Part shown: positions 1-64,000 of the stretch, one piece after another | How the letters are laid out: the number at the start of each line of letters is the position of its first letter | How positions within the stretch are numbered: the stretch's first letter is position 1 | Virus record (IMG/VR): IMGVR_UViG_3300010340_000980 | Strand: one strand, 5' to 3' | DNA: 64,000 nt | Origin: an uncultured virus (IMG/VR IMGVR_UViG_3300010340_000980) | Taxonomy: Duplodnaviria > Heunggongvirae > Uroviricota > Caudoviricetes | The notes under the pieces: model-generated | What the model was told of the DNA's origin: nothing | Seen by the model: only the letters and a program-made list of their open reading frames with translations | Databases searched by the model: none | Made by a program: the position numbers and the translations under genes

Positions 1-598
1 TAATATAATTACAATCTGTAAGTGATGGTCTAGCATCTGGTGAGTTAAGAAGACCTGCTATAAAATTTCGTGGATTAGCAAAATCCATAGAATATCTATC
101 TAAAAATGTTTTTTTAGGCATCATAACTTCGCCATATGTGAAATAAAATTCAATCTCTTTAAATGGGTCGCCATAAATATAGACATCTTCATATAAGTGA
201 TTTCCAATGAATTTATAGTGTTCATTAGATTTTTGACCAAATTCACCATCCCCGCGAGTCCATGCCTCATAAGATGTCTCTTTTACACAAAGAGACAAAC
301 CATCAAATTTAGGAGTGATTATAACGATTTCGTTTTTAGATATGCCTTTAAGACGACACCAATCGTCAATATCTAACATAGATTTAATCTTATTCATTGA
401 AGCCATTTCAATAGGAAGGCGACTTTTACGAGATTCATCTTGAATCTCATGTCCTACTATATTGAGTAGATCATTATTTGGATCCAAACTTCTTAATTCA
501 TCAATAAGAATATCATATTGAGAATCTGACATAATTGGTTTTCCAGTTCTATATAGATGATTGGCTTCTTTAATTTTACTAATAAGTTTTTCTATCAT
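1..598 (-). CDS. ligA: NAD-dependent DNA ligase, N-terminal part (runs off window)
   Basis: Translated by hand from ATG at 598: MIEKLISKIKEANHLYRTGKPIMSDSQYD..., KFDG adenylation motif, RGDG, GEV. Not in the ORF track because it is truncated. Confidence 0.9.
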   Translation of the reverse strand, partial: MIEKLISKIKEANHLYRTGKPIMSDSQYDILIDELRSLDPNNDLLNIVGHEIQDESRKSRLPIEMASMNKIKSMLDIDDWCRLKGISKNEIVIITPKFDGLSLCVKETSYEAWTRGDGEFGQKSNEHYKFIGNHLYEDVYIYGDPFKEIEFYFTYGEVMMPKKTFLDRYSMDFANPRNFIAGLLNSPDARPSLTDCNYI

Positions 599-613
599 TT
601 TTAAGTATTTAAG

Positions 614-621
614 CAAATGTA
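614..621 (-). promoter_or_regulatory. Bacteroidota-type -7 promoter element (TACATTTG)
   Basis: Matches TAnnTTTG just upstream of ligA. Same element at 1271-1278(-), 13621-13628(-), 16911-16918(+), 29057-29064(+), 31987-31994(+), 32277-32284(+), 61875-61882(-), 61951-61958(-). Confidence 0.6.
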
Positions 622-634
622 AGGATTAATTTTA

Positions 635-1024
635 TTAATTCAATAGTTCATTTAATTTATCTTCTCTTTCCCATTGAAGTGTTACATCTTTACAAGGAGG
701 TAGTCCAGTGAATGGACTCGTTATAAGAAAATTATCTAATGTAACATTTTTATTAATAATTGGATTAACAATATTAATATTTTCAATCCAAGTCCATTCG
801 TATTTAGTATCTTCTGGATTATCACCAAAATGAAGTAGTTTATTATGATAAATTTTAACTAAAACACTTTCTTTTGTATATGATGCCGGGAAAGTTTCTC
901 TTTTAACCCAACAAAAATTAGGTTCTATAAAAATAAAATCTCCTTTATACAAAACAAATTCATCAAACTCACCATTAGATGTGTAAGAGATAGAACAATC
1001 TTTTATGATCTCATAGACTTTCAT
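635..1024 (-). CDS. hypothetical protein
   Basis: 129 aa ORF ending in REDKLNELLN. Confidence 0.7.
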   Translation of the reverse strand: MKVYEIIKDCSISYTSNGEFDEFVLYKGDFIFIEPNFCWVKRETFPASYTKESVLVKIYHNKLLHFGDNPEDTKYEWTWIENINIVNPIINKNVTLDNFLITSPFTGLPPCKDVTLQWEREDKLNELLN

Positions 1025-1257
1025 AATAGTTCTTCGAGATTTTTATTACGATTATAAGTTTTCTCATCATACACTTCAATCACATACCCATCAATTTTAA
1101 ATTCTGAGGCCCAAACATCATATCCTCTTTTGTAATTAGGATTTTCCTCTAAGACTTTATCAATAGCTCCTTGTTTCGATTCTGAAACTATAGTAAAATT
1201 TGGTCTTGGACCACTATACCAACCACCATCATTGAATGTGACTACCCAGATTTTCAT
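1021..1257 (-). CDS. hypothetical protein
   Basis: 78 aa ORF ending in RNKNLEELL; TATCTTTG upstream. Confidence 0.7.
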   Translation of the reverse strand: MKIWVVTFNDGGWYSGPRPNFTIVSESKQGAIDKVLEENPNYKRGYDVWASEFKIDGYVIEVYDEKTYNRNKNLEELL

Positions 1258-1342
1258 AAAAAATTTTATACAAAGATAAGAAAAAAAACATTACGTGAGA
1301 AAAATCGATTAATTAATATATAAAAAAAATTAAAGCCTAATT

Positions 1343-4300
1343 ATGCCAATTCAAAGTTCATTTGTAACGGTAGCTAATCAAATAACCGCATATAATAAAA
1401 ATATTGTAGAAACTCTATCTAAAATCAATGCTTTATCTACAACGAAGGAGCCATCTGTTGATGTTCAAATAATTGATGTTGAGGGTGTATTAAGAAGTTA
1501 CAGTTTGCCTTCTTTTACATTTTTAAAAACAGAGATTGAAAGATTAAATAATTCAATTAATTCACTTTATAGTATAGATACTGCTGGTGCTTTAATTCAA
1601 ACATCAACATCAAATAAATTTAAAAAAATAATTACAGTTGATTTAAATAGAGAGCCTAACCCAATTAATGACTTAGGTTCTATTACACAATTTAAATCTC
1701 AGAAGAATTGGTTTTTCGATTCTATGTTAAATCCTGCTTTATTTATAGAGTTTGATTTAAGTAATAAAATTGAAAATAATGTTAGAAAGACATTATCTAG
1801 AAGATATATGATTGATTTTAATAAAGATGCTGATGGTAATTTTACAAATTTAGGACAATCTGCTATTAATAGTTTTAATCAATTATTTAGAGGTAAAAGT
1901 GACGTAGATATTCAAGATTTTGAAAATTGGCATAGAACTACTCCAGGCATTGTAAGCCCATTGGAACCTAATTATGATGAACAAGTTTTTGATTTAGAAC
2001 CCAATGTTCTTTTATACGATGGTGTTTTTAATGTAATTACTATTGAAGAGGATACTTTAAATAGAAAATTATGGTATCATTTAAATACTTTGGATTATCT
2101 AATAAATGAAACTCTAGAAGTTAAACAATTGAGTATTAATGATGAGTTAATCATTAACCAAGAGGTTTCAAATACTCGTTATAAAATAAAAGAGGTTTCA
2201 AATACCGAATCTAATTTCAGAATCACAGTTGAAAGAATTGAAGGTTTACAACCTATTCCAGTTGGAATAGGTACATTGAAGGTTTACTCACCAGTTGTTT
2301 ATAGAAAAAAGTTAAAAATAAGCGTTGGTTATAATGAGAGAAATGTTATTTTCTTAAAGCCCATGAATGCTGATAACAATCTTATGGCAAAAGATTGGTC
2401 AAGAGGGACAGCATTTTATACAAATGATTTAAGATTAAATTCAACAGATAGTGAGAATGGATCAACTATGGAACAGTTCTACATAGATTATGTTTATGAT
2501 TATGGTGAGGTTTTACAAGATTTAGTATCTAAAAAAACACCTAATAAATTAGCTGGTATTCCAAATATTGCGACTCTAAATTTAGAAAATTTTAAAGTTG
2601 TTCAAATTAATAAACATTTAACAGATACCTCAGATGCTAATCTTATAAAGACTAAACATAACTACACAGTATCTCTTAAAAATGAAATTAGACAAATTCA
2701 AGAAGCAATTGATGATAGAAATAAAAAATTAAAAGTAACTAGATTTACTTCTAAATCTGCTGAAAAACAGTTTTCACAAGAAATTGTTGAGTTAAATAAT
2801 AAAAAAAATTCGAAATCTAAATTACATGCTAGTACTGTACAAGAAATAATTAATTTATCAAGATCTAATACTTCAAAAGTTGAACCTAAATATAGATTAA
2901 GAGGATTCTGGAATATACCAGAAGCTGTTATCACTAGAGGAACCTTACCACAAGAAATAATTCAATTTAGAGTTCAGTATAGGTATATTTCTAAAGATGG
3001 AAAAGAACCGAGTGTTGAGACATTTAATATAAAGGAAAATAATCAACAAAAAACGGCAGCTTTTTCAAATTGGACAGAATTTAAAACAGATGTTAGAAAA
3101 AGAACATTTGATAAATCAACTGGAACCTACAAATGGCAAATTGAAGATATTGAGAATGCTGATACTCCTAATATAAATCAATTAGATATTCCAATTAATG
3201 TTGGTGAAAAGGTTGAAATGAGAATTAAATCTGTATCAGAAGTTGGATGGCCAGAATCACCAGTTGAATCAGATTGGAGTGATATTTTAACTTTTCAATT
3301 TCCTGATGATTTAAATAATGTTTTAAATGATAATGATTTCATATTAAAAGAAGCTTCTAAGGAAGATGTGAAAGTTAGTATGCAAAATGAATTAACTGCT
3401 AGGGGACTAGACGAACATCTTTCCGAGACTGCGGTTATTAATAATAAAACATTTCATCACAGTGCTGATAAAATAGTATCTGGATTTAAAGATGATAATG
3501 GTGTTATCCTTGATCTTTTAGAATATTTAACAAAACTTGAAAATAGAGTTAAATCACTAGAAGAGAAAATTAAACGAGCTAAAGGCGAACTTGAAATTGT
3601 TATTATTAGAAATAATCAAGAATTTGTTATTAAAAATAATTCTGAGACATCATTTAATATTGAACTTGAGGAATATTTAGAATCATTCTCACAAACTGGT
3701 GTTAAAACTGGTAGAGTTTATGAAAATAATATTTATGTAATTAAAGATTTTGTAATTAGAGTTAAAAATAAATCTGTTGATTCATCTTTGGGTTTATTAT
3801 CAAATAGAGAGTATACTGGATCTGCTATTTATAATTCTGCTGCTCCACAAGTATTTTGGGTTAATAATCAAGATGAATTACTATTCAGTGATATAAGTGG
3901 AAGTAGTAAAACTCAACTAAACAATCAGTTTATATGGGCTTTGAATTATGATAGTGTTACTCAAACTAACCTAGTTAAGTTGAGTGAAAATATTGGAAAT
4001 AGCTTTACCACACTTAATAATAATTCTTTAACAAATATATTAGGATTGAGTGAATATAATTTAGGATATTCTGAAAATACATCTATTTCATTTATATCAA
4101 GTAATAACTCACTTTTAGATACAACGAAATGGGTCGATTCTGTTGAAAGTGTTGGATCCACTGAGAAACTATTATCAACAATACATCCAGTTGTTAGTGA
4201 TTTGGATAGCCTAGTTGAGAGTAATGATGAAAAAGTTAAGTCAATATCTGGTGGATCGGAAGTTATAGTTCCTTTACATATTTATTTTAAAATGAATTCG

Positions 4301-4507
4301 TTAAGTAATACTAAAACCGGTAAAAATTATGAATACATTGATTTGAATAAAAGTAAGAGAACAGTCAAACATATAAAAATTATCAAGTTTTTTATTGAAG
4401 ATGAAAATCAAAATAGACCTTTTATTTTTTCACTTAAATTCACACTAAATAGAAGTAAAGTGACATTTGCTGCTAGACCAAAAACGTTTAATACTATTGT
4501 TAAATAA
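1343..4507 (+). CDS. large putative virion structural protein
   Basis: 1054 aa with coiled-coil segments; AATATATA upstream; translationally coupled to next large ORF. Confidence 0.55.
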   Translation: MPIQSSFVTVANQITAYNKNIVETLSKINALSTTKEPSVDVQIIDVEGVLRSYSLPSFTFLKTEIERLNNSINSLYSIDTAGALIQTSTSNKFKKIITVDLNREPNPINDLGSITQFKSQKNWFFDSMLNPALFIEFDLSNKIENNVRKTLSRRYMIDFNKDADGNFTNLGQSAINSFNQLFRGKSDVDIQDFENWHRTTPGIVSPLEPNYDEQVFDLEPNVLLYDGVFNVITIEEDTLNRKLWYHLNTLDYLINETLEVKQLSINDELIINQEVSNTRYKIKEVSNTESNFRITVERIEGLQPIPVGIGTLKVYSPVVYRKKLKISVGYNERNVIFLKPMNADNNLMAKDWSRGTAFYTNDLRLNSTDSENGSTMEQFYIDYVYDYGEVLQDLVSKKTPNKLAGIPNIATLNLENFKVVQINKHLTDTSDANLIKTKHNYTVSLKNEIRQIQEAIDDRNKKLKVTRFTSKSAEKQFSQEIVELNNKKNSKSKLHASTVQEIINLSRSNTSKVEPKYRLRGFWNIPEAVITRGTLPQEIIQFRVQYRYISKDGKEPSVETFNIKENNQQKTAAFSNWTEFKTDVRKRTFDKSTGTYKWQIEDIENADTPNINQLDIPINVGEKVEMRIKSVSEVGWPESPVESDWSDILTFQFPDDLNNVLNDNDFILKEASKEDVKVSMQNELTARGLDEHLSETAVINNKTFHHSADKIVSGFKDDNGVILDLLEYLTKLENRVKSLEEKIKRAKGELEIVIIRNNQEFVIKNNSETSFNIELEEYLESFSQTGVKTGRVYENNIYVIKDFVIRVKNKSVDSSLGLLSNREYTGSAIYNSAAPQVFWVNNQDELLFSDISGSSKTQLNNQFIWALNYDSVTQTNLVKLSENIGNSFTTLNNNSLTNILGLSEYNLGYSENTSISFISSNNSLLDTTKWVDSVESVGSTEKLLSTIHPVVSDLDSLVESNDEKVKSISGGSEVIVPLHIYFKMNSLSNTKTGKNYEYIDLNKSKRTVKHIKIIKFFIEDENQNRPFIFSLKFTLNRSKVTFAARPKTFNTIVK

Positions 4508-7500
4508 TGAAAAGCTTTTCACTACTCAGAACAAATGTTGGATTGACAACGAATGTCAAGGTTATTTGTGATTCAAAATATAATTTATATCTTGAAAGCA
4601 TAGATTCTGCTCCAGAATTATCTATTACAAAATTAAAAAAAGTACAATTTAACAAAAATAATTTTTATGATGAATTAGTGCCTTATTTTTTTAAAGATTT
4701 TCCTAGTGATATTGCTTATCAAATTTCATACTCTGGTGATAATGATAATATGTCATTAGATTTTTCAAACCAATATGATGATTTATATCAAATGGGTGCT
4801 AAAAATATTATTGATAATAAAAATTATATTGAAGAATATGAATATTTTGCTCCTCTTTATATTTTTAAAGAATCTTGTCCCAAATACTTTATAGTTTTTA
4901 GGATTGATGGTCCCGGATTGACTGACTTAAACTCTACTAATTTTAGGGAAGAATTTTTAACAAAATTTAAAACAGTAAAGCTTTTCGATTTAACAAAAGG
5001 TTCCTCCCTAGGGGAATGGATTGATAGAAATTTTAAAAATAATTTATCATTTCCTAATTCTTCTTTAGAGATAGATTTTAGAAATTTAGAATTTTCAAAG
5101 TGGATAGGAATTGATTACGATTCAGGTGGGTTTACTTATAAATCTAGATTTTTAGAAAATTCATTAGAACAAGAAAATACTTTATTTGATTTTGAAAAAT
5201 TCTTTTTCGATGGATATAAGACAAATAGAGTTATATATCCACAAATTATAAATTTTTCATTTCTTTTCGATGATACACCAGCAACACCAACGTCACTTAG
5301 AAAGTGGTCTCTTAATAGATATTCCGGTTTTTATTTGGATGATTTAGAATTAATCGATTGTATAACTCCTTTTATAATGCCTACTCTTAAACCAGATATC
5401 GAAATATTAGATGAAAATGTTTTATATCATGTTGATGGAGATCCATTTTTAATTGGGTTTAAAGATGATTTAGATATGTGGGTTGAATATAATGGAGATT
5501 TTTATAAAGTTGAAAAATTTATAGAAACATCGACTAATATTTTAAGTGATAATATTTCTAAAAATCCAACAAAACGTGTTATAAATGAAAAGATAAATAA
5601 AACTGAAGTTTCAAAATCTTTAAAACAAGAAACTGTTAAGAAAGAAGAATATATGACAGTTAGTACAACTAAATATAGAATTATTTCTGAATTAGACTTA
5701 CAGGGTAAAGAATCTGAATTAAATCAAAAAACTTGTTATGTAAATTCCGATAATCAAATAATTAGACTAAATGGATCTACATATTCAGTACCATCTTTTG
5801 ATAATGGTGATATTAATTTAATTGAAATAGATGGATTATATCATAATTTATTATATGAGGAAGGATATTTAAAAATTAATTCTGACTATGGATTTAATTT
5901 TAGAGATTCTTATAGATTTGAATATTATATAAATTCACCTGATCCAAACTATTATAAATTTGTTGATTTAGTAGTGACTAAAGATAATAAACCTAAGTGT
6001 TTTAAAATTTATAGAGCTAAATTTACTGATATTAAAGATTTTGATACACAGATTATTGATAATGAGTTTTCAAAATATGAATATGAAAAAGGAAACACAT
6101 TGACAGATACAGAAGAAACTAAAATGTATACAACAGATTTGAGAATAAATTCTAATCCTCCAAATTTTAATGATTATAATTATAATAACGAAGTTGTACT
6201 TATGCCAACTTCATCAGATTATACAGCTAATTTGGAAACATTTAGAATAGTTGATGATAGTTTGTCTGAAATTTGGAGAAAAAATCCGATATATTGTAGA
6301 TTTGGTTTTCAAAACTCTATATCTGCACATGATTATCCATACTTATTAAATAATAATGATATACATGAAAATTTTAATAGAACTACTGATACATTTCAAG
6401 TAATTCCTGATCGTAAGTCTAGAAATTTAGATTATTTTTATACTATAAATTCTGGAACAATATCTTATTTACATCATAGTTTACATATTGAGAAAAATTA
6501 TACATCACAAGATAGTTCTTTTAGATTTGAACTTGATAAATATTTAAATACTTATACATATTCTTTAGGAACTTATTCTTTTGATTATTTTGTATATTTA
6601 TTTGGTTCAACACAAAGCTTTTATAATAATCAAATAGTTAAAAACGTTAAAAAGTATTCATATTTTGATTATGGTGATAAGTCAAATCCTAATACAACAC
6701 TATTTAGAGGTTTGAAATTTAAAATATTTGAAGTAGATAGTATAATAAAAGATGATGTTTCAATCGAAAATATAAATCTTTCAACATCAAATAAATTTGA
6801 TAATTATAAATTTTCAATTTTACTAAGTCAAAATTTACAAGGTATTAATTCAGATAATGAGTTATATGATACCGTTGATTGGGGGTATTTTATAAATAGT
6901 CAAGATAATAGTGGTAATTTATCATTTAGAACATCTAATACTGCTACACCAAGTAATATTAAAGTTGGTGATAAAGTTGAAATAAGACAGTTTTATCCAG
7001 CAATTAGTGAATATAATGGGATATCAACAGTCACATCTGTTGGATCATTATCATCGGGTGGCTATGGATTTGTAACTGATAAGGTATTTGGACCGTCATC
7101 ATCTATTTCTGGATATTATAAGGTTAATTTTCAATGGAAAACTATAAAAAATTGGGAATTAGATTTAGAATATAGTTTAAATGACTATGTTTTATATGAT
7201 TATGTCTTATATAAAGTTAATGCTAATCATATAATAACTGATCCTAATATAGATCCTACTATTAGTAGTTATTATGATGTTACGACATTAGAAGTGCCAT
7301 TTTGGAATCCAAATATTTCTTATGGTAAAAATGATTGGTGTTATAGAGACGGTGAATTTTACATAAGAAATGATATTGATAATGGTATAGATTTTTGGCA
7401 TACAACTAAATCTTACCCAATTAAAGGTAGTATCGTTTCTTGGAAAGGAAGATATTATAAAAGTCAGGATGTTAATTTATTGAAAATAAAACCTAATGAT

Positions 7501-8769
7501 AATAAAAGAGGTAATGATATAAGTAATGATTTAAATAAATATTGGAAAGAAGTTCCAAATCCAAGAGATTGGTATGCTTATGATGAGAATTTTTCTGATA
7601 TATTCGTAGATGATTTATGGGATAAAGCCCCAGTTTGGGATAATAATGAATATTATTTTTCAGATGATTATGTTTATCATCAAGATACTTTATATAAATG
7701 TGTAGCTGATCGTGTTAGTACGGAATTGGGTGAAGATCCATCTAAATCTTCAAATTGGATAAGGGTTTATAGCTTTGAGCCCGATACCGATTTTATTTAT
7801 TCACCATCATCAAATCCAATAATATTAATAGGTGATAGTTATTATTTATGTACATTTAATCGAGAATTAACACTTGATAGTGGAATTACAATTTATATTA
7901 ATAAAAAATGGAAAAATATATTTATTAATATAAATATTAATGATAATACTATTGATAATATTGATAATAGTGAAAGAGATAATTTATATATTAATACTAA
8001 CTCAAGAATAACAGCTTCTAATTTTATTAGACAAATAAATGATTTAGATTCAAAGTATGATTTTTCAGATTATACATCATATGTTATCATAGAAGAAGAT
8101 GGGTCTTTCAAAAAATATGATTTTAATAATATTGAAAAATTACCATATTTAATAATATGTGAAGAACCTGATAGTTTCGAATTAAAAAATGATACACTTG
8201 TTTATAAATCCAATACTTTAAGTAATAATAAAATTAAGCCTTTAAAGTATTTAGTTGATGGTAATATTGATACAATTGATAAATTAAATTATTGGAATGA
8301 TATTCCATTAGGATGTGAAATTGATAGAAATAACAATGAAATACCTTTTGGTGATAATTATAATGGCAAATCTAATATTACAATTAGTAAAAATGCGACA
8401 ATAAAACCAAAGAGTAATGCGAATTTATCTGAGACTTTTTATAGACATAGTGGAAACTATATGCCTATATTTTATGATATAAATTTATTTAAATCATCAG
8501 GAGAATATGATAGTTTAATAGGAAATTATAAATTTGATGAATCATTAACATTTTTTGGATTAATGAGAGAAAGAATAATATCTAAGATAAATAGAAAAAG
8601 TAATATTTTAAAGCTAAGAGATGATGATAGTTTAAAATCAATATATCCAATGGTTGATGAATTTGGATATACATTTTTAAATTTTTTTATATTCAAATCA
8701 TCATGGGATTTTAATTATCATATTGAGTGTGAACAACCTAACACAACAGTTATAACAAATAGAAAATAA
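4507..8769 (+). CDS. large putative virion protein with CBM5/12-like W-x(4)-Y-x(3)-D-x-V-x-Y repeats
   Basis: 1420 aa; repeats WELDLEYSLNDYVLYDYVLYK, WNPNISYGKNDWCYRDGEFY, WHTTKSYPIKGSIVSWKGRYYK, WDNNEYYFSDDYVYHQDTLYK. Confidence 0.6.
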   Translation: MKSFSLLRTNVGLTTNVKVICDSKYNLYLESIDSAPELSITKLKKVQFNKNNFYDELVPYFFKDFPSDIAYQISYSGDNDNMSLDFSNQYDDLYQMGAKNIIDNKNYIEEYEYFAPLYIFKESCPKYFIVFRIDGPGLTDLNSTNFREEFLTKFKTVKLFDLTKGSSLGEWIDRNFKNNLSFPNSSLEIDFRNLEFSKWIGIDYDSGGFTYKSRFLENSLEQENTLFDFEKFFFDGYKTNRVIYPQIINFSFLFDDTPATPTSLRKWSLNRYSGFYLDDLELIDCITPFIMPTLKPDIEILDENVLYHVDGDPFLIGFKDDLDMWVEYNGDFYKVEKFIETSTNILSDNISKNPTKRVINEKINKTEVSKSLKQETVKKEEYMTVSTTKYRIISELDLQGKESELNQKTCYVNSDNQIIRLNGSTYSVPSFDNGDINLIEIDGLYHNLLYEEGYLKINSDYGFNFRDSYRFEYYINSPDPNYYKFVDLVVTKDNKPKCFKIYRAKFTDIKDFDTQIIDNEFSKYEYEKGNTLTDTEETKMYTTDLRINSNPPNFNDYNYNNEVVLMPTSSDYTANLETFRIVDDSLSEIWRKNPIYCRFGFQNSISAHDYPYLLNNNDIHENFNRTTDTFQVIPDRKSRNLDYFYTINSGTISYLHHSLHIEKNYTSQDSSFRFELDKYLNTYTYSLGTYSFDYFVYLFGSTQSFYNNQIVKNVKKYSYFDYGDKSNPNTTLFRGLKFKIFEVDSIIKDDVSIENINLSTSNKFDNYKFSILLSQNLQGINSDNELYDTVDWGYFINSQDNSGNLSFRTSNTATPSNIKVGDKVEIRQFYPAISEYNGISTVTSVGSLSSGGYGFVTDKVFGPSSSISGYYKVNFQWKTIKNWELDLEYSLNDYVLYDYVLYKVNANHIITDPNIDPTISSYYDVTTLEVPFWNPNISYGKNDWCYRDGEFYIRNDIDNGIDFWHTTKSYPIKGSIVSWKGRYYKSQDVNLLKIKPNDNKRGNDISNDLNKYWKEVPNPRDWYAYDENFSDIFVDDLWDKAPVWDNNEYYFSDDYVYHQDTLYKCVADRVSTELGEDPSKSSNWIRVYSFEPDTDFIYSPSSNPIILIGDSYYLCTFNRELTLDSGITIYINKKWKNIFINININDNTIDNIDNSERDNLYINTNSRITASNFIRQINDLDSKYDFSDYTSYVIIEEDGSFKKYDFNNIEKLPYLIICEEPDSFELKNDTLVYKSNTLSNNKIKPLKYLVDGNIDTIDKLNYWNDIPLGCEIDRNNNEIPFGDNYNGKSNITISKNATIKPKSNANLSETFYRHSGNYMPIFYDINLFKSSGEYDSLIGNYKFDESLTFFGLMRERIISKINRKSNILKLRDDDSLKSIYPMVDEFGYTFLNFFIFKSSWDFNYHIECEQPNTTVITNRK

Positions 8770-8771
8770 AT

Positions 8772-9467
8772 ATGCGAAGAAATTATATATCACCCGAATT
8801 TGAATATAAAAAAGTTTTTGGAACTCTTAATATGAAAGAAGAGTCAACATTTTTCGGATCGAAAATGTTGGAGATTGATGATATAGTAGAGGTAAATAAT
8901 CAGGGAATAATTTTTTATCAAAATTCTAAAAATGAACAAATAGATTTAGATATTGAAAAATCATTGAGTCCTGTTGTATATTCTGCTAGTGATGATAAAA
9001 AGATAAATCATACTTTGGTAATAGACGATTCACAGAGTGAGATTCAACGAAATAACTTAACAAAATATATAATTACTATAAATTTAAAAAGTATTTTAGA
9101 AAATTATATCTTCGCAACACTTAAACAGTATAGAACATTTGAAGGCGTTAAAAATACAATGTGTTATACAAAAGATGTTAATTTTTCAATTAAGGAATAT
9201 GTTATTAAAAATATATTAGATAGATATAAATTTGATAAAGTCGAATTATATATTAGATATATTGATCTTAGAGAGCAGAATGTTAGAAGATTTGTAAATA
9301 CTTGGTATACATCTAATGATATTATATCCAGTGAGTATTTGAATAATAAAATACAAACAGATACAGAGTTTAACCAATCGAGTGTTCAAGTTTTGTTTAA
9401 TCAAGAAAAAAGTAGTCAACAATACTCATTTGAATATTATTTTAAACTTTTTTGGGTTAAACTATAA
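8772..9467 (+). CDS. hypothetical (probable structural) protein
   Basis: 231 aa ORF in the same operon. Confidence 0.6.
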   Translation: MRRNYISPEFEYKKVFGTLNMKEESTFFGSKMLEIDDIVEVNNQGIIFYQNSKNEQIDLDIEKSLSPVVYSASDDKKINHTLVIDDSQSEIQRNNLTKYIITINLKSILENYIFATLKQYRTFEGVKNTMCYTKDVNFSIKEYVIKNILDRYKFDKVELYIRYIDLREQNVRRFVNTWYTSNDIISSEYLNNKIQTDTEFNQSSVQVLFNQEKSSQQYSFEYYFKLFWVKL

Positions 9468-9475
9468 AATAGAAT

Positions 9476-9856
9476 ATGAGTAAAGATGATAACTCAAATT
9501 TAATTAAACTATTTAAATTATTTAAAAATCGACCAAATCACTTAGTTAGATTTCTTTTAGATAATGATGCTTTAAATGATAAGTTTATAAAGAATGTTAA
9601 AAACAATTTAAAACTATCAAAAGATATTCAAGAATCTGATTTAAATAAATCTTTTGATTCTATTGATGATTTAAAAGATCATTTCTCAATTTTTGTTAAT
9701 GATATTGAAACATCAAAAAAGAAAAAAAGTAAAAATGAGATAATTGAAGAATTAAATTTTAAAATTAAAGATGCTGTTGAAAATGAAAACTATGAAGAAG
9801 CAGCTAGAATAAGAGACTATATGATTAGAAATAATTTAAAAAAAAATAAAATATAG
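9476..9856 (+). CDS. protein with C-terminal UVR (UvrB/UvrC) coiled-coil motif
   Basis: AVENENYEEAARIRD. Confidence 0.7.
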   Translation: MSKDDNSNLIKLFKLFKNRPNHLVRFLLDNDALNDKFIKNVKNNLKLSKDIQESDLNKSFDSIDDLKDHFSIFVNDIETSKKKKSKNEIIEELNFKIKDAVENENYEEAARIRDYMIRNNLKKNKI

Positions 9857-9912
9857 AAAACTTATTAAAACAAAGGTATATAAAAACAAGTTAATCGCTA
9901 AAATAAAAGAAT

Positions 9913-11028
9913 ATGATAGAATCAGAAGTATTAAACGAAAAAAATATTCAGAATGACTCTGAATTTTGGGCAAATTTAGAATTTGAGCAAGCAAAAAGAA
10001 AAAATCAAAAAATAAAAAGTAATGATCCTGAAATTTTAAAAATGGATAAAATGTATGAAGATTATTTTATACAAGTTCCAATTAAAAATTCAATTATTCA
10101 AGGTAAGTATGAAGGAATAAACTCTGATCAACATTGTTTTTCCGTTAGGGGATTTAAAGATTATGTTAGAGTTGATAACCGACCTAGTGAAAGTAAATAT
10201 CTTAAAAATACAAATATCGGTGATCTTATTGATGTACTTATTATAAATGTAAATAATAATATTTACATGATTGAAGGATCAATTGCTAATATTTATGAAA
10301 ACGCTGCTCATGCATCTTTAAAAGCTTTAGATGAAAATGTTGTAATAATGGCTAATATTAAATCTACAAATCCAGCTGGATATGATGTTGAGATATTCCA
10401 TGATGGGATTACATTAGCAGGATTTATGCCAAATACTTTAGCTGGTATAAATAAGTTATATGATCCAGAATCAATTGTTGGTAAAAATCTTGAAGTCATG
10501 GTTGAATCTTTTTCAAGAGATGAAGGTACATATATTGTTAGTAGAAGAAAATATTTAAAAACACTTATTTCTTCGGCTATTGAGTCACTTGAACAAGGAA
10601 AGGTTTATTCAGGCCATGTAACAGGCACAACACAATTTGGAGTATTTGTTGAATTTAATGAATGTCTTACAGGAATGATTCACAAGGCTAATGTTAATCC
10701 GGAATGGCAAGATAAATTAAATCAAATTAAACCTGGATTTCAAATAGATTTTTATGTTAAAGAGATTGTTAAAGATAAAATTATCTTAACTCAAATATTG
10801 AGAGAGACTCTATGGGATAATATTAAAAATGGTCAATTATTAGATGGTCGAGTTAGAGATATTAAACAATTTGGAGCTCTTATTTCACTTGATGAAGAAA
10901 CTATGGGACTTATACATACTTCCGAATTAGAAAAAATTGGTAAGAAGTTTGTTGCTGACCAAGATATAAAGGTAAAAGTCTTAGCAGTAGATCGACAAAA
11001 TCGAAAAATATTTTTAACAGTTGCATAA
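9913..11028 (+). CDS. ribosomal protein S1-like multi-S1-domain protein
   Basis: S1 repeats GHVTGTTQFGVFVEF..GMIH and GRVRDIKQFGALISL..GLIHTSEL..VKVLAVD. Confidence 0.8.
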   Translation: MIESEVLNEKNIQNDSEFWANLEFEQAKRKNQKIKSNDPEILKMDKMYEDYFIQVPIKNSIIQGKYEGINSDQHCFSVRGFKDYVRVDNRPSESKYLKNTNIGDLIDVLIINVNNNIYMIEGSIANIYENAAHASLKALDENVVIMANIKSTNPAGYDVEIFHDGITLAGFMPNTLAGINKLYDPESIVGKNLEVMVESFSRDEGTYIVSRRKYLKTLISSAIESLEQGKVYSGHVTGTTQFGVFVEFNECLTGMIHKANVNPEWQDKLNQIKPGFQIDFYVKEIVKDKIILTQILRETLWDNIKNGQLLDGRVRDIKQFGALISLDEETMGLIHTSELEKIGKKFVADQDIKVKVLAVDRQNRKIFLTVA

Positions 11029-11032
11029 TCTT

Positions 11033-11061
11033 AAAACCCACTCAAATGAGTGGGTTTTTTT
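11033..11061 (+). terminator. intrinsic terminator
   Basis: aaaacccactc-aaat-gagtgggtttttt. Confidence 0.85.
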
Positions 11062-11107
11062 ATGCTTAATCAATAAAATAAACAAATAGAATATAATTAC
11101 ATACAAT

Positions 11108-13075
11108 ATGGATATGATAAAAATAAAAGAGGGTGATGTGTTTGAAGGACAGATTGAGTTTTATACAAACGGTAGTGCATCACTTAAAGTAGAAGAGAAT
11201 GATATATTCATTTATAAAAAAAATACAGCTAATTCACTACATTTAGATAAAGTAAAAATTCAAATATTTCAAGCTGAAAGAAAGTTAGAAGGAAGAGTAA
11301 TCGAAGTTGTTTCAAGATTTAAAACAGAATTTGTTGGTCGAGTTCAAATTTCAAAAAATAATACGACATTTGTTATTCCTGATAACAGTAAAATGTCTGT
11401 TGATTTTTATATCAAAGGAGGATTGATTGCTGAGGATGGACAGAAAGTAATTGTTGAATTAACGAAATGGGAAGATTCTAAATCTCCACAAGGTAAAATA
11501 ATTAAGATATTAGGTAATTCTGGTGATAATAATACAGAAATGAACTCAATAATGTTTGACTATGGATTACCAATTGAATTTCCTCAAGAGGTTATTAATG
11601 AATCGGCGCTTGTTCCAGAAATTATAACCGAGAAAGAAATTTCAAAAAGAAGAGATATGAGAAGTATCACCACAATAACAATTGATCCAGTTGATGCAAA
11701 AGACTTTGATGATGCTCTATCAATTAATTTTGTTGTTGATGGTAAAATAGAAGTTGGTGTTCATATTGCTGATGTTAGCCATTATGTAAAACCAGGTACT
11801 AAATTAGATGAGGAAGCTTTTAAAAGAGCTACCTCTGTTTATTTAGTTGATAGATGTGTTCCAATGTTACCAGAACGATTAAGTAATGGTATATGTTCAC
11901 TAAAACCACACGAAGATAGATTGGCTTTCTCAGTTATATTTACCTTAGATGAAGAAGGTAATATATTAGACACTTGGCAAGGTAAAACTATTATACACTC
12001 AGACCATAGATTTACATATGAACAAGCACAATCTGTTATTGAATCAGTTGGTAAACCTAATAATGAAGTTGGTAGAATATTATCCGAAGATGCTGGATTA
12101 GGCAATATGGATTTTAGAAGAGCCGGTTCTTTAGGAGCTAGTATAATAAGACTTAATAATTTAGCTCAAAAAATTAGAGAACGTAGAATTAAAAACGGTT
12201 CTATTGAAATGGGTGGAATTGAAGTAAGATTTAAATTAGCTGAGGATAATAAGAAACCAATCGGAGTTTACTTCAAAGAACAAAAAGAAGCTAATAAACT
12301 AATTGAAGAGTTTATGTTATTGGCTAATAAATCAGTTGCTAAAACTCTATCTGATGCGAGTAGAACTAATGTTTATAGAGTTCACGACACACCAAATGAA
12401 GATAAATTGAATTCATTAGTATCTATATGTAGGACATTTGGATATGAAGTGAAGATAGATGGTCAAGCGAGTGATATTAAGAGGTCTCTAAATTTACTAT
12501 TAAAGGAAATTAAAGGAAAGCCAGAAGAAAATATGATTGAGACTTTAGTGACTCGTTGTATGTCTAAAGCCACCTATACTATTAAGAATATTGGTCATTA
12601 TGGGTTAGGATTTACACACTACTCACATTTTACAAGTCCAATTAGAAGATATCCAGACTTAATAACACACCGATTATTATTCGACTTTTTAAATAAAAAG
12701 AGTCAAGGTAATCCAGGTATAATAGAAGAACAATCTAAATGGTGTTCTGCCAGAGAATTGGTTGCAGCTAAAGCTCAAAGAGATTCTATCAAGTATAAAC
12801 AAGCTGAATATCTTTTGGATAAAATCGGTAATGAATTTGAAGGAATTGTATCAGGAGTTACTGATTGGGGATTTTATGTAGAACTTATTGATAGTAAATG
12901 TGAAGGTATGATTAGGTATCAATCTCTTGAGGGTAATTGGTCAGTTGATACAAGTGCTTATACTATACAAGATGATAATGGTAAAACAATAAGACTTGGA
13001 GATAGGATGATGGTTATTGTTAAATCGGTTGACTTAGAAAAGAAACAAATAGATTTCATATTAAAAATTGATTAA
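11108..13075 (+). CDS. rnr: ribonuclease R (RNB family exoribonuclease)
   Basis: TIDPVDAKDFDDA, IEEFMLLAN, HFTSPIRRYPD, C-terminal S1 domain. Confidence 0.93.
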   Translation: MDMIKIKEGDVFEGQIEFYTNGSASLKVEENDIFIYKKNTANSLHLDKVKIQIFQAERKLEGRVIEVVSRFKTEFVGRVQISKNNTTFVIPDNSKMSVDFYIKGGLIAEDGQKVIVELTKWEDSKSPQGKIIKILGNSGDNNTEMNSIMFDYGLPIEFPQEVINESALVPEIITEKEISKRRDMRSITTITIDPVDAKDFDDALSINFVVDGKIEVGVHIADVSHYVKPGTKLDEEAFKRATSVYLVDRCVPMLPERLSNGICSLKPHEDRLAFSVIFTLDEEGNILDTWQGKTIIHSDHRFTYEQAQSVIESVGKPNNEVGRILSEDAGLGNMDFRRAGSLGASIIRLNNLAQKIRERRIKNGSIEMGGIEVRFKLAEDNKKPIGVYFKEQKEANKLIEEFMLLANKSVAKTLSDASRTNVYRVHDTPNEDKLNSLVSICRTFGYEVKIDGQASDIKRSLNLLLKEIKGKPEENMIETLVTRCMSKATYTIKNIGHYGLGFTHYSHFTSPIRRYPDLITHRLLFDFLNKKSQGNPGIIEEQSKWCSARELVAAKAQRDSIKYKQAEYLLDKIGNEFEGIVSGVTDWGFYVELIDSKCEGMIRYQSLEGNWSVDTSAYTIQDDNGKTIRLGDRMMVIVKSVDLEKKQIDFILKID

Positions 13076-13078
13076 ATG

Positions 13079-13107
13079 AAAAAATCCACTCATAAAGTGG
13101 ATTTTTT
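13079..13107. terminator. bidirectional intrinsic terminator
   Basis: aaaaaatccact-cataa-agtggatttttt between convergent genes. Confidence 0.8.
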
Positions 13108-13438
13108 AAATACATTTGTATCCTTTACTCTTCTCAAAATCTTCGGCATATCTCAAAATAATTTCTTTGAAATCAGAAGCGGTAACGTTTTTTCCTAAAA
13201 ACCTCTGATATCTAGGAAAAATATCATTAACATTTTCAGCCAATTTTTTTAGACCATTAGCAGCTTGAATAGATTCTTCTTCTGTCATAGAATAAGCCAT
13301 CCAGTTATATGTTATATCTGGATATTTTTCTTCATAATATTTTGCGTTGGATTCTTTACAAAGCTCACCAAGCATATGTTCGGAATTGATACTAGTCATA
13401 AATTCCGAACGGCTTTTGGTTATTATTGTTCTACTCAT
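13106..13438 (-). CDS. hypothetical protein
   Basis: 110 aa ORF. Confidence 0.65.
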   Translation of the reverse strand: MSRTIITKSRSEFMTSINSEHMLGELCKESNAKYYEEKYPDITYNWMAYSMTEEESIQAANGLKKLAENVNDIFPRYQRFLGKNVTASDFKEIILRYAEDFEKSKGYKCI

Positions 13439-13602
13439 TAAAAATCCATTTTATGTTTAGACTTACGGGAATAAGCTTTTTTATCTTTAAAAGTTTGATT
13501 TTTAAAGATATTATAAGCACCTGCTTCAATTATTTCTAATCTACGACGAGTTTTTTCGGCTTTTAAAATATCTTCTCTAGACAATTTTACAGATGCTTTC
13601 AT
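13438..13602 (-). CDS. small basic protein with ArfA-like KKxYxRKxKH tail
   Basis: MKASVKLSREDILKAEKTRRRLEIIEAGAYNIFKNQTFKDKKAYSRKSKHKMDF (54 aa, below ORF-track cutoff); TATCTTTG upstream. Confidence 0.55.
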   Translation of the reverse strand: MKASVKLSREDILKAEKTRRRLEIIEAGAYNIFKNQTFKDKKAYSRKSKHKMDF

Positions 13603-13689
13603 TTCGATTGATTTGTTTTACAAAGATACTATATTTTTTAATACAAATCAAGTATAAAATATAATATATACTAAAAATAGATTAGTAAA

Positions 13690-13851
13690 ATGGCTCACAT
13701 ACAAAGGTTTAATGAAGAGTTTGATGATTATATAGAAACAGTCACAAGATATATTAACTCTCATAAAGAATATAAGAATATGGATGTTGATGATGTTATA
13801 GAAGAATTGAAAAAAGAAAAACTGTTGAAGAATTATATACCCATGAACTAA
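13690..13851 (+). CDS. small ORF truncated by fusion into a half hairpin
   Basis: MAHIQRFNEE... (53 aa); AATATATA upstream; stop lies inside the half repeat. Confidence 0.5.
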   Translation: MAHIQRFNEEFDDYIETVTRYINSHKEYKNMDVDDVIEELKKEKLLKNYIPMN

Positions 13852-13879
13852 ATAAAAAACTTACATATACGCCTTGTTA
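13835..13879. repeat. attC-like site, right half only
   Basis: atatac..gaactaaataaaaaacttacatatacgccttGTTA, nearly identical to right halves of the sites at 15312 and 21724. Confidence 0.75.
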
Positions 13880-13908
13880 TGTGTTAGTAAAAAAAATAAA
13901 AACTTATT

Positions 13909-14229
13909 ATGAAACATATTAGAAAATTTAACGAATCCGAAAGTTTAGATAAAACTATATTCTCAGGACAGACTAAAAATGGTTGGAAATATAATATAAT
14001 AACAATTAACGATTCAAGAGATGAATTACAATTAACAACTGAAGATGGTGTGGAACTAGATGCTAGTGAAATGTTACACGAAGCGGTTGATGCTTATATT
14101 AATGGAGATGCCAGCACTAAAGGATTTTTAATTGATGTTCAAGACATAACAGAAGCGTATGATAAGATGTATGAACTTATGGACATGGGTTCCAGTCTTG
14201 ATGGATTAGTAGATATGGAGGATATTTAA
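13909..14229 (+). CDS. cassette gene, hypothetical (MKHIRKFNES N-terminus)
   Basis: 106 aa between GTTATGTGT (13876) and ACACATAAC (14249). Confidence 0.75.
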   Translation: MKHIRKFNESESLDKTIFSGQTKNGWKYNIITINDSRDELQLTTEDGVELDASEMLHEAVDAYINGDASTKGFLIDVQDITEAYDKMYELMDMGSSLDGLVDMEDI

Positions 14230-14245
14230 TTTTTTTTATTACACA

Positions 14246-14370
14246 TAACGGTTCTCGGCTTTGCGATGGTGGGGTTTCAAGGCACAAATGTTCAACCCAC
14301 AACTAATGTTTAATAGAATTACAAATGATGAATTTACAACTTCCGCCCCACTATTGCAAAACCGATGTTA
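14246..14370. repeat. attC-like hairpin
   Basis: TAAC ggttc tcggctttgcgatggtgggg ... ccccactattgcaaaaccga t GTTA. Confidence 0.85.
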
Positions 14371-15302
14371 TGCGTAGTGTTTTAGTCCACGCTGATTGCT
14401 TTGATGTGTTTCCATATATTGCTGATAAAAGTGTTGATATGATTTGTTGCGACCTTCCTTATGGAACAACCGCTTGTGCTTGGGATGTAATTATACCATT
14501 TGACAAACTTTGGAATGAGTATAAAAGGATAATAAAAGATAAAGGCGTAATTGTATTATTTGGAAGTGAACCATTTTCTTCATTGTTAAGAACTTCTAAT
14601 TTAGACTGGTATAAATATGATTGGATTTGGGAAAAGAATAATGCAGGGAATTTCCAATTAGTTAAATATCAACCATTAAAGATACACGAATCTATATCTG
14701 TATTTTATAATGAAAATCCTGATATGGAATTTGCTAATATTATGCTTGAAAATATGAAACGATTAAAATTGAAAAATATTGATGTATCAAAATTGGAATT
14801 ATCAAGAACAGGTGGAATGACTGGTTGGGTAACAAATAAATTGAATGGTTCACAATTACCAACAGCCGAACAATGGGATAAAATTTGCAACTTATTTGGA
14901 ATTGAAAACAAGTATTATGAAATTTTAAGTACGGTAAAAAGAGTTACATACAACTTGGATTTAGACGATACAGACATTATTTGCTCAAATAAAGGTAAAG
15001 CAGGAAGCTTAGGGCATCTATCAAGTGAAAGTAAAAGAGATAACTATATACAAACAAAGACAGGTTATCCAAAAAGTATTTTAAAATATGATAGAGAAAA
15101 TGGATTACACCCAACACAAAAACCTTTGGAGCTTATGAAATACTTAATTAAAACCTACTCAAACGAAAATGATGTAGTAATGGATAATTGTATGGGTAGC
15201 AATACAACAGGATTAGCTTGTAAAGAGTTAAATCGTCAATACATAGGAATTGAAAAAGACAAAAATTATTACGATGTTTCGGTTAGCAGGGTGCTGTCTT
15301 AA
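14325..15302 (+). CDS. cassette gene: N4/N6 DNA methyltransferase (beta class) with inserted HTH-like segment
   Basis: DLPY, WIWEK, HPTQKP, DNCMGSNTTG, IGIEKD; alternative start at 14370 inside GTTATG. Confidence 0.88.
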   Translation: MMNLQLPPHYCKTDVMRSVLVHADCFDVFPYIADKSVDMICCDLPYGTTACAWDVIIPFDKLWNEYKRIIKDKGVIVLFGSEPFSSLLRTSNLDWYKYDWIWEKNNAGNFQLVKYQPLKIHESISVFYNENPDMEFANIMLENMKRLKLKNIDVSKLELSRTGGMTGWVTNKLNGSQLPTAEQWDKICNLFGIENKYYEILSTVKRVTYNLDLDDTDIICSNKGKAGSLGHLSSESKRDNYIQTKTGYPKSILKYDRENGLHPTQKPLELMKYLIKTYSNENDVVMDNCMGSNTTGLACKELNRQYIGIEKDKNYYDVSVSRVLS

Positions 15303-15311
15303 CATTACGCA

Positions 15312-15399
15312 TAACGTCTGGTGTATATGTAGGTTTTTAACTCTAAACTTTAATATATACTCTTGAACTAAATAAAAAACTTACATATACACCTTGTTA
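15312..15399. repeat. attC-like hairpin (AATATATA in loop)
   Basis: TAAC..ggtgtatatgtaggttttt...aaaaacttacatatacacc tt GTTA. Confidence 0.85.
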
Positions 15400-15424
15400 T
15401 GTGTTAGTAAAAATATTAAATTAT

Positions 15425-16069
15425 ATGAAATATATTAGATTATTTGAAAACCTGATAGCTAATCAAGAATTAATAGATTATATCAAAAAATTTGATATTC
15501 AAAAGATAAAATTACCATTTTCAAAAAAAGAATATGAATCTTTCATACACAATCTAAGTCCTGATAGATATGATGAAACTGGTTATTTCAGAGATTCTGA
15601 GTATTATAATGGGTTTTTATATAATGGTGAAGAATATTGTAAAGAAGTAACATCTGATTATGATTATCTAAAATTAGTTAAATACTTATTTGACTATAAT
15701 AACAATTTAAAATTTTATGATTTAGGGTGTGGAATAGGAACTCTTCTATATTTTGTAAAGGTAATTGGTTATAAAAATCCAGTCGGGGTTGAATTCCAAT
15801 CGGAATTAAAAGAGTTTCACAAGAAACTTAATTTGGATGTTATATATGGAGATCTACTCAAAATGGATTTATCTTTTTTGAAAGATGCTGATGTTATTTA
15901 TTTATATAAACCGATTTATGATGATTCATTAGCAAATAGTTTGATTGATAAAATACTTAAAAAAACTAAAGAAGGAGTCATAATTATTTATTGTAATCCG
16001 GACGATTACTTTTTTGATAGAGAGATTATTTCACCTTCAAATTTGAACCAATATATTTTAATAAAATAA
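15425..16069 (+). CDS. cassette gene: class I SAM-dependent methyltransferase
   Basis: FYDLGCGIG, GVE, GDLL; ATG at 15425 gives MKYIRLFEN. Confidence 0.75.
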   Translation: MKYIRLFENLIANQELIDYIKKFDIQKIKLPFSKKEYESFIHNLSPDRYDETGYFRDSEYYNGFLYNGEEYCKEVTSDYDYLKLVKYLFDYNNNLKFYDLGCGIGTLLYFVKVIGYKNPVGVEFQSELKEFHKKLNLDVIYGDLLKMDLSFLKDADVIYLYKPIYDDSLANSLIDKILKKTKEGVIIIYCNPDDYFFDREIISPSNLNQYILIK

Positions 16070-16085
16070 TATTTTTTATTACACA

Positions 16086-16133
16086 TAACGGTTGGGTGTA
16101 AAAAATCGTTTTAATGTTTTTTACACTTTGTTA
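16086..16133. repeat. short attC-like hairpin (48 bp)
   Basis: TAAC..gtgtaaaaaa...ttttttacac..GTTA. Confidence 0.8.
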
Positions 16134-16163
16134 TATGAATGTAAATTAAAAATTATACAAATT

Positions 16164-16361
16164 ATGAGAAAAGAATTAACACAAGAAGAGAAAAACTTTC
16201 ACAATTGGTTAGAACAATTTATTAAAGAATCTGGACATCAATGGGGATTTGGATTTTATGTAGAAACTATGGATGGGAAAGTTTTTCATCAAGGAACTGA
16301 TGAATATAAAGAGTGGTATGATGGTAAGTTAGAAGAGTATAAACAAACTCATAATTTTTAA
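16164..16361 (+). CDS. cassette gene, hypothetical
   Basis: ATG at 16164 (MRKELTQEEK); cassette ends complementary over about 25 nt. Confidence 0.7.
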   Translation: MRKELTQEEKNFHNWLEQFIKESGHQWGFGFYVETMDGKVFHQGTDEYKEWYDGKLEEYKQTHNF

Positions 16362-16372
16362 TTTATTTCATA

Positions 16373-16462
16373 TAACGGTTGGGTGTATATGTAGGTTTTT
16401 AACTCTAAACTTTAATATATATACCACTGAACTAAATAAAAACTTACATATACACCTTGTTA
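16373..16462. repeat. attC-like hairpin (AATATATA in loop)
   Basis: Same family as the 15312 and 21724 sites. Confidence 0.85.
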
Positions 16463-16520
16463 TGTGTAAGTAAAAAAAAATAAGTATGTAATTTATTTTA
16501 AAAACTAAAAATTAAATAAG

Positions 16521-16688
16521 ATGGAAAAAATTAAAGAAAAACTTGAAGAAAAAATAGCAATTAGAAAATCTATTGAAGATAGAATTCATGCTGATATTAG
16601 AAATGGAAAAGATTTGGTTAAAAAAGACTTAGATGCTATTTTTGCTTTAAGTTTAGTGATAACTACATTAGAAGAATTGTTAAAATAA
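16521..16688 (+). CDS. cassette gene, 55 aa hypothetical
   Basis: MEKIKEKLEEKIAIRKSIEDRIH...LEELLK, translated by hand. Confidence 0.6.
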   Translation: MEKIKEKLEEKIAIRKSIEDRIHADIRNGKDLVKKDLDAIFALSLVITTLEELLK

Positions 16689-16699
16689 ATTATTACTTA

Positions 16700-16823
16700 T
16701 AACGGTTGGGTGTATATGTAGTGTGAGATTAGAAAGACTAAACATCACTTAACCGATGAACTTAATTAGAAGAACAAATGTTGAATATACCACCAAACCA
16801 CACATTACATATACACCTTGTTA
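16700..16823. repeat. attC-like hairpin
   Basis: TAACggttgggtgtatatgtagtgtg...cacattacatatacaccttGTTA; same family as 18625 and 20484. Confidence 0.85.
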
Positions 16824-16938
16824 TGTGTAGGTGTGATTATTAACTGATGAACTTAAATCGAAGAAATAAAGAAAATTTTAGAAAAAAGAGGGAGGGAAAT
16901 TTTTATTCCTTATATTTGTATATAAATAATATAAAAAA

Positions 16939-17274
16939 ATGACAAAAGACTATTACAAAAATTTAATTGATAAATATATTGAGGAAGATTTTAATGGAAC
17001 TGATAAGTTGAGTTCTGTTTCTGCTTTATGGATATCCGATTCTGAAATTGGCTATAATGATAGACAAGAATTGATGATGTATATTGCTAAAATATGTATA
17101 GATGGATTAAAGTCACATGGTATTAGTAAATTAGATGAAATGGTTTCAAATCCACTTGAAAGTTCAACTAATATAGATAATATGATCGAACAACATGATA
17201 ATATGATTGATAATATTATAGACAACTTAGAAAAATCTTCAGATTCAAAAAAAGATATATTTAATTGTAATTAA
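16939..17274 (+). CDS. cassette gene, hypothetical
   Basis: 111 aa; TATATTTG at 16911. Confidence 0.7.
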   Translation: MTKDYYKNLIDKYIEEDFNGTDKLSSVSALWISDSEIGYNDRQELMMYIAKICIDGLKSHGISKLDEMVSNPLESSTNIDNMIEQHDNMIDNIIDNLEKSSDSKKDIFNCN

Positions 17275-17284
17275 TTTATTTGAA

Positions 17285-17485
17285 ATGAAAGCTATAATTT
17301 TAGATAACTATCCACCTTACTTAACTCCGGGTAAATTATATGAAATAAAGGGACAATCTCAAATTGATCCGAACATTTATTTCGTAGTAACGGATGATGG
17401 ATCTAGAACTTCAGTTGATATTTCAAATCTAAAATTTTCAGACCAAATAAGAAATGAAAAAATAGAAAGTATATTAGTATTTTAA
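17285..17485 (+). CDS. cassette gene, hypothetical (second gene of a two-gene cassette)
   Basis: 66 aa, ends IRNEKIESILVF. Confidence 0.7.
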   Translation: MKAIILDNYPPYLTPGKLYEIKGQSQIDPNIYFVVTDDGSRTSVDISNLKFSDQIRNEKIESILVF

Positions 17486-17559
17486 AAATGCGCGGTGAAG
17501 TTTTTCTAAAATTTTTCTAACACAGAAGTTAATTCAGAGGACAGAACCACACTTACACA

Positions 17560-17690
17560 TAACGGTGACAGATATATTTCAGTTTTTTATTTTTAATATA
17601 TACAAATAAAATTTAATATGAAAAAAGAACTTAAAAACTTACAGACGTTTGAACAAAGAACAGATAAAAAATTGAATATATCTGTTGTTA
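17560..17690. repeat. attC-like hairpin containing promoter motif and start of ORF
   Basis: TAACggtgacagatatatt...aatatatctgttGTTA; near-identical to the 20234 site. Confidence 0.85.
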
Positions 17691-17842
17691 TGAACAGTGT
17701 TTTAGGTGATTTGGAAAAATTGGTTTCTAAATACGATAAAGCTCAAAAGAAAGCAGTTGATGAATTTGATGATAATGTTAATTATGGAAAAGTTAGAGGA
17801 TTAACGGAAGCAATTGAAGTGGTAAAGAAACATTGTTCATAA
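17618..17842 (+). CDS. cassette gene, hypothetical; N-terminus encoded in the hairpin
   Basis: MKKELKNLQTFEQRTDKKLNISVV|MNSV...; stop codon is the TAA of the next TAAC. Confidence 0.7.
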   Translation: MKKELKNLQTFEQRTDKKLNISVVMNSVLGDLEKLVSKYDKAQKKAVDEFDDNVNYGKVRGLTEAIEVVKKHCS

Positions 17843-17926
17843 CGATTGCAAATATATGTAGGTTTTTGTAACAAATGCTTAAAATTTACGTATAACTTAA
17901 TAAAAACTTACATATATTTGTTGTTA
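17840..17926. repeat. attC-like hairpin (TATATTTG in right arm)
   Basis: TAACgattgcaaatatatgtagg...cttacatatatttgttGTTA. Confidence 0.85.
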
Positions 17927-17984
17927 TGTGTATGTATTTTAATTTTTTGTGCGTTGGAAATATTAATTTAAAAATAGAAACAAA

Positions 17985-18194
17985 ATGGAGAAATTTATTG
18001 AAGTAAACGGAAACTGGTTATTTAGTGATGAACATTTTTTATTGACTGAACGAGGTTGGTTAAAAGCAAAAGAACTACAAAATGGTGATAAAGTTATTGG
18101 TGTGAAAGGCGAATCAACAATAAAAAATATTATAGAATGTGGAGAACGACCAGATGCACCTATTGTTGGTGAAACTGGTGCGGTGGAAAATTAA
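17985..18194 (+). CDS. cassette gene: Hint/intein block-B-like fragment
   Basis: SDEHFLLTERGWLKAKELQNGDKVI. Confidence 0.55.
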   Translation: MEKFIEVNGNWLFSDEHFLLTERGWLKAKELQNGDKVIGVKGESTIKNIIECGERPDAPIVGETGAVEN

Positions 18195-18205
18195 AATATT
18201 ACATA

Positions 18206-18292
18206 TAACGTTTTGCGGCTTGGCGAAGGCTGCCTAACGGAAATTTCAAAGTTCGCAGAATGTTTATGGCAGATTTTGCCAAACCGCTGTTA
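18206..18292. repeat. attC-like hairpin
   Basis: TAACgttttgcggcttggcgaa...ttttgccaaaccgctGTTA. Confidence 0.85.
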
Positions 18293-18339
18293 TGTGCTGG
18301 GCGGTTTATCAGCACTAAATTTTATTTAAATGAAACGAA

Positions 18340-18615
18340 ATGAAAACGATTTTTATTTGGATGTTAAGAAAATACGCAAATACCGAAAAAGGTAGAATTG
18401 AAATTATGCGTATAATGGATGATAAGGTTAGTGATAATTATAGTGAGCAAACTTTATATGGAAATGTTTACAACTACTTTATTGAGTTTGTAATGGCAAA
18501 TCCATTTGTAGTAAAATGCACATTTCAAAACGATAAAGAAAGTTTGCGTATTTTAAAAAGCGGTATTGAAAAATCGTTTGATGAAGCAATTGGTTATATT
18601 GAAAACGAAAAGTAG
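18340..18615 (+). CDS. cassette gene, hypothetical
   Basis: 91 aa between GTTATGTGC and GCACATAAC. Confidence 0.7.
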   Translation: MKTIFIWMLRKYANTEKGRIEIMRIMDDKVSDNYSEQTLYGNVYNYFIEFVMANPFVVKCTFQNDKESLRILKSGIEKSFDEAIGYIENEK

Positions 18616-18624
18616 CCTTGCACA

Positions 18625-18747
18625 TAACGGTTGGGTGTATATGTAGTGTGAGATTTGAAACACTAAACCTCACTTAACCAATGAACTTGATTAGAAGTGG
18701 AAACATGAATATATCACAGAACCTCACATTACATATACACCTTGTTA
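18625..18747. repeat. attC-like hairpin
   Basis: Same family as 16700 and 20484. Confidence 0.85.
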
Positions 18748-18866
18748 TGTGTAGGTGTGGCTAATTAAGGTAGAATGTTTAATCGGAGAATTGAACAAAA
18801 ATTTTAAAAGAAAAAGAAGGGTGGGAAATTTAATTTAAAATATTTATATATAAAGAAAATAAATAT

Positions 18867-19367
18867 ATGAAAGATTTGAGAAAATTTATTAAAACCACTA
18901 TACGAGAATTTTTGAATGAAAGCAATTTAGATGGTTATCATTTAGAACCATATCATAAATCATCATACCACAAATATGAGAATGAAAATGATTTAGAATT
19001 TAAGATTGTTAGAGGAAAGGATGGTAAATTGTGGGGTATTGATGTTTATACAACACCATATAAAACATTAATAGGAACTATTGAACTTTCATATAGAAGT
19101 GAAATTATATCATTTGAAGAACAAAGAGATGGACAACCTAATGTTGGTAATATATCAGTTGATGAAAGATTTAGAAATCAAGGATTTGCTAAAATTTTAT
19201 ATAAAAAACTAATATCTGAACTTAAAAAAGATGGTTATAAAAAACTATTTGCTGGTTTAACACGAAATTCTATGTATGTAAATAATATATGGGATAAACT
19301 TAAAGATGGTGAAATAGAGGTGGATTATGATGGAAGAATAAAAACTATCGAATTTATGAATTTATAA
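18867..19367 (+). CDS. cassette gene: GNAT-family acetyltransferase
   Basis: ISVDERFRNQGFAKILY acetyl-CoA binding motif; N-terminus ...IREFLNES. Confidence 0.75.
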   Translation: MKDLRKFIKTTIREFLNESNLDGYHLEPYHKSSYHKYENENDLEFKIVRGKDGKLWGIDVYTTPYKTLIGTIELSYRSEIISFEEQRDGQPNVGNISVDERFRNQGFAKILYKKLISELKKDGYKKLFAGLTRNSMYVNNIWDKLKDGEIEVDYDGRIKTIEFMNL

Positions 19368-19439
19368 AAGTGGGTGGGTTTTTCTTTTAAAATTTTTAAC
19401 CGAAATGTTGATTAGAAGGATAAACTGAACACTTACACA

Positions 19440-19564
19440 TAACGTTCCTCGGATATATGTAGTTTTTTCTTAAATTGAAACACGAAACTTAAATAATATG
19501 GACAAATATAATAAGAACACAGAACTTGAAAATACAGATAAAAAATTACATATATCTGATGTTA
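19440..19564. repeat. attC-like hairpin containing start of ORF
   Basis: TAACgttcctcggatatatgtag...ttacatatatctgatGTTA. Confidence 0.85.
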
Positions 19565-19803
19565 GTGATAGTTCATCTACTCAAATGTGGAAAGACATCA
19601 AAAAGTGGATTATCATAATTTTTTTGTGGTTATCTATACTAATCTTTTCACTTATATTCTTTTATAATAAAACAATGATATTAAGTGGATGGATGTTGAT
19701 AACTGGATTAATAATGTGGTTAAAAGGAAAAGATTACGAAAAATGGTATTGGAAAAATTATGATAATATCAGAAAAGTTGAAAGTGATGTCTATTCTAAA
19801 TGA
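19498..19803 (+). CDS. cassette gene: membrane protein (2 predicted TM segments)
   Basis: Hydrophobic WIIIIFLWLSILIFSLIFF and MILSGWMLITGLIMWL; first 22 codons lie in the hairpin. Confidence 0.7.
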   Translation: MDKYNKNTELENTDKKLHISDVSDSSSTQMWKDIKKWIIIIFLWLSILIFSLIFFYNKTMILSGWMLITGLIMWLKGKDYEKWYWKNYDNIRKVESDVYSK

Positions 19804-19811
19804 ATTATCAC

Positions 19812-19889
19812 TAACGGTTGCAAATATGAGAAGTAAATTTTTTCTATAAAAATAGATAAATCAAAATTTATTTCTTATATTTGTTGTTA
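19812..19889. repeat. attC-like hairpin (TATATTTG in right arm)
   Basis: TAACggttgcaaatatgagaagtaaatttt...aaaatttatttcttatatttgttGTTA. Confidence 0.85.
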
Positions 19890-19930
19890 TATTTGTTGTT
19901 TAATTTATTAACCTTAAAAATAGAAAAAAT

Positions 19931-20230
19931 ATGATACGATTTAAATTAGAAGATGAAAACAATAACTATAAACAATATAGTATTGAAATTGATTTTGTAG
20001 ATGGTGAAGAATTTGATGATTGGTCTTATGATAATAAGGACTTTGAAGATTTCATGGAACAAATGGAGACAGGACATGATAAATGGAATGGTGTTCATGA
20101 TGGGTCGGGTGGTGTTGATAATGATGGTGTTGAGTATGTATCATTTTCATCATATGAAATACAAGATTTTAATACTGCTATAAAGTTATGGAAAGATTTT
20201 TTCAGAAAACTCAATAAATTAAACAATTGA
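19931..20230 (+). CDS. cassette gene, acidic hypothetical protein
   Basis: 99 aa, D/E-rich. Confidence 0.7.
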   Translation: MIRFKLEDENNNYKQYSIEIDFVDGEEFDDWSYDNKDFEDFMEQMETGHDKWNGVHDGSGGVDNDGVEYVSFSSYEIQDFNTAIKLWKDFFRKLNKLNN

Positions 20231-20233
20231 ATA

Positions 20234-20363
20234 TAACGGTTGCAGATATATTTCAGGTTTTTATTTTAATATATACAAATAAACTTTAATATGAAAAAAG
20301 AACTTAAACATTTGAAAACATTTGAACAGAACACAGATAAAAACTTGAATATATCTGATGTTA
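20234..20363. repeat. attC-like hairpin containing promoter motif and start of ORF
   Basis: Near-identical to the 17560 site. Confidence 0.85.
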
Positions 20364-20476
20364 GCAAACAACGTGAACTGTTAATTTTTTTCTTAAATCA
20401 CTTAAATAAAAATCTAAATTTGGGTGTTAGTGAAATGTGGGTTGATGATTTTATACGCATCGGTAAAAAAAATTAA
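20291..20476 (+). CDS. cassette gene, hypothetical; N-terminus encoded in the hairpin
   Basis: MKKELKHLKTFEQNTDKNLNISDV|SKQREL... Confidence 0.65.
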   Translation: MKKELKHLKTFEQNTDKNLNISDVSKQRELLIFFLNHLNKNLNLGVSEMWVDDFIRIGKKN

Positions 20477-20483
20477 TAGTTGC

Positions 20484-20606
20484 TAACGGTTGGGTGTATA
20501 TGTAGTGTGAGATTTGAAACACGGAACTTGACTTAACTACTGATGTTGATTAGAATGATGAACTTGAATACAACACAGAACCTCACATTACATATACACC
20601 TTGTTA
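20484..20606. repeat. attC-like hairpin
   Basis: Same family as 16700 and 18625. Confidence 0.85.
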
Positions 20607-20658
20607 TGTGTTAGTAAAAAACTATAATTTAATATATACTAAAAAAACTTTTAAAATT

Positions 20659-20865
20659 ATGGGAGATAAAATTAAAAAATTCAATGAACATTATGTTGAG
20701 AAAACTTTCAACGAAAAACAAGTCGTTTCAATGTTGGTAGATGCGGTTATGACATCTATGGGTGATGAGTGGATACCACAAGAAGATGAAAATTTTAAAA
20801 GTTTTTTAAGAGGGTATGGACTACTGAGTATATTCCTCGATGAATATGGTTATGATGATTATTAA
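20659..20865 (+). CDS. cassette gene, hypothetical (MGDKIKKFNE)
   Basis: ATG at 20659 downstream of AATATATA. Confidence 0.7.
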   Translation: MGDKIKKFNEHYVEKTFNEKQVVSMLVDAVMTSMGDEWIPQEDENFKSFLRGYGLLSIFLDEYGYDDY

Positions 20866-20882
20866 TAGTTTTTTATTACACA

Positions 20883-20971
20883 TAACGTTTTGGTGTATGA
20901 GAAGGTTTGCTTAGATGAACTTTCAAATTAACCACAAATGCTGATAGCAAACTTTCTTATACACCTTGTTA
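20883..20971. repeat. attC-like hairpin
   Basis: TAAC..ggtgtatgagaaggtttgct...agcaaactttcttatacaccttGTTA. Confidence 0.85.
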
Positions 20972-21126
20972 TGTGTAGGTGTGATTATTAACCGACAATC
21001 TTCAATCGAAGCACAGAAAAAAAGAAGGGGAAATATTTTTTATTTAAGAAATTATTACCTTTATAAATAAAAACAGGGAAACCGAAAACTGATTAGAGTA
21101 GGTAAATTAAAAAACAAAATAAAATT

Positions 21127-21642
21127 ATGGAAAAAACAATTTTTAAATGTAGTAAAATGAAAAAAGTAAAAGTAACTATGATGACACTAATGATGTGTTT
21201 AATGACAAGTGTTGTTTTTGGACAGTGGACATATAAAACAATAAATAGTGAATTTGACGGTTCGTTCAAAAAAGCATATACACAAACAAATAATAGGGGT
21301 TATTTAATGATGGAAGTTGGTGAACCAACTTATAACGACACTATAAAAATTAATAGACCGTTTTTAGCATTAGGCGGTTCTTATTTTTGTGATGACTATA
21401 CTTATATTGATTTTGTATTGGTTGTTAATGGTGTGAATAAAAAATATGAATTAAAAGGTACTAAATCAAGTGATAGTAGAATGTATTATTTTGATGAATC
21501 AATATGGACAGATGAATTTATTAAAGATTTTAAAAGTGCATCAAAATGTTCCATCAGGGTTAATCAAGATTACTGTACAGATGATTATTATCAATTTGTT
21601 TTTTCTGGTTCAACAGCAGCTTATAACTTTATAACAAAATAA
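21127..21642 (+). CDS. cassette gene: exported protein with Sec signal peptide
   Basis: MKKVKVTMMTLMMCLMTSVVFG|QW, Gln after the cleavage site as is typical in Bacteroidota. Confidence 0.7.
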   Translation: MEKTIFKCSKMKKVKVTMMTLMMCLMTSVVFGQWTYKTINSEFDGSFKKAYTQTNNRGYLMMEVGEPTYNDTIKINRPFLALGGSYFCDDYTYIDFVLVVNGVNKKYELKGTKSSDSRMYYFDESIWTDEFIKDFKSASKCSIRVNQDYCTDDYYQFVFSGSTAAYNFITK

Positions 21643-21723
21643 AAAAAATATGTGCGGTGGGTTCTTTTTTCTAAAATTTTCATAACTAAATGTTAATTCG
21701 GAGAACAGAACCACACTTACACA

Positions 21724-21813
21724 TAACGACTGGGTGTATGTGTAGGTTTTTTAACTACAAACTTTAATATATACTCATGAACTAAATAAAAAACTTACAT
21801 ATACACCTTGTTA
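21724..21813. repeat. attC-like hairpin (AATATATA in loop)
   Basis: Same family as 15312 and 16373. Confidence 0.85.
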
Positions 21814-21851
21814 TGTGTTAGTAAAAAAATTAGATAAAATAAAACAAAATT

Positions 21852-22181
21852 ATGAGACATATTAAAAAATTTAACGAAGGATTAGAAGATCACATAATAG
21901 ATGGTGAAAGAACCGATAGTGAATGGGGTAAAGGAAAATATGATAAAGCACATTTATTTGCAGATAAACTAAAAGACGGATTTGCTATAAATATATCAAG
22001 AGAAAATGTGGATAAATTTTTTGATATATTAAAGGACATAACTTGGATAGAATTACCAAAGAGTTCAAAACATTACACAAGTGATAGATACTATTTTGTT
22101 TTATTTGGTAATAGATTATTACACTCTGATAAACCTTATTTTGGTGGTAATGAGTTAGAGGTTTATACACCTTCTATCTAA
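21852..22181 (+). CDS. cassette gene, hypothetical (MRHIKKFNE)
   Basis: 109 aa. Confidence 0.75.
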   Translation: MRHIKKFNEGLEDHIIDGERTDSEWGKGKYDKAHLFADKLKDGFAINISRENVDKFFDILKDITWIELPKSSKHYTSDRYYFVLFGNRLLHSDKPYFGGNELEVYTPSI

Positions 22182-22196
22182 TTTTTTTATTAAACA

Positions 22197-22283
22197 TAAC
22201 GGTTGGGTGTATATGTAGTTTTTATTTGGAAATATCAAAACTTATTCCCACCTTTGTAAAAAAATTACATATACACCTTGTTA
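22197..22283. repeat. attC-like hairpin
   Basis: TAACggttgggtgtatatgtagttttt...aaaaattacatatacaccttGTTA. Confidence 0.85.
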
Positions 22284-22354
22284 TGTGTAGTAATTTTGTG
22301 GGTGGTTTTTTAACTAAAAATTAATTTCCAAATATTTATATATAAAAGAAAACT

Positions 22355-22711
22355 ATGAGTAAAGAAATGAGAGAACAAATCAACAAGGTAAAGAATTTTG
22401 GACAATTCTTGAATGAAAATAAAAAACCTAAAGATAGGTTTTGGTATCATATTACAAGAAATGAGTTGTTTGATAAAGTTGAAAGATATTACAATGAACA
22501 TCAAGATGGATATGTAAAATTGAATTTTGAAATAGAACACGATGGTAGTAAACTACACTTCAATGAATTATATAAACGAGATGGTGGTATCTATGGTGAT
22601 GATTTTGAATTTTATTTCAAAGATGAAAATGGAAAACAATCATCTTGGTATCTTTCAAGACTTGATAAAGAAATTCTTTACGATATTGTAAACAAAATGG
22701 TGGGTGGGTAA
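22355..22711 (+). CDS. cassette gene, hypothetical (...KNFGQFLNE)
   Basis: 118 aa. Confidence 0.75.
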   Translation: MSKEMREQINKVKNFGQFLNENKKPKDRFWYHITRNELFDKVERYYNEHQDGYVKLNFEIEHDGSKLHFNELYKRDGGIYGDDFEFYFKDENGKQSSWYLSRLDKEILYDIVNKMVGG

Positions 22712-22725
22712 AAAATTATTACACA

Positions 22726-22850
22726 TAACGGCTGACAATAACCGTCAGGTGGGGATAAAATGCACCGACCTTTCAACCTGACGTAAAGCATATTAGGTGC
22801 AGATAGCTTCAATTTGGCACATCGCCCCCACTTGCGGTTATTGTTTGTTA
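22726..22850. repeat. attC-like hairpin
   Basis: TAACggctgacaataaccgtcaggtgggg...ccccacttgcggttattgtttGTTA. Confidence 0.85.
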
Positions 22851-22877
22851 TAGGGCGTTTTTTAATTCAAATCAAAA

Positions 22878-23096
22878 ATGGACTATTCAATCGTAGACAC
22901 AAAAGGCAACATTGTAGGAACAATAAGAGAAACCTACCCTGTTAGATTTGTTGACCCAGAAAGGGAGTATGATGTTAATTATCTCGCACCACACCAAAGT
23001 GCTAAAAAACAAAGAGAGGAAGGTTTCTTTACCTTAAAAGGTAAGGATTTAACTCAAAAACAAATATGGCAACTGTTTCTATTAGGGATGCTCTAA
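22878..23096 (+). CDS. integrase-proximal cassette gene, hypothetical
   Basis: 72 aa between GTTATAGGGCGTTTT and AAAATGCCCTATAAC. Confidence 0.7.
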   Translation: MDYSIVDTKGNIVGTIRETYPVRFVDPEREYDVNYLAPHQSAKKQREEGFFTLKGKDLTQKQIWQLFLLGML

Positions 23097-23161
23097 AATG
23101 CCCTATAACTATTATATATCTATACCTCAACTTTTTTACCTTATTTTACTATACTTTTTCT
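23095..23161. other. putative attI-like insertion site
   Basis: Last cassette end (CCCTATAAC, 23109) is not followed by a hairpin; the integrase 5' region follows directly. Confidence 0.6.
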
Positions 23162-23962
23162 ATGAAAAAGACAGACTATTACGAAATTTGTGAACAAAAA
23201 TTGAAATATTTAAATTATTCAGATAGGACAATTAAGTCCTATCTTTTTTATATAAATCAATTTTTATCTACAGTAAATATAGCACCTACCAGACTTACCT
23301 CTTCCGATTTTCAACTCTATTTGGATAGATATCAATTCACTTCAGTTTCTCAACAAAATCAAGTTATCAACGCTATCAGATTTCTTTATAAATTTGGCTT
23401 AAATAAAAAATATGATAAAGTCAGTTTCAAAAGACCAAAATCTGAAAAGAAATTACCCAGAGTTATTGATGGGGAATTTATAAAAGAAAGACTTGGTAAA
23501 ATTGTTAATATAAAACATAAAGCAATACTTACACTGACATATTCAGTTGGTCTCAGAGTTTCTGAAATAGTCAACCTTAAAATAGAAGATATTGACTCCA
23601 AAAGAATGTTAATACATATCAAAAATGCTAAAGGAAGAAAAGATAGAATTGTTCCTTTATCCGATAATGTTTTACTATTATTAAGAGAATACTTTAAACA
23701 ATACAGACCAAAAGAATATCTTTTTAATGGTCAGAATTCAACACAATATTCAATAGTATCATGTCAAGCAATTTATAAAAAATACATAGATCAGAATTCA
23801 TCCATTCACACCCTTAGACACTCATCATTTACAAATCTATTAGAAAACGGAACAGATATCAGGATTATACAGAAGATTGCAGGTCACTCAAACGTAAAAA
23901 CTACTGAAATATACACTCATGTATCTAATCAAATACTTCAAAAAGTAAATTTACCAATTTAA
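23162..23962 (+). CDS. IntI/XerD-like tyrosine recombinase (putative cassette integrase)
   Basis: GLRVSE, KNAKGRKDRIVPL, HTLRHS, AGHSNVKTTEIYTHV (intact R-K-H-R-H-Y); N-terminal SAM-like domain; ATG at 23162 preferred to 23066. Confidence 0.9.
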   Translation: MKKTDYYEICEQKLKYLNYSDRTIKSYLFYINQFLSTVNIAPTRLTSSDFQLYLDRYQFTSVSQQNQVINAIRFLYKFGLNKKYDKVSFKRPKSEKKLPRVIDGEFIKERLGKIVNIKHKAILTLTYSVGLRVSEIVNLKIEDIDSKRMLIHIKNAKGRKDRIVPLSDNVLLLLREYFKQYRPKEYLFNGQNSTQYSIVSCQAIYKKYIDQNSSIHTLRHSSFTNLLENGTDIRIIQKIAGHSNVKTTEIYTHVSNQILQKVNLPI

Positions 23963-23967
23963 AACTT

Positions 23968-24729
23968 TTACCAATTCAAATAATTCGCAAATTCCACAAT
24001 AAGGTATTGATATTCTTCGTCAATATCATTTATTGAATTTTGTCTTTTTAAATTATCTTGAGACCAAAGTGGTCTTAAATTATCAAGTCTATTCACAATG
24101 CTCGATGGGGTGTCTTTTTTGAATTTTGATATCGGAATAATATGATCAACATGCCATTCACCATAATTTTCCCAAGACATATTTTCTAAAAATCTTTTTT
24201 CAAGATGTATTTTTAATTCATTATAATCATAACCTAGTAAATTTTCAGTTGATGATTCCTTTTCAATTTTTAATTGTTCTAATGTTCTTCTAAGAATTCT
24301 TCTCCAGATAAATTGGTGTTTTCTCTTTTGGTAAGATCTTTTTTTGATTTCTCTTTTATTATCAGTAATTTTGTTTAGAACATCTTTATTTTCCTCATAA
24401 TATTTTTTCCTTTTCTCAAGTATATCTTCTCTATTATTGTAATAATATTCCAATTTTTTACTTTTAAGTCTCTCGTGGTGCCTTTCCGAATATCTACGAT
24501 CTCTTTCTCTTTTCTTTTCTTTATTAAGGTTTTGATATATTACTTCTTTATTTTTTTCGTAGTATTCTTTATTTTGACTGCGAAAATGTTCATGTTTGCT
24601 ATAATAATATTCACTTCTTTTTATTGCAACACATTCATTACATTCAGACATATATCCATCTTTATGCCTTTTAGATTTTCTAAAAAAATCAAATTCTTTT
24701 TTTATTTTACAATTTTTACAAACTTTCAT
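23968..24729 (-). CDS. HNH endonuclease
   Basis: N-terminal CxxC...CxxC, WHVDHIIP...NLRPLWSQDN. Confidence 0.8.
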   Translation of the reverse strand: MKVCKNCKIKKEFDFFRKSKRHKDGYMSECNECVAIKRSEYYYSKHEHFRSQNKEYYEKNKEVIYQNLNKEKKRERDRRYSERHHERLKSKKLEYYYNNREDILEKRKKYYEENKDVLNKITDNKREIKKRSYQKRKHQFIWRRILRRTLEQLKIEKESSTENLLGYDYNELKIHLEKRFLENMSWENYGEWHVDHIIPISKFKKDTPSSIVNRLDNLRPLWSQDNLKRQNSINDIDEEYQYLIVEFANYLNW

Positions 24730-24799
24730 ACAACTTTATTATTTTTAAAGTATATATTAAATGTTTTCAGGTCTAATGAATGATAAATAATAATAATAA

Positions 24800-25534
24800 A
24801 TGGAATATAAAAACTTTAAAAAATATGCTCTAAGTGAAGGCATATCATCAATGAATTTAAATTACTACGAGAATCAAGTTCAATCATCTATGACACCTTA
24901 TATCTTAGAGGAAAGAGAAATGCGTGTTACTCAGATGGATGTTTTTAGTAGATTACTTAGAGATAGGATAATATGGGTATCTGGTCCAGTTAATCAAAAT
25001 ATGTCTGACATTGTTCAAGCACAATTACTTTTTCTTGATTCTGTTGAGAAAAAAGATATTTCACTTTATATTAATTCACCTGGTGGTTCCGTTCTTTGTG
25101 GACTTGGTATAGTCGATCTAATGAATTATATCAGTTCTGATGTTGCTACAATCAATATTGGTATGTGTGCTTCGATGGCAAGTATTTTGTTAAGCTCTGG
25201 TACCAAAGGTAAAAGATCATCACTCGTATATTCAAAAGTTATGATCCATCAAGTTTCGTCGGGGTCGTCGGGTCACATCGAGGATAATCGTATAAGCCAA
25301 ATGGAAGCAGAAAAATATAACTACATACTTTTTAAAATGCTGTCTAAAAATACAGGTAGAAATTTTGATGAAGTTTTAGAAGGAGCTAGACGAGATCATT
25401 GGTTAAATTCTGATGAAGCTCTTAAGTTTGGACTTATCGATGAAATAATTGGTTTAGATAAAACATCAAGTATATCAAATCATCTTGATGGATTTGAAGA
25501 TTACTACAATAAAGAAATTTTGAAAAAATTCTAA
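24800..25534 (+). CDS. clpP: ATP-dependent Clp protease proteolytic subunit
   Basis: DVFSRLLRDRII, YINSPGGSV, CASMAS, MIHQ, RDHWL. Confidence 0.93.
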   Translation: MEYKNFKKYALSEGISSMNLNYYENQVQSSMTPYILEEREMRVTQMDVFSRLLRDRIIWVSGPVNQNMSDIVQAQLLFLDSVEKKDISLYINSPGGSVLCGLGIVDLMNYISSDVATINIGMCASMASILLSSGTKGKRSSLVYSKVMIHQVSSGSSGHIEDNRISQMEAEKYNYILFKMLSKNTGRNFDEVLEGARRDHWLNSDEALKFGLIDEIIGLDKTSSISNHLDGFEDYYNKEILKKF

Positions 25535-26568
25535 TTGAATAGGTAACTCCAACCTTTCCAATCTTCATAAAATGAATCTGGATGTCCTGGTATTCTGAGT
25601 TTTTTAGTCCTACCTTTACAAAAACTTTTATACTCTTTAATACTTTCAATAGAATTGAGTTTAATTAATTTTTTACATTCTTCTAATGAAAGATATTCAA
25701 GTTTTTTATTTCTTGTATTTCTGCCAAAAAATTCATGCCAGGATACCCATTCGTTTTTATATTTACTTGGTGGTGAAGAAGGAACATTATGTGGTTTTTT
25801 AAAATTAATCCATTTCTTTTGAGTGTCAATTTTATTGACTTCGGCAAAAATTTTACACTCATCATATGTCATAAATTCTATTAATTGATTTTGAATGCGT
25901 CCGTTCGATAAAAAATGTCCCCAAGAAATCCATCCTCTTTTACTATAAAACCTATTTGGCTTTTTTGGAAATAATTCAATCGGAATTAATCCTAAATTAT
26001 ATTTTTCAATCCAATCAGCACCTGATTTTATATTCATATTTTTAATATATTCAATAGCATCAATATATGATAGGTAGTTTTTAGTTATTTCTATATTATG
26101 TAACTTACCAGTTCCTAAAAATTCACCCCAAGTTTTAAATTCGGGAAAAACACGAGGTGGATATTTGGGTATAAATTCTGGCTTTTCTACTTTTTTCCAT
26201 TTTTCTAAAGTGTCAATTCCCAAACAATTCTTTTTTACCCATTCTTTACATTCCTCATATGTTATAGAATATAACTTACCACACTGACCACCAGCTCTCT
26301 TATTAAAGAGATTTTCAAATCTAGATATCCAATAAATCTCTCTTTCTCTCCAATTATGCTCTGTACATTCTTCTAAAATATTCATTTTAATTTCAAAACC
26401 ATTATTCAAAACGTTTTGAATCCATTTAACTTTTTCCTGATTAACGTTTGTTCTTTTTAAATGTGTATAAATTCTGGTCTTTGGATTGTTTGTTTTACCA
26501 ACATATCTTATTTTATCTTCTTTACCTACTTCATATAAACCATAAATGTATATAATTTTCATAAACAT
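25531..26568 (-). CDS. GIY-YIG homing endonuclease with C-terminal P-x-x-P...W..F repeats
   Basis: IYGL...RYVGKT..R...H, REIYWI; four repeat units. Confidence 0.75.
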   Translation of the reverse strand: MFMKIIYIYGLYEVGKEDKIRYVGKTNNPKTRIYTHLKRTNVNQEKVKWIQNVLNNGFEIKMNILEECTEHNWREREIYWISRFENLFNKRAGGQCGKLYSITYEECKEWVKKNCLGIDTLEKWKKVEKPEFIPKYPPRVFPEFKTWGEFLGTGKLHNIEITKNYLSYIDAIEYIKNMNIKSGADWIEKYNLGLIPIELFPKKPNRFYSKRGWISWGHFLSNGRIQNQLIEFMTYDECKIFAEVNKIDTQKKWINFKKPHNVPSSPPSKYKNEWVSWHEFFGRNTRNKKLEYLSLEECKKLIKLNSIESIKEYKSFCKGRTKKLRIPGHPDSFYEDWKGWSYLFN

Positions 26569-26749
26569 AATTTTATTTTTACCTATAATTATTAAAAAGT
26601 CTAAAAGAAATTACGGAGATAAGTATAACAAGGAAAATGTTAATGTTCAATTAAACAGAGAATTAGTTGAAAAAATTAAATTAAGAATAAAGAATAAACA
26701 GAGTATAAAATCCTATATAGAATCTCTTATCAACGAAAATTTAATTTAA
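26546..26749 (+). CDS. small putative DNA-binding (RHH-like) protein
   Basis: NVNVQLNRELVEKIK...SIKSYIESLI; start uncertain. Confidence 0.35.
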   Translation: MYIIFINIILFLPIIIKKSKRNYGDKYNKENVNVQLNRELVEKIKLRIKNKQSIKSYIESLINENLI

Positions 26750-26754
26750 TTACT

Positions 26755-26799
26755 AATAAATAATCCTTTTCTAATATATACAGAAAAGGATTATTTATT
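26755..26799 (+). promoter_or_regulatory. 18-bp perfect hairpin with AATATATA in the loop, immediately upstream of the NUDIX start
   Basis: aataaataatccttttct-aatatatac-agaaaaggattatttatt; ATG at 26802. Confidence 0.7.
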
Positions 26800-26801
26800 T
26801 T

Positions 26802-27368
26802 ATGGAAAAATTTACAAAACTAAAGCCAAAGACAGAATTCACAGAAGATAAGGATGATATATTATTCTCAAATAAATATATGAAAGTTATCAACTATGAA
26901 GATTGGACAATAATTAAAGAATCAGATTTTGTAGTTTGTATACCATATCTTATAGATTCTAATCAAATTATACTAAGACACGAATACATTCCAACTTTTA
27001 AATATGTTGATGGTCAGGACTTCCATGTTACTGTTTTAAGTGGTGGTATTGAACAAGGTGAAACACCAGATAGAGCAATTCTTAGAGAATTAGAGGAAGA
27101 AGCTGGTATTGTTGTTAGTCCAGATTATAAAATTGAGTTTATGAAACCCGTTTTTGTATCAAAAGGAAACGCATCTAAATACCACCCGTGTATTATACAA
27201 CTAACTGAAAGAGATTATCATGAAGTTGTGGCACCTACAGACGGATCAAGAGCAGAAAAATTAAGCAAAAGTGTTAAGATAGATATTAAATTTGTTAACT
27301 CCGTAAATCCATCCGACTTAATCACAGAATTTATGGTGATGAAGATAAAAGAATATCTAAATTTATGA
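26802..27368 (+). CDS. NUDIX hydrolase
   Basis: GGIEQGETPDRAILRELEEEAG Nudix box. Confidence 0.9.
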   Translation: MEKFTKLKPKTEFTEDKDDILFSNKYMKVINYEDWTIIKESDFVVCIPYLIDSNQIILRHEYIPTFKYVDGQDFHVTVLSGGIEQGETPDRAILRELEEEAGIVVSPDYKIEFMKPVFVSKGNASKYHPCIIQLTERDYHEVVAPTDGSRAEKLSKSVKIDIKFVNSVNPSDLITEFMVMKIKEYLNL

Positions 27369-28357
27369 TAATTGATACTGAAGTTGAAATTATAGGTAAC
27401 GGTAAAACAATTAATCACTATCTATCTAGAGGATATAATATCTCAGTAGGAGATAAAATATTTGTGAAAATAATCGATTTGATAGAAACCTCATCATTAA
27501 TCATCAATTGTTTATGTGATTTCTGTAACGAAAAGTACTCTATTAAATACTATAATTATATTGGTAATATTAAAAGAAACAATTCTTATAGATGTAATCA
27601 ATGTGCTAAGAATATAAGGTCTCAAAAAATAAAATCATTATTTAAAAATGAATCACTGAAAGAGAAAGTAGTTCAAAAAAGAAAAATAACCTGTTTAAAT
27701 AACTTAGGAGTTGATAATCCTTTAAAATCTAAAGATATAAAGGATAAAATAAAAGAAACTAATTTAGAAAAATATGGAGTTGATAATCCAATGAAATCAA
27801 AACTAGTTAAGATATCTCTTAAAAATTCAATTTTAGAAAAATATAGAGTTGATCACTATTCTAAAACAAGTGAATTTAAATGTAAATATAAAAAAACATG
27901 CTTTGAAAAATATGGTGTAAATAATGTTTTTCAGGCAAAAATTTATAAAGATAAAATAAAAGAAACTAATTACCTAAGATATGGAGTCTCAAATCCAATA
28001 CAAAATGAAATTATTTTTGAAAAAGCTCAGAGACATTCCTATAAAATATTCAAATATTTTAATACTGATTTAACGTATCAAGGTACTTATGAATTAGACT
28101 TTTTGAATTATTGTTTTTCAAATAACATTAAAATTGAAAAAGGACCTTGTATCGATTACAATTTTGAAGGCAAGAGTAGAAAATATTTTTCAGATTTTTT
28201 TATCAAATCATTAAATCTTATTTGTGAGATAAAATCAACTTGGACATTTGAAAAGGATTTTGATGAAAATATAGCTAAACAAAAGGCATGTGAAATACTT
28301 GGATATAATTTCAAATTTATAATTGATAAAAATTATGACTATTTGAATATGAGTTAA
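27365..28357 (+). CDS. putative homing endonuclease (Zn-binding N-terminus, KYGVDNP repeats, PD-(D/E)xK C-terminus)
   Basis: Repeated EKYGVDNP units; YFSDF...CEIKS. Confidence 0.65.
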   Translation: MIIDTEVEIIGNGKTINHYLSRGYNISVGDKIFVKIIDLIETSSLIINCLCDFCNEKYSIKYYNYIGNIKRNNSYRCNQCAKNIRSQKIKSLFKNESLKEKVVQKRKITCLNNLGVDNPLKSKDIKDKIKETNLEKYGVDNPMKSKLVKISLKNSILEKYRVDHYSKTSEFKCKYKKTCFEKYGVNNVFQAKIYKDKIKETNYLRYGVSNPIQNEIIFEKAQRHSYKIFKYFNTDLTYQGTYELDFLNYCFSNNIKIEKGPCIDYNFEGKSRKYFSDFFIKSLNLICEIKSTWTFEKDFDENIAKQKACEILGYNFKFIIDKNYDYLNMS

Positions 28358-28557
28358 TCTATTCTTTGCCATTCACTAAAAGTTGCTATCTTAACACCTT
28401 CTACATCTTGTATAAAAAATAACATCTTATTTACACCTTTTAGATCTTCATAATCTGTCCAATTTTCTATTTTCTCAAGAACTAATTTGAAAAATGGAGA
28501 ATCATTTTTTGATAATTCAGATTTTAAGTATTTAAAATATTCTTCTACCGGCTTCAT
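28354..28557 (-). CDS. hypothetical protein
   Basis: 67 aa ORF. Confidence 0.55.
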   Translation of the reverse strand: MKPVEEYFKYLKSELSKNDSPFFKLVLEKIENWTDYEDLKGVNKMLFFIQDVEGVKIATFSEWQRID

Positions 28558-29035
28558 ATATTGGTATATTTTTTTTCTTTAAAATGTTTATTGAACCCGG
28601 AGAATCAAATAATGAGTCTTCTATAAAATCAACGTAGATAATATATTTATCTATATCTATAATATTATCAACAGATGCCTCCTCGAATTCAAAAGGTTCA
28701 AAACGATGAATGCTAGACTTTGAATAGGTTTCTTTTCCGCTATGGATAAAATAATCATATGGGTAAAATTTATACCCATCAATTATCATTCTATTTTTAT
28801 CTAAGCATAAAATTAAATTTAAATCATTTTTATAATTATTAATATTTATCCTATTAATTCTAGAAAATGAGACAATTTTGACACTTTTTCCAAAAAATGG
28901 ATTATCAAACCAACCAACTTTTAAAATGTTCTCTTTTAGAATATTAAGTAGATAGTAATTATTAGTAAAGTGATATAGTGGAGCAAAATTCGAATCAAGG
29001 TAAGACTCTTCTAGAAAATCTTTAAATTTTAACAT
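28532..29035 (-). CDS. hypothetical protein (MLKFKDFLEES; LYHFT motif)
   Basis: 167 aa; LYHFT...SFSR...EEA is loosely ADP-ribosyltransferase-like. Confidence 0.6.
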   Translation of the reverse strand: MLKFKDFLEESYLDSNFAPLYHFTNNYYLLNILKENILKVGWFDNPFFGKSVKIVSFSRINRININNYKNDLNLILCLDKNRMIIDGYKFYPYDYFIHSGKETYSKSSIHRFEPFEFEEASVDNIIDIDKYIIYVDFIEDSLFDSPGSINILKKKNIPIYEAGRRIF

Positions 29036-29069
29036 TGATTATATATAAATTTTTCATATATTTGCCATT

Positions 29070-29258
29070 ATGGACATTAAAGAAAAACTTGAACTAAATA
29101 AAACTATTCGAAAATATGAAGGAACTAATGCCTTCATCTTGTCTCTGAAAAAGAACCTTGCCTCAAAATATTGTAAAAAAGAATCTTTAGATGGTAAAGA
29201 ATACAAAGTTCTTTCTGAAAAACAATATCTTGCTGCTAAGTCCACACTTCAATCATGA
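29070..29258 (+). CDS. hypothetical protein
   Basis: 62 aa; TATATTTG upstream. Confidence 0.6.
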   Translation: MDIKEKLELNKTIRKYEGTNAFILSLKKNLASKYCKKESLDGKEYKVLSEKQYLAAKSTLQS

Positions 29259-29458
29259 TTAAGTGTACTGATAAAGGAATTTGGACTTGTATAAGTAGAT
29301 CAGGCATTCCAAAGAAATCTTATGATACCGACAATGCTGCCATTTCAGCCGCTAAAATAGTCAATCTAAAAGATCCTAAACCTGATACTAAACTTGTTGC
29401 TTACAAATGCACGCATTGTCAAAAATACCACCTTCTTTCAGTTAGGAAGAAGGTTTAA
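29255..29458 (+). CDS. small Zn-binding hypothetical protein
   Basis: AYKCTHCQKYHL. Confidence 0.6.
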   Translation: MIKCTDKGIWTCISRSGIPKKSYDTDNAAISAAKIVNLKDPKPDTKLVAYKCTHCQKYHLLSVRKKV

Positions 29459-30836
29459 GACTATACCTTAGTATAGAAGCGATTTCTTTATTTAACTCAC
29501 CACTATCAACATCACCCCAATCCCTAAAATGTGGTTTTAATTCATAATTGGTATAATCATCAGAACACCACTCTATGAAAAGAGAGTCTAATGAATATCC
29601 TTTAAGTGATTTACCATAATCTAATATCCACTTATCTTGAAATGGTAGTTCATAGTGAGTTACCATAGTCTTATAATAAACCTTCTCATTAGTATCTTTC
29701 TTAATGTAATACTTCTCCACTTCTTTTTCAAGTTTAGTATATTCTGTAACTTCTGATACACATTCATCAAATTCATTCATCAAATCTTCCCAATTTTGTT
29801 CACAATGCGCCTGTCTTTCCCAATCAGATATGGTTTCTCTAACTGTATCCATTATTTCCGAATCATGACTTAATCTCTTTATAGAATTAAGAAAGCGCTC
29901 TTTTAATAAAAAGTCAATAACTTCATTTTCTGACTTACCAACTAAACTTTCATAAGTATTATCTTCATCAATAAGATTATTAATAGTTGGCTCTAAACCA
30001 CCCAATTCTTGAATCATCGATTTAACTAATAAAATTCTATTATCTTTATCTAAAGTATATTGAAACATACTATTAATTTCAGGATAGTATCCATCTCCAT
30101 AGTAGTCACCTATATCCAATTCACCTTCTTCTAAAACCTTACCCCATCTTTTATAATCATTTGATGATAAAATTGATCTTGCCATATCATCAATATCAAC
30201 ATGGCAATAAATTTTATCACCTTCTATTCTATCACATTTCCATTCATATATTTCAGCTAACATTTTATCAGTTAATTTAACTTCTTCTGATTGATTAACT
30301 AATATAACAAGTTCAGCAGAACTAATATAGATATCACCATCTGCCATATCCTCTTGTTTATAAGTAAGTGGTTTACCAGAAGTTTCTGGTATCCAAGTAA
30401 TAACAGAACCTTTATCTAAGTGTATATTTTCTAAATTGGTTTTACCATCTTCATCTTCAATAGTATCAACAATATATCCCTCACCTTTTAGTTGTGATAT
30501 AGCACTTTGAAATTCATCGGTAACATCACTACCTTTATATTGGCTTTTAACAATCCCAATTCTATATCCTGGATAGTAACTCTCACCGCTAAATATAACA
30601 TCATTACCATCATTGATATCAAACATTAGTAGTTTATCATCAGCCGGATTTTTAGGATCATAAAATTTATTATTTGAATATCCATAGTATCCAAAAAATA
30701 CTTTTGTAATGCTTAGAGCATATCCTTCATCAGTAATATGTTGAAAGATATCTTTAATTTCATCTTCACCTAGCCAATACATCGAATTTTCATTTAAAGA
30801 CTCTTTTATGAACTGTAGATACTTTTTTAATCTCAT
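29442..30836 (-). CDS. acidic hypothetical protein (MRLKKYLQFIKES)
   Basis: 464 aa ORF. Confidence 0.75.
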   Translation of the reverse strand: MRLKKYLQFIKESLNENSMYWLGEDEIKDIFQHITDEGYALSITKVFFGYYGYSNNKFYDPKNPADDKLLMFDINDGNDVIFSGESYYPGYRIGIVKSQYKGSDVTDEFQSAISQLKGEGYIVDTIEDEDGKTNLENIHLDKGSVITWIPETSGKPLTYKQEDMADGDIYISSAELVILVNQSEEVKLTDKMLAEIYEWKCDRIEGDKIYCHVDIDDMARSILSSNDYKRWGKVLEEGELDIGDYYGDGYYPEINSMFQYTLDKDNRILLVKSMIQELGGLEPTINNLIDEDNTYESLVGKSENEVIDFLLKERFLNSIKRLSHDSEIMDTVRETISDWERQAHCEQNWEDLMNEFDECVSEVTEYTKLEKEVEKYYIKKDTNEKVYYKTMVTHYELPFQDKWILDYGKSLKGYSLDSLFIEWCSDDYTNYELKPHFRDWGDVDSGELNKEIASILRYSLKPSS

Positions 30837-30848
30837 AGAAGTATATAT

Positions 30849-30881
30849 AAAAAAAGGGAGTCAAATTGACTCCCTTTTTTT
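30849..30881. terminator. intrinsic terminator
   Basis: aaaaaagggagtc-aaatt-gactcccttttttt. Confidence 0.8.
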
Positions 30882-30900
30882 AGATGTTCGCTTTATAAAT

Positions 30901-31860
30901 TTATATTTTACTAAGTAATTCAGATTTCTTATTTGAAAATTCTTCGTCTGTCAAAATTCCTACTGAATGTAAATCTCCTAATTTTTTAATTAGTTCTATA
31001 ATATTTTCATATTCTTTTTTAAATTTCAATCCTTCGTTTTCATTTCTAAGTTTATCAAGTATATCTTCTCTTTTAGAAATCTTTTTTATTTCCATGGGCT
31101 TTCTTGAGCTTGGTAGGAGTTGATAGACAAGATGATGTATGTAATTTTTTTCAAAATCCATATCAACATCAACAAATTGTTGGTTTGATTTTTGTCCTTT
31201 TTCTACTCTACCGGTTTCAATTGATCCTAGATCAACTGAGTTATAATAAGCATTTCCAGATGTTAATGATCCATTAAATGAAGAATTTGTGAATGATGTT
31301 CCGCTACCATTGTTTAATACACCACCATACACACTACTTGTGTTATATGCACTTGATACATTAACTGAATTACAAGTTGTGATTGTTCCAGTACCAAGTG
31401 TATAATATGTTGGATACCATCTTGGATATATTGGAAAATATACTGGATATTCATTTATAATAACTCTATGATATTTATCTATCCAATTTTGTAAAGTCAC
31501 TGCTTGTTCTTTATAGAAAAATACTTCTAACAATCCATTATCAACAATTGCATCAAGTGATTCTTGTGTGCCATCAACTGTGTATGTTTGGAAAATAAAC
31601 TTTTTTCTATCATCAACAAAACAGTCTAGATAAACTCGTTGTCCAGGTTTTACAACCAAACCAGTTTTAGCGATCGAACTACCGTTCAAACGGATATCAG
31701 CTAATATAGATTCTTTTAGGGGGTTGTGAATTTCGATTTCAAATTCTTGATTATCGTCAAGATATATTTTATCTCCTTTGATTGATTTTCTGCCTTTATC
31801 TTTTGGATTTACAATCCATGCACTAGGCAAATTAGTGCCTTTTTTTTGTTTAACTTTCAT
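30901..31860 (-). CDS. hypothetical protein with C-terminal SHOCT domain
   Basis: IKKLGDLHSVGILTDEEFSNKKSELLSKI. Confidence 0.7.
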   Translation of the reverse strand: MKVKQKKGTNLPSAWIVNPKDKGRKSIKGDKIYLDDNQEFEIEIHNPLKESILADIRLNGSSIAKTGLVVKPGQRVYLDCFVDDRKKFIFQTYTVDGTQESLDAIVDNGLLEVFFYKEQAVTLQNWIDKYHRVIINEYPVYFPIYPRWYPTYYTLGTGTITTCNSVNVSSAYNTSSVYGGVLNNGSGTSFTNSSFNGSLTSGNAYYNSVDLGSIETGRVEKGQKSNQQFVDVDMDFEKNYIHHLVYQLLPSSRKPMEIKKISKREDILDKLRNENEGLKFKKEYENIIELIKKLGDLHSVGILTDEEFSNKKSELLSKI

Positions 31861-31999
31861 AGTTATTCTTTTATTTTAGTCTTATATCTTTGAGTCTTTT
31901 CAAACTCTCAACAGTGTCACAAGAACACTCGACATAAGATGTGCGAACATCTAATTTATTATATTGTATTATTTTAAAAAGTTTTATATATTTGTTAAC

Positions 32000-32251
32000 A
32001 TGAAGAATAGAAAATTACTTGGAATAATTGGAACAGTATCAGGAGCATTGCTAATGTTATTCATAATACCAATTGTAGGAATTTACTTCAATTCGGACTT
32101 TTTCAATAACAAACAAAGTTCACTTTGGTATTTTATTTTATTTTTGATACTTACCGCCACCGCCAACATTACATTTGAAAAGTCAAACCATCCAAAAGAT
32201 TTTGATGAAATACGTGATGAAAAGTTAAGTGAAATCCTAAAATCCAAGTAA
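32000..32251 (+). CDS. small membrane protein
   Basis: Two hydrophobic segments; ends IRDEKLSEIL. Confidence 0.65.
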   Translation: MKNRKLLGIIGTVSGALLMLFIIPIVGIYFNSDFFNNKQSSLWYFILFLILTATANITFEKSNHPKDFDEIRDEKLSEILKSK

Positions 32252-32289
32252 ATTTGGATTTTCCATATTTTTAACTTATATTTGTATAA

Positions 32290-33468
32290 ATGAAAAATTA
32301 TATAAAATCAACATTTCTAAAACTCACATCTAAAACATATCCATATGGATATGAAGATGATTTTGTTGTTGAAATGCAAGGCATTGGTATTTTACCAAAA
32401 AATCTTGAGAAAGATAGTCAAGGTAACTACTTCCTAAAAATAGGAGATAGTAGAACTATTTTTGCATCTCACTTTGATACCGCTTGTAAGAATCAAACTC
32501 AAGTAAATCACTTTATTGATGGAAATATAATTAGAACTGATAAGACATCAATACTTGGAGCTGATGATAAAGCTGGTGTAACTATTATGTTGTGGATGAT
32601 AAAAAATAATATTCCTGGATTATACTACTTCTTCTTTGGTGAAGAGGTTGGATGTATTGGTTCTGGACTTGCCGCAAAATTTATAGAGGTAAAGGGATTG
32701 TACGATAGAATAATCTCATTTGATCGTAGAGGAACAACATCTATTATCACACATCAATCATATACAAGAACTTGCTCTGATGAATTTGGAAAAGAATTGG
32801 CAAAACAACTTAATAAGAAAGGACTTGATTATAGAATTGATGATACCGGAGTTTACACAGATTCAGCAGAATTTACCTCAGTAATTCCAGAATGTACTAA
32901 TGTATCTGTTGGGTATTACCAGGAACATACAACTAATGAACACCAAGATATTAAACACCTAACAGAATTAGCAAATGCTTGTCTTTTTGTAGAGTGGGAA
33001 AATCTTCCAACTAAACGTGATATTACTAAAGTTGAATCCAAATGGAGTGGATATGATTCAACATATGGTGTAACTTATAGAAATAACACAAATTCTTGGA
33101 ACAGTAGAGGATTTTCTAAAGGAAATAAAACTTGGAACAATTCTAATTTCAGTGAATATGGAAATTCAGAATATGATGATTTTTATGTAAATAAGAAAAA
33201 GACAAAGACAAGACGTGGAAATAAAAAAAGTAATAGAGAATTTTACGATAATGGTTCTGAATTGTTAGAAATAACAGGTAAAGATTTTGAAATAGAAGAT
33301 AGAATTAATTCAAAATTAAATTCAAAATATGAACCTATCAAAGAAAAGTTTTTAAATACATCAATTTCTAGAGAAGAGATTGAAATAATAAAAGAACAAT
33401 ATTTGGATTTAAATGATCCAAATGATAGAGATGTTTACGAAGTAATGATCAATTCTCTGGTTTATTGA
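32290..33468 (+). CDS. M28-family metallopeptidase-like protein
   Basis: SHFDT, GADDKAG, EEVG, FDRRG, EH. Confidence 0.8.
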   Translation: MKNYIKSTFLKLTSKTYPYGYEDDFVVEMQGIGILPKNLEKDSQGNYFLKIGDSRTIFASHFDTACKNQTQVNHFIDGNIIRTDKTSILGADDKAGVTIMLWMIKNNIPGLYYFFFGEEVGCIGSGLAAKFIEVKGLYDRIISFDRRGTTSIITHQSYTRTCSDEFGKELAKQLNKKGLDYRIDDTGVYTDSAEFTSVIPECTNVSVGYYQEHTTNEHQDIKHLTELANACLFVEWENLPTKRDITKVESKWSGYDSTYGVTYRNNTNSWNSRGFSKGNKTWNNSNFSEYGNSEYDDFYVNKKKTKTRRGNKKSNREFYDNGSELLEITGKDFEIEDRINSKLNSKYEPIKEKFLNTSISREEIEIIKEQYLDLNDPNDRDVYEVMINSLVY

Positions 33469-33674
33469 TTTAAATAATCAATAATATCAGAGGATTTAAC
33501 AATTTCATCAGGAGCATTAGATATTTTAGATTGTGAAATATTATGAGTAACTTTGTAGCTACGTTTTGTTTTTTCAAGTATTTTTACGGGTGTGATCATG
33601 TCATTGTACCAATACTCTATTAAAACAATATCACCTTCTTTATAATAATTTTTAAACTCGAGTAAAAAATTCAT
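33462..33674 (-). CDS. hypothetical protein
   Basis: ATG at 33674 (MNFLLEFKNY) downstream of AATATATA. Confidence 0.55.
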   Translation of the reverse strand: MNFLLEFKNYYKEGDIVLIEYWYNDMITPVKILEKTKRSYKVTHNISQSKISNAPDEIVKSSDIIDYLNQ

Positions 33675-33686
33675 ATAGTATATATT

Positions 33687-34637
33687 ATGTTTGAAAGACT
33701 TAACTTTGATGAAAATTTCTGGAACTTTATCGAGGATACTAGAAACCTTCATATAGTATCTAATTTGCTATATAATGGTAGTTTATCATTTATAAAAAAT
33801 GAAGGAGACTTTATTAAAGTAGTAGTTGATGAATTTGATACAATTTCATTTGTTCCTAAATCTAAATTATCTTTAAGTAAAGGATTTAATGAAGAAAAAT
33901 ATAGAACAAACATAAAAATAGGAAGATTTGTAAAGAAATTCATTAAAAAAGAAATTTTACAAATGTATTCAGTATATGATAGTTCTATAGAAGAATTTGT
34001 TAATTTATTTAAAAGCTATTTTGATAATGATATTAAAACTTTTAAAATTATTTCAGGACCTGAAATAAAAAAATGGTATTTAGAATCTAATTATTTTTCA
34101 CCTAATGGTTATAAATGTGGCACCATTTGGAATTCATGTATGAGATATAGTATTAAAAATTCATTTATGGATATTTATGCTGAAAATCCAAACATAGTTA
34201 AAATGTTGGTACATATTGATGAAAAATCTGGTAGTGTTAAATCTAGAGCACTTTTATGGGAAAATGTAGTAGATAAAGATGGAAATTCATATAAAGTAAT
34301 GGATAGAATCTATACGTATTACGATCATGAAGTAACATCATTTAAACAATGGGCAACTGAAAATGGATATATTTTTAAACATGAACAATCAGCAAAGTCA
34401 GAAAGATTGTTCACAACACCTACTGGAGTAAAGGATTTGAAATTACAAATTCAATTGGAAAATTGGAAGATGTCAACTTATCCTTATATAGATACATTTA
34501 AATTTCTTGATTTTAAAAAAGGATTACTTTCTAATTCAAATCTTTTTAATTTTGATTATGTGCTTATACAAAATGATGGATCCTTAGAAAATATGGAAGA
34601 TTTGATAGAAGATTTTGATGAAATAGAAGACTATTAA
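33687..34637 (+). CDS. hypothetical phage protein
   Basis: 316 aa; SCMR, RALLW, MDRIY, YPYIDTF. Confidence 0.7.
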   Translation: MFERLNFDENFWNFIEDTRNLHIVSNLLYNGSLSFIKNEGDFIKVVVDEFDTISFVPKSKLSLSKGFNEEKYRTNIKIGRFVKKFIKKEILQMYSVYDSSIEEFVNLFKSYFDNDIKTFKIISGPEIKKWYLESNYFSPNGYKCGTIWNSCMRYSIKNSFMDIYAENPNIVKMLVHIDEKSGSVKSRALLWENVVDKDGNSYKVMDRIYTYYDHEVTSFKQWATENGYIFKHEQSAKSERLFTTPTGVKDLKLQIQLENWKMSTYPYIDTFKFLDFKKGLLSNSNLFNFDYVLIQNDGSLENMEDLIEDFDEIEDY

Positions 34638-34661
34638 AAACCTCAGTAATGAGGTTTTTTT
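34636..34661 (+). terminator. intrinsic terminator
   Basis: aaaaacctca-gtaa-tgaggttttttt. Confidence 0.8.
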
Positions 34662-34707
34662 GTTTTAGGAACATCGACAAAGAATATATAAATAAAAAAG
34701 TCGATTT

Positions 34708-35487
34708 ATGGCAAGACAATCTCAAAGAAATAAAGTCTCACTTAAAACACAAGCTCTGAAAGAAATACAAGACGAAGTTCGTAACTATGAATTAGAGAAA
34801 AAGCAAAAAAAGTATGCTTCTTTAAGTAAAGAATCTTTCCAAAATAATGGAGTGAGATTGAGTGATAAACAAAATGACTTATATAAAGGAATAAGAAATA
34901 ACACACTAACTGTTGTTCATGGACCAGCTGGTACTTCCAAAACATTTACAAGTTGTTATACCGCATTATCTCTCTTAGCAGATAAAAAAGTAGATAAAAT
35001 TATCATTACCAAACCTATTCAAGAAAGTGGTGAACAAATTGGACTTTTACCAGGAACAGTTGCTGAAAAAATCGATCCATATAAACAATCATATTATACA
35101 AATTTTTGTAAAATTTTAGACAAACCAACAATAGATTGGTTATTTGCAACAGAATTAATTGTATTTGAACCATTAGCTTATATGAGAGGTTCTACATATG
35201 ATAATTGTATAATGTTATTAGATGAGTGTCAAAATGCATCAATAAAACAATTAATGTTATGGTCAACTCGTCTTGGAAAAGAAGCTAAAGCAGTCATGAT
35301 GGGTGATACATCTCAATATGATGTTAAAAAAAGAGATTCTGGATACACCGATTTTATAGGCATGACAAAGGATATGGAAGACTTATACATATTTAAATTT
35401 GAAAATGAAGATATAGTTAGAAATAAATTTCTAATTGAATTGACAAATCGATACGATAAATATAGATCTGATAACACTATTTTATGA
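34708..35487 (+). CDS. phoH: PhoH-like ATPase
   Basis: GPAGTSKT, LAYMRGST, DECQN, TRLG, GDTSQ, DIVRN. Confidence 0.92.
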   Translation: MARQSQRNKVSLKTQALKEIQDEVRNYELEKKQKKYASLSKESFQNNGVRLSDKQNDLYKGIRNNTLTVVHGPAGTSKTFTSCYTALSLLADKKVDKIIITKPIQESGEQIGLLPGTVAEKIDPYKQSYYTNFCKILDKPTIDWLFATELIVFEPLAYMRGSTYDNCIMLLDECQNASIKQLMLWSTRLGKEAKAVMMGDTSQYDVKKRDSGYTDFIGMTKDMEDLYIFKFENEDIVRNKFLIELTNRYDKYRSDNTIL

Positions 35488-35518
35488 TTGAAAAATGAAC
35501 ATAATTAATATATAGTTC

Positions 35519-35734
35519 ATGAAGAATAAGAATGACTTAGTATATGATTTAATTTTTTCTGAAAAAAATCAGTTTACAATTGATGTAGGTGATTATGTAT
35601 CAGACATATATAAGTATGATGAGTTTATAGATGAAATAAAGCAAATTCTTTGTAAATCAAAAGTAACTATTGCAAATAATTCAGTTGATGTGAATAGCAA
35701 AACAGTTATATGGAAATTAAAAGTTAAAAAGTAA
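35519..35734 (+). CDS. hypothetical protein
   Basis: 71 aa; AATATATA upstream. Confidence 0.6.
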   Translation: MKNKNDLVYDLIFSEKNQFTIDVGDYVSDIYKYDEFIDEIKQILCKSKVTIANNSVDVNSKTVIWKLKVKK

Positions 35735-35736
35735 AT

Positions 35737-38700
35737 ATGTGGATATTAAATAACGATACTAAAAAATGGACACCTAATGTTGATACCTTAGATGTTTCAG
35801 ATTATCAATCATTAAAACAAGATTTAAAATTTTTAAGATTTTATCAAAGTGTTTTGAGCTCATCCACATTTGTTAGAATGGATGATTTAGGTAATATTTA
35901 TGATATTTTAACCAATTATAAATCAAAAAACTACAATTACTCCACATCATTGAGTCCATATGTATCACCTTATCCTTATGCAATAAAAAATAGCTCTGCC
36001 ATAACATCAACAGATTCTCTTTACGATTTTAAAGAAAAGTTTCTACCAGAATATGGATTAACTCTAAAAAATTTATTCACTCCAAAAAGATTAATAGATG
36101 ATCAAATAAAAAATCTTTTATATGTCGATGTAGCAACAACTGATATAATTGATATTACTAAAAAATTACCAGGATTGGAAATTGATGGTGTTTTTATAAA
36201 GGAAGGACATAGAATATTAATTAAAAATCAATACTCATTAATAACTTTAGATTCATCAATAGATCCCAGCACATACTTTGATGGTCAATATCAAATACAA
36301 GAAACAATTGGAAATAATATTACCTATATTATTTATAACTCAACAAATGGAATCTATACTTACACTAAAGAAAAATTAATAAGAACAAGTGATTTAGATT
36401 TATATGAGAATATAATTAAATATTCAATTTGTGTTAAACTTGGAACTGTTAATAGAGAAACACAATGGTCTCTGCAAAGATTAAAAACCGGATTCTTTCC
36501 GGAATATCTTAAAAACGAAACTATGTATTTTAAAGAAAGACATAATTATGTTTTAAGAAATAGAATGGATTATAATAACTTATATGAATTAGTTCTTAAT
36601 GATACATTAAAACACGGAACACAATCATTTATTGTAAATGATATTTCATATACAATTCCTGAAAGAACTATCACAGTAGGTGAGTTTGGTATAATTATTT
36701 GTCATCAAGAAGGCAAAACAAATATAATCAACTCAAAATTTAAAGTAAATCTAAGATCTATATCAGAAACAGAAAAGAATTATTGGATTTGTGGTGATGA
36801 TGGAACTCTATTAAAAGTTAATAAGATAAACTTTGAAATTGAAAAAATTAAACTTTTAGAAAAATTAGCCGATCCAAAACCTGGAATTCCTAAAGATCCT
36901 AGAGTTTATAGAGATGATGGAACAGTTTTAACAACATTAACATCAGTATCATTTTTCAATGAATCAAGAGGTATTGTTGTTGGTAAATTTAATCAACTAT
37001 GGATAACTGATAACGGTGGATATAATTGGAAAAGAATAAATATTGTTGATTTCGATGGATATAATTTCAATATTGTTATCTATCAATTTATTGATAGATT
37101 TTATATAGGTGGTGATAATGGTGTATTCATTGACTTTTTATATGAATCTGGAAACTGGACGGCATATAAAAGAAGAGTCTCAAAATTTGTTGATTTGGAT
37201 GACGAATATTTATTAGTTGATGATATCGCAGACTTAGAATACTTCTCAACAGGAACCGCGAGTTTTATTGCAATTAGCGCTAAAAATGACAATCTTTATT
37301 TATATGATATTGAAAATTCTGTAAGTAATTTTAATTTCATTTTCCTAGGAAATCCAATATTTAGTGATATAAGTAGCATTAGATATGTATCAGCAACATC
37401 TAGTTTGTTTTTAAGTTCATTTGAATCAATTTATCAAGTTAATCCACTATCAGGAACTTTTTCAAACACGGAATCAAATATATTTAGTGTGACTTATTCA
37501 AGTTTCTATACACAATCTGGAATTAATTCAATTTATAATTATAATAATGAATTAATTATAACTGGAAATAATTCATTATGGCAAGAAAGTTTATCTGGTA
37601 CATTTTCTGATATTTATGATAATAAATTCTTTTCTAATCTTAAGCCTAGATTGTTATTTATGGACTATGATGCAGGATCAAAACTATATTGGTTTGATGA
37701 TTATGGTCAATATAGATTACCTAGTAAATATATTGTTCCTGTTAGTTATTTAATAGATTCTAATTCAGTAACTGAAACTCAAATATCATTTAGACAAAAT
37801 TCAAATAATGTATTTGATTCAATTACATCAACAACTTATAGTTATTATGATAATAATTGGATAACTTATTGGAAAGATAGGCTCAAAACATTTGAATATT
37901 ATACACATTTAAGTGATGGGTTTAAAGTTGAACCATCGTTTGATTTTAAAAGTTCTGACTACTTATCAGGTGTTTTCACTTATTCAACATCTGATATTAC
38001 TTGTGATTATACTGATATTCAAAATCTAATGCCATCAACAAGTAATAAATTTAGAGAACAATCAACACCTATAACATCACCTGGTACACTTTATCCATTA
38101 TATTTTTATGGATTTTTGGGAGTTTGGGCAATTACAATAGGTTCAACACAAAGTGCTCCTGAAAAAGGAGATGTTCTTTATATTGACTCTAATTTATTTA
38201 GTGGTAAATTTATTATCAATAAAGTATTTTCAGAAACAATTGGATTAGATACTACATATTATCAATATTTTTATACTGATTTTAATGATAATATTCTTAA
38301 TAATTTAAAATACGGTAAATTAACAGGTTCTTTAGAAATAAGAAATCTAAATAAATATCCAACTAAAACGGGTGGTGTTAAATCATTTACAATTACTAGT
38401 TATGGATCTGAATATATTCCAGGTTCTTATGTCGCAGTTATCTCAACAAGTAATACTGGGTCTATGGCAACATTTGATATTGAAATAGATGGATCAAGAA
38501 ATATATCATCTATTATATTAAATGAACCAGGATTTGGATTTTCGGTTGGTGATATAATAAATATTACAACAACAAGTATTATTGGTGGTAACGCTGATGT
38601 GGTTTTAACTATATCCGAATTAGATTATAATTCATTATTTTTAGAAAACTTTAAAAAACATTACATCTCAAATGCATATGAGATTGAAGTTATCACAGAT

Positions 38701-41199
38701 GACTATCCAAAACCCATATCATCACCGATTGGTATTACACAGTCTTTCCAAGTAACTGGGAAATATAGTCAATTTTCTGCCTATTATAATCTACAAGCAA
38801 ATGTGGAAATATTAAATACTGATGGTTATTTAATAGAAGAAGATATATTATATCCATCAGGATTTTTAAATTTTGGATATACACCAACATATAATTTATT
38901 AAGTTATTTAAATTTTATAGATCAAACAAGATACACACCAACTAAAGAGTTTCTCGCTTTACCAAAGTATGATGATATACCTGGACCAGATTCCGGTGTA
39001 GCAGATACAACAATTGTAAATGATAATATTGTTTATTTAGATTTTATATCAGGAACATATTCTGGACAACTAGAAACAAATAAACTTTATTTTGGTGTCA
39101 ATTTAAAACCAATTTGGGATTCATTTATGTTATGGACATTTGTGGACGTAACTATAAAAGAAGGATTATCATGGCCTCCTGATTCAAATTCTAATCAATA
39201 TATAACTAAGAGATTAATTATAATTGATAAATATTATGATAATTCTGGCACAGAGCCATATTATGTTATGGTATTTCATGATAAACTATCCGGAACAAAT
39301 ACAATATCATCAGTTTCTATACATAGTAGAAGAACTCTTCAACAAATATCAGATGATTTACAATACATAAATGGGTTACAAAGACCATATGAAGATGCTG
39401 ATGGTTTAAAGTGGTCTGAGATTTCTATTGAATCTGGGTATTCTTATACTAATTATGAAAATAATATCAAATTTAAAATACCAACTGATTCATATACAAA
39501 GGTATTATTATCTGATTCTGATATAGTTGATGATTTAAGTGGAATTATCTATACTGATTATAAATATGAATTAGCTATTCAAATTACAAAATTACAAAAT
39601 GAGTTTGAATTACCAGCAACTGTTTTACAATCTGTAAATTCCAAATACCAATTTTCATTCACAACACCACACGGATTAAATGATGGAGATGGTGTTAATA
39701 TTAGTGTAGTTGGTACAATGTCTTATTGGCCAAAATTATTAGGATATCATGTTATTAAATATTTAGATGATACAGCGATAGAAATAAATATCCCTTGGAC
39801 AGGATTTTCACAGGATAAGATAGTTGTATCATACACAAAACAGGATCCATTTTTAAATTTTGAACCTATTGATATATTTGATTTAGGAATTGGTGATAAA
39901 AAAATAAAACAATCTATTCAAATACTTCAGGATAATTATGATTTATCTATTAATAAATATTATCTGAAAAATATAGATTTTAATAAGTATAGATTTAGAC
40001 TTATTGATGGATTAGATTTAGTAAGATTAACAGAAGATTTCTTTTGGATATTAGATGCAGAAGTATCAAATGCAATAATAGGGCTAGATTCTGAACAAAA
40101 CTTGGTTTGGTATCAAGGAACTTGGGAAGGCGGTAGATGGTTTGGTGGTACTTGGATATCAGGATTTTGGAAATCTGGAGATTGGTATTCCGGAAAATGG
40201 ACATCTAAAATGATTACAGATAATTTATTAACTATAAAAGTTGATAACACTTTAACTAATGAGTATAATTCTATTTGGTATGGTGGTAGATGGTTTGGTG
40301 GTACATGGGAAAATGGTACTTGGTATTCTGGTAGATGGTATGGTGGTACTTGGAATAATGGTAGATGGTTTGATGGTACTTGGAATGATGGTACTTGGAA
40401 TAATGGTATTTTTTCAGGTGGAATTTGGGTATTAGGAGTATGGAATAATGGATTATTTAACACAGACAGTAGTTTATCTTATTGGTTAAATGGAAAGTTT
40501 TTAGGTGGTGATTTTGAAAATGGAGTTTGGTATGACGGTGAGTTTAATGAACTATTAACAACAAAATCAAGATTTGGAACTAAATCATTTAATAGTAGAA
40601 ATTCTATTTGGAATGGTGGTAGATTCTTAAAAGGGGAGTTTCATTCATTTTTAAATGAAAATGATGAAGGAATGCCAGATATTTCAGAAATACATAAATA
40701 TTCCACTTGGTATACTGGTATATTTAGTGGTGGCACTTTCTATGGTGGTAATGTTTATAATATAGAATTTAACTCTTCTCTTTGGCAAGGAGGTATTTTA
40801 AATGAAATTGATATTATAAGAATCAGATCTAATAATACATATAATGATTTCAGATTAGATGGAATCTATCGATTTAATATTGGTGATACATTTTACATAG
40901 TTGATAAATTTGAAGCAGGAACATACTCGGTATTTGGGACAACTGATAATCCTATAAAATATAAAGTATTAGATACAACTATAAATGAAGACACAAATAC
41001 TACTGATATATTTGTAGATGTTAGATTATCTGAAATTTTATCAGTAAATACCGGAGTTATAGATACTGGTATAAAATGTGTTTCTAGTTTTAAAGATTCA
41101 ACGTGGAATAGTGGTATTTGGTTTAATGGTGTCTTTGATAACGGGTATTTTAATGGTGGTATGTGGTATCATGGTAACTTTTCCGGTATTTGGGGATAA
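35737..41199 (+). CDS. very large putative virion/tail protein with beta-propeller-like (BNR/YCF48-type) region and W-x-G-G-x pentapeptide repeats
   Basis: 1820 aa; TDNGGYNW; GTWEGGRWFGGTW.. repeats near 40110-40800 and at the C-terminus. Confidence 0.65.
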   Translation: MWILNNDTKKWTPNVDTLDVSDYQSLKQDLKFLRFYQSVLSSSTFVRMDDLGNIYDILTNYKSKNYNYSTSLSPYVSPYPYAIKNSSAITSTDSLYDFKEKFLPEYGLTLKNLFTPKRLIDDQIKNLLYVDVATTDIIDITKKLPGLEIDGVFIKEGHRILIKNQYSLITLDSSIDPSTYFDGQYQIQETIGNNITYIIYNSTNGIYTYTKEKLIRTSDLDLYENIIKYSICVKLGTVNRETQWSLQRLKTGFFPEYLKNETMYFKERHNYVLRNRMDYNNLYELVLNDTLKHGTQSFIVNDISYTIPERTITVGEFGIIICHQEGKTNIINSKFKVNLRSISETEKNYWICGDDGTLLKVNKINFEIEKIKLLEKLADPKPGIPKDPRVYRDDGTVLTTLTSVSFFNESRGIVVGKFNQLWITDNGGYNWKRINIVDFDGYNFNIVIYQFIDRFYIGGDNGVFIDFLYESGNWTAYKRRVSKFVDLDDEYLLVDDIADLEYFSTGTASFIAISAKNDNLYLYDIENSVSNFNFIFLGNPIFSDISSIRYVSATSSLFLSSFESIYQVNPLSGTFSNTESNIFSVTYSSFYTQSGINSIYNYNNELIITGNNSLWQESLSGTFSDIYDNKFFSNLKPRLLFMDYDAGSKLYWFDDYGQYRLPSKYIVPVSYLIDSNSVTETQISFRQNSNNVFDSITSTTYSYYDNNWITYWKDRLKTFEYYTHLSDGFKVEPSFDFKSSDYLSGVFTYSTSDITCDYTDIQNLMPSTSNKFREQSTPITSPGTLYPLYFYGFLGVWAITIGSTQSAPEKGDVLYIDSNLFSGKFIINKVFSETIGLDTTYYQYFYTDFNDNILNNLKYGKLTGSLEIRNLNKYPTKTGGVKSFTITSYGSEYIPGSYVAVISTSNTGSMATFDIEIDGSRNISSIILNEPGFGFSVGDIINITTTSIIGGNADVVLTISELDYNSLFLENFKKHYISNAYEIEVITDDYPKPISSPIGITQSFQVTGKYSQFSAYYNLQANVEILNTDGYLIEEDILYPSGFLNFGYTPTYNLLSYLNFIDQTRYTPTKEFLALPKYDDIPGPDSGVADTTIVNDNIVYLDFISGTYSGQLETNKLYFGVNLKPIWDSFMLWTFVDVTIKEGLSWPPDSNSNQYITKRLIIIDKYYDNSGTEPYYVMVFHDKLSGTNTISSVSIHSRRTLQQISDDLQYINGLQRPYEDADGLKWSEISIESGYSYTNYENNIKFKIPTDSYTKVLLSDSDIVDDLSGIIYTDYKYELAIQITKLQNEFELPATVLQSVNSKYQFSFTTPHGLNDGDGVNISVVGTMSYWPKLLGYHVIKYLDDTAIEINIPWTGFSQDKIVVSYTKQDPFLNFEPIDIFDLGIGDKKIKQSIQILQDNYDLSINKYYLKNIDFNKYRFRLIDGLDLVRLTEDFFWILDAEVSNAIIGLDSEQNLVWYQGTWEGGRWFGGTWISGFWKSGDWYSGKWTSKMITDNLLTIKVDNTLTNEYNSIWYGGRWFGGTWENGTWYSGRWYGGTWNNGRWFDGTWNDGTWNNGIFSGGIWVLGVWNNGLFNTDSSLSYWLNGKFLGGDFENGVWYDGEFNELLTTKSRFGTKSFNSRNSIWNGGRFLKGEFHSFLNENDEGMPDISEIHKYSTWYTGIFSGGTFYGGNVYNIEFNSSLWQGGILNEIDIIRIRSNNTYNDFRLDGIYRFNIGDTFYIVDKFEAGTYSVFGTTDNPIKYKVLDTTINEDTNTTDIFVDVRLSEILSVNTGVIDTGIKCVSSFKDSTWNSGIWFNGVFDNGYFNGGMWYHGNFSGIWG

Positions 41200-41210
41200 A
41201 TATATAAGAT

Positions 41211-41570
41211 ATGAAAAACAAAAGAATAAGAAAATTCACCGAGTCTATTGAATCTGGTAAATTCCAAGAAGTAATTGATGAATTAGAGTCATTAATTGAA
41301 TCTACTATTGATAATTCCGGAGGAGAAATGAAGTCTTTCATAGAATCATTTATAAAAGATCCTAACGAAGTTAAAATAGAAGGATTGATTAATGAATCTG
41401 ATATTTATGATTTTTATTTAAAATATAGAAACCAAATAGATGAGTGTCTTAATGATATAAATTTTTATGATAATCCACCATCTGAAATAGGAGCTCTAGG
41501 TTTATATGAATATACTATAAAAGGAACAATGGTATCAGTTCAAGAATTTATAAAGCAACTTTCTAAGTAA
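41211..41570 (+). CDS. hypothetical protein (MKNKRIRKFTES)
   Basis: 119 aa. Confidence 0.7.
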   Translation: MKNKRIRKFTESIESGKFQEVIDELESLIESTIDNSGGEMKSFIESFIKDPNEVKIEGLINESDIYDFYLKYRNQIDECLNDINFYDNPPSEIGALGLYEYTIKGTMVSVQEFIKQLSK

Positions 41571-41986
41571 GTTATAATATCTAAATGAAAGTGAAAGTGG
41601 TTTAAAATTAAAAACAATATCACTGTAAATTTTAAATAAGAAAAGATAAATCCAATAAAAGTAAAAATAATATTATATCTAAAATATTTATTTAGAAATA
41701 TTAGAAATAAACTAATACAAAGTAGTGATAGGAATATATACCAACTTGATGATACAAGGCCAATTATAAACCAAATTATTTCTACTAATAGAAATAAAGA
41801 ATATATTGTGAATATATTATAATCTTCATTAGATTTAAAATCTTTTTTCAAAACATCATTTCCGGTAACTTTTCTGTATGTTAAAGCCCATCTTCTTATA
41901 CCAGTAAATTTAATAAAATTAATAGCATTGGAAAAAGAAATTATAAGTACAAATAAACCAATGATATAAAATAAGTCACCAATCAT
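41540..41986 (-). CDS. membrane protein
   Basis: 148 aa, about four hydrophobic segments. Confidence 0.65.
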   Translation of the reverse strand: MIGDLFYIIGLFVLIISFSNAINFIKFTGIRRWALTYRKVTGNDVLKKDFKSNEDYNIFTIYSLFLLVEIIWFIIGLVSSSWYIFLSLLCISLFLIFLNKYFRYNIIFTFIGFIFSYLKFTVILFLILNHFHFHLDIITYLESCFINS

Positions 41987-42079
41987 AATAAAATATATTT
42001 TTAATTTATATTAAAATAAACAAGATTGTTTGTAGAGCATCAATATCTAAATATATATAAAAAAAGTATTTATTAAATA

Positions 42080-44824
42080 ATGGTTACACCACTTTATAAA
42101 AATCTAAAAGAAAATGGAACTTCATTTTATGCTTTTCCAGGTGCAGCCGAAGATATATCAGCAGCATATCAAAATTCAAATTATAAAATGTACTTTTCAA
42201 AGTATGTTTTATTGGATCTACCAATTCAAAATTTAGTTGATGAGAATAATACTGGTGGCACATCTTCGGAAAATTTCTACTGGAATTTTGCTACATTTTC
42301 AACACTATCAGCAACACAACCTAATACATTTTCAGAACAAGTTATTGAATCTCTTAGAAATTATGTAGCCAATCATGAAATTACAATTCGTGAATCCAGA
42401 TTAAATAATACAGAATATTATTACGATAATACTGCACTTGAAACAACTGCTGAAAAGATATTTTTTAAATGGTGTAAAAAATTAGGACTAATTAGTTTAG
42501 AACCAGCATTACCACAAGATGAGTATATTGATGAATTAAACGAATTTCAAAGAAATAACTTAGCAGATGATACTTATTTTAAAGAATATTTATGGAAAGA
42601 AAGAGAAATAAATGAATACACTATAACAGAAATTGATTCATCATCATCACCAGTTGATGGGCAATTTTTAATAGCAGGTGATCAAGCTTTAAAATTAATA
42701 ATGAATAGTATAACAAACTTTAGAGCTGGTGATGTTATAGATGTTAATAATATAAATAATATACCTTTAATAGAAGATGTATTTGGAGTTGGGACCACAG
42801 AATGGTTAGGACCAATTCAATTAAAAGTACTTTCGGTTACAGTAAATACAAATGATACACATGATGTTTTAGTTGATTTTCCAACTATAATAAGCTCAAC
42901 TACTGGACTGGACGGAACTGCAAAAATTATCTATCACAGATTAATTAAATATATTGGTGAAGTTAATGGGGTGTCAAATGTTCAAGAAGCTAATAAAGCT
43001 TATACCGAAGTTTACGCTCATGTTCCAGATCATACTGGACAAACTCCAGACATTTTATTCAGAACAATAGCTGATGTAAATTACAAACCAGGTATGATAT
43101 TTCCAATTATACCAAATCAATATCAACCGGAGATTATAGGATCTGAATTATTCTCTTCGCCAATTGTAAGTTCACCACAAAATTATCCAGGATCTTATTT
43201 TGGACATTTTGATACAGAGGATTTTACATATGAAGCTGCAAATGGTGATTCTTTAAGAAGAAGTGGTAATTATTTTGGAGTTAGTGGTGACATAAATGCA
43301 CCAATTGTTGATGGAACAACAATTGATGGTATAATTTTAGATTTTGATACTACTCACTATGTTAAAATGAATTTGAAAGATAGAACATTATCCAATTTTG
43401 ATCAATTTAACGCATTAGAAGTTAATAATACACCTCCAAAAGATTTTGAATTTAATGCCATACTATGGTATTATACGGTAGAAGACACAACTGGAAATAA
43501 AAAAACAAACTTATATGGTATTTCATTTTTAGATCACCCAGATAACAATCCAAAAGATGCTGAAATTGGATTAAGATTTCCACCATATAAAAAACTAGTT
43601 ACAAATGGTAATCAGGATGGAACATCTTACGCATTCTCACTTAATCTAAACTTTAATATTATTCATGATAATCCAATTGATGCTTATAATCCAGAAGCAA
43701 TTAATTCATTATTTAGTATGAATCTTTTTAATGAGTCAATGAAGAGATTAGCATCCACAAATGATAGTTTTTTAAATATCATAAGTGAACACTCATCTAT
43801 GAAAAGTGAGATAATGAATCTAAAGCAATTACTATATTCTCAAAAAGATTTTGCAACTATAAATTCTAAAATGTCAAACTTAGAAGATTTGTTAAAACTT
43901 TATTCAACGTTACAATCAGAATCATCAGATACTATTGAGATTGAATTAAATTCTGAAACAACACCACCAAGTATAAAATATAATAGCATTGATAGAAAAT
44001 ATAAATCAATAGATATTTATAACACAACGGATATGTATAATTCATCTGGAATAATTCCGGTTAATATTAATGTTCCTAGATATAAAGATTTTATGGTACA
44101 CATTGTTAATAATGATGAGGTATCATTAAAATTACCTAATAATGATAATTTAAAAATTATATTAACATCAGATCTAGAATTTAGACAAAGTATAGATATA
44201 TTAATTAGTGGTAGTGACTTATCTACTGAGAATAAAAAATTAGATATTTATATTTCAACAATAAACCCATTAGGTATAGCAACTGCATCGGCAACTGATG
44301 AAACAGAAATTGAAACATTAATAATAAGCGATATCGATTTACCAATTTTTTATAATAAAACAACTAGTCAACCCAATTCCGCAAAAACTTGGAAAAATTT
44401 TGATTTCAAGATTGATTTAAATAGTGATATAATTTTAACATCTAATAATTTACTAGAATTAACAATAGATTCTAATCCTAATGTAGTTTATAATTCTATA
44501 AAACAGGGAGATTCATATACATTAAATAATTTATTTATTGGAACAAGTTCAGTTTTTGATTTCTCAGGACAATATTTAGTCAACTCTGTTGGATTAACAT
44601 CATCATTAATTAGATTAGATATATCTAGTAACACAGATTTTATTGATTATGGAACTGGTCAATTACCATTAACAATACACTCAACAGCTTCTTCTATTTT
44701 ATCTAATAATCCTTATTTGGATATAAATAAAGGACAAATGATTAAGATAACAAGGATAAATGAATTAGATCAAATTCCAGTTGCTGAAAAATATCTTATA
44801 GATATAAGAGATATTCAATATTAA
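42080..44824 (+). CDS. large putative virion structural protein
   Basis: 914 aa; AATATATA upstream. Confidence 0.6.
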   Translation: MVTPLYKNLKENGTSFYAFPGAAEDISAAYQNSNYKMYFSKYVLLDLPIQNLVDENNTGGTSSENFYWNFATFSTLSATQPNTFSEQVIESLRNYVANHEITIRESRLNNTEYYYDNTALETTAEKIFFKWCKKLGLISLEPALPQDEYIDELNEFQRNNLADDTYFKEYLWKEREINEYTITEIDSSSSPVDGQFLIAGDQALKLIMNSITNFRAGDVIDVNNINNIPLIEDVFGVGTTEWLGPIQLKVLSVTVNTNDTHDVLVDFPTIISSTTGLDGTAKIIYHRLIKYIGEVNGVSNVQEANKAYTEVYAHVPDHTGQTPDILFRTIADVNYKPGMIFPIIPNQYQPEIIGSELFSSPIVSSPQNYPGSYFGHFDTEDFTYEAANGDSLRRSGNYFGVSGDINAPIVDGTTIDGIILDFDTTHYVKMNLKDRTLSNFDQFNALEVNNTPPKDFEFNAILWYYTVEDTTGNKKTNLYGISFLDHPDNNPKDAEIGLRFPPYKKLVTNGNQDGTSYAFSLNLNFNIIHDNPIDAYNPEAINSLFSMNLFNESMKRLASTNDSFLNIISEHSSMKSEIMNLKQLLYSQKDFATINSKMSNLEDLLKLYSTLQSESSDTIEIELNSETTPPSIKYNSIDRKYKSIDIYNTTDMYNSSGIIPVNINVPRYKDFMVHIVNNDEVSLKLPNNDNLKIILTSDLEFRQSIDILISGSDLSTENKKLDIYISTINPLGIATASATDETEIETLIISDIDLPIFYNKTTSQPNSAKTWKNFDFKIDLNSDIILTSNNLLELTIDSNPNVVYNSIKQGDSYTLNNLFIGTSSVFDFSGQYLVNSVGLTSSLIRLDISSNTDFIDYGTGQLPLTIHSTASSILSNNPYLDINKGQMIKITRINELDQIPVAEKYLIDIRDIQY

Positions 44825-44875
44825 TATAGTTTAAGTTTCGGGATTTAATATATATGTTAAATTTAAAACTAAACT

Positions 44876-46033
44876 ATGTGTATAGGTTGTCCAGGAGCAT
44901 CAATATTTGGTAACAAAAACCAGTATATTAAAATACAGAATTCTGATTTTGTGGCAATTGAAGGTGCCAATACAATAGAAAGATTAATTGGTGGGGATAT
45001 TAGAATTCCCTATAAACAATTACTAAAAAGTAGAGTAGTATTGAAAGCGGGTCAAACAAACTATTTATTAAATCACTTAGGACTTGGAGATAATGCAACA
45101 TTTTTAGTAATTAAAGCTACTTATAATACAGCATCTGTAAATGAAGAAGATAATTATGTAGATTATTATTACTATGATGATCTATCATCAAGATTTTCTT
45201 TTAATCAATTAATGGTTCTAACAGGAAATTCAACTAATAGAATTAAACAATTATATTTAACTAATCCAAACATAAAATATGCAGTTACATTAGATGTAAT
45301 GGTTGCTGTTCTAGATGATACATATTCATTTTTCCCAGATATAGTTAATCAAAGTGGAACATCATTTACTGGATTATCATACACAGATATATCATCTTAT
45401 ATAGTTGGTGAATCTATTGTTATTAAAGATATTAATAATAGACCTCTTATTTATATAAATTTATCAAGTATTAATTCAATATCAAGAACGTCTAATATTT
45501 TAACAATTGATGATGAAACATTAGGTACATTATTATTAATTTTTTTAACTGAATATGATGCTATTCAATCTCACTCAATATTAAATTATATTTTATCAAA
45601 TCCAAATATTGATATTGCAAATATTGATCCATTAGCAGATAGTATAGATCCAGTAATGTATTTTAAATCATACGTTGGTGGAACTGGAGCAACAATCTCA
45701 TCATCATTGACATCATCTATACCAACTTATACAGGAGGATCATCATATAGCGTTACAGGATATACATTCTCAACATCTATATCATTATCAAGTTATGGTA
45801 CATCAAGCGTAATTACTAAAAATAATTTAATTAGTCTATTAATTGATTCAGTAATCGATAATAGAGATGGTATTATGTCAATAACAGGGTCTAATTTAAT
45901 ACTACTTGGAACTGAAAGTAATTTAGTTTCATCAATATTGTCGATTGGAACACACTCACTATCTTTTGACTTCTCAGATATTGCTCAGAATTACTTAGAT
46001 GGTGTAATAATCTATTTAGATATAACTTCTTAA
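44876..46033 (+). CDS. putative virion protein
   Basis: 385 aa, S/T/I-rich C-terminus. Confidence 0.55.
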   Translation: MCIGCPGASIFGNKNQYIKIQNSDFVAIEGANTIERLIGGDIRIPYKQLLKSRVVLKAGQTNYLLNHLGLGDNATFLVIKATYNTASVNEEDNYVDYYYYDDLSSRFSFNQLMVLTGNSTNRIKQLYLTNPNIKYAVTLDVMVAVLDDTYSFFPDIVNQSGTSFTGLSYTDISSYIVGESIVIKDINNRPLIYINLSSINSISRTSNILTIDDETLGTLLLIFLTEYDAIQSHSILNYILSNPNIDIANIDPLADSIDPVMYFKSYVGGTGATISSSLTSSIPTYTGGSSYSVTGYTFSTSISLSSYGTSSVITKNNLISLLIDSVIDNRDGIMSITGSNLILLGTESNLVSSILSIGTHSLSFDFSDIAQNYLDGVIIYLDITS

Positions 46034-46206
46034 AAATTATAAAATATATGGCTTATAAATTAGAAAACTTTTTAATTCAAACATCGGATTCTGATAGATG
46101 GCGGTAACAGAGGAAAAGGCTAATCAACTTATTGAATCTGCGAAATTTTCAATAATTGAGAAAATGAATCCTAGGGAATTTTTAGAAAAGTATAACTTAA
46201 AAAAGA

Positions 46207-46842
46207 TTGGAAAAAATGGACCACTTGGATTATAAAATCAAGAAAAATTTTATTACAGATCTTGAAGCTAAACAAATAATAAATTGGATAGATTCTATTA
46301 ATCATAAAGGTGATGATGGTAATCATCACCTTAAAGAACTATCTAAAGTATTGAATGGTAAATCTTATATTTTTGATATTTCAAATACTAGTTTAACCAA
46401 TTATATAACAAAATTTCAGTCTATATCAGATGTTTCATATGATATTTTACCAGAAATTATACATACAATTATTAATAGAATATCTAAAGAATTCAATTTT
46501 CCAAAAGATAATATTTTTTTACAAGCTGTTGATATGAGTAGAGGTGGTAAAATTAATCCACATTATGATCCAGCAATTAATGGATATATAAACTACAAAT
46601 GTAATATAAGTATATCATCAGAAGATTATGATTTTTTTATTGATAAAAAATCAATAAAAATACAAGAAACAGACCTTTATGGATTTGAAGCATCATTATA
46701 TAAACATTGGACTAATGAATTCAATTCAAGAAGAATTTTTCTAAGTTTTGGATTCATATTACCATATTCAATATTAAATAGAAATGAAAATGATCCAAGA
46801 ATCAGATTATCAAAAAGAATAGAGAAGTATTTTCAAAAGTGA
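46207..46842 (+). CDS. putative 2OG-Fe(II) oxygenase
   Basis: GGKINPHYD...YKHW...RIFLSFGF (HxD...H...R). Confidence 0.6.
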   Translation: MEKMDHLDYKIKKNFITDLEAKQIINWIDSINHKGDDGNHHLKELSKVLNGKSYIFDISNTSLTNYITKFQSISDVSYDILPEIIHTIINRISKEFNFPKDNIFLQAVDMSRGGKINPHYDPAINGYINYKCNISISSEDYDFFIDKKSIKIQETDLYGFEASLYKHWTNEFNSRRIFLSFGFILPYSILNRNENDPRIRLSKRIEKYFQK

Positions 46843-46853
46843 ATATATAACCA

Positions 46854-47810
46854 ATGATTAAAAAATATAGTCAATTTATCTCAGAATCATTTTCTGTCGA
46901 AGATCATCATTCACTTGGTGAGTATATTGAAAAACTAGCAGAAAATGATAAATTTATTCAAATGATTGTTGGTCAGATGACTGGTGATATAGATGTATCT
47001 ATTAGAATGTCTAATGCTATTAATTTATTAGATGATTTAGAAAAAGTTGAATTACTTAAAAGAGTTGAGAATCACTTAAATGGAGTTGAAGGTGAAGTAA
47101 GTGTAAGTGCAACTGTCGATTTAGAAACCGTCGAACCAAATGAAATAAATGAGGCTTATGGTAAAAGTGTTCTAAATACATTTTTTAAATGCCTTACAGC
47201 TCTTGGATTCAAAGACAGCACCCCACAAACTAATGAAGTTCCAACTGAATTTTTAATGTTCTTTAAATTAAGTGGAGTTGAATCATCAAAAATAGAAGGT
47301 GTATTTCAACGTTTTAAATCTCTACAATCAATTAATGTTGATTATAGTCGTCCAACTATGGGATTATATTTTGGAATCAAATGTGATGGTTTATTTGAAT
47401 ATGGATACTATTATGATGATTTATTACCAATTGGACAATTTAAATTGACCAAATCTATTTATAATAAAATAAGATTAACGGAATTAAAATCTGCTTCAGG
47501 TCTTAAAAAGATATTAGTTAATCTTAATTTTGAAGATATTGTTTTAATGTCAAAAATTAAAATAGAAATGGATAAGTTTAATCCAGGATATTTTGAACAA
47601 AAAATGGTTCCACAAATTAATGAGAGAACTATGACATTTGGATTTTATGGGGTTGGTAAATGGGATAATGGTCAATTGGATGCTGGTGAATTTGAAAATG
47701 TTAAAAGTAATTTAAAAATGTTTTTATCAAAATATAAATGGTCCGAAAAGATCATGATAAGTGTTCAACCAAGTAAATTTTGGGTTTATATACAAATAAA
47801 ATTGAAGTAA
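46854..47810 (+). CDS. hypothetical protein (MIKKYSQFISES)
   Basis: 318 aa. Confidence 0.75.
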   Translation: MIKKYSQFISESFSVEDHHSLGEYIEKLAENDKFIQMIVGQMTGDIDVSIRMSNAINLLDDLEKVELLKRVENHLNGVEGEVSVSATVDLETVEPNEINEAYGKSVLNTFFKCLTALGFKDSTPQTNEVPTEFLMFFKLSGVESSKIEGVFQRFKSLQSINVDYSRPTMGLYFGIKCDGLFEYGYYYDDLLPIGQFKLTKSIYNKIRLTELKSASGLKKILVNLNFEDIVLMSKIKIEMDKFNPGYFEQKMVPQINERTMTFGFYGVGKWDNGQLDAGEFENVKSNLKMFLSKYKWSEKIMISVQPSKFWVYIQIKLK

Positions 47811-48352
47811 TGAAGTATATCCAGAGTATTTTTGAAAAATTAGATAAAACTAGAAATCAAATTCAATATGCAATAGATGAGTATAATAGATTACTTATTA
47901 GAGATGAAGTATGGAATAATTTTTATAACAAAATAGATTTAGAAAATAAAGATCCCAAATTTCTAAATGATATTTGTGAATTTGGTGAAAATAGATTAAA
48001 AGAAATAAAAAAAGAAAAAGAAGAAGATTTGCAACTAGTTAAGGATTTAGTTACAGATTATTTAGAAGATTGTGAGTCAATTAATTCAGAAGAATTAAGA
48101 ATAAGAGGAGCTCAAAGAGGATCAGGATATGAAATAGAATTGACAATTGCTTTTTCAAAAAAATGTATAAAAGATAGAAAACGTGTTGATAGAGACTTTC
48201 AAATAACAGAAAATGAAATTATGGATTACTGGGAAAATTTAATTAATCTATTCAAAGTACTTAAATCAAATGGATTTGAATCAAATATAAGATATTATCA
48301 ACCTAACGGTGTTGAAATGAAAATTACAATTGAAAGAAAACATGAAAATTAA
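47810..48352 (+). CDS. hypothetical protein (MKYIQSIFE)
   Basis: ATG overlaps the upstream stop. Confidence 0.7.
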   Translation: MKYIQSIFEKLDKTRNQIQYAIDEYNRLLIRDEVWNNFYNKIDLENKDPKFLNDICEFGENRLKEIKKEKEEDLQLVKDLVTDYLEDCESINSEELRIRGAQRGSGYEIELTIAFSKKCIKDRKRVDRDFQITENEIMDYWENLINLFKVLKSNGFESNIRYYQPNGVEMKITIERKHEN

Positions 48353-48863
48353 GAAATTTAACGAAAGTATAACTAAAAAAGATTCACCATTTACCAACTG
48401 GGAAATGATGGAACAACTTATTGCACCTATTATTAAATATGATTGGACAATCTATTATAAATTCTATACTATGTATGATGAAGATGTAATGCCACTTGGT
48501 CCTAAACACACTAAAAACTTTACAGACGAATTTTGGGATACTTTAGGATTAAATATAGAGGAAAATGGATATTCATTAGGATCAACAAATAAACTAATTG
48601 TATATGGATGTATTATAGATATTAATGATCAAATATTTAATGGTCTATCAAGAGATGAACAAAGAGGTGGAAGACCATTCTCAACTTATGATTCGGAAAA
48701 ATTAATTCAAATATTAGAAGATATTGAAAGAATAAAAGATGATTGTGTAACAGAAGGATTGACTCTATCTATGTTTATAGGTAATGAGGGATTTAACTCA
48801 ACGAGTAATTTTAATAGAGATGCTCAAATATCACTTTTGATTTTAGATGGTGTTTTTAAATAA
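48342..48863 (+). CDS. hypothetical protein (MKIKKFNES)
   Basis: ATG at 48342. Confidence 0.7.
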   Translation: MKIKKFNESITKKDSPFTNWEMMEQLIAPIIKYDWTIYYKFYTMYDEDVMPLGPKHTKNFTDEFWDTLGLNIEENGYSLGSTNKLIVYGCIIDINDQIFNGLSRDEQRGGRPFSTYDSEKLIQILEDIERIKDDCVTEGLTLSMFIGNEGFNSTSNFNRDAQISLLILDGVFK

Positions 48864-48871
48864 TATGAAAT

Positions 48872-49252
48872 ATGAAATACTTAAAATATCTGAAAGAAAG
48901 TATTATATCTGATAAAATTGATAGATTAGAAGATCTAACATTTAACTTAAAAGATAATGATTTGATGGTAGATTTTATAAAATCTAATCCCTATGTCTTT
49001 ATACTACGTGATGGTACTGATCATATTACTTCATTCACCAATCATAAATGGGATGGTAATAAATACGTTTTTATTTTAATTTATAAAATAAAAAATAAAC
49101 AACTTGAAAAATTTAATAATGAAGAATTATTAATTATTGAAGAATTTAGAAAAACATTAAGAAGTTATAAATTAGAACGATCTATTTCGGGCGGAGATGG
49201 ATTCTTTCTTTACTCTATACTAAAAAGAGATCTTTATAATTCTAATTTATAA
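48872..49252 (+). CDS. hypothetical protein (MKYLKYLKES)
   Basis: 126 aa. Confidence 0.7.
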   Translation: MKYLKYLKESIISDKIDRLEDLTFNLKDNDLMVDFIKSNPYVFILRDGTDHITSFTNHKWDGNKYVFILIYKIKNKQLEKFNNEELLIIEEFRKTLRSYKLERSISGGDGFFLYSILKRDLYNSNL

Positions 49253-49262
49253 TATATACAAT

Positions 49263-49589
49263 ATGAAATATCTTAGAAAATATAACGAAAATATTAATAC
49301 TTTTGATGTTGATTTTGCAATATCAAAAATAAAAGAACATTTTGATTTCAAAAAAGTTAAAGAAATGTTAGATAAAGAAGTTCTTGAATGGACACCAGAG
49401 GATGAAGATGGATCATATTATTCAGAACATTCAAATGGGGAGGCAGAAGATACAATTATCACACATTTAATTGATTGGTATTCTATAAAATATCCTTCAT
49501 CATATTCAGAAGAAAATGAAGAAGCTAGTAGTAATTATTCAGTTCTTAGAAAAGCTATTCAAAAAGAATATAATTTTTTAAATTATTAA
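49263..49589 (+). CDS. hypothetical protein (MKYLRKYNEN)
   Basis: 108 aa; stop lies in the left TSD. Confidence 0.7.
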   Translation: MKYLRKYNENINTFDVDFAISKIKEHFDFKKVKEMLDKEVLEWTPEDEDGSYYSEHSNGEAEDTIITHLIDWYSIKYPSSYSEENEEASSNYSVLRKAIQKEYNFLNY

Positions 49590-49665
49590 GGGAACTATAT
49601 ACTTGTTTAACCTAAACTAATTCCATTTTTTATTATATATTAATTTTAATTTTTGTTCTTTTTCC

Positions 49666-50228
49666 TTATCTTTGAGGGATTATCTTTAAATATCTTATAT
49701 TTAAAGTATAAGATGATATTAGAGACCAAAGAAATTTTGACATCTGAGATATATAAGAGTATTCCTTTAGAGGATTTGATCCTATTAAAAGAGAAAGCAT
49801 AGTTTTTTCATCCTCTGTTATAGTACCTTCTCCCATTTTTTCAAATAGATTGTCAATGGTCTCCCTTCTATTAGTATTAGATTGATTGCTTTTTATCAAC
49901 TCTAAGAATTTCTGAAATCTGTTGTAAAGTCTATTATTCTCATCTGGTTTATTTAAGAAATCGTAACTTTCCCACCCTTCTTGCAAATATTCCAATATCT
50001 CAGTTCTAAAGTAGGTTTTTCCTAATTTCTCATATATCTCCCCATTTTTAATTTCCTTTGGGATATATCTAGTATCGCCAATATTTTTAAGAACTTCATC
50101 TATACCTATACCAAAGTAGTCTTCTATCATCTGGACATTTCTATCCCGTTTGATATTGGTAATATATCCATAATCATCATACTCACCATGTATTGGAAAT
50201 CCAAATGGTGAGAAGAATGTTTGACAAC
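49666..50228 (-). pseudogene. 5'-truncated hypothetical phage gene
   Basis: Open frame (FSPFGFPIHGEYDDYG...) abuts the divergent helicase fragment with no plausible start or promoter. Confidence 0.5.
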
Positions 50229-53009
50229 GAAGTTCATTATGGTGTTGAAACTGAAAAAACACAGGATTTCTTAAACAAGATTAAATATACAAGAATGTTA
50301 GGTTTGTCAGCAACTCCAACAAGAAATTTACTATGTGGTAGATTTTCTAAGGAACAAATTCATAACTATACCTTAGTTGAGGAAGTCAAATTGAAAAAAC
50401 AATACCCAGATTTATATCCATATGCTGATATTAACTTCCTTATTTGGAACTTATCTGGTAGTGAGAAATCGGAATTGAAATATTTTTCTGATGAAGAACA
50501 ATTTAAGTTTGATAAGTTTTTTAGAATTGAAGGTGATGAATTTTATTACAAGTCTGATATTATCTATCTTTTTAAGAAATTATCTGGTGATAGAGATATA
50601 TGTCGTAGAGATAAATTAGGAACTTCTTATCCATTTAAAAACAATGGTGAATTTTCTGTTGTAAAATCTATATTATTATTCCTTCCAAATATTGCTGTTC
50701 AATATAAATTGAAATCATTATTGGAAGAATTGGAATCTTATGATGATTTTAATATTCATATTACAAATAGCAATGAATATTCATCTAATCAATTAATTAA
50801 AAGAATTAGAAGAGAATTTAAGTCAGGTGATAAGAGAAGTTTAATTTTAGCAGTTGATCAATTAACAACTGGAATTACATTAGATGATTGTGATATGGTC
50901 GTTTTAATGAATGATTGGAGGTCAGTTGATAAATATGTTCAAGCATCATTTAGATGCCAATCTCCAAGAGAAGGTAAAGAAAATTGTTGGGTATTGGATT
51001 TCAATGCTGCTCGTTCATTTGAATTGATGTGGGAATATCAAAACATTATCTCAAAAAATAATGGAAAAGGAATTGCTGAAAATATCAAAGAATGGGTTGA
51101 GTGTGTAAATATCTTCAATAGAATTGAAGGTGAAATGATTAAAGTTGATTTTGATGGATTCAATAATGAATATAATAAGTCTGTTTTAGAAAGACCGAGA
51201 TTTAATTATCAATCTGTTATTTTACAAGATAAGTTGGGACATGATAATATCAGTAAGGCTTTAATGGCAATTGGTATTAAGGGTGGTTCATCATCTTCTG
51301 ATGAAGATTTGAATGATGATGGTATTGATAAGGGCAAGAGTAAAAAAGGTGGAAATGTTGGTGGTAAGAAGGGAGAAAAGAAAGAGGAAATAAGTCAAGT
51401 TAAATTAATGGAGATTGCTAAGGCATTAGTCGATAAAACTATGTTGTTGAGTATTTTTACTTACTTCAAACATGATAATGTAGATGATTGTTTTAAGTCA
51501 TTAGAAGAAGATAATACAATCGTTAAAGGTATTGGTGATTTGGAAAGAAAGATGTATTTGGAGACATTATTATTAGGAATGAATGACGTTGATAAGGTAG
51601 ATTTGAGTGTTATCAAGTTTATTTATGATAATATATTTGACAAAGAGATAGTCAATAAGAAGATATATTTATTCAACCAAAACGTAAATTTAATATATAA
51701 TAGTATCGGGGAAAATCCTGGTATTATTAGTGATATGTTAGGAAATTTAATGGAATTGGTGGATAGTTATTTGAAGCCTTCAAATACGGAGAAGAAAATG
51801 CTTGGTGAAGTTTTCACAAGTTTAGAATTGGTTGAAGAAATGCTGGATAAACTTCCAGTTGAAGTTTGGTCTAATCCTGAATTGAAATTTTTAGATCCGG
51901 CAAATGGGATCGGAAATTTTCCGGTTATTCTTGTTAAGAAATTAATGGAAGGGTTAAAGGATTGGCAACCTGATTCGGAATTGAGATTAAAACACATCTT
52001 AGAGAATCAAATTTATGTTTGTGAATTACAATCTAAGAATATGTTTATTTACTTACAATTATTTGATTCGGAAAATAAGTATAAGTTGAATTTTCATAGA
52101 GGATCTTTCTTAGATGAAAATTTCAAGTATGTTATGAAGGAATGGGGAGTTGATAAATTTGACGTTGTTGTTGGGAACCCTCCTTATAATAATGATCAAA
52201 AAGCAGAAGGTAAGAGAGGCGGAGGTTCCACTTTATGGGATAAATTTGTTATAAAAGTTTTAAATTCTTTTTTAAAGGAAAATGGATATTTAGTTTTTGT
52301 TCATCCTACTCTTTGGAGAAAACCTCAATCAGATAGAAGCACTTCAAAGGAAGTTAGTGAATTAATGATGAAAAAACAAATTCATTATTTAGAGTGTCAT
52401 GATTCAAATGATGGAATGAAAGTTTTCAACGCTGGAACAAGGTATGATTTTTACGTTTTGGAAAATTGTCCGATATATAAAGAGACATTAATAAATGGTG
52501 AAGATAGAAAGGATGTTTTAGTCAATCTTAAAAATTATGATTTCATTCCAAATTATAATTTAGAACTTTTTGATAGAATAATAGCAAAAGAAGGTGAGGA
52601 TAAATGTCCTATACTTTTTAATGTTTCAAATTATGAAACTAGAAAATCATGGGTATCTGATGATAAAAATGATGAATATAAATATACTCTAATACATTCT
52701 ACTCCAAAAGGAGGAACAAGATATAAATATTCTTCAAGAAATGATAATGGTCATTTTGGTATATCAAAAGTTATATTTGGTGATAGTGGAATAGGTGATG
52801 CCATAATTGATATGATTGGTGAATATGGAATGACACAGCACTCTATGGGGATTTTAGTATCTTCACTGGAAGAGGCCAACAATATTAAAAAAGCATTATT
52901 GAGTAATGAGTTTAATGAGTTTTTAAAAACCGTAATGTGGTCAAATTTTCAAATTGACTGGAAGTTATTTAGTTATCTAAAAAAAGATTTTTGGAAGGAA
53001 TTCATATGA
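50193..53009 (+). CDS. N-terminally truncated SF2 helicase - N6-adenine methyltransferase (Eco57I-like) restriction-modification fusion
   Basis: EVHYG, GLSATP, LTTGITL, YVQASFRCQS; GEVFT, FLDPANGIGNF, VVGNPPY; no Walker A or nuclease; TTG start. Confidence 0.75.
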   Translation: MEIQMVRRMFDNEVHYGVETEKTQDFLNKIKYTRMLGLSATPTRNLLCGRFSKEQIHNYTLVEEVKLKKQYPDLYPYADINFLIWNLSGSEKSELKYFSDEEQFKFDKFFRIEGDEFYYKSDIIYLFKKLSGDRDICRRDKLGTSYPFKNNGEFSVVKSILLFLPNIAVQYKLKSLLEELESYDDFNIHITNSNEYSSNQLIKRIRREFKSGDKRSLILAVDQLTTGITLDDCDMVVLMNDWRSVDKYVQASFRCQSPREGKENCWVLDFNAARSFELMWEYQNIISKNNGKGIAENIKEWVECVNIFNRIEGEMIKVDFDGFNNEYNKSVLERPRFNYQSVILQDKLGHDNISKALMAIGIKGGSSSSDEDLNDDGIDKGKSKKGGNVGGKKGEKKEEISQVKLMEIAKALVDKTMLLSIFTYFKHDNVDDCFKSLEEDNTIVKGIGDLERKMYLETLLLGMNDVDKVDLSVIKFIYDNIFDKEIVNKKIYLFNQNVNLIYNSIGENPGIISDMLGNLMELVDSYLKPSNTEKKMLGEVFTSLELVEEMLDKLPVEVWSNPELKFLDPANGIGNFPVILVKKLMEGLKDWQPDSELRLKHILENQIYVCELQSKNMFIYLQLFDSENKYKLNFHRGSFLDENFKYVMKEWGVDKFDVVVGNPPYNNDQKAEGKRGGGSTLWDKFVIKVLNSFLKENGYLVFVHPTLWRKPQSDRSTSKEVSELMMKKQIHYLECHDSNDGMKVFNAGTRYDFYVLENCPIYKETLINGEDRKDVLVNLKNYDFIPNYNLELFDRIIAKEGEDKCPILFNVSNYETRKSWVSDDKNDEYKYTLIHSTPKGGTRYKYSSRNDNGHFGISKVIFGDSGIGDAIIDMIGEYGMTQHSMGILVSSLEEANNIKKALLSNEFNEFLKTVMWSNFQIDWKLFSYLKKDFWKEFI

Positions 53010-53110
53010 AATGTATAATTGATAATTGTGATAAGAAATGTATGTATGTAGATTAATGAAAAAGTATAAACTTTCCAAGAAAAATAAGATATAAAAAGAA
53101 AAAAGATAAT

Positions 53111-53350
53111 ATGAAAAAAATAACACATAAAAGAGAGGTAAAAGGGCGAATAACTCACATTAAAGTAGATGGATTGGAAAAGACAAAACAAGAGGTATTA
53201 AATGATATTCCAAACAATGATTACTACACATATCCAGATGGATTAACAGGAAGACAAGGATCAAAAGTGCATAAAACAAAATCAGGATATATTTCAACTA
53301 ACCCAAATGATGATACAAGGGATAATTTAGACAATCTTCCTAATTTTTAA
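53111..53350 (+). CDS. DUF3892-like small protein
   Basis: ITH...ITHIKV...YISTNPNDDTRDNLDNLP. Confidence 0.65.
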   Translation: MKKITHKREVKGRITHIKVDGLEKTKQEVLNDIPNNDYYTYPDGLTGRQGSKVHKTKSGYISTNPNDDTRDNLDNLPNF

Positions 53351-53477
53351 AAAATAATCCTATGAAGTGGATATCCAACAATACTCCGGTAAGAATATTA
53401 CCAAATAATTAAACAAAAGTTAGAATCTAACGACTATACAAAAACTAATCCAAGAGATATAAATCCTCATTTAGAAG
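53351..53477 (+). repeat. degenerate copy of 54443-54585 (gene remnant)
   Basis: About 130-bp direct repeat with a 16-bp deletion. Confidence 0.8.
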
Positions 53478-53499
53478 AAATAAAAATAAATAACTAAAA

Positions 53500-54444
53500 A
53501 TGAAATACATAGTTAGGTATGAAAATTTTAACGAATCAAAAGGTATATCAGATTCTTGTGAGAAAATAACAAATCAAATATGGAATGATATAGAATCTGA
53601 TATTATAGATTCTAATAATATATCAAAAAAATTCACATTTTCAGAAGAAGATTTTAAATTAAAAGATATTCAGATAGACTTTATTTTTAATAAAGGTTTG
53701 GTAAATACTTGTAATGCTATAACCGATTTGAAAAACTCAAAAATAGAAGAAGATTATTTAAAATATACAAAAATATTATTTAATGTAAAATACCATATAA
53801 TAGATGATGCTTTTCTTTATTATATAAAATCAGTTATTTTTCATGAAATTCTTCATGTTTTTCAGAACTACAATTTAAAGATCAATGATAAATTTAGACC
53901 AGAATCTTTTTCAATTGGTAGTATAATACCACAACTTAGAAATAGTATTAAAACTGACTATGTTTCTTATATTCTGGACATATTATATTATTCACTATCT
54001 CATGAATTATCTGCACAATTACATCAATATTATATCTATAAAATAGATGGTAGAGAATATAAACGTTTAGATGAAATAAAGAATTTACTGACTAATTTTA
54101 AGATTAAGAAATTGGATGAACAAGAATCTAAGGAATTGGACTATGTGAAAAATCATATATTAAAATCAATTAAGTATTTTACAAATAATAAAAATTATAA
54201 CAAAGATATAGATTCTTCAATATGGAATAAAAATAATGAGGAATTTCTTAATGGATTATTTAATATAATTAAATATAAATTGAATTGGATAGATAAAAAA
54301 ATTAAACTTATAAATAATAAGAAAAAAATAGATTATAATGAGACATTTACTTATTATGGTGATTTACAAGATTATAAATATTTAAACTTTTCCTTATTTA
54401 TTAACCAAAACTTAAACAATTGTCCAATTATTGACAATATATAA
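53500..54444 (+). CDS. HExxH zincin-like protein (paralog of 54770)
   Basis: NESKGISD, FHEILH, HELSA. Confidence 0.7.
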   Translation: MKYIVRYENFNESKGISDSCEKITNQIWNDIESDIIDSNNISKKFTFSEEDFKLKDIQIDFIFNKGLVNTCNAITDLKNSKIEEDYLKYTKILFNVKYHIIDDAFLYYIKSVIFHEILHVFQNYNLKINDKFRPESFSIGSIIPQLRNSIKTDYVSYILDILYYSLSHELSAQLHQYYIYKIDGREYKRLDEIKNLLTNFKIKKLDEQESKELDYVKNHILKSIKYFTNNKNYNKDIDSSIWNKNNEEFLNGLFNIIKYKLNWIDKKIKLINNKKKIDYNETFTYYGDLQDYKYLNFSLFINQNLNNCPIIDNI

Positions 54445-54459
54445 AAATAATCCTATGAA

Positions 54460-54759
54460 GTGGATATTCAAAAATACTCTGGCAAGAGTCTCACAATAAG
54501 TGAGTATTACCAAATAATTAAACAAAAGTTAGAATCTAACGATTATACAACAACTAATCCAAGAGATATAAATCCCCATTTAGAAGCAATAAACTATCTA
54601 CAATGGGAATTTATGTCAGATAGAAAAGATCCAAGAATAGATAAAGTATTCTCTGATATTTGTATTCCAAATAATATCAATGGAGGAGAACTTGATATTG
54701 ATTTTTCTAAATATTCAGTTGAAGAATTTCTTAGGGAGATAATGAAATTGAAAAATTAA
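54460..54759 (+). CDS. hypothetical protein
   Basis: 99 aa, GTG start. Confidence 0.55.
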   Translation: MDIQKYSGKSLTISEYYQIIKQKLESNDYTTTNPRDINPHLEAINYLQWEFMSDRKDPRIDKVFSDICIPNNINGGELDIDFSKYSVEEFLREIMKLKN

Positions 54760-54769
54760 TATATATTTT

Positions 54770-55627
54770 ATGATAAACGAAGGGAAAGGAATATCAGATA
54801 TTATTAAGGAAGATGTAGATAAAATATATCAACTATTTTTAGATAATTCATTCTCTACTCATACCTATAAATTTGGTAAAGAAAAGTTAGGATTTAGAGA
54901 CCTAAAAATAAATTTTAATCATCTAAACAACTATTATTCTAATATACAGATTGATAAACTAAATAACATAACCGTTAATATTGGAATACCTACCAATGGT
55001 AAGGAAAAGAGAGTTAAAGAAAATATTACTCATGAATTAACTCATGTTATGGAAATACTTGGCATAGGAAATGACAAAGAATATCCTAAATATAATAGAA
55101 TTAAATTAAGTTTAAGAGAGTTTAAAGATTATCCAATGTCAAAAGCAATGGAATTTTTAACCGATGTATTTTATAAAACATTAGATAATGAGGTTAATGC
55201 TAATGTTGCTCAAACTTATATCTATGTTAAAAGTGATGGTAGATGTTCAAAAGAACAGGCCCTAATTAGATTAAAAGAATGGGAGACCTACAGACTATAT
55301 GATAGTATTAAGAACATAAAATTGGATATATTAGAAAATAAACTGACAAGGGATGAAGTAAATAATTTCAATTCTATACTCATTAAAAATTATGTTAGAA
55401 CAATATCATCAGATAACATAATGATTTGGTTAAATTATTGGTTTAAAATATTTAAGAGAAAGGCGGATATTTTTCTAAAAAATTCAGAAAGAATTTTAGA
55501 AGAAATTCAGGAAGATTGGAAAATATATGAACAATATGTTTCATCTATTCCAAAAGATTATGATAAAGTAATAGATTATTCTCCTTATATCAAAAAATTT
55601 GATGATTTTACAGATGAAGAAAATTAA
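54770..55627 (+). CDS. HExxH zincin-like protein (paralog of 53500)
   Basis: NEGKGISD, THELTH, NEVNA. Confidence 0.7.
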   Translation: MINEGKGISDIIKEDVDKIYQLFLDNSFSTHTYKFGKEKLGFRDLKINFNHLNNYYSNIQIDKLNNITVNIGIPTNGKEKRVKENITHELTHVMEILGIGNDKEYPKYNRIKLSLREFKDYPMSKAMEFLTDVFYKTLDNEVNANVAQTYIYVKSDGRCSKEQALIRLKEWETYRLYDSIKNIKLDILENKLTRDEVNNFNSILIKNYVRTISSDNIMIWLNYWFKIFKRKADIFLKNSERILEEIQEDWKIYEQYVSSIPKDYDKVIDYSPYIKKFDDFTDEEN

Positions 55628-55781
55628 AATAGGACTTGATTTAACAAAGGAAACTAAGAAAGTTGATCTTATAGTTCAAGGTGAGACAAATTCTGATATG
55701 GATAAAATAAAGGAATCAGCAAAAAATGTAGGTTTAGATTTAACTAAAAATCAATCCAGTGTCATTGAATATTCAAGATAT

Positions 55782-55994
55782 TTATATAATTGATTTTAAC
55801 ATATCATTGAACTCAATATCAATAACTCCATCCAAATCACTATAAATTTCTCTTAAAACCATCTTTAACCTAACCAATTCATCATCCGAAAACAAACCAT
55901 CATTTAGTTTATTTCCAAAAACAACTTTTGACATACCCATTTTTTGAGCCAATAATGTTTGGTTCAATTTCCATTTTTTAATTACTTCTAACAT
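55782..55994 (-). CDS. small HTH protein downstream of transposase
   Basis: LNQTLLAQKMGMSKVVFGNKLN. Confidence 0.6.
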   Translation of the reverse strand: MLEVIKKWKLNQTLLAQKMGMSKVVFGNKLNDGLFSDDELVRLKMVLREIYSDLDGVIDIEFNDMLKSII

Positions 55995-56922
55995 TTTTTA
56001 ATTCTTTATAGGTTAAACGATTGTTAATATTATTAAGGACATAATCAAATCTATAACTTTCTGAAAATCCACGAGTATTATATCTAAATACAAATTCATC
56101 AACATATCTCTGTAAATGTTTCTTACTCATAGAGTGATAAATTCCCATTATTCCTCTTTTCAAAATTGCCCAAAATCCTTCAATTGTATTGGTATGAATA
56201 TCACCTTTAACATATTCTTTACTATTGTGTTTAACAACATTATGATCAAATATTTTAGATAATCCTTTATATCCCAACCATTCGTCAGTATTTAATGGAT
56301 TTCCAACTTCTAAATTTTCATGTATAAACTTCTTTAAGATTTCACCTGATGTTCCATCTACAACATTTGCTCTTAATTCTCCACCTCTTTGTATAATTCC
56401 AACAACAGGAGTTTTGGTTTTCAAACTTCTACCTTGTGTTCCTTTTGTCTTCTTACTTTGATGTTTATTCTTTTCTTGACCACCAATATAAGTTTCATCT
56501 GCTTCACAAGTTCCTTCTAATTTACCAGTTGGTTGATTATTTAATCCTAAACTATGACGAACTCTATGAAGCATAAACCAAGCAGTTTTTTGTGTAAGTC
56601 CTAAATCTTTGTGTAATTGTAAAGAAGATATACCTTTCTTATGAGAAGTTATAAGATAAATAGCAGCAAACCATTTTTGTAGAGATATTTTACTTCCTTC
56701 AAACATTGTTCCAACTCTTACCGAAAATTGCTTCTTACATTTATCACATTTATAGACTTTACCATTACTATATTTAAAAACTTTATCATGCTTACAATCT
56801 TCATAGGGACAGGTTATATTTCCATTCCATCTAATTTGTTCCAAGTAATCTCTACATACTTGTTCATTATTGAAGTATGTAAAAAGTTGGACTAAATTAT
56901 TGAATTTCTGTAAGATTATCAT
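55978..56922 (-). CDS. IS1595-family (ISXO2-like) DDE transposase
   Basis: Zn ribbon CP..C..CDKC, KGISSLQL, KTAWFMLHR, EADETYIGG, TDEW..Y, HTNTIEGFW, YVDEFVFRYN. Confidence 0.93.
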   Translation of the reverse strand: MIILQKFNNLVQLFTYFNNEQVCRDYLEQIRWNGNITCPYEDCKHDKVFKYSNGKVYKCDKCKKQFSVRVGTMFEGSKISLQKWFAAIYLITSHKKGISSLQLHKDLGLTQKTAWFMLHRVRHSLGLNNQPTGKLEGTCEADETYIGGQEKNKHQSKKTKGTQGRSLKTKTPVVGIIQRGGELRANVVDGTSGEILKKFIHENLEVGNPLNTDEWLGYKGLSKIFDHNVVKHNSKEYVKGDIHTNTIEGFWAILKRGIMGIYHSMSKKHLQRYVDEFVFRYNTRGFSESYRFDYVLNNINNRLTYKELKNVRSN

Positions 56923-57060
56923 ACATATTATATGATAAAATCACGAAAAAGTTTTTACAAATGTAAATAAAATAATTAAACTTTCCTAATTTTATTTATA
57001 TAATTAATAGGAATTAGGTTAAACAAGTATATAGTTCCCATTATTAATATATAACTTTTT

Positions 57061-57336
57061 ATGAAACATATAAGTAAATTTAATGAAAATTTAGAAAATG
57101 AACCATATATTATAATATATTTCAATATTAATTTAAAACAAGATGATAATAATCCGGAAGGTGTATTGAAAGGGGAACCAATTAGAGGTATTAAAAATAT
57201 TAAAAAATGGTTTAAAATTATAAATCATCAAAACATGATTCTAACAATGCAAGCCGGTAAAAATATCTATATACAAAAGTATAATTTTGAAAATACGGAA
57301 GATTTGGATAAATGGTTAGAAAACCATCCAGATTAA
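57061..57336 (+). CDS. hypothetical protein (MKHISKFNEN)
   Basis: 91 aa; AATATATA upstream overlaps the right TSD. Confidence 0.7.
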   Translation: MKHISKFNENLENEPYIIIYFNINLKQDDNNPEGVLKGEPIRGIKNIKKWFKIINHQNMILTMQAGKNIYIQKYNFENTEDLDKWLENHPD

Positions 57337-57366
57337 TATTTCTATAATAAAGAAAAATATCACTTA

Positions 57367-57852
57367 ATGCCTAAAGACGATTTAATGAAAAAATGGGCAC
57401 CTATCATAGATTCTATGGGTGTCACAGGATCAAAAGCAGATTGGTTATCTCAATATGCTCAAATGCACTCAAATAATGAATATATAGAAGAAAATACACT
57501 ATCATCAGATACAACAACTGAGTTTCCAAGTTTATTACCAATGGCTATGAAAGTAGCTTCAAAAACAGTAGGTTTAGACTTAGTACAAGTTAAACCATTA
57601 CCAAGTCCATTTATGACTCAAGAAGAAATTGATCGTATCAATAATGAGGTTAAAAAAGAAAACCGAGATGGTAAAATCGATGCACTTATTGAAGGAAAAG
57701 AATATAAAGAAATGAATCCTGAAGAACATCCGGATTGGAAACCAGGTCCAACTGGACGATTATTTTATATGGACTTTAAATACGAATCACAAAATGAAAA
57801 AGAAGATGAATCACCAATTAAAGGAAGAAGAGGACCAAAAAACAAAAATTGA
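57367..57852 (+). CDS. short protein resembling the N-terminal part of T4 gp23-type major capsid protein
   Basis: LMKKWAPII...LLPMAMKVASKTVGLDLVQVKPL...GPTGRLFYMDFKY. Confidence 0.6.
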   Translation: MPKDDLMKKWAPIIDSMGVTGSKADWLSQYAQMHSNNEYIEENTLSSDTTTEFPSLLPMAMKVASKTVGLDLVQVKPLPSPFMTQEEIDRINNEVKKENRDGKIDALIEGKEYKEMNPEEHPDWKPGPTGRLFYMDFKYESQNEKEDESPIKGRRGPKNKN

Positions 57853-57984
57853 TTTACAAGTTTTCAAACCCCCAGGAATTTATGTAAACGAGCCTTGTAT
57901 ATCTTTTAAATCATCAAATAGTTATAAAATTTATAAAATTGAAAAAATTTTAAATAGAATCATGAGTGTGTAATATATACACTC

Positions 57985-58329
57985 ATGTATAATATTTACC
58001 TAATTTCATCCACAATAGAAGGTGATACTTGTTATAAAATTGGATATACAAAAAGAAATCCTAGTCAAAGAATTAAAGAAATGAAGACTGGAAATGCTTC
58101 TAATTTAGAATTAGTCGAATCATTTCAATCTAAATGGGGAACTCAAATAGAGTCCAAATTACATAGATTTTTTCAAGACAAAAAAATAAGCGGTGAATGG
58201 TTTAGACTCACCGCTTATGATATTTCACAATTTAAAAAATTGTGTGAACAAACACATAATAGTTTTGAACTGTTATCCGAAAACAACACTTGGTTTCAAA
58301 AATCAAAATTGTATAAAAAGTTTAATTGA
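57985..58329 (+). CDS. GIY-YIG (T5orf172/MUG113-like) protein
   Basis: IYLI..YKIGYT..RIKEM.TGN..ESKLH..GEWF. Confidence 0.8.
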   Translation: MYNIYLISSTIEGDTCYKIGYTKRNPSQRIKEMKTGNASNLELVESFQSKWGTQIESKLHRFFQDKKISGEWFRLTAYDISQFKKLCEQTHNSFELLSENNTWFQKSKLYKKFN

Positions 58330-58642
58330 CTTTTACAAATTCAGAACTTTCAATAGCCTTATCAATCCATCGATTCAAAAATGATCCTTTGATCTCATTA
58401 TCAAAAGGAGTAGTTCCTAAATCATCAGATAGTTTAAGACCTTCTTTAATATACTCACTTATTGAATCTTCAAATCCAGTTTGAGAATACATCCTAAAAT
58501 TATCCTCAACAGTTGAAATTGGAAATTGATATAATCCACTTTCCAATTGCACCTGATAGTATAAATTACCAGATATATAATGACTAAATTTAGCCATCAC
58601 TTTACTTTTTAAAAGTTCTTTTTTTACTTCATTTGAATTCAT
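58322..58642 (-). CDS. hypothetical protein
   Basis: 106 aa. Confidence 0.65.
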   Translation of the reverse strand: MNSNEVKKELLKSKVMAKFSHYISGNLYYQVQLESGLYQFPISTVEDNFRMYSQTGFEDSISEYIKEGLKLSDDLGTTPFDNEIKGSFLNRWIDKAIESSEFVKVN

Positions 58643-58644
58643 AT

Positions 58645-58977
58645 TTATATTTTATTTATAGTTGGATATTTAGAATCCAATTCATCAATTACACTGAAAG
58701 GTGATCCACCCACTCCAGAATATTTAATATTTTCAAAACCATTTTCTTCTGTAATCATAGAATCTTTCTCATTGATTGCTCCTGTGAATTTATCAAAACC
58801 TTTCTTGTTTTCGATTTTACCAGTTGACGGATTATAAGAACCCCAATCAGCAGGTCTATCAGGACCAATAGGTTCTATAAAATAAGTTTTACCAGTTCTA
58901 TACGAATTTACAATAAATCTACCCGTTTCATCACGATTAGTTAAAAAATTCTTCCTAAACTCTAACATATTTTTCAT
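58645..58977 (-). CDS. hypothetical protein
   Basis: 110 aa, directly downstream of the tRNA cluster. Confidence 0.7.
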   Translation of the reverse strand: MKNMLEFRKNFLTNRDETGRFIVNSYRTGKTYFIEPIGPDRPADWGSYNPSTGKIENKKGFDKFTGAINEKDSMITEENGFENIKYSGVGGSPFSVIDELDSKYPTINKI

Positions 58978-58998
58978 AATTAATTTTATTTTTTTTAG

Positions 58999-59070
58999 TA
59001 GCGATACCAGGAATCGAACCTGGTCCTCAAGGATATGAGCCGAGTGAGCTTGCCGTTACACCATATCGCC
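58999..59070 (-). tRNA. tRNA-Met (CAT); could be Ile2
   Basis: GGCGATA acceptor, CT-CAT-AT loop, GGTTCGATTCC. Confidence 0.8.
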
Positions 59071-59075
59071 ATTTG

Positions 59076-59156
59076 TGCCAAGAGTGGGACTCGAACCCAC
59101 AAACCTTCAGGAACAGAGGTTTGAGCTCTGCGCGTTTACCATTTCACCATCTTGGC
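59076..59156 (-). tRNA. tRNA-Leu (CAA)
   Basis: cagag-CTCAAAC-ctctg, long variable arm. Confidence 0.88.
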
Positions 59157-59161
59157 ATTTG

Positions 59162-59233
59162 TTCCAATGACCAGAGTTGAACTGGTGTCTCACCGATACC
59201 AACGGTGTGTAATTGCCGTTATACGACATTGGA
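59162..59233 (-). tRNA. tRNA-Thr (GGT)
   Basis: caccg-TTGGTAT-cggtg; atypical TCCAATG acceptor. Confidence 0.75.
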
Positions 59234-59238
59234 ATTTG

Positions 59239-59312
59239 TAGTCCTGACCGGGTTCGAACCGATGACCTCTTGGATGTCGACCAAGCGCTCTAACCATCTG
59301 AGCTACAGGACT
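59239..59312 (-). tRNA. tRNA-Val (GAC)
   Basis: cttgg-TCGACAT-ccaag (C at position 33). Confidence 0.8.
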
Positions 59313-59315
59313 ATT

Positions 59316-60029
59316 TTAATAACTTTTTCCTTCTTTATATCTTTCTCTTCTTTTATGTCTTCCTTTTCCTCTATTTAATGCTTTATATGTTGGTGTTAAT
59401 GAGTGGCAATTTGGACATAATAACTCAAGATTATCAAGATTATTATTTTCTGAATTACCATCTATATGTTCAAGTTCTATTGGAACTTTATTTGTTATAG
59501 GATTTTTCTCACACCATCCACACCTCATACATTTTTCACCATATATCTCAATTAGAAATCTTTTAGCCATTTTTGAACCATGATTTACACCATTTCTAAT
59601 TTCATCAAATTTAATTTTTCTTTCCAGATTTCTTTGACATTTTATAGAACAGTATTTTCTTTTTAAGAACATATAATTTCTATCAATTTCATATTCCGAA
59701 TTACAGCTTTCACAAATTCGAAATATTTTCTTATCTTTTTCTATCAGAGAATTATCTTTGTTTATTTTTTCATCACTTTCTTTTAGATTTAGAAAAGTTC
59801 TCGAACAGCTCATTGAACAAAACTTTCTTTCTTCACTTATTAGACAATCAAATTCTTTATTACATTGTGAACATATCTTTTTCTCTCTTTTTAATTCATT
59901 ATATTTTGATTTTAATTTATATTTTGATTTTATTCTAACAACCGAAGATCTCGAAATATTCAAAATGTCCGCGATTTCATTATTAGTCAATCCTTGATCC
60001 AATAGATTTTCTAAAATTTGAATTTTCAT
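59316..60029 (-). CDS. HNH homing endonuclease with N-terminal HTH, inserted in the tRNA cluster
   Basis: IELEHIDGNSENNNLDNLELLCPNCHSLT; CxxC motifs. Confidence 0.85.
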   Translation of the reverse strand: MKIQILENLLDQGLTNNEIADILNISRSSVVRIKSKYKLKSKYNELKREKKICSQCNKEFDCLISEERKFCSMSCSRTFLNLKESDEKINKDNSLIEKDKKIFRICESCNSEYEIDRNYMFLKRKYCSIKCQRNLERKIKFDEIRNGVNHGSKMAKRFLIEIYGEKCMRCGWCEKNPITNKVPIELEHIDGNSENNNLDNLELLCPNCHSLTPTYKALNRGKGRHKRRERYKEGKSY

Positions 60030-60081
60030 ATTTTAATTTTTTATTTTATATATTAAAAATATGAGCCTCCCGTCAAAATAG

Positions 60082-60162
60082 AGCCAAGAGCCGGATTCGA
60101 ACCGGCGATGTTTGTGTTCCTCATTACAAGTGAGGTGGAGTCAACCGCTGTCCCATCTTGGC
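60082..60162 (-). tRNA. tRNA-Thr (TGT)
   Basis: cctca-CTTGTAA-tgagg. Confidence 0.85.
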
Positions 60163-60167
60163 GTTAA

Positions 60168-60278
60168 TGGAGGAAAGTTCTAAAAGTGGTTTATACTGAG
60201 GGATTTGAACCCTCTTTTATTGTGTTTAAGACAATTGTGTTAACCATTTCACGAAGTAACACTTTTAATTACCATCCA
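60168..60278 (-). ncRNA. tRNA-like ncRNA: D, anticodon (TAA) and T arms enclosed in a long non-tRNA stem
   Basis: GGATGGTAATTAAAAGTGTTACTTCG-[gtgaaatggttaacac / attgt-CTTAAAC-acaat / gagggTTCAAATccctc]-..CACTTTTAG..TTCCTCCA. Confidence 0.55.
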
Positions 60279-60282
60279 TTTG

Positions 60283-60365
60283 AGGTACTAACTGGATTCG
60301 AACCAGTGTGAGTGGTTTTGCAGACCACTGCCTTCCGTCTTATGACACCACTCGGCCATAGTACC
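60283..60365 (-). tRNA. tRNA-Cys (GCA) with enlarged D-loop
   Basis: gtggt-CTGCAAA-accac. Confidence 0.8.
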
Positions 60366-60370
60366 TTGTT

Positions 60371-60446
60371 GTTGGAATAGTAGGATTTGAACCTACGACA
60401 TTTCGCGTATCAGGCGAACGCTCTCACCAGGCTGAGCTATATTCCA
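60371..60446 (-). tRNA. tRNA-Ile (GAT)
   Basis: ttcgc-CTGATAC-gcgaa. Confidence 0.88.
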
Positions 60447-60451
60447 ATTTG

Positions 60452-60535
60452 TAGGTCCACCCGGATTCGAACCGGGGTTAACTTCTCGTCTCCACTTTGT
60501 AAGAGTGGGATGTTTTACCACTACACCATGGACCT
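60452..60535 (-). tRNA. tRNA-Val (TAC) with long variable region
   Basis: ccact-CTTACAA-agtgg. Confidence 0.8.
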
Positions 60536-60538
60536 ATT

Positions 60539-60619
60539 AAGGAAAGAAAACCTTAGAAGAGTATATTTTGAGCAAATATTAAAAATCAGCGAAGTAACTC
60601 TTTCTAATTACCATTCCTT
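60539..60619 (-). ncRNA. second copy of the GGTAATTA..GTTACTTCG stem ncRNA (no clear tRNA arms)
   Basis: AAGGAATGGTAATTAGAAAGAGTTACTTCG...ACTCTTCTAA..TTTCCTT. Confidence 0.45.
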
Positions 60620-60622
60620 TTG

Positions 60623-60703
60623 TCGGCGTGACTGGGATTGAACCAGCATTTTCACTTACCAATTACCCGTAGCAATCTTATCAGGATTGAGGGTTACACG
60701 CCG
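60623..60703 (-). tRNA. non-canonical tRNA-like gene (GAT, Ile), no D-arm
   Basis: CGGCGTG acceptor, caatc-CTGATAA-gattg, then GTAATTGG, T arm. Confidence 0.55.
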
Positions 60704-60729
60704 TTTTGTTCCAACTGGAACACTTTTTG

Positions 60730-60802
60730 CGGGTCAGGTGGGTAACGATCCCACTCTCCTCGGTTTAACAGACCGCCGCTGTACCATACTAGCTTCTGAC
60801 CC
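60730..60802 (-). tRNA. tRNA-Asn (GTT)
   Basis: cggt-CTGTTAA-accg; atypical T-loop. Confidence 0.7.
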
Positions 60803-60816
60803 TTGTATTCTTTTTG

Positions 60817-60903
60817 AGGACAGGGTGGGATTCGAACCCACGATGGAACTTTCATTCACCAGATTAACAGTCTGGACTTTTCGGCCACTAAAGCAACCCA
60901 TCC
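60817..60903 (-). tRNA. tRNA-Asn (GTT) with long variable arm
   Basis: ccaga-CTGTTAA-tctgg, GGTTCGAATCC. Confidence 0.75.
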
Positions 60904-60908
60904 TTTTG

Positions 60909-60981
60909 TAGCCCCTGCGGGATTCGAACCCACATTCTCGCTTTAGAAGAGCGATGTCCTGTCCAGTTGGACGAAGGAGCC
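60909..60981 (-). tRNA. tRNA-Arg (TCT)
   Basis: tcgct-CTTCTAA-agcga. Confidence 0.85.
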
Positions 60982-61036
60982 ATATTTGGGTTTTTACAAT
61001 ACCTTTCGGATATTTTCAGTCCCAACTCTGTTTTTG

Positions 61037-61125
61037 TACACTAGAAGGGATTCGAACCCCCATTTGATACTATCGCATCTCCAATTACGTATAAGGAGGT
61101 AGAAGCTCCCCTCGGATACTAGTGC
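61037..61125 (-). tRNA. non-canonical tRNA-like gene (TCT, Arg), no D-arm
   Basis: GCACTAG acceptor, ggag-CTTCTAC-ctcc, then GTAATTGG, GGTTCGAATCC. Confidence 0.55.
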
Positions 61126-61188
61126 ATTTTTATTTTTTAACGGGTTTAAGTTTCACAACTAAACCCGACCAGGATTAATTCCTGTTAG

Positions 61189-61276
61189 TGCCTCAGGTGG
61201 GACTCGAACCCACAACGTTTTCCACAAGGGTATTAGTTTCTAAAACTAATGCGTTTCACCGTTTCGCCACTGAGGC
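61189..61276 (-). tRNA. tRNA-Leu (TAG)
   Basis: ttagt-TTTAGAA-actaa, long variable arm. Confidence 0.85.
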
Positions 61277-61285
61277 ATTTATTCG

Positions 61286-61368
61286 TACCCAAGGAGAGAC
61301 TCGAACTCTCACGTCCTTTCAGACACCGGCTTCTTAGACCGGGGTGTCTACCATTCCACCACCTGGGC
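61286..61368 (-). tRNA. tRNA-Leu (AAG)
   Basis: ccggt-CTAAGAA-gccgg, Leu-type D-loop and variable arm. Confidence 0.75.
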
Positions 61369-61413
61369 ATTACCATTTCGCATTTTAAGAGTGCGATATG
61401 TCACCTTCTCTTT

Positions 61414-61489
61414 GTACTCCCCATCGGATTCGAACCGATACCTGTACAGGGTTTAAGTCTGTTGCCTCTGCCGATTGGGCTACGGGAGC
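61414..61489 (-). tRNA. tRNA-Leu (TAA) with short variable loop
   Basis: acaga-CTTAAAC-cctgt. Confidence 0.75.
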
Positions 61490-61499
61490 ATTTATTATA

Positions 61500-61631
61500 C
61501 TATATTACAATATTCCATCCTATTGACATTTCTATAATTGATTTCGCCATTGGAAAACATCTTTTTATTTCTTCCTTTTTCATTCCATTTACTTGACAGA
61601 ATGCCCTTCCATTTATCATTATAATTTTCAT
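61500..61631 (-). CDS. small hypothetical ORF (43 aa)
   Basis: MKIIMINGRAFCQVNGMKKEEIKRCFPMAKSIIEMSIGWNIVI; A-rich upstream region. Confidence 0.4.
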   Translation of the reverse strand: MKIIMINGRAFCQVNGMKKEEIKRCFPMAKSIIEMSIGWNIVI

Positions 61632-61661
61632 CTTTATTTTTTTTAATATTGTTTTTAAAAT

Positions 61662-61696
61662 AAAAAAACCCGAACTTCTTTCGATGTTCGGGTTTG
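61662..61696 (-). terminator. attenuator terminator upstream of the tRNA operon
   Basis: Minus strand AAACCCGAAC-atcgaaagaa-GTTCGGGTTT-TTTT. Confidence 0.85.
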
Positions 61697-61716
61697 TATT
61701 ATTTGGAGTTATTACT

Positions 61717-61827
61717 TCACCTTAAGATGAATCCAAATTTTGCACAACCCGAACCAACGGTTCTAATACATAACGTATTATTCACCATTGTGAGATTCAA
61801 ATTGATATTTAGATTCATTGTTTTCAT
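61717..61827 (-). CDS. leader peptide of putative tRNA-operon attenuator (36 aa)
   Basis: MKTMNLNINLNLTMVNNTLCIRTVGSGCAKFGFILR; contains GTTCGGGTT, complementary to the terminator 5' arm. Confidence 0.75.
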   Translation of the reverse strand: MKTMNLNINLNLTMVNNTLCIRTVGSGCAKFGFILR

Positions 61828-62226
61828 TATTTCTTATATATTAAAAAGTTTATGTCCCTTTTGATTTTGTTTTACAAATATAAGGTGGATTTTTTATCCC
61901 ACCAAATATTTTGTTTTTTAAATCTTTATGTGTTTGTTTTTATTGTATTACAAATATACAATAAAGTTTTAAATTTCCAAATTTATTTTAAATTTTCAAA
62001 GAAATCAGATAACTCCTTTATTAATTTTTCATTGTTTTTAACTATATCATCTGATTCCGGACTATTATAATTAATTGGGTTATCAAAATTTAAGTTTGTG
62101 TTAAAACCCTTTTTTTGACCCAATTTAACATATCAGATAAGGCCCAAAAAACTTCATCAGGTGTGTCACTTCCCCAAGAGTGTAGTAATGTTAAGAAAAA
62201 TTTATTCATCTTTATAACTATTTAGT

Positions 62227-62649
62227 TTATACTACTTCTAAAACTTCAATGTCAAAAATCAAAGTTTGACCAGCTAATGGGTGATTAGCATCAACGATAA
62301 TATTATCATCATTAACTTCACGAACCATAAATGTCACCATTTCACCATTTTGCATATTTGCTTGAAGAGATTGACCAACTTGTACGCCTTGTGGCGCATT
62401 AGTTTTTGGAACAGTAACTCTCAATTCATCTCTATATTCACCATAAGCTTCAATAGCAGGAATTTCAATAGTTTTTTTATCACCAGCAGAAAGACCTAGA
62501 ATACCATTCTCAAAACCTGGGATTAGTGATCCTTCACCAATAACGAACTCAATTGGTTCTCTACCATCTTTCAATGAAGAATCAAACTCTTCATTATTTG
62601 TTAAACGACCAGTATAATGGGCTTTAACTTTACTACCTTCTTTAATCAT
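62227..62649 (-). CDS. FKBP-type peptidyl-prolyl isomerase (SlyD/FkpB-like)
   Basis: HYTGRL..FDSS..LIPGFE..AYGE..VDANHPLAGQTLIFDIEV. Confidence 0.9.
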   Translation of the reverse strand: MIKEGSKVKAHYTGRLTNNEEFDSSLKDGREPIEFVIGEGSLIPGFENGILGLSAGDKKTIEIPAIEAYGEYRDELRVTVPKTNAPQGVQVGQSLQANMQNGEMVTFMVREVNDDNIIVDANHPLAGQTLIFDIEVLEVV

Positions 62650-62743
62650 TTTATTTAATTTAGTTTTTTATTTGTATAGAAAGATATTAAGAAAGTTGTG
62701 ACTCTACCTTCTTTAATATTTGTAAAGATATTAAGAAAGTTTA

Positions 62744-63118
62744 TTAATAGTCAACATTGAATAAGAAGTCTTTTTCAGGAAAAATCCCTTTTCTTCTAAA
62801 GTAATTTACTATATCATTAGTAGCAATATACTCATATTTACCAAGTTTTTTATCTTTATATTTTTGAATCTTATCTTCTAATTCTTCCAGAGTAGGATAA
62901 AATTTATAAGTAGATTTAGGGTTATTGTCCATAAATTTAACTAACCCATAACAACCTGTTCCATATTCTTGACCAATCTCAAACTCTAATTCAACCCCAG
63001 TGTGTTGTTTAAAAAGATCATATAGATCATAATTATTACAATCACCTTCAATCTCAAAATACTCAGAAAGTTTTATTTTAGGACTTTCATCAGATTCATT
63101 AAATTTTTTTATTATCAT
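62744..63118 (-). CDS. hypothetical protein (MIIKKFNES)
   Basis: 124 aa. Confidence 0.7.
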   Translation of the reverse strand: MIIKKFNESDESPKIKLSEYFEIEGDCNNYDLYDLFKQHTGVELEFEIGQEYGTGCYGLVKFMDNNPKSTYKFYPTLEELEDKIQKYKDKKLGKYEYIATNDIVNYFRRKGIFPEKDFLFNVDY

Positions 63119-63123
63119 AGTAT

Positions 63124-63519
63124 TTAAACAAGTTTATTATAGAAATTCCAAAGTTTCTTTTTATCTTTTAAATTTAAAATTGTAAAACCCTCCTCAAAAA
63201 ACCAATGTTCAGAATCATCATCTACACGACCATCCTCCTCAGCACTTTTTAAGTGTTCTGCAGCCATTTTATACATACTATCAAAGAACTTAACTTTATC
63301 TTCTGTTGTATAATCACTTAACTCAATTACCGCATCATTTTCAGAATTTTGTAATTCATCAAGTTCTTTTTGTTTTCTGACAATTTCTGCCTCAATTTCT
63401 TTTCTTCTTCTGTCTTTAAAAGAACTCGTCGTGTTATCTGGCTGTCCAAAAATTTTATCATGAAGATCCTTAATCGGATCTGTTGATTCTGATTTGTTAA
63501 ATTTTTTCAAGTGTTGCAT
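63124..63519 (-). CDS. hypothetical protein (MQHLKKFNKS)
   Basis: 131 aa; AATATATA upstream. Confidence 0.7.
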   Translation of the reverse strand: MQHLKKFNKSESTDPIKDLHDKIFGQPDNTTSSFKDRRRKEIEAEIVRKQKELDELQNSENDAVIELSDYTTEDKVKFFDSMYKMAAEHLKSAEEDGRVDDDSEHWFFEEGFTILNLKDKKKLWNFYNKLV

Positions 63520-63557
63520 GTATTAAAATTATTTTAAATATATATTAAAAAGTCCAA

Positions 63558-64000
63558 TTAAAAAACTGGACTTTTAATTTTTACATCTTCACCATATACA
63601 ATTACACCAACTTTATTCTCAATAGTTGAGAGTGGTGGAAATTCTACTCGGTCAATAACCCATCTTTCAATTAGTAGATCTGGATTGAGTCTTGCTTGGT
63701 GTTTAGCTGGAAGTCTTTCAAGTTCTGAAGAACTAAACTTAGTAACAACTCGCTTTCTTTGAATATAACTACCTCTCTTAAAAAAAGATGGATAATCATT
63801 CCAATTTACACCTTTTTGGAAAAGAAGTTCTTGTTTTTCAGAACCATTCTTACCCATAAGAAAATTATGTGAGTAGTATTCAGAAGCAGCCATTGTAATA
63901 GAGTTCTTGGTTGCATCTTTCTCTCTCCAATAGAAAGTATTCACAGCTTCATCTACATTTGGAACATTCCAAACTCGACAGTCAAATCTTGGCATTTTAT
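63558..64000 (-). CDS. Thg1-like (tRNA-His guanylyltransferase / 3'-5' polymerase), C-terminal part
   Basis: FDCRVWNVP...FYWREKDATKNSI...KGVNWNDYP.FFKRG; frame continues past the window end. Confidence 0.8.
   Translation of the reverse strand, partial: KMPRFDCRVWNVPNVDEAVNTFYWREKDATKNSITMAASEYYSHNFLMGKNGSEKQELLFQKGVNWNDYPSFFKRGSYIQRKRVVTKFSSSELERLPAKHQARLNPDLLIERWVIDRVEFPPLSTIENKVGVIVYGEDVKIKSPVF

Follow-up and report, generated by a model that had tools for sequence, protein, structure and literature searches.

The cassettes of this bacterial gene-capture array have ends that pair with one another, and the pairing is interrupted at position 11 by a fixed G.T wobble. We read the paired ends as probably forming the outer half of a recombination site made of folded single-stranded DNA, which would serve an integron-like capture of genes by a small Xer-like recombinase; we put the probability of this reading at roughly 0.58. 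In the window, the whole stretch of 64,000 nucleotides that was analysed, the array occupies 13838..23109 and comprises 18 cassettes, with their main ORFs on the + strand. Its distal (left) end is a truncated hairpin without the TAAC half (13838-13879). The first predicted folded site, reading from TAAC to GTTA, lies at 14246..14370 on the + strand; further predicted sites on the same strand lie at 15312-15399, 16086-16133, 16373-16462, 16700-16823, 17560-17690, 17840-17926, 18206-18292, 18625-18747, 19440-19564, 19812-19889, 20234-20363, 20484-20606, 20883-20971, 21724-21813, 22197-22283 and 22726-22850. Among the cargo are DNA and SAM methyltransferases, a GNAT and unknowns. A constant attI-like stretch (TATTATATATC..., 23110..23161, + strand) runs from the last TAAC to the start of the recombinase gene (23162..23962, + strand).

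A preliminary description had quoted five cassettes with paired ends and a G.T at position 11, and all five were found where it had placed them (14367/15315, 16820/17563, 17687/17843, 19561/19815 and 22847/23109). Their sole difference is at position 11, where the left end has G and the reverse complement of the right end has A, that is, a G.T pair on the + strand. In the first of these cassettes the left (start) arm, 14367..14381, carries its wobble G at 14377; the right (end) arm, 15301..15315, carries the wobble T at 15305 and ends in the proposed cut TAA|C at 15314|15315. The left and right arms of the others, likewise on the + strand, lie at 16820..16835 and 17548-17563, at 17687..17702 and 17828-17843, at 19561..19575 and 19801-19815, and, in the last cassette, at 22847..22861 and 23095..23109, the latter a TAAC end with no hairpin after it. 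The arms of 16820-17563 extend as conserved modules of ~90 nt and ~80 nt that are common to 18744-19443 and 20968-21727, three cassettes with differing cargo. By our reading of the end alignments, a G stands opposite the right-arm T in 17 of the 18 window cassettes. Eight have this G ungapped at position 11 and seven have one additional left-arm base immediately before it; in cassette 18289 the G.T is accompanied by an extra T/A mismatch at position 10, in 19886 the G is at position 10 with a one-base gap, and in 20360 only 8 nt are paired and the wobble is unclear.

If the ends pair so regularly in the window, how do they behave elsewhere? We examined 195 cassettes from 36 loci, the window and 35 related metagenome loci, using a site rule of our own (TAACG ... 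TGTTA with an inner stem of at least 9 bp), on which every count is conditional. The rule recovered 17 of 17 window sites; it also yielded one false window site, 21333/21424, by which one true cassette was split into two failures. Mean anchored alignment scores in the 195 cassettes were 14.15 for own ends, 6.19 for the two ends opposed across a hairpin in situ and 6.02 for a random partner from another locus. Own ends scored better than in situ ends in 170 cassettes, the same in 9 and worse in 16 (Wilcoxon p = 1e-29), which confirms the earlier claim that they often match each other better than their neighbours across the hairpin. Own-end pairing is real and far beyond chance.

Among the 95 cassettes with positions 1-10 paired ungapped, position 11 was a G.T in 80 and T/A in 15, the latter being a bulged class in which the G follows at position 12. 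Not one of the 95 had a Watson–Crick pair at position 11, although a single transition would restore pairing; the wobble is under selection. The Watson–Crick share of the same cassettes was 80-93% at positions 12-15 and 31-44% from position 16 on, and we therefore take the typical arm to be 15 bp. This, with longer gapped arms of up to ~27 nt in the window, bears out the claim that pairing runs well past a 7-nt R box. When the 156 cassettes with an own-end score of at least 10 are considered, G/A occurs at left positions 10-13 in 146 and A/G in none; among distinct arm pairs only, G/A occurs in 120 of 129, with 85 different N6 sequences. The arms covary, all four Watson–Crick pair types being present at positions 6-9 of the 95 cassettes chosen for ungapped positions 1-10, and the right-arm T at position 11 is found in 226 of 229 sites. 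Our search of the literature for such a paired-end wobble found no description of one.

A second fixed G.T is found inside the hairpin stem, in 218 of 230 sites. The pair after it is T-A in 160 sites or G-C in 60, and the 5' side of the stem has three extra bases in 109 sites and four in 101. In an example on the + strand (15332..15381), the 5' side of the stem contributes G15332 and the facing base is T15381, which lies 15 bases ahead of the G that opens the GTTA at 15396. The inner G.T mirrors the outer one, so that the folded + strand resembles a two-armed, dif-like core site.

How might such a site be used? The complete + strand site would read 5'-..AT-N6-TAA|C - short part-unpaired centre - inner stem/loop - TT-GTTA-N6-GT..-3'. 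The end arm (AT-N6-TAAC) and the start arm (GTTA-N6-GT) of one cassette would form a duplex of ~15 bp and the hairpin stem a second duplex, each with a G.T at the 10th base pair from the centre and the G on the strand that runs 5' to 3' away from it. So folded, the + strand may mimic the dyad-symmetric core site (arm, 6-nt centre, arm) used by Xer recombinases. The wobbles exist only in the folded + strand, the same positions being G-C and A-T in duplex DNA and C.A mismatches in the folded - strand. By our inference, they show an enzyme that has no integron-type I2 helix which strand and which fold are the right ones; most likely the fixed G-T pair is how a simple Xer-type enzyme recognises the strand to be folded and cut. 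The recombinase would cut TAA|C on the + strand and exchange one strand with the duplex attI-like site beside its gene, and replication would finish the event, as in integrons and CTX-phage integration. The cassette unit would thus be C-hairpin-GTTA-arm-gene-arm-TAA, its hairpin preceding a gene that reads toward the recombinase. Within the array the outer arm of each site is a hybrid of two cassettes that pairs over only ~6 bp; the full wobble site therefore arises only where the two ends of one cassette are brought together, by circularisation or through long-range pairing of single-stranded DNA.

The putative enzyme is a Xer-like tyrosine recombinase of 266 aa with the catalytic motifs GLRVSE at 130, HTLRHS at 216, GHSN at 241 and IYTHV at 250. 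Its best NCBIfam match is XerA/integron integrase, at 185 bits (cutoff 220); against the integron-integrase model it scores 161 (cutoff 265), in two stretches. Residues 178-207 align with residues 181-258 of the VchIntIA chain, so that ~48 residues are absent at the IntI insertion. Since this insertion is absent and both cutoffs are missed, we rejected an integron integrase as the identity of the enzyme. The closest solved structures are those of archaeal XerA-like proteins. In metagenome loci with 70-86% identity, the recombinase is again preceded by an array on its own strand. This arrangement is found also in a Bacteroidales MAG whose enzyme is 47% identical, and position 11 is again G/A there; the arms of that lineage are G+C-rich and keep the wobble. 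The start of the attI-like stretch (TA-nn-ATATAT) is kept across related loci; by our reading, its TATAT motif is 3 nt nearer TAAC than in the hairpins and does not cleanly reproduce a 6-nt centre, which counts against the proposed site.

The preliminary description had proposed that cassettes are excised as circles in which a perfect extended site reforms. When own ends were joined around the hairpin in silico and both strands folded, the circularised site was lower in energy than the in-array site by a mean of 7.5 kcal/mol and was the more stable in 175 of 195 cassettes. The advantage of the circle stands; the perfection of the site does not, position 11 being obligatorily non-Watson–Crick. 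Folding energy favours the + strand over the - strand in 187 of 195 cassettes (mean difference 3.6 kcal/mol), in computational support of the claim that the + strand is the folded substrate. Native sites form a single continuous stem when folded on + and have an internal mismatch on -. The + strand is in any case the purine-rich coding strand, which counts against this reading of the strands. The sense transcript, folded as RNA, would accommodate the G.T as well, as G.U.

Which side of the hairpin carries the junction? In almost all of 45 upstream stretches (44 related loci and the window), judged by eye, the last cassette places arm-TAAC straight against the constant sequence, with no hairpin between; the junction therefore lies on the TAAC side, independently of the folding energies. 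Of 834 pairs, 111 tie the hairpin family to the downstream arm and 22, the background level (2-2.7%), tie it to the upstream arm. Only four homologous cassette bodies served the junction analysis, and blocks shared between loci terminate on the right at TAAC in 7 of 8 informative cases. Loci L081 and L111 share one 867-nt block at 97% identity, whose left limit falls 2 nt ahead of the upstream TAAC and whose right limit falls 9 nt beyond the start of the downstream one. The hairpin would then belong to the downstream gene, by a linkage that is only partial. Because the array ends as arm-TAAC against constant sequence and hairpins appear to move with the downstream gene, a crossover at TAA|C on the + strand is supported. 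This agrees with the AA|C cut suggested earlier, a TAA|C junction having the canonical 5'-arm|centre polarity of cleavage on the + strand only.

The same evidence bears on a reading of the opposite polarity, in which the - (template) strand is folded, its C.A mismatches stand in for extrahelical bases, crossing over takes place at G|TTA and the hairpin goes with the preceding gene. Genes would then obey the integron order of gene followed by site. The unpaired centre bases sit on the 5' half of the + strand; were the - strand folded, the three or four extra bases would be in its 3' half. PMC5027507 describes the extrahelical bases of attC as lying on the 3' half of the recombined strand, and by that criterion alone the - strand here looks like the ‘bottom’ strand. 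One block, shared by locus L159 and the window, joins a right arm to the following hairpin, and in two others homology begins at GTTA rather than TAAC. The missing terminal hairpin, the hairpin families that follow the downstream arm, the right block ends at TAAC and the lower stability of the - strand nevertheless argue against this polarity, and we regard it as unlikely.

Might the ends pair in RNA instead? The 5' and 3' ends of a cassette transcript could form a panhandle that protects or regulates the mRNA, with an incidental link to recombination. Both wobbles would be G.U on the sense transcript, and the longest ORF is on the + strand in 184 of 195 cassettes. Three cassettes have much longer, imperfect end-to-end stems (-22 to -28 kcal/mol), and the inner stems show an overall + strand excess of wobbles, also away from the fixed position. 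Tolerance of G.U should, however, scatter wobbles along the arms, whereas we find one position that is never Watson–Crick, and mismatches outside positions 9-13 show no preference for either strand (G/A 9 vs A/G 11; T/C 14 vs C/T 9). The arms are moreover anchored exactly on the invariant TAAC and GTTA boxes that join cassettes to each other and to the constant sequence, and the identical wobble recurs at the mirror position of the hairpin. We consider a panhandle slightly less probable still. That the two ends of an integron cassette are complementary over the 7-bp R box is textbook knowledge, reportedly established by Hall, Brookes and Stokes in 1991 and by Stokes et al. in 1997. That we see only this normal footprint, lengthened by the low complexity of very A+T-rich DNA (27% G+C), with the position-11 G/T a functionless, lineage-specific frozen accident, is most improbable and already contradicted by the controls: in these same A+T-rich arrays random partners score 6.0, in situ partners 6.2 and own ends 14.2, pairing is intact across the 85 N6 sequences, position 11 is without a Watson–Crick pair, and the wobble persists beside a 47%-identical recombinase and in G+C-rich arms.

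Three known systems invite comparison. The rAID-1 clusters of gut Bacteroidales (Ross et al. 2019; bioRxiv 10.1101/471110), compared here by description, belong to the same phylum and likewise combine a XerD-family recombinase with low-G+C arrays of many small co-directional genes. Their recombinase is 5' of these genes, whereas ours is 3', and they carry immunity genes in place of the cargo found here; site structure, paired ends and a wobble are absent from the available part of that description.

Integrons (IntI, attI, attC; class 1 and Vibrio chromosomal) resemble our system in their promiscuous small genes between imperfect hairpins with inverse AAC/GTT boxes, in cassette ends that match each other and not those of the neighbours, and in having, at one end of the array, a constant insertion site and a recombinase gene whose transcription runs away from the array. 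The likely cut is also alike (AA|C, 5' side of the folded strand), and so is a recombined strand richer in G.T pairs; PMC5027507 gives 1.24 G:T mispairs for bottom strands of attC and 0.39 for top strands. Unlike IntI, the enzyme here has no specific insertion and falls below both model cutoffs; the outer box is ~15 bp instead of 7, and fixed mirror G.T wobbles replace the extrahelical bases in L''. The folded strand is the one that carries the genes, each of which follows its own hairpin and faces the recombinase, an orientation that, according to the same paper (PMC5027507), no mobile or sedentary integron has ever shown.

Xer/dif recombination and the XerCD-mediated integration of CTX phage at attP(+) share with our system a Xer-type enzyme without the I2 helix. 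The layout of dif is 11-6-11, and the arms here, ending in ...ATAA| and |TTAT..., resemble the inner parts of the dif arms. In CTX phage, too, a folded single strand with a partly unpaired centre mimics a two-arm duplex site; it does so without extrahelical bases, and PMC4792948 names CTX phage as the one reaction that resembles cassette recombination. CTX phage borrows the XerCD of its host, whereas a dedicated recombinase lies here beside an array of many cassettes. FtsK-type control is not evident in our system. Unlike in dif, the arm sequence is free, N6 covarying between the two ends, and the identity of the site seems to rest on the wobbles.

The window has a G+C content of 27% and carries a cassette array at 13838–23109 on the + strand, made up of 18 small units whose main open reading frames (ORFs) all lie on that strand. 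Seventeen imperfect hairpins separate the units, each with TAAC(G) at its left and (T)GTTA at its right, and a truncated eighteenth hairpin lies at the far left end. The array closes with TAAC at 23106–23109, with no hairpin beyond it; about 50 nt past this last TAAC begins the gene of a tyrosine recombinase of 266 residues (23162–23962, + strand). Inverse AAC/GTT core boxes around the inner stem are present as TAAC ... GTTA at all 17 window sites and at about 230 sites in related loci. No Rfam family accounts for the sites; the microRNA-like matches to the hairpins have E ≥ 0.14 throughout and are due to chance. According to a listing of sequencing runs, sludge and digester metagenomes contain DNA near-identical to the array, and others contain parts of it. 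GC skew tracks gene direction and does not reveal the replication strand. Between RNase R and the array, two small overlapping ORFs (13106–13602, − strand), one with a weak DUF7230 match, may be a toxin–antitoxin-like pair or a reversed cassette. Directly after the recombinase gene lies that of a 253-residue protein with a weak HNH endonuclease motif (23968–24729, − strand), and then ClpP.

What do the cassettes contain? The cargo identified in the window includes an N6/N4 DNA methyltransferase, a SAM methyltransferase and a GNAT acetyltransferase. Three cassettes (16820, 18744 and 20968) have unrelated cargo and common conserved modules of about 90 nt at the start and about 80 nt at the end (16820–16940/17474–17563, 18744–18868/19356–19443 and 20968–21128/21640–21727). 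Their start and end modules pair over most of their length, at −22 to −28 kcal/mol, and the three look as if cargo had been dropped into a ready-made frame. At 21072–21104 (+ strand), within a cassette and about 25 nt upstream of a 171-residue ORF (21127–21642), there is a match to the cis-regulatory Rfam motif DUF805b (RF02914; 34.5 bits, gathering score 35.6, E = 1e-6). The ORFs at 17618, 19498 and 20291 begin in hairpin loops (hairpins 17560–17690, 19440–19564 and 20234–20363) and have in common a hairpin-encoded N-terminal peptide of about 23 residues (MKKELKNL.../MDKYNKNT...); they continue through GTTA into the cassette, and one of them terminates on the TAA of TAAC. The cassette proteins at 13690–13851, 13909–14229, 20608–20865 and 21852–22181 have a common N-terminal motif, ..H/K-I-K/R-K/R-F-N-E.., and differ in the remainder; the first is cut short by the truncated hairpin with which the array begins at its distal end. 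Ahead of cassette start codons, by 10–25 nt, a motif rich in A+T recurs (..ATATTTATATATAAA..-like, with TATATTTG as one example) at ~16915–16935, 18840–18865 and 22325–22350; it may serve the individual cassettes as promoter or leader.

How widespread is this arrangement? Relatives of the recombinase numbered 7599 with E ≤ 1e-20 among 8000 candidates scored, and judged by these sequence matches the system would seem to be very common in environmental Bacteroidota. We fetched 80 genome loci (L001–L080, best identity 55%) and 80 metagenome loci (identity 70–86%); in the metagenome loci the recombinase gene is preceded, on its own strand, by arrays of the same hairpins. Minimum free energy alone, used as a site finder, mis-set three window sites and missed three. 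We therefore defined a site as TAACG ... TGTTA with an inner stem of at least 9 bp, kept the best non-overlapping sites and dropped units spaced by more than 3500 or less than 60 nt, which gave 195 cassettes in 36 loci. The genome-collection relatives were scanned and inspected by eye, outside the counts. One false window site splits a good cassette into two counted failures, so that the figures for the pairing of a cassette's own ends are conservative if anything. Many genome assemblies (L008, L009, L012, L013, L020, L021, L025, L027, L031 and others) have contigs that stop a few hundred bases 3′ of the related recombinase gene, which suggests assembly-breaking repetitive DNA there. Upstream of the recombinase, the rule found no sites in L008 and L009 and only scattered matches (3) in L012.

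Do the two ends of one cassette pair with each other? The preliminary description had held that they do, often better than with the neighbouring cassette across the hairpin, and the five end pairs that it cited proved exact on recheck. For each cassette we took the stretch that begins at GTTA and matched it to the reverse-complemented stretch that leads up to the next TAAC. A cassette's own ends paired better than the arms that face each other across the hairpin in 170 of the 195 cassettes, equally in 9 and worse in 16 (Wilcoxon p = 1e-29). The mean anchored score was 14.15 for own ends, 6.19 for arms in situ across the hairpin and 6.02 for a random partner from another locus (195 cassettes, 36 loci). 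Positions are counted from GTTA in the start arm and backwards from the C of TAAC in the end arm; where positions 1–10 are ungapped (95 cassettes), positions 12–15 are paired in 80–93% and pairing is at background from position 16 on. The variable six bases of the arms (N6, in AT-N6-TAAC and GTTA-N6-GT) take 85 distinct sequences among the distinct arm pairs with an own-end score of at least 10. We conclude that the pairing of cassette ends is real and confirmed.

Within this paired region one position stands apart. In 17 of the 18 window cassettes, read by eye from alignments, a G faces a T eleven bases before the C of TAAC: eight of these are ungapped, one has an extra mismatch at position 10, seven have one extra start-arm base right before the G, and one has a one-base shift. 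Pairing in the cassette at 20360 extends over only 8 bases. Among the 156 cassettes with an own-end score of at least 10, positions 10–13 of the start arm show a G against an A of the reverse-complemented end arm in 146 (120 of 129 when only distinct arm pairs are counted), and the reverse occurs in none. Position 11 of the 95 cassettes ungapped over positions 1–10 holds Watson–Crick pairs in 0, G.T in 80 and T/A in 15, the last class having one extra base with the G at position 12. The end arm has T at position 11 in 226 of 229 sites, with A next in 197, and mismatches outside positions 9–13 have no strand bias. The same G/A at position 11 is found in L011, a G+C-richer Bacteroidales MAG whose recombinase is 47% identical. 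One transition would give A-T or G-C, yet Watson–Crick pairs are wholly absent from this position, which argues for selection on the wobble itself.

Is there a counterpart in the hairpin? In each hairpin we set the 5′ side against the reverse-complemented 3′ side. A second fixed G.T lies in the stem: at 218 of 230 sites the 15th base ahead of the G that opens GTTA is a T and stands opposite a G, and the next pair is T-A in 160 and G-C in 60. The 5′ side has 3 or 4 extra bases near TAAC; these extra centre bases in the 5′ half of the + strand and the fixed G.T were present in the hairpin alignments, in which the inner stem showed no bulged G/T. If the centre is taken as the C/G pair plus five bases of the 3′ strand (six), then, by geometry alone, both wobbles are the tenth base pair of their arm. 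The G of both lies on the strand whose 5′→3′ direction leads away from the centre. Given the assumed 6-nt centre, the mirrored wobble positions give the site the dyad symmetry that a core site with two arms has. Outer and inner arms are also similar in their common sequences, TTATGTGTAGT and GTATATGTAGT respectively. The dif site is laid out as 11-6-11, and we take the ...ATAA|/|TTAT... of the present arms to resemble dif arms.

Which strand is folded? It had been proposed from the paired ends that cassettes excise as circles in which an extended site reforms and that the + strand is the folded substrate. With DNA parameters, reuniting the two arms of one cassette gives a site that is on average 7.5 kcal/mol more stable than the in-array site (more stable in 175 of 195), and the + strand is ahead of the − strand by a mean of 3.6 kcal/mol (in 187 of 195). 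The arms alone favour the + strand in 177 of the 195 cassettes and the hairpins alone in 166. Native sites fold on the + strand as one unbroken stem and on the − strand with an internal mismatch. The longest ORF lies on the + (folded) strand, directed towards the recombinase, in 184 of 195 cassettes. Several independent computations thus support the proposal of a circularised extended site with the + strand folded.

Where is a cassette joined to its neighbour? We judged by eye 45 stretches upstream of the recombinase, those of 44 related loci and of the window. In almost all, a variable arm ..T-N6-TAAC passes directly, with no hairpin, into a conserved TA-nn-ATATAT... stretch. This constant stretch, which spans about 55 nt up to the recombinase start codon, is attI-like; the arm/centre spacing is not exactly reproduced in it. 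Since no hairpin lies between the last arm-TAAC and the constant sequence, the join between cassette and constant sequence falls on the TAAC side. Among 834 homologous hairpin pairs, the downstream arm is identical at 10 or more of 12 positions in 111 and the upstream arm in 22, which is background, and 7 of the 8 largest hairpin families have fewer distinct downstream than upstream arms. Homologous cassette bodies that bear on hairpin–gene linkage came to only 4 pairs, and an all-against-all search gave 17 blocks, several of which are the recombinase gene itself; because such bodies and blocks are few, the association of arm with hairpin family is the main linkage evidence. The informative right ends of inter-locus blocks fall at TAAC in 7 of 8. 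Two metagenome loci, L081 and L111, have in common a block of 867 nt, 97% identical, which opens 2 nt ahead of the upstream TAAC and closes 9 nt past the start of the downstream TAAC. As counter-cases, GTTA marks the start of two blocks, and in one block an end arm is linked with the next hairpin. Cleavage at TAA|C has the canonical arm|centre polarity on the + strand only, which points to C-hairpin-GTTA-arm-gene-arm-TAA as the mobile unit.

What kind of enzyme accompanies these sites? The recombinase has a phage-integrase catalytic domain (PF00589) and a SAM-like N-terminal domain (PF13495), with the usual catalytic motifs. Its best model, archaeal XerA/integron-integrase, falls under the cutoff. 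The integron-integrase model TIGR02249 matches it in two stretches at 160.9 bits (cutoff 265), and NF011946 at 102 bits (cutoff 435). Its alignment to the Pyrococcus XerA-like structure 4a8e is unbroken, at 131.8 bits. About 48 residues are missing relative to residues 181–258 of the VchIntIA chain, in the place of the IntI-specific insertion. The enzyme has a Xer-like catalytic domain without I2.

How might such an enzyme and such a site work together? Two published precedents are at hand. In one source (PMC5027507), classical attC bottom strands hold more G:T pairs than top strands (1.24 vs 0.39) and undergo cleavage at AA|C; in another (PMC4792948), folded CTX-phage DNA mimics a duplex Xer site and does so with no extrahelical bases. 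From these and from the anatomy of the sites, the most likely working is as follows. The folded + strand of a cassette would imitate a duplex Xer-type core site, with one recombinase monomer on the inner stem and another on the outer arm that the two ends of the cassette make together. The pair of G.T wobbles would mark the right strand in the folded state. That strand would be cut at TAA|C and exchanged with the duplex attI-like site beside the recombinase gene, and replication would complete the event. The centre sequences differ, CGGTTG in the hairpins and CTATTA in the attI-like site; such unlike centres would hinder a second strand exchange, a hint that one strand is exchanged. The outer arm within the array is a two-cassette hybrid, paired over about 6 bp (score 6.2, about random), so that the site would be complete only where the two ends of one cassette come together, either in a circle or through long-range pairing of single-stranded DNA. 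Capture would then be favoured and loss from the array would be rare.

We tentatively propose, with a probability of about 0.4, that this is an independent second solution to recombination of folded single-stranded DNA. A simple enzyme of Xer-like type that lacks the I2 helix of integrons would act on a hairpin that mimics a dif-like two-arm site, the mirror G.T wobbles would tell strand and fold from duplex, and capture would outweigh loss in the manner of a ratchet. Since every gene lies behind its own hairpin on the folded strand, a cassette would bring its own expression signals and not rely on a common promoter.

In the accepted view of integrons, recombination of folded single-stranded sites requires a special domain (I2) and extrahelical bases, and cassettes always point away from the integrase, so that one promoter can express them. 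Both rules appear to be broken here. The enzyme is simpler and the identity of the site would rest on two wobble pairs, so that a tyrosine recombinase's choice of strand and fold becomes testable by a few point mutations, and experiments gain direct access to how the strand is chosen. Integron-detection programs built on IntI and on classical attC models will overlook many mobile genes, a large pool of them.

How does the array compare with known systems? It resembles an integron in its hairpin sites, whose inverse core boxes hold AAC/GTT triplets, and in the constant attI-like stretch that adjoins the recombinase gene, with the newest cassette abutting. On the other hand, the IntI domain is missing and the cutoffs of both integron-integrase models are missed. 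An integron has a gene and then attC, the gene lying opposite the recombined strand and being read away from attI and Pc, whereas here the gene is on the folded strand and faces the recombinase. The hairpin is linked to the downstream arm, and the outer box is about 15 bp long with a fixed wobble. The passages of the IntegronFinder 2.0 paper that bear on this give one complete integron in Bacteroidetes, that of Salinibacter ruber (PMC9024848). The rAID-1 elements of gut Bacteroidales, as described in text passages of their preprint (bioRxiv 10.1101/471110), are alike in having a XerD-like enzyme and integron-like repeats; they are defined by a recombinase more than 44% identical to BF9343_RS08045 that lies 5′ of at least two co-directional low-G+C genes, whereas here the array lies 5′ of the recombinase, a difference in layout. 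Those text passages hold nothing on site structure, and the preprint's figures or supplements may show the repeat motif. We found no account in the literature of extended paired cassette ends, of a fixed wobble or of Xer-run arrays so laid out. The array works like an integron, yet it lies outside the usual definition of one.

Follow-up and report, generated by a model that had tools for sequence, protein, structure and literature searches.

Hairpins of a phage cassette array as putative reusable front ends for unrelated proteins

In some attC-like hairpins of a cassette array of a large uncultured phage, a promoter-like box is followed by an ATG and the opening 15–24 codons of the next gene; these elements probably act together as a reusable 5′ front end for unrelated proteins, with translation predicted from the DNA sequence. 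We call the codons from ATG to the GTT of the right-hand box the head, and the coding sequence beyond that junction the body; the window is the whole 64,000-nucleotide stretch of DNA analysed. The anatomy of the sites, their fixed frame, the many head–body combinations, the sharp junctions at the boxes and the linkage to a recombinase gene are directly supported.

The hairpin array and its neighbouring recombinase

The array (14242..22854, + strand) comprises 17 hairpins, each a DNA fold ordered TAACG, L″, loop, L′, GTTA, and the small ORFs between them are all on the + strand. A hairpin detector run over the 64 kb found 17 of 17 array sites and one additional match, and a solo right half-hairpin (13840..13886, +; L′-GTTATGTG, left arm absent) marks the left end of the array. 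In each of the 17 sites the fold pairs TAAC with GTTA and includes an asymmetric spacer and L arms of 11–23 bp; judged from these folds, each has the imperfect R″-L″-loop-L′-R′ palindrome of attC-type sites with ..AAC/GTT.. cores, and the site cores ACATAAC/GTTATGT are a partial fit to RYYYAAC/GTTRRRY. Rfam at gathering thresholds returned 15 tRNAs and no family matching the hairpins. A bulged T in L″ was rejected as a marker of the recombining strand, which the sequence cannot decide.

Each ORF module has inverted ends of 10–13 bases. A module's own ends are 11.4/14 complementary, as against 8.5/14 for the two boxes of an adjacent hairpin, and in six clear modules the values are 13 against 6–9; the R″ of a cassette in this array thus pairs with the R′ from its own other end. 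ORF modules end sharply at the next TAAC box, and among recurring modules the hairpin interior is co-inherited with the downstream gene in 30 pairs and with the upstream gene in one. Some breakpoints between two related loci (L036 and L050) fall inside loops, so homologous exchange contributes too.

A Xer-like tyrosine recombinase gene (23066..23962, +; Pfam Phage_integrase and SAM_4) lies at the downstream end of the array, starting 212 bases past the last hairpin. Its best NCBIfam match is NF040815 (XerA), at 184 bits against a cut-off of 220; with the integron integrase model TIGR02249 it reaches 160 bits, short of the 265 required. Among solved structures, archaeal XerA-like proteins (4a8e and 5hxy) come nearest, and query residues 210–239 lie opposite residues 181–258 of IntI4 (2a3v), so that about 48 insertion residues are missing. 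An integron integrase is ruled out by the sub-cut-off score together with the missing IntI-specific insertion. Integrases of cultured Polaribacter and Cellulophaga phages are just 39–40% identical to the enzyme.

The linkage recurs elsewhere: across 80 recombinase loci we counted 410 hairpins in 72 loci, with the hairpin nearest the recombinase at a median of 382 bases. The region is not a CALIN (at least two attC sites with no recombinase nearby), since the recombinase adjoins the array and 68 of the 80 loci have hairpins upstream on the recombinase's strand. Nor does it have the canonical layout in which an ORF is followed by its own attC and genes run away from intI under Pc; to make this a canonical integron, every gene would have to be taken as an antisense cassette. 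Cassette genes read towards the recombinase, which places the folded recombination site 5′ of each gene. We read the region as a probable integron-like cassette array of a large AT-rich phage, presumably served by the downstream enzyme, and we infer from sequence that this enzyme recombines the hairpins.

An alternative account makes the hairpins promoter–terminator modules of the PeSL type, with genes shuffled by homologous recombination and the recombinase an unrelated phage integrase. In the passages cited, the PeSLs of T4-type phages similarly place a stem-loop, a promoter and a start codon between small genes, functionally uncharacterised, of plastic regions and serve, like our sites, as exchange points among phage genes (PMC2839356, PMC4122927); the promoter-like boxes and start codons in our loops match that description (PMC2839356), and the breakpoints inside loops and the fact that the enzyme is not an IntI are also in keeping with it. 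PeSLs are described there as recombining by homology, with a cited crossover between the −10 element and the ATG (PMC2839356), whereas our junctions fall at boxes of 4–5 bases between otherwise unrelated sequences, and each ORF module has its own inverted ends. The PeSL phages in that source work without a dedicated recombinase (PMC2839356), and the PeSLs, as described in the passages cited, are without TAAC/GTTA boxes and a coding head; at the loci studied here, 373 of the 410 hairpins lie upstream of the recombinase on the same strand. We regard the PeSL account as quite unlikely.

Coding frames that begin in the hairpin loop

We examined the 18 right boxes of the window, that is, those of the 17 hairpins and of the solo right half at 13876. 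At four of them an ATG inside the hairpin is followed by 38–311 open codons in the frame of the GTT; the same pattern occurs at 0 of 18 boxes in either of the other two frames. These four head ORFs start at an ATG in the loop and cross the right box with GTT as a Val codon, while at 'closed' hairpins of the window the frame ends at GTT ATG TGT TAG. At 27% GC, where an estimated 8.5% or so of codons would be stops, 68–110 open codons across a site are unexpected by chance. The sequence-only reading had reported three such ORFs (starting at 17618, 19498 and 20291) and a methyltransferase ORF behaving likewise, and all four exist as it described.

The first lies in a GC-richer hairpin (14242..14374, +), with its loop ATG at 14325, the head MMNLQLPPHYCKTDV and the GTT at 14367–14369. 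The long form of the DNA methyltransferase ORF (14325..15302, +; Pfam N6_N4_Mtase, 1.3e-29) crosses the right box and continues from MMNLQLPPHYCKTDV into MRSV. An alternative start, ATG 14370, directly follows the Val, and PHROG profiles align from residue 19–20, so the methyltransferase family starts at about the Met after the Val. Heads akin to MMNLQLPPHYCKTDV, ending ..PPFCKTDV or ..CDKTAV, are also present in other arrays.

The second head-type hairpin (17556..17694, +; −16.1 kcal/mol with DNA parameters) encodes the head MKKELKNLQTFEQRTDKKLNISVV (17618..17689, +, ATG to GTT); ORF 17618-17842 (+) continues into MNSV.., and its 50-residue body (17690..17842, MNSVLGDLEKLV..) begins with an ATG of its own. 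A homologue of this body in another locus (L059) has another head, and the DNA similarity between the two is limited to the L′ arm and GTTA through the next TAACG. The third hairpin (19436..19568, +) belongs to a diverged family, 70–71% identical to the hairpins at 17556 and 20230. Its ORF (19498-19803, +) reads through the right box from the head MDKYNKNTELENTDKKLHISDV (19498..19563, +) into SDSS.., and the body (19564..19803, SDSSSTQMWKDIKKW..) is a small hydrophobic protein with a conserved internal Met (ATG 19585), at which a head-less homologue (P0048, MWKD) starts.

The fourth (20230..20367, +; −12.1 kcal/mol) carries the head MKKELKHLKTFEQNTDKNLNISDV (20291..20362, +), from which ORF 20291-20476 (+) reads through the right box into SKQR.. 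and a start-less body (20363..20476, SKQRELLIFFLNHLNKNLNLGVSEMWVDDFIRIGKKN) in which ATG does not occur before codon 24 of 37. Of the four bodies in the window, three could self-start (ATG 14370, ATG 17690 and the Met at 19585), and, judging by start codons, only the body at 20363 would clearly require its head. No relatives of this body (SKQRELL..) were found in IMG/VR, so its junctions are visible at the protein level only.

Between TAACG and GTTA, the hairpins at 17556 and 20230 are identical at 115 of 131 bases (88%); outside the boxes only 21 of 60 upstream and 15 of 60 downstream bases match, so the similarity ends at the boxes, as had been claimed. The promoter motif that had been noted at two of the sites is likewise there: the promoter-like box TTAATATATAC lies in the loop at 17593..17603 (+), 14 bases ahead of the ATG, and again at 20266..20276 (+) in the loop of the hairpin at 20230. 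The window holds 27 matches to this box against 10.8 ± 3.1 expected, a number reached in none of 100 shuffles, and ordinary long genes have it 18–20 bases ahead of their ATG (1343, 13690, 26802, 44876 and, on the − strand, 24729). Of 86 head hairpins, 55 contain the box, most commonly 20 bases ahead of the ATG.

In the arrangement we propose, expression signals would lie in the loop at about a quarter of sites, in the order promoter-like box TTAATATATAC, short untranslated stretch, ATG and 15–29 codons. These codons cross the L′ arm, then the spacer and finally the R′ box, reading ..L-N/H-I-S-D-V followed by S, I, R or M, any residue and S, after which coding would enter the body, often without a start codon of its own. 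Transcription from the loop and initiation at the loop ATG are predictions from these signals. A transcript starting at the loop box would lack the L″ arm, so the hairpin would not form on that mRNA; the main L″-L′ hairpin is absent from the lowest-energy folds of all three loop-start transcripts (17556, 20230 and 19436). The folds for 17556 and 20230 leave the ATG and opening codons unpaired, and in that for 19436 the ATG sits within a weak local stem of 4 base pairs.

The L′ arm has TGA in both other frames, so bodies behind such sites share one fixed phase whose junction falls within GTT, and re-assortment therefore leaves heads and bodies in frame. Because the arm sequence itself forces a single open frame, the frame result partly reflects the site rather than selection for fusion.

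Heads and bodies across viral contigs

To look beyond the window independently of ORF calls, we took a DNA census of an 18-base pattern of the L′-R′ arm (TTGAATATATCTGNTGTTA) in viral contigs, which gave 109 sites, 92 of them unique; the contigs are metagenomic and only identical copies were removed, so that related phages among the 92 are non-independent. At 88 of the 92 unique sites the Val frame stays open longer after the GTT than either other frame, for 30–153 codons; an in-frame ATG lies no more than 45 codons upstream at 86, and at 86 head ORFs continue for those 30–153 codons past the junction. The 92 sites comprise 73 different heads and 82 different bodies. Of the 85 bodies in this census that are at least 30 codons long, 26 are devoid of Met, and 46 lack an ATG, GTG or TTG over codons 1–15. 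The left arm is missing at 16 of the 92, with heads still present.

In contigs of prokaryote genomes, which served as a control, the pattern occurs at 65 sites; 19 are head-type, every one of them on a contig of low GC, and 16 of the 19 have a left arm; the other 46 are without head structure. Matches in isolates (Cyclobacterium, Winogradskyella, Lacihabitans, Paenibacillus and others) have neither hairpin nor head and were dismissed as chance. Among 320 unique hairpins beside recombinase homologues, 80 are head-type in the Val frame, as against 12 and 25 in the other two frames. One further sequence, LR756500.1, has nine hairpins, two of them head-type, and no recombinase homologue within 15 kb; LR756502.1 shares just a single hairpin-like stretch, and no hairpins of the array type occur in the variable region that precedes the Freya_10 integrase.

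The loop ORFs might be unused, with bodies starting downstream or non-canonically and the open frame a side effect of what constrains the arms as DNA and of longest-ORF gene calling. Three of the four window bodies do have their own Met, the arm closes the other two frames, and protein-database matches are biased towards called ORFs. The census owes nothing to gene calls, however, and finds the Val frame open and an ATG where expected at nearly all of its sites; many of its bodies are Met-free or have no ATG, GTG or TTG within 15 codons, the spacing from box to ATG resembles that of ordinary genes, and third positions vary at a conserved F-N-E in the heads. We consider unused loop ORFs very unlikely.

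That F-N-E comes from 37 unique heads of 22 codons, in which F10, N11 and E12 are conserved with variable third bases; over the first, second and third codon positions entropy averages 0.89, 0.64 and 0.96. The head frame is free of stops in all 37, and each of the 37 is interrupted by stops in the other two frames. The conserved residues raise the possibility that the head peptide is a functional tag of many small phage proteins (for localisation, packaging or stability, for example) and not a passive start and scar. Synonymous change at F-N-E would fit such a role, as would the persistence of heads where the left arm has been lost and the head-like N-termini of hairpin-free genes in the window (13909, MKHIRKFNES..; 21852, MRHIKKFNEG..; 48342, MKIKKFNES..; and, on the − strand, 62744, MIIKKFNES..). 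Several unrelated head families nevertheless serve the same kind of site (MKDLKHIKRFNESEEN.., MITEEEYLKAKQIVQEYEKQ.. and MIKFIKNLFKRRKQ..), which argues against one obligatory peptide, and the final head residues are dictated by the DNA arms. We therefore entertain a tag function only tentatively, as one of the less probable options.

Whatever the peptide does, heads and bodies occur in many combinations. Among predicted proteins, with head counts that are biased towards called ORFs, the MKKELKHLKTFEQNTDKNLNISDV head type occurs in 28 proteins with 27 body clusters and the MDKYNKNTELENTDKKLHISDV head type in 58 proteins with 32; conversely, the 20363-type body is found in ten database proteins, each with a different N-terminal part (10 heads). 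The leaders are thus not tied to one partner, the bodies being unrelated, in line with the earlier proposal of a reusable leader. That proposal also had the attachment site give a start and a tag to captured DNA: the comparative evidence favours the core of this idea, but the head is not usually a gift of the upstream cassette to captured DNA, given the co-inheritance of hairpin interiors with the gene behind them.

The combinations could also reflect heads and bodies that are separate modules, re-assorted by the recombinase at both boxes in one phase, with the head as a common tag; we judge this unlikely. Exchange would then take place between TAA and C on one folded strand and between G and TTA on the other strand of a near-symmetric hairpin, a natural in-frame 'recombinational cloning' akin to phase-matched exon shuffling, from which new tagged proteins would arise. 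The functional tag common to the many small cassette proteins would be the conserved head peptide ..K-H-I-K-R-F-N-E.., with a comparison offered by the leader that targets T4 internal proteins to the capsid.

Known systems and implications

The front-end hairpins that we favour have partial counterparts in integrons. Both have small and largely unknown genes (in the phage, DNA methyltransferases among them) between imperfect palindromes with ..TAAC/GTTA.. boxes, complementary module ends, a few site families reused by many unrelated genes, and a tyrosine recombinase at one end of the array. They differ in that the phage recombinase has no IntI insertion and falls short of the IntI cut-off, that genes read towards it, that the interior of a site is inherited with the gene that follows rather than the one that precedes it, and that the phage site lies within coding sequence, where it supplies a promoter-like box together with an ATG and a head. 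Clusters of attC in virulent phages are described in the cited part of Qi et al. 2023 (PMC9892861), a paper from which the term 'start codon' is absent.

Two further integron features come closer to the loop ORFs, as described in the passages cited. ORF-11, ORF-17 and ORF-18 of attI1 and the short ORFs of attC sites also bear a start, span the crossover and aid start-less cassettes (PMC8876359); those ORFs take their stop from the cassette core or its 5′UTR and act by translational coupling or re-initiation (PMC8876359), whereas the phage ORF is unstopped and continues in frame as a predicted protein N-terminus at 88 of 92 sites. In aac(6′)-Ib (aacA4) cassettes a start-less cassette gene likewise borrows the start codon of an upstream gene and is expressed as an N-terminal fusion; these are sporadic outcomes, in clinical integrons, of the loss of attC or the fusion of cassettes and, in contrast to the phage sites, have no fixed phase or dedicated heads (PMC8876359, in the part cited). 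Our literature search found no paper on attC-like sites that encode in-frame heads and nothing combining integrons with huge phages, and the head peptide strings were unmatched.

For gene callers and annotators these sites offer a rule that applies to small phage ORFs by the hundred, and one hairpin, one start-less body and one recombinase make a simple experimental handle on cassette formation. If the loop ATGs are used, a single site would serve as recombination site, as start of transcription and translation and as protein-coding linker, and start-less fragments would become expressible once placed behind any such site. The integron idea would then take in phages, a recombinase other than IntI, cassettes that are each read from the site belonging to them, and the in-frame assembly of proteins from exchangeable parts.

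Loop ORFs in the hairpin array

The window carries an array of 17 attC-like hairpins of 56-139 bases each at 14242-22854 (+), and a solo right half of a hairpin lies at 13840-13886. In each site a spacer of 3-4 bases separates the left box, TAACG (R''), from an L'' arm; after the loop comes an L' arm and then, beyond a spacer of 1-2 bases, the right box, GTTA (R'). As single strands all 17 form a fold, with energies of -7.8 to -22.3 kcal/mol (DNA parameters), and every ORF between sites is on the + strand.

Four ORFs that start inside hairpin loops and read GTT as Val exist as the sequence-only reading described: 14325-15302 (a DNA methyltransferase), 17618-17842, 19498-19803 (101 residues) and 20291-20476 (61 residues). 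We term the codons from the loop ATG through GTT the head, and the coding sequence after GTTA the body. Four of the 18 right boxes examined have an ATG inside the hairpin and stay open through GTT for 38, 51, 80 and 311 further codons; the other 14 run into a stop within 2-32 codons (typical form GTT ATG TGT TAG), and none of the 18 has an ATG-to-body reading in either other frame. Similarity does stop at the boxes, since the hairpins starting at 17556 and 20230 are identical at 115/131 positions (88%) from TAACG to GTTA, but at only 21/60 upstream and 15/60 downstream. The hairpin at 19436 has 70-71% identity to both.

The ORF modules share with integron cassettes the property that their own ends are complementary. 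The 14 bases after G|TTA match, as inverted repeats, the 14 bases ending in TAAC of the same module at a mean of 11.4/14, against only 8.5/14 for the two boxes of one adjacent hairpin; in six clear modules the values are 13/14 and 6-9, respectively. Position 11 of the R boxes (14246-22847) is the only or main end-to-end mismatch in eight of 17 cassettes, six of them matching at 13/14, with A in the reverse complement of R'' and G in R'. On the + strand the two bases would form a T.G wobble and on the - strand an A.C mismatch, a difference that might mark the strand. Some hairpins are also bordered by other repeats: purine-rich ..AAAAGAAGGG(T)GGGAAAT.. follows three long hairpins (16830-16900, 18752-18830, 20975-21030), and ..GTGGGTGGGTTTTTCTTTTAAAA..-type stretches follow ORF stops (17487-17556, 19368-19436).

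Reuse of heads across databases

We searched a collection of 5.8 billion protein clusters, in which matches are biased towards called ORFs. The 61-residue ORF matched 37 proteins, of which 28 combine a MKKELKHLKTFEQNTDKNLNISDV-type head with bodies from 27 clusters, nine of these bodies being without Met; conversely, the body SKQRELLIFF.. is common to ten proteins behind ten different N-terminal parts, two of them near-identical variants. For the 101-residue ORF, 58 of 59 matched proteins have a ..NTDKKLHISDV-type head, on 32 body clusters, and one database protein (P0048) is a head-less homologue starting at MWKD. Counting distinct partners, the check proposed with the original claim, thus gave 27 and 32 body clusters, and heads bound always to the same partner were not found. 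At the DNA level, body 17690 and its homologue in another contig (L059) have an L' arm and GTTA in common and stay alike as far as the following TAACG, but have different heads and different hairpins after them. Two further body pairs are as sharp at the TAAC end, with similarity beginning within the head; the left arm is missing from contig L050.

The DNA census is free of the bias towards called ORFs, since its pattern, 18 specified bases of the L'-R' arm (TTGAATATATCTGNTGTTA), is independent of ORFs. It returned 104 IMG/VR stretches with 109 sites, 92 of them unique by head and body, with 73 distinct heads and 82 distinct bodies among them. After GTT the Val frame stays open longest at 88/92 unique sites, and for at least 30 codons at 86/92; an in-frame ATG lies at most 45 codons upstream at 86/92, and a complementary left arm is present at 76/92. 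TGA closes both other frames within the arm, which leaves the Val frame as the only one in which an ORF can cross; the arm sequence does not, however, force an ORF to cross, nor to continue for 30-153 codons. Prokaryote genome contigs provide a natural control: 46 of 65 sites with the same arm pattern are ordinary chance matches without head structure, and the 19 with head structure are all on low-GC contigs of metagenome bins, 16 of them with the left arm.

Many bodies lack a start of their own. Among the 85 bodies of at least 30 codons, 56 have no Met in the first 20 residues, 26 have none anywhere, and 46 have no ATG, GTG or TTG within the first 15 codons; the third residue is Ser in 63, because R' has G at position 11. 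The heads themselves show signs of coding: in a set of 37 unique heads of 22 codons, the columns of codons 2-15 have a mean entropy of 0.89 at first, 0.64 at second and 0.96 at third codon positions, F, N and E at codons 10-12 are conserved with a variable third base, and none has an in-frame stop, while all 37 have stops in both other frames.

Putative signals for expression from the loop

At 17593 and 20266 the loops contain the box TTAATATATAC, 14 bases 5' of the ATGs. With one mismatch allowed the window has 27 copies of it, where 10.8 +/- 3.1 would be expected (0/100 shuffles reached 27); the ordinary genes at 1343, 13690, 26802, 44876 and 24729(-) have one 18-20 bases ahead of their ATG. 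A closely similar box is found in 55 of 86 head hairpins, most commonly 20 bases before the ATG (24/55), so that the loop ATG shares the upstream context of undisputed starts. We also folded transcripts beginning after the box in hairpins 17556, 20230 and 19436; as these omit the L'' arm, they are unable to form the main hairpin. At lowest energy the first two leave the ATG unpaired, and the third has it within a weak 4-base-pair local stem. From the comparative evidence, we infer translation from the loop ATG. The T-D-K head codons (ACAGATAAA; 17660-17685, 20334-20358) have the same sequence as the beginning of the L'' arm, and in RNA folds they form local pairs with the L' arm (CAGATA..TATCTG).

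Three hairpins whose frame ends soon after GTT (15308-15403, 16369-16466, 21720-21817) have a TTAATATATAC-type box in the loop and no loop ATG; the box is exact at 15350 and 21764, with one mismatch at 16412. After the two exact boxes the next ORF begins 65-77 bases further on, past GTT ATG TGT TAG. The interior of such closed hairpins may therefore supply a promoter without supplying a head. Head-like N-termini also begin genes without a head hairpin (13909 MKHIRKFNES.., 21852 MRHIKKFNEG.., 20659 MGDKIKKFNEH.., 13690 MAHIQRFNEE.., 48342 MKIKKFNES.., 62744(-) MIIKKFNES..); they may represent fossil heads or the kind of N-terminus that this phage prefers.

Recombinase, inheritance of heads and relation to integrons

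The window has a GC content of 27%, a single cluster of 15 tRNA genes at 58999-61489 (-), phage-type genes (PhoH, an endonuclease VII-like protein, a Clp-type protease, PHROG-only families) and many long ORFs without Pfam families. Such a tRNA cluster is typical of large phages. Near-identical DNA among phage records is limited to short matches in two assemblies of uncultured phages (462 and 642 kb) and in a methyltransferase of Flavobacterium phages. We take the window to be a piece of a large uncultured phage that probably infects Bacteroidota. Three runs, each from a different study and labelled as activated sludge or anaerobic digester, contain 86-92% of the words sampled from 14200-22900; one of these samples may be the source.

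A tyrosine recombinase of 298 residues follows the array at 23066-23962 (+). Its best family matches fall below cut-off (XerA, 184 bits against 220; integron integrase, 160 against 265), the nearest solved structures are archaeal XerA-like proteins, and its alignment with IntI4 (2a3v) is in two pieces, with about 48 residues of the IntI-specific insertion absent; together these indicate an Xer-like enzyme, not IntI. It is adjoined by an endonuclease VII-like gene and a GIY-YIG domain gene (23968-24729 (-), 25531-26568 (-)), possibly homing-type nucleases.

A simple hairpin detector found all 17 sites in the 64-kb window and made one additional call. At a stricter setting, we ran it on 80 viral-contig loci that carry relatives of the recombinase with 54-83% identity. 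There were 410 hairpins in 72 of the 80 loci; 373, in 68 loci, are upstream of the recombinase on the same strand, the nearest at a median of 382 bases from its start, against only 22 downstream on that strand, despite 667 kb of downstream DNA versus 498 kb upstream. The Val frame gives 80 head-type sites among the 320 unique upstream ones (25%), versus 12 and 25 for the other two frames, making the window proportion (4/17, 24%) typical. These 80 sites have 78 different heads (endings LNISDV, LHISDV, LGIGAV, ..CKTDV and others), and the methyltransferase-type head recurs in arrays elsewhere. The public 462-kb assembly (LR756500.1, 12423-15777) has a row of about nine such hairpins, two of them head-type (MIKRLIEKLKTLRLYFV.., MICVARHS..LHIANV), with no recombinase homologue within 15 kb.

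The head had been proposed as a tag given to captured DNA; instead, it mostly travels with its own downstream gene. Among all pairs of sites from different contigs (422 sites), 30 share the interior and downstream ORF and one the interior and upstream ORF; 1433 share the interior only, 68 the upstream ORF only, 61 the downstream ORF only and 60 all three. In families found in at least two contigs, the interior family is kept by the downstream ORF in 42/50 cases and by the upstream ORF in 34/50, and neighbouring ORFs stay together in 31/50. These counts indicate that the gene behind a hairpin is usually the one to which the interior and its head belong. The geometry of a canonical integron, with the array viewed from the recombinase, predicts the same; read so, every cassette gene would be antisense and start in its own site. 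Unrelated heads on identical bodies (database proteins P0001 and P0006), with the 61 pairs sharing only the downstream ORF, show that heads are exchanged all the same and that junctions occur at both boxes; these may arise through one enzyme using either folded strand or through added homologous exchange.

Our literature search found no recombination site encoding a reusable in-frame head, and nothing closer than four cases. Phage-borne attC clusters, among them methyltransferase cassettes and a cluster in a Polaribacter phage, are described by Qi et al. 2023 (PMC9892861), in which the phrase 'start codon' does not occur. According to a review (PMC8876359), attI1 ORF-11, -17 and -18 and short attC ORFs help translation by coupling and end at a stop, and aacA4 cassettes can borrow an upstream start. 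PeSLs of T4-type phages (PMC2839356, PMC4122927) combine a promoter, stem-loop and start codon as exchange points without a recombinase.

As judged by sequence comparison, the claim is right in its main point: the site appears to provide a promoter-like box and a start codon, together with a head that recurs in front of many unrelated bodies. Only one of the four window bodies strictly needs its head. The phage array is integron-like, with an Xer-like recombinase instead of IntI.

What the first reader, a model, noticed from the sequence alone, without database searches (positions are those of the whole stretch)
22726..23161. Inverted architecture: genes point toward the integrase and each hairpin lies upstream of its own gene
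Seen: the final cassette end (CCCTATAAC, 23109) has no hairpin after it and abuts the integrase leader. On the minus strand the layout reads classically (integrase, G|TTATAGG attI-like site, cassette, attC), but all cassette genes are antisense to that direction. Hairpin families co-vary with the downstream flank: sites at 13835, 15312, 16373 and 21724 are each followed by GTTATGTGT(T/A)AGTAAAAA. Inference: the mobile unit is hairpin plus downstream gene, new cassettes insert next to the integrase, and a shared Pc promoter at attI cannot drive expression.
Basis: partly seen in the sequence, partly recalled or inferred. Interest (0 to 1): 0.72.

Follow-up and report, generated by a model that had tools for sequence, protein, structure and literature searches.

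The report
Phage integron-like array with inverted cassettes
A large phage stores about twenty small accessory genes as swappable cassettes next to its own short recombinase, laid out like a bacterial integron but with every gene turned round, so that each folding DNA hairpin sits in front of its own gene and travels with it.

Summary
Window 13.8-23.1 kb is an array of 17 complete hairpin sites (TAAC, 5-nt spacer, stem, loop, stem, 2-nt spacer, GTTA) and about 20 small + strand ORFs. It ends at a hairpin-less TAAC (23106-23109), 52 nt before a 266-aa Xer-like tyrosine recombinase (23162-23962, +) that lacks the IntI-specific insertion.

In 62 of 65 distinct relatives, variable DNA meets a constant TAAC|TATTATATAT docking site at that spot. 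Cassettes shared between unrelated arrays start at the TAAC in front of a hairpin and end at the TAAC behind the gene. The mobile unit is therefore hairpin plus downstream gene. The same cassette lies next to the integrase in one phage and inside the array in another.

Ten cultured Polaribacter phage Freya isolates form a nested series that differs at the integrase end. The gene-sense strand folds better in 316 of 336 sites.

The chemistry, the direction of events and expression are inferred, not shown. Variation is not confined to the integrase end.

I found no paper on this system; CALINs reported in phages are the nearest. This scan has noted the same system before, in at least 43 other genomes.

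The parts
13835..23109 (+). Cassette array: a truncated first hairpin, 17 complete hairpin sites and about 20 small + strand ORFs.
13835..13884 (+). Distal end of the array: right half only of a hairpin (loop part, right stem arm, TT, GTTATGTGT).
   Evidence: it matches the right half of the 15312 site, and the left half is missing.
14246..14375 (+). Hairpin site 1. The DNA methylase ORF starts in its loop (14325) or at the ATG in its right core (14370).
15312..15404 (+). Hairpin site 2
   Evidence: z -5.0 on the + strand, -3.7 on the - strand.
16086..16138 (+). Hairpin site 3 (short, 48-nt span)
16373..16467 (+). Hairpin site 4
16700..16828 (+). Hairpin site 5 (long-loop family)
17560..17695 (+). 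Hairpin site 6. Its right arm lies inside ORF 17618-17842, so the start codon and about 23 codons are within the hairpin.
17840..17931 (+). Hairpin site 7
18206..18297 (+). Hairpin site 8
18625..18752 (+). Hairpin site 9 (long-loop family)
19440..19569 (+). Hairpin site 10. Its right arm lies inside ORF 19498-19803.
19812..19894 (+). Hairpin site 11
20234..20368 (+). Hairpin site 12. Its right arm lies inside ORF 20291-20476.
20484..20611 (+). Hairpin site 13 (long-loop family, followed by the TAGTAAAAA flank)
20883..20976 (+). Hairpin site 14
21724..21818 (+). Hairpin site 15
22197..22288 (+). Hairpin site 16
22726..22855 (+). Hairpin site 17, which heads the last cassette. Its right core GTTATAGGGC is complementary to the cassette's end.
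   Evidence: z -2.9 on the + strand, -1.4 on the - strand.
22878..23096 (+). ORF of the last cassette, next to the integrase (72 aa, no family).
23101..23109 (+). End of the last cassette. CCCTA is cassette-specific; TAAC (23106-23109) is the shared crossover core.
23110..23161 (+). Constant half of the docking (attI-like) site, TATTATATATC..., and the integrase leader. Unstructured.
23162..23962 (+). Tyrosine recombinase, 266 aa. Xer-like, with the R..HxxR..H..Y motifs and without the IntI insertion.

Best explanation
This is a phage-borne gene-cassette system that works like an integron but with the cassette genes reversed.

Shown:
- Each cassette runs, on the + strand, from the C of one TAAC core to the TAA of the next. 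It holds in order a 5-nt spacer, the hairpin, TT, GTTA plus a leader, the gene, and an AATTnnnnATAA arm.
- The array ends at a docking site made of the last cassette's arm, TAAC, and a constant TATTATATAT segment. That segment lies about 50 nt before a short Xer-like recombinase gene reading the same way as the cassettes.
- Whole cassettes of this form are exchanged between phages with different backbones. They occur both next to the docking site and inside arrays.

Inferred:
- The recombinase binds two AATTnnnYATAW-like arms. Folding of the gene-sense strand brings them together across a bulged central region of 10 nt against 7 nt.
- It cuts after TAA and exchanges that one strand with the double-stranded docking site or with another hairpin. 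Replication then resolves the product, as in integrons.
- Because genes face the integrase, they would be expressed by read-through from the co-directional phage genes upstream, or from signals in their own hairpin and leader. No promoter at the docking site would serve them.
For: Anatomy:
- There are 17 sites with one build.
- There are 144 distinct 12-nt stem arms in 291 sites. Stem positions 13-16, which the finder did not require, pair in 74-87% of sites against 44-65% for arms shuffled among sites.
- Folds score z -2.9 to -5.0.

Family-wide layout:
- Arrays lie upstream of the recombinase in the 80 viral loci and the window. The commonest spacers are 5/2 and 5/1. Site density is 30-fold higher upstream than downstream.
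- ORFs are on the + strand in 259 of 341 intervals, on the - strand in 2, and ambiguous in 80.

Docking site:
- The motif is present in 62 of 65 distinct upstream regions.
- Window homology to relatives begins at 23104-23106.

The unit:
- Linkage counts are 28 against 2, and block ends fall at TAAC.
- L020:2634-3593 equals L031:583-1542 (960 nt, 99.9%). The block starts at TAAC plus hairpin and ends at TATAAC. It is followed by the docking site in L020 and by another hairpin in L031.
- L017:4004-4280 behaves likewise against L031 and L020. L060/L078, L004/L054 and L010/L012 show the same boundaries.
- These cassettes are 97.5-100% identical where the integrase genes are 73-87% identical, apart from the L010/L012 pair, whose integrase genes are identical.

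Cassette signature:
- The flanks of one gene are complementary at 7.3 of 10 positions beyond the core. The two flanks of one hairpin match at 3.6 of 10.
- Three ORFs begin inside the hairpin upstream of them. On this reading each stays whole within one cassette.

Strand:
- The + strand fold is more stable in 316 of 336 sites. G.T oppositions number 595 against 99 A.C.

Cultured phages:
- Freya_1, 2, 5, 9 and 10 form a nested series.
- Freya_6 has a novel insert at the integrase end.
- Freya_8 has an internal deletion between two AAC sites.

Enzyme:
- The catalytic motifs are present.
- 28 aa stand where IntI4 has 76.
Against: - No recombination, circular cassette or transcript was observed.
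- The + strand folding bias would also arise if the hairpins act in mRNA, because the + strand is the transcribed sense.
- The three extra spacer bases lie on the 5' arm of the + strand. In classical attC sites, as I recall, the extrahelical bases lie on the 3' arm of the recombined strand. By that analogy alone the - strand would be the active one.
- 25 of 50 left ends and 35 of 52 right ends of homology blocks lie more than 25 nt from a mapped TAAC core.
- Some shared genes lack a shared hairpin (L016/L017, L027/L048). Some shared hairpin-leader modules carry different genes (L022/L054, L042/L078).
- Only 31 of 143 pairs with similar downstream flanks also have similar hairpins.
- Two pairs with the same backbone differ distally, not at the integrase end.
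- In Freya (integrase 39% identical) the stem-loop just 5' of the crossover stays when the proximal cassette is absent.
Confidence: 0.8

Rival explanations
1. Classical integron polarity. The hairpin belongs to the gene upstream of it, crossover is at G|TTA on the right of each hairpin, and the integrase happens to sit at the old end of the array.
For: - On the + strand the order gene, RYYYAAC-like core, hairpin, GTTRRRY-like core looks classical.
- The longer spacer lies on the 5' arm of the + strand, as the extra bases do in the top strand of classical attC sites (recalled).
- In Freya the stem-loop stays with the upstream side.
Against: - The end next to the integrase has no hairpin and is the variable one.
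- Only 3 of 52 right block ends lie near GTTA, against 16 exactly at TAAC.
- Hairpins go with the upstream flank in 2 pairs, against 28 with the downstream flank.
- Three ORFs would be split between two cassettes.
Confidence: 0.05
2. No dedicated cassette recombinase. The hairpins are RNA-level or regulatory elements in a hyperplastic phage region. Genes are shuffled by homologous recombination between repeats, as proposed for the promoter-stem-loop modules of T4-type phages (recalled, not read here). The integrase serves lysogeny, and the constant site is its attP.
For: - The + strand (mRNA sense) fold bias.
- Hairpin-leader modules are shared by different genes.
- The authors of the Freya paper took the integrase as a sign of a possible temperate life (passages).
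- The recombinase is Xer-like, not IntI.
Against: - Joints between cassettes and the constant site share only TAAC, which is too short for homologous exchange, yet they are exact in 62 of 65 regions.
- The stems co-vary through 144 arm sequences while the core and the two arms stay fixed.
- Arrays lie only on one side of the recombinase gene.
- The hairpins are not followed by T runs: 4 terminator-like sites against 1.9 expected, and one of the four lies inside a hairpin site (22821-22838, in site 17).
Confidence: 0.1
3. The hairpins are selfish palindromic insertions (MITE- or REP-like) that spread between pre-existing genes, so there are no cassettes at all.
For: A few hairpin families recur many times within and between arrays.
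Against: - Whole hairpin-plus-gene blocks move between contexts with exact borders.
- Each gene is bracketed by its own inverted repeat.
- The sites are confined to one array beside the recombinase.
Confidence: 0.03

Closest known systems
Integrons (IntI, attI, attC cassettes), especially sedentary chromosomal integrons with uniform attC sites
   Same: - A tyrosine recombinase gene lies beside a docking site and an array of mostly one-gene cassettes.
- The cassettes are bounded by imperfect hairpins with AAC/GTT cores.
- The stems are conserved in structure, not in sequence.
- The flanks of each cassette are complementary.
- Cassettes are shared between arrays.
   Different: - The recombinase lacks the IntI insertion and scores below both NCBIfam integron-integrase cut-offs.
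- Genes face the docking site, and the hairpin precedes its gene.
- The integrase is co-directional with the array and downstream of it.
- The gene-sense strand is the better folder.
- The bulge is a 5-nt against 2-nt spacer.
- The host is a large phage.
'Inverted integrase' integrons such as that of Treponema denticola (recalled; only the title and abstract of PMC3607928 were seen, in the listing)
   Same: The integrase and the cassette genes read in the same direction.
   Different: There, as I recall, the integrase lies upstream and reads towards attI, and the cassettes read away from it. Here the cassettes read towards the docking site, and the integrase lies downstream of them.
Clusters of attC sites without integrase (CALINs) reported in phages, including Polaribacter phage P12002L (Qi et al. 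2023, PMC9892861; abstract and section 3.4 read, passages on P12002L)
   Same: - attC-like sites and methylase cassettes occur in phages of marine Bacteroidota.
- One P12002L site was recombined by IntI1 in their assay.
   Different: - They report no cognate recombinase, docking site or reversed polarity. They describe the P12002L sites as divergent in direction.
- P12002L gave no match to the Freya integrase at E up to 1e-30.
- I did not read their supplementary tables.
Xer recombinases with dif sites, and dif-flanked resistance modules of Acinetobacter plasmids (PMC7399989, listing only)
   Same: - The closest solved relatives of the enzyme are XerA proteins.
- The arms end in ATAA, like Xer arms (recalled).
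   Different: Here the sites are long folded hairpins in a one-sided array beside the gene. They are not 28-bp duplex sites.

Membership tests
Integron | IntI-type integrase with the extra segment in the catalytic domain | tested here: not met
   - TIGR02249 scores 160.9 bits against a cut-off of 265, in two stretches.
- Against IntI4 (2a3v) the query has 28 aa (179-206) where the chain has 76 (182-257).
- The query is colinear with XerA 4a8e.
Integron | attC sites: imperfect hairpins with paired outer and inner boxes and an AAC/GTT core | tested here: met
   17 sites in the window and 336 distinct sites in the family..
Integron | attI docking site next to the integrase gene, where cassettes join | tested here: met
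   The pattern variable DNA, TAAC, constant TATTATATAT occurs in 62 of 65 distinct regions. The same cassette lies at that site in one array and inside another.
Integron | Cassette made of a gene followed by its attC, reading away from attI and driven by Pc | tested here: not met
   Blocks start with the hairpin and end behind the gene. 259 of 261 decidable ORFs face the docking site.
Integron | Recombination of one folded strand, with polarity set by extrahelical bases | not testable with these tools
   Indirect only: + strand fold bias in 316 of 336 sites, and a constant 5/2 spacer asymmetry.
Xer/dif chromosome-dimer resolution | XerA, XerC or XerD equivalog acting on a single short duplex dif site | tested here: not met
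   XerA model 184.8 bits against a cut-off of 220; XerC and XerD models far below their cut-offs. The sites are arrays of 48-131-nt hairpins.
Promoter-stem-loop shuffling modules of T4-type phages (recalled) | Repeat with an early promoter and a stem-loop before each gene, exchanged by homologous recombination without a dedicated recombinase | tested here: inconclusive
   - A hairpin before each gene is met.
- Sigma-70-type promoter matches are at the chance level, 82 against 80.8. That scan does not cover Bacteroidota promoters.
- Exact TAAC joints and the adjacent recombinase argue against this family.

The most novel reading that the evidence does not exclude
Bacteroidota phages run their own integron-type gene-capture system, either a separate invention or an early branch. 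A plain Xer-like recombinase without the IntI insertion recombines hairpins folded from the coding strand. Each cassette then carries its recombination site, and often its start codon, in front of its gene as a self-contained expression unit. Phages with integrase genes only 73-87% identical trade these units. If so, the IntI insertion is not needed for folded-site cassette recombination, and current integron finders miss a whole class.
Probability: 0.6. Interest if true: 0.88.

Novelty: new variant of a known kind. Interest (0 to 1): 0.8.

Why it matters
- Integrons are held to be bacterial devices defined by IntI and by promoter-led cassettes. Here the same logic appears in viruses, with another branch of the enzyme family and the opposite cassette polarity.
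- It gives phages a way to swap small accessory genes. In this window these include a DNA methylase, a second methyltransferase and an acetyltransferase. Most of the rest are of unknown function.
- Cultured phage-host pairs exist (Freya on Polaribacter), so the mechanism can be tested at the bench.
- The recombinase fails the IntI model, so I expect tools that require IntI to file such arrays as integrase-less clusters or to miss them. I did not run such a tool.

Tried and rejected
- Rfam on 13000-24000 found no family for the hairpins. It gave only sub-threshold miRNA-like matches with E 0.1-0.7, and one near-threshold DUF805b match elsewhere.
- The sigma-70 promoter and terminator scan was at the chance level.
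- No whole genome is held for the window.
The 22 runs listed were therefore never laid, and I draw nothing from them.
- Bacterial genomes: I examined 68 of the 80 fetched loci and left out the 12 whose match sits at a contig end.
  - Only L104 has an array (7 sites upstream).
  - Four more loci have one site each.
  - By eye, six loci (L094-L098, L104) show the docking motif.
  - The other loci are a different kind of recombinase context.
- I first read the CCCCTATAAC in front of the Freya integrase as the same motif as the window's CCCTATAAC. The family alignment shows that only TAAC is shared, so I dropped this.
- I tried to decide hairpin linkage in Freya. The sites there are reduced, and the result is ambiguous.
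- Three further sites in the window outside the array (26427, 36336, 62010) are weak, at 10 of 12 with odd spacers. I take them as chance.
- The scan's notebook holds nothing for this genome.

Full report
**Setting.** The window is AT-rich (22-39% GC, mostly about 27%) and looks like part of a very large phage genome.
- It holds 15 tRNA genes in a row, PhoH, ClpP, RNase R, HNH and GIY-YIG endonuclease genes, and several huge ORFs without any Pfam family.
- No whole genome is held for it.
- Megablast of 23000-43000 against 50,697 phage records found only two short matches, in uncultured phages of about 635 kb.

**The observation.** From 13.8 to 23.1 kb the + strand carries about 20 small ORFs separated by 17 complete sites of one build.
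- The build is nnnnATAAC, a 5-nt spacer (mostly GGTTG), a stem arm, a loop, the other stem arm, a 2-nt spacer (TT), then GTTATGTGT.
- Spans run from 48 to 131 nt.
- Three representative sites fold as single-stranded DNA with z-scores of -2.9, -5.0 and -3.0 on the + strand, and less well on the - strand.
- The last cassette ends at CCCTATAAC (23101-23109). The next 52 nt up to the ATG at 23162 have no structure at all (MFE 0).
- Three corrections apply:
  - The site at '13835' is only a right half.
  - The TAGTAAAAA flank also follows a hairpin of another family at 20603.
  - Only TAAC, not CCCTATAAC, is the shared core.

**The recombinase.** ORF 23162-23962 encodes 266 aa with the Phage_integrase and SAM-like N-terminal domains.
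- NCBIfam puts it between families. XerA scores 184.8 bits (cut-off 220). Integron integrase TIGR02249 scores 160.9 bits (cut-off 265), in two stretches that stop at model position 209 of 315.
- The best solved relatives are XerA of two archaea, then IntI4 of Vibrio cholerae.
- The alignment to IntI4 breaks where IntI has its extra segment: 28 residues in the query stand against 76 in IntI4. The R, HxxR, H and Y motifs are in place.

**Relatives.** A scan of viral contigs returned 80 loci with 57-83% identical recombinases, on contigs of up to 362 kb.
- In the loci with enough upstream DNA, hairpin sites of the same build lie upstream of the recombinase gene.
- The totals are 353 sites in 443 kb upstream and 14 in 536 kb downstream.
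- The commonest spacer classes everywhere are 5/2 and 5/1. Classes with the long spacer on the right turn up once in each of about eight loci, and I did not examine them.
- Of 341 intervals between hairpins, 259 hold a dominant + strand ORF and 2 a - strand ORF. Those 2 are the same cassette in two near-identical loci. The other 80 are too short or unclear.

**The docking site.** I aligned the DNA in front of the recombinase genes.
- The sequence left of a TAAC differs from locus to locus. The sequence to its right is conserved: TAT(T/C/A)ATATAT, then about 40-50 nt to the start codon.
- A match to TAACTATTATATAT with at most three mismatches and AAC intact is present in 62 of 65 distinct regions. 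The other three have degenerate versions.
- Homology between the window and its nearest relatives begins at 23104-23106.
- Among 14 pairs of loci whose docking site and integrase start are at least 93% identical:
  - 10 share no array block of 120 nt or more beyond the constant site;
  - 2 are the same array;
  - 2 (L010/L012, L020/L021) share the proximal cassettes and differ further out.

- Flank linkage. I compared 328 distinct sites by their upstream flank, hairpin and downstream flank.
  - 28 pairs share the hairpin and the downstream flank only.
  - 2 pairs share the hairpin and the upstream flank only.
  - 3 pairs share all three.
  - Most similar hairpins (1,034 pairs) share neither flank.
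  - Only 31 of 143 pairs with similar downstream flanks have similar hairpins. Hairpin families are therefore widely reused.
- Block ends. I took the 60 directional homology blocks of at least 200 nt and 85% identity between different arrays.
  - Left ends: 25 of 50 lie within 25 nt of a left-hand TAAC, 12 of them exactly at its T. Nine of 50 lie near a right-hand GTTA, all inside the conserved stem arm.
  - Right ends: 16 of 52 lie at the C of a TAAC or one base past it, and 3 of 52 near a GTTA.
- Clean cases.
  - A 960-nt block at 99.9% identity starts at TAAC plus hairpin and ends at TATAAC. The docking site follows it in L020, and the next hairpin follows it in L031.
  - A 277-nt cassette at 97.5% is followed by the docking site in L017 and by two different hairpins in L031 and L020.
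  - L060/L078, L004/L054 and L010/L012 show the same boundaries.
  - The integrase genes of these partners are only 73-87% identical, except L010/L012, which are identical. Cassettes therefore move between backbones.
- Cases that do not fit neatly.
  - Two shared genes lack a shared hairpin (L016/L017, L027/L048).
  - Two shared hairpin-leader modules carry different genes (L022/L054, L042/L078).
- No case shows a gene travelling with the hairpin behind it into a new context.

**Further signs.**
- Each gene is bracketed by its own inverted repeat. Beyond the core, the flanks of one gene match at 7.3 of 10 positions, and the two flanks of one hairpin at 3.6 of 10. The outer box would therefore re-form on circularisation, as in integron cassettes. 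This fits either polarity.
- In the window, three ORFs (17618, 19498, 20291) start inside the loop of the hairpin before them. They run through its right arm, which encodes ...TDK(K/N)L(N/H)IS.V. With the hairpin counted to the downstream gene, these ORFs are whole within one cassette.
- These hairpin-plus-N-terminus modules recur in many other arrays. The matches start at the TAAC.

**Strand.**
- The + strand fold is the more stable in 316 of 336 distinct sites, by 2.65 kcal/mol on average.
- Mismatched stem positions are G.T on the + strand 595 times and A.C 99 times.
- This fits recombination of the folded + strand cut after TAA on its 5' arm, which is what the docking-site joints require.
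- It would equally fit a role of the hairpins in the mRNA.

**A model of the site.**
- Logos show a conserved arm AATTnnnnATAAC at cassette ends and a similar arm AATTnnnTATA in the right stem.
- Folded, they face each other across a central region of about 10 nt on one side and 7 nt on the other. Five of these pair, and GGTTG against TT stays unpaired.
- The docking site offers the cassette-borne arm, TAAC and a constant AT-rich half.
- This resembles a Xer-type core site built by folding. That reading, together with single-strand exchange resolved by replication, is inference.

**Cultured phages.** The recombinase is 39% identical to the integrase of Polaribacter phages Freya_1 to Freya_10, which have 44.0-48.9 kb genomes.
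- I compared seven of the ten isolates.
- They share the stretch up to a conserved gene and then carry 0 to 12 small genes, all facing the integrase.
- Freya_1, 2, 5, 9 and 10 are nested.
- Freya_6 has a 440-nt insert, absent from Freya_10, next to the integrase.
- Freya_8 lacks an internal piece between two AAC sites.
- Every joint reads YYAAC|ACCCCTATAACAACAATAAG, about 40 nt before the start codon.
- The paper on these phages notes the size range and the integrase. In the passages I searched it says nothing of cassettes or hairpins. I did not read its supplementary files.
- The Freya sites are reduced. The stem-loop 5' of the crossover stays when the proximal cassette is missing, so Freya does not settle the linkage question.

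**Cargo.**
- One cassette is an N6/N4 DNA methylase, one a SAM methyltransferase and one a GNAT acetyltransferase.
- The other cassette ORFs match no Pfam family (where I scanned them) or PHROG family.

**What is known.**
- Searches for integron terms together with phage, hairpin, tyrosine recombinase and jumbo phage, and for six phrasings of 'phage integron', found no description of this system.
- The nearest is Qi et al. 2023, who report integrase-less attC clusters in phages, among them Polaribacter phage P12002L.
- Smyshlyaev et al. 2021 note that the IntI insertion is not fully conserved in their integron-like subgroup (passage).
- Earlier notes of this scan describe the same system in at least 43 other genomes, including its reversed cassettes and start codons in hairpins. 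I read them after my own tests, and they agree.

**Verdict.** The finding is real and is a family-wide architecture. The chemistry, the order of events and expression remain to be shown.

Noticed in passing
window 21072-21104 (+): Match to the DUF805b RNA motif (RF02914) at 34.5 bits, just under its gathering score of 35.6, E 9e-07. It lies in the leader of cassette ORF 21127-21642.
   Followed up: no
window 58998-61489 (-): Row of 15 tRNA genes. An IS1595-type transposase gene lies at 55978-56922.
   Followed up: no
window 16820-17568: A two-gene cassette (ORFs 16939-17274 and 17285-17485) is bracketed by an inverted repeat of about 70 nt, much longer than the usual flank repeat. The loops of the long-loop hairpins (16700, 18625, 20484) hold a direct copy of part of that leader.
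   Followed up: partly
window 13106-13602 (-): Two small - strand ORFs lie between RNase R and the truncated first hairpin. One is a weak DUF7230 match (25.8 bits, below the 27-bit cut-off). They may mark where the distal end of the array was cut.
   Followed up: no
window 23968-24729 (-) and 25531-26568 (-): HNH-like (weak, 19.5 bits) and GIY-YIG endonuclease genes lie right after the recombinase gene. Freya also has an HNH endonuclease gene directly after its integrase.
   Followed up: no
L023 and L065, 8-10 kb downstream of the recombinase: Second clusters of 6-8 sites of the same build lie downstream of the recombinase gene, possibly further arrays.
   Followed up: no
Polaribacter phages Danklef_1 to Danklef_5 (MT732458-62): Only residues 96-271 of the Freya integrase match (90% identity), under features annotated 'hypothetical protein | integrase'. 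The genomes vary from 47,186 to 48,177 bp. This may be a broken integrase beside a variable region.
   Followed up: no
L104 (Bacteroidales MAG contig, 109 kb): This is the only array among the 68 bacterial-genome loci examined: 7 sites upstream of a 47% identical recombinase with the docking motif. It could be a prophage or a binned phage contig.
   Followed up: no

Follow-up and report, generated by a model that had tools for sequence, protein, structure and literature searches.

A probable ribosome-mediated leader-peptide attenuator with negative feedback on tRNA supply ahead of a phage tRNA operon

The window analysed here, i.e. the whole 64,000-nucleotide stretch of the uncultured Caudoviricetes record IMGVR_UViG_3300010340_000980, carries on its minus strand a tRNA operon (58998-61489) in which ARAGORN finds 15 tRNA genes with 13 distinct anticodons, Rfam alone adding one more tRNA-like match (61037-61125, 30.7 bits). 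An HTH/HNH gene is inserted in the tRNA block (60029-59316). Upstream of the operon, on the same strand, lie two promoter-like motifs, an untranslated leader, a short ORF and an intrinsic terminator. An earlier, sequence-only reading had proposed a ribosome-dependent attenuator at this place, and its order of ORF, terminator and tRNA cluster as well as its codons 1-24 of the ORF were recovered exactly when the sequence was re-read. Parts of this layout had to be amended: the promoter motifs are present, but outside the range assigned to the element, at 61906-61875 and 61981-61951, and the tRNA cluster does follow the terminator, but a 43-codon ORF (61631-61500, minus strand) occupies the interval between the terminator and the first tRNA. 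This ORF has no Pfam match and is missing in close relatives.

The upstream promoter-like motif (61951-61981) consists of TTTG (61981-61978), 19 nt and TATATTTG (61958-61951), and the proximal one (61875-61906) has the form TTTG-N20-TATATTTG, its spacer being a hairpin (61903-61884). Both resemble what we take to be the Bacteroidetes promoter consensus, TTTG / TAnnTTTG, and the host is presumably a Bacteroidetes bacterium. The proximal motif is followed by an A-rich 5' untranslated leader (61828-61874), in which TTTAATATATAAGAAATA, adjoining the ATG, is common to paralogous leaders. The leader ORF itself (61717-61827) has 36 codons and a TGA, with the ATG at 61827-61825 and the TGA at 61719-61717, and encodes the peptide MKTMNLNINLNLTMVNNTLCIRTVGSGCAKFGFILR. 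According to the footprint model discussed below, codons 2-22 (61762-61824) would form its sensing part.

On the RNA level, region 1 (leader nt 10-33, i.e. codons 4-11; 61795-61818) is predicted to pair with region 2 when free of ribosomes, and the ORF further contains a hairpin (nt 38-73; 61755-61790) with the inner stem TAATAC/GTATTA and the loop GTTAT, which is possibly a pause hairpin. Region 2 (61727-61755), the 5' strand of the antiterminator, has its core GGTTCGGGTT at 61755-61746, and region 3 (61686-61707) comprises the terminator 5' arm AAACCCGAAC (61695-61686) together with preceding bases that find a partner solely in the antiterminator. The intrinsic terminator (61658-61695) is made up of a 10-bp GC-rich stem, a 10-nt loop and a T-run extending to approximately 61658, its 3' arm being GTTCGGGTTT (61675-61666). 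As had been pointed out before, codons 25-28 (GGT TCG GGT TGT) hold GGTTCGGGTT, which has the same letters as GTTCGGGTTT, i.e. the leader ORF contains a copy of the terminator 3' arm. When the leader is folded before region 3 exists, nt 10-33 pair with nt 74-101 and the hairpin nt 38-73 is nested in this structure; when region 3 is present and region 4 is not, nt 74-82 pair with the terminator 5' arm. The 1:2 duplex has a calculated energy of -21.5 kcal/mol as compared to a null mean of -9.5 kcal/mol (p = 0.003), the 2:3 duplex reaches -14.1 kcal/mol (p = 0.005 versus random genomic segments), and the 3:4 duplex -13.9 kcal/mol. Duplex energies were used since an exact-repeat statistic for the antiterminator was uninformative, being dominated by T-runs.

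The codons of the leader match the tRNAs of the operon to an unusual degree. Decoding was scored with simple wobble rules, which let the anticodon TAT read ATG so that a few counts are slightly inflated, and on this basis 23 of codons 1-24 are readable by operon tRNAs and each of the 13 anticodons finds a cognate codon, just as had been claimed and as our recomputation with ARAGORN confirms; even the four Leu residues are written with four different codons (CTA, TTG, CTC and TTA). In the remainder of the ORF, codons 25-36, the count drops to 4/12, and among the long-ORF codons of the window the readable share is 0.377. The codon-usage background being drawn from the window and the stretches of its relatives, none of 200,000 random codon draws matched 23/24 and two covered 13 anticodons. 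Real 24-codon segments of long ORFs never attained either mark (0/15,830; maxima 18 and 12), and of the 313 short ATG ORFs in the window the only one scoring 23 is the leader ORF itself. Taken as a whole the leader ORF has 26/35 matched codons where 13.3 are expected (P = 1.4e-5). The sole exception among codons 1-24 is AAA at codon 2, a codon without a tRNA in the operon.

One part of this pattern belongs to the window rather than to its family. The anticodons GGT and GAC are sampled solely by codons 23 and 24 of the window's leader, and in 28 relatives just 0.21 and 0.07 codons per leader, respectively, fall to them. The proposal that the leader samples every anticodon of the operon thus holds for the letters of the window, but it is a trait of this sequence and not of the family, and it is not clearly functional.

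A blastn search against phage records matched not just the tRNAs but the leader itself in two uncultured phages (642 and 635 kb), both of which have a homologous ORF, a similar tRNA block and a different terminator stem, CCCTCAG/CTGAGGG, and in both of which the ORF carries a fitting copy of the altered terminator 3' arm. Further short ORFs with different tRNA blocks are preceded by this promoter and 5' UTR as well. A scan of six stretches, namely the window, both phage records and three contigs from IMG/VR, for a terminator hairpin preceded within 110 nt by the end of a short ATG ORF and followed within 600 nt by a tRNA yielded 29 leader-terminator-tRNA units in seven classes. Six ORF rows had been set aside before this count: two represent one 19-codon ORF in G002, an ORF unlike a leader and 450 nt away from a tRNA-Met, and four are overlapping or secondary ORFs (W02 72543, G002 2750, G003 20691 and G003 37495). 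A first scan of viral contigs with a 5'-UTR pattern gave 18 stretches, of which 5 were leaders (on 3 contigs) and 13 were unrelated.

The classes differ in peptide and tRNAs alike. Class A leaders (..THKHFSKSSKWFS..) precede tRNAs for Phe, His, Trp and Lys, class A2 leaders (..TSKSSSRSS..) those for Arg(ACG/TCG) and Ser(TGA), class B leaders (..YYYEE..) those for Glu and Tyr, and class B2 leaders (..ISIAIIGGGAGA..) those for Ile(TAT), Gly and Ala. Class C, to which the window belongs, has leaders of the type ..MNLNMNLN..LT.VNNTLCIR.. ahead of tRNAs for Asn, Leu, Val, Ile, Thr, Arg(TCT), Cys and Met; class D (..VNPQPQDQD..) is found with tRNAs for Pro and Asp (and Gln), and class D2 (MTTTQQIQQQQINQTD) with tRNA-Gln. 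Each leader abounds in codons for its own tRNAs, e.g. QQQQ ahead of tRNA-Gln, YYYE ahead of Tyr/Glu and PQPQDQD ahead of Pro/Asp/Gln. Pooled, the seven classes contain tRNAs for all 20 amino acids, and in the six stretches 175 of the 190 operon-strand tRNAs stand behind a leader unit.

The sequence-only reading had called for two checks, covariation of leader codons with tRNA content across related phages and a permutation test against codon usage, and both came out in its favour. Leaders and operons were permuted with the summed fraction of decodable codons as score. In each of the five multi-unit genomes the true pairing is the single best of all permutations (120, 5040, 720, 6 and 5040). 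Compared with each genome's long-ORF codon usage, the enrichment over the whole ORF has P < 0.05 in 19/29 units individually and fails to reach it in 10. The match extends to the level of isoacceptors, as codon counts over the sensing part of the leaders demonstrate. For Arg, class A2 leaders, with Arg-ACG/TCG in the operon, use CGY in 5/6 cases at a background of 10% CGN among Arg codons, and class C leaders, with Arg-TCT, use AGA in 7/7 cases (83/86 in the wider family) at a background of 81%. For Ile, the codon is ATA in 13/16 cases in class B2, where the operon encodes Ile-TAT, and ATT or ATC in 11/11 cases in class C (104/107 in the wider family), where it encodes Ile-GAT, the background being 44% ATA. 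In class A2 leaders, 12/28 Ser codons are AGT, for which the operon has no matching tRNA.

The full promoter-like motif is present within 130 nt upstream of 12/29 leaders, as compared to 238 of 12,000 random 130-nt windows. Between the terminator and the first tRNA no TAnnTTTG motif was found in 28/29 units, and this gap is at most 25 nt long in 19/29 units. Expression of the tRNAs thus seems to require read-through of the terminator.

The same attenuator hardware might respond to general translation stress or amino-acid starvation (uncharged tRNA) rather than to a lack of tRNA molecules; the phage would then raise its tRNA output at any slowing of host translation, without any isoacceptor-specific feedback. 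Classical attenuators answer to charged tRNA, and as the window's leader mixes eight amino acids many stresses would stall a ribosome on it. A general sensor would, however, require neither a separate leader with its own codon set for each sub-operon nor a codon choice that tracks the downstream isoacceptor, and an extra tRNA brings no relief when the amino acid is lacking. We consider it unlikely that the signal is of this general kind and favour a sensor of the supply of the very tRNAs that the operon encodes.

The wider family of the window's leader was collected with a single 19-nt pattern from the leader ORF, which matched 7 viral and 2 genome-contig stretches as well as 90 metagenome stretches, the latter showing how widespread the family is. 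The two genome-contig matches have neither leader nor tRNAs and are due to chance, as are 5 of the 87 viral and metagenome loci (L058, L082, L092, L101 and L124); L123, in which the terminator was not found, and sequences truncated at a contig end were also left out. What remains are 57 distinct complete leader-plus-terminator sequences encoding 43 distinct peptides, and the alignment has 47 rows, namely the window, 44 of the 57 (near-identical rows having been dropped), and L001 and L002. The invariance of the in-ORF hairpin in this family is partly a matter of selection, because the search pattern included the 5' half and the loop of this hairpin.

Upstream of the antiterminator, 979/1018 residues belong to the set M, N, L, T, V, I, C and R, as compared to 159/526 in the rest of the ORFs, homologous leaders being non-independent samples. 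In the 28 loci whose downstream sequence extends for 2.2 kb or more, 560/654 sensing codons are decodable by the downstream tRNAs, a count to which the wobble reading of ATG by TAT adds few, and in the rest of the same ORFs the figure is 75/345. The codon TGT is kept in 13/28 loci without a tRNA-Cys in the fetched cluster, the flanks ending at 4 kb. In the 47-row alignment all gap runs in the sensing part (128/128) are multiples of three, as compared to 104/286 further on, and column entropy rises from 0.35 via 0.51 to 0.76 bits from the first to the third codon position. At the level of sequence, the frame-keeping gaps, the limited set of residues and the variation at third positions are signatures of decoding and of selection on the tRNA that a codon calls for.

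The alternative helices covary. Among 56 distinct family members five types of terminator stem occur, and each of them is accompanied by a fitting region 2 in its own ORF: when the duplexes of the five types are calculated in all combinations, the energies lie between -12.5 and -17.1 kcal/mol on the diagonal and between -5.0 and -12.8 kcal/mol off it. At positions +3, +4, +6 and +7 of region 3, three Watson-Crick pair types are found in both the 2:3 and the 3:4 helix, and positions -3 to -5 fall outside the terminator stem and show covariation solely with region 2. In the family alignment the terminator helix is 99.4% paired, 4/10 pairs have changed on both sides, and the observed covariation exceeds that of all 500 shuffles. 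The choice between terminator and antiterminator that had been suggested for the locus is backed by compensatory changes. Region 2 is paired upstream in 55/56 family folds lacking region 3, the 1:2 duplex being significant in 18/56. The antiterminator of the remaining six classes is weaker, yet it is always located at the 3' end of the ORF; outside class C its duplexes have -5.3 to -13.2 kcal/mol versus -12.6 to -20.9 kcal/mol for the terminators, and p ≤ 0.05 versus random genomic segments is reached in 11/29 units.

These data also bear on the idea that the ORF is simply a gene for a small peptide with a function, ended by a terminator of its own, and that transcription of the tRNAs results from leaky constitutive read-through or from an unseen promoter. 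Conservation of the ORF and of its frame would be expected for such a gene, and a short, hydrophobic, Asn-rich peptide with a function is conceivable. Yet it would have to be explained why in its conserved part only amino acids carried by the downstream tRNAs are used (979/1018 residues), why six other classes have quite different peptides, each of them fitting its own tRNAs, why the copy of the terminator arm within the ORF covaries with the terminator, and where the promoter should be if 28/29 units have no such motif after the terminator. A peptide gene of this kind is very improbable in our view. Equally improbable is a translation-independent RNA switch in which a tRNA, as in T-boxes, or a protein binds to the leader RNA and selects terminator or antiterminator: this choice is also at the core of T-box and protein-dependent attenuators and the ORF does contain a conserved hairpin, but no T-box or other Rfam family is present at threshold, the ATG, the frame-keeping indels (128/128) and the excess of third-position variation point to decoding by a ribosome, and many codons rather than one specifier follow the tRNA set.

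For the ribosome-mediated attenuator that we prefer, the question arises from which codons a stalled ribosome could influence the terminator. We modelled this with an assumed footprint size, taken from general knowledge, and a kinetic proxy in which region 4 is absent and only RNA 3' of the ribosome can fold. With the ribosome on early codons the terminator 5' arm is predicted to be already paired upstream (P > 0.5) in 29/29 units, and with the ribosome at the stop codon this is the case in 0/29 units. Codons matched by the operon are enriched within the predicted stall range (234/285) as compared to unmatched ones (266/517), corresponding to an odds ratio of 4.3. In the window the range has P 0.9 for codons 2-21 and 0.6 for codon 22 (AGA), and P drops to 0.4 at codon 23 (ACC) and 0.0 at codon 24 (GTT), a ribosome stalled at codons 23-24 sitting on the antiterminator in this model. 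In an equilibrium model with the same kind of footprint the terminator wins at most positions: of the 36 A-site positions of the window only 5 favour the antiterminator, and 22/29 units have no such position at all. Equilibrium folding does not predict the switch, which speaks against a purely thermodynamic mechanism, so that the switch would have to be a kinetic one; a kinetic switch is likewise assumed for the trp attenuator.

Two Logan contigs from RNA libraries touch the leader of a relative and a junction between leader and tRNA; they give no transcript ends and may reflect carry-over of DNA. A metatranscriptome contig of 151 nt (X5), for which DNA carry-over is possible, spans 61712-61857 in a relative. 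In an RNA-library contig of 179 nt (X6) the 3' part of the leader is joined to the first tRNA, 61 letters replacing 222.

Based on these findings we infer the following scheme, in which leader translation, ribosome stalling, the kinetic competition of helices and the direction of regulation are all conditional. Transcription would start from the Bacteroidetes-type promoter and a ribosome would translate the 36-codon leader. As long as aminoacyl-tRNAs for Asn, Leu, Thr, Met, Val, Ile, Cys and Arg(AGA) are plentiful, the ribosome would pass region 2 and reach the stop codon, where region 2 would be masked or, behind the ribosome, re-paired with region 1; the terminator hairpin 3:4 could then form and RNA polymerase would halt ahead of the tRNA genes. 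Slow decoding of any sensed codon, in contrast, would stall the ribosome between codon 2 and about codon 22, where it would hold region 1 so that region 2 is free to pair with region 3 before region 4 has been made. This 2:3 pairing would block the terminator and allow the tRNA genes to be transcribed, and the new tRNAs would speed up decoding of the leader and finally shut off the operon again. Since the leader is read by the very tRNAs that the operon yields, decoding capacity would be under negative feedback with the resolution of single tRNA isoacceptors. A module of this kind, differing in its codon set, would also stand at the head of the remaining tRNA sub-operons in related huge phages.

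Taken together, we regard it as highly likely that the element in the window is a ribosome-mediated leader-peptide transcription attenuator of the trp/his type that exerts negative feedback on tRNA supply. Why phages carry tRNA genes has long been asked, and the explanations put forward are compensation of codon usage, substitution for host tRNAs that have been degraded, and evasion of defences that cleave tRNAs. More tentatively, and with considerably less confidence, we speculate that the modules form a genome-wide set of isoacceptor-resolved tRNA-shortage sensors with a putative selected role in counter-defence and host-range flexibility, in which slowing of particular codons by anticodon nucleases, other tRNA-depleting immunity or a mismatched host tRNA pool would open only the matching block of replacement tRNAs.

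If the scheme is correct, the phage itself measures decoding capacity, and each tRNA block is expressed only when decoding is slow. The purpose of phage tRNAs would become accessible to simple reporters that tell which shortage, in which host, opens which block, and classical attenuation, as it is established for amino-acid and synthetase genes, would extend to tRNA genes with direct feedback. The classes would also provide a natural set of orthogonal, codon-specific sensors of translation speed.

A search of freely accessible full texts returned no published account of leader-peptide attenuation of tRNA genes. The main text of PMC7162821 has no occurrence of attenuat-, leader or terminator, and passages of PMC9693318 are likewise not relevant to leader-peptide control of tRNA genes. 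Rfam leader families stay below threshold at the locus, with Thr_leader (RF00506) at 18.4 versus 55 bits and Trp_leader (RF00513) at 17.2 versus 41 bits, and T-box (RF00230) is not among the 39 Rfam matches listed at E ≤ 10 for 58000-64000. The attenuator hardware is known; what would be new is the class of regulated genes, i.e. tRNA genes, and the logic of the feedback.

Multivalent leaders are known from enterobacteria, e.g. those of ilvGMEDA (Leu/Val/Ile) and thr (Thr/Ile), besides the leaders of trp, his, leu and pheA. With the enterobacterial amino-acid leaders the window's element shares a short leader rich in regulatory codons, a terminator, an exclusive antiterminator and a predicted 1:2 pairing, and with the multivalent ones that several amino acids would be sensed by one leader. 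In contrast to them, it precedes phage tRNA genes and not biosynthetic enzymes, so that the product would act directly on the sensor; moreover, it samples up to 13 anticodons, it is a viral element, and it shares neither sequence nor Rfam membership with them. As with the leader of E. coli pheST, the gene under attenuation would belong to the translation apparatus and serve the codons being sensed, but pheST encodes a synthetase for one amino acid, whereas the window's element would act on the tRNA genes themselves and comprises many codons. Finally, T-boxes also couple the status of tRNAs to the choice between terminator and antiterminator upstream of translation-related genes; they do so, however, by direct binding of uncharged tRNA at one specifier codon and without a ribosome, whereas the element in the window has an ORF to be read.

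The 20-nt spacer between the two boxes of the promoter-like motif upstream of the leader ORF forms a hairpin (61884-61903), and a hairpin is found at the same place in the promoters of three IMG/VR contigs (G001, G002 and G003). Its sequence varies among units and genomes, with variants such as GGTGGGAT..ATCCACC, GGTGT..ACACC and GGTGATT..AATCACC, while the hairpin form is kept. The element could be an operator, or it could serve as terminator of the preceding upstream unit.

AGT/AGC Ser codons are numerous in the class A and A2 leaders of both large uncultured phage records (W01 and W02), G001 and G003, and make up 12 of the 28 Ser codons in class A2 leaders; tRNA-Ser(GCT) is absent among the tRNAs found in the class A and A2 operons of these same four sequences. 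A lone tRNA-Met(CAT), outside the leader units, lies directly upstream of the class B leader, i.e. the one ahead of Glu/Tyr tRNAs, in three of five stretches from relatives (W02, ~364.87 kb; G001, 13561; G002, reverse complement, 2568). G003 has a lone Met(CAT) outside all units as well, but there it lies a long way downstream from the class B leader. Should this tRNA be an initiator, stalling during elongation would be unable to sense it.

Several tRNAs within or close to leader-headed blocks were assigned two- or four-base 'anticodons' by ARAGORN (gtag, acat, gtat, agta, attc, tt and gg), namely in W02 (LR745206.1) at ~407.36 kb, at three loci found with a pattern from the window's leader ORF (L048, L049 and L089) and in the G001 and G003 stretches. 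The window itself contains an 89-nt tRNA-like sequence on the minus strand (61037-61125) that was detected by Rfam only (30.7 bits), without an ARAGORN call, and whose anticodon loop is apparently too long; it may be an intron-bearing or degenerate tRNA.

The genes flanking leader and operon encode an FKBP-type prolyl isomerase (62227-62649), a protein with a Thg1 C-terminal domain, i.e. tRNA-His guanylyltransferase-like (63558-63995), and a MUG113/T5orf172 protein (57985-58329). Between the terminator and the window's first tRNA lies a 43-codon ORF (61500-61631, minus strand) with no match in Pfam. In the closest relative the first tRNA begins 12 nt past the terminator, and one RNA-library contig has 61 letters where the window has 222 between the 3' part of the leader and the first tRNA; the ORF may be an insertion. 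Further downstream, the tRNA operon is split by 770 nt through a 237-aa gene on the minus strand (59316-60029), whose product carries a helix-turn-helix at its N-terminus and a weak, sub-threshold HNH match at its C-terminus (19.0 bits versus 21.4) and which looks like a homing-endonuclease insertion.
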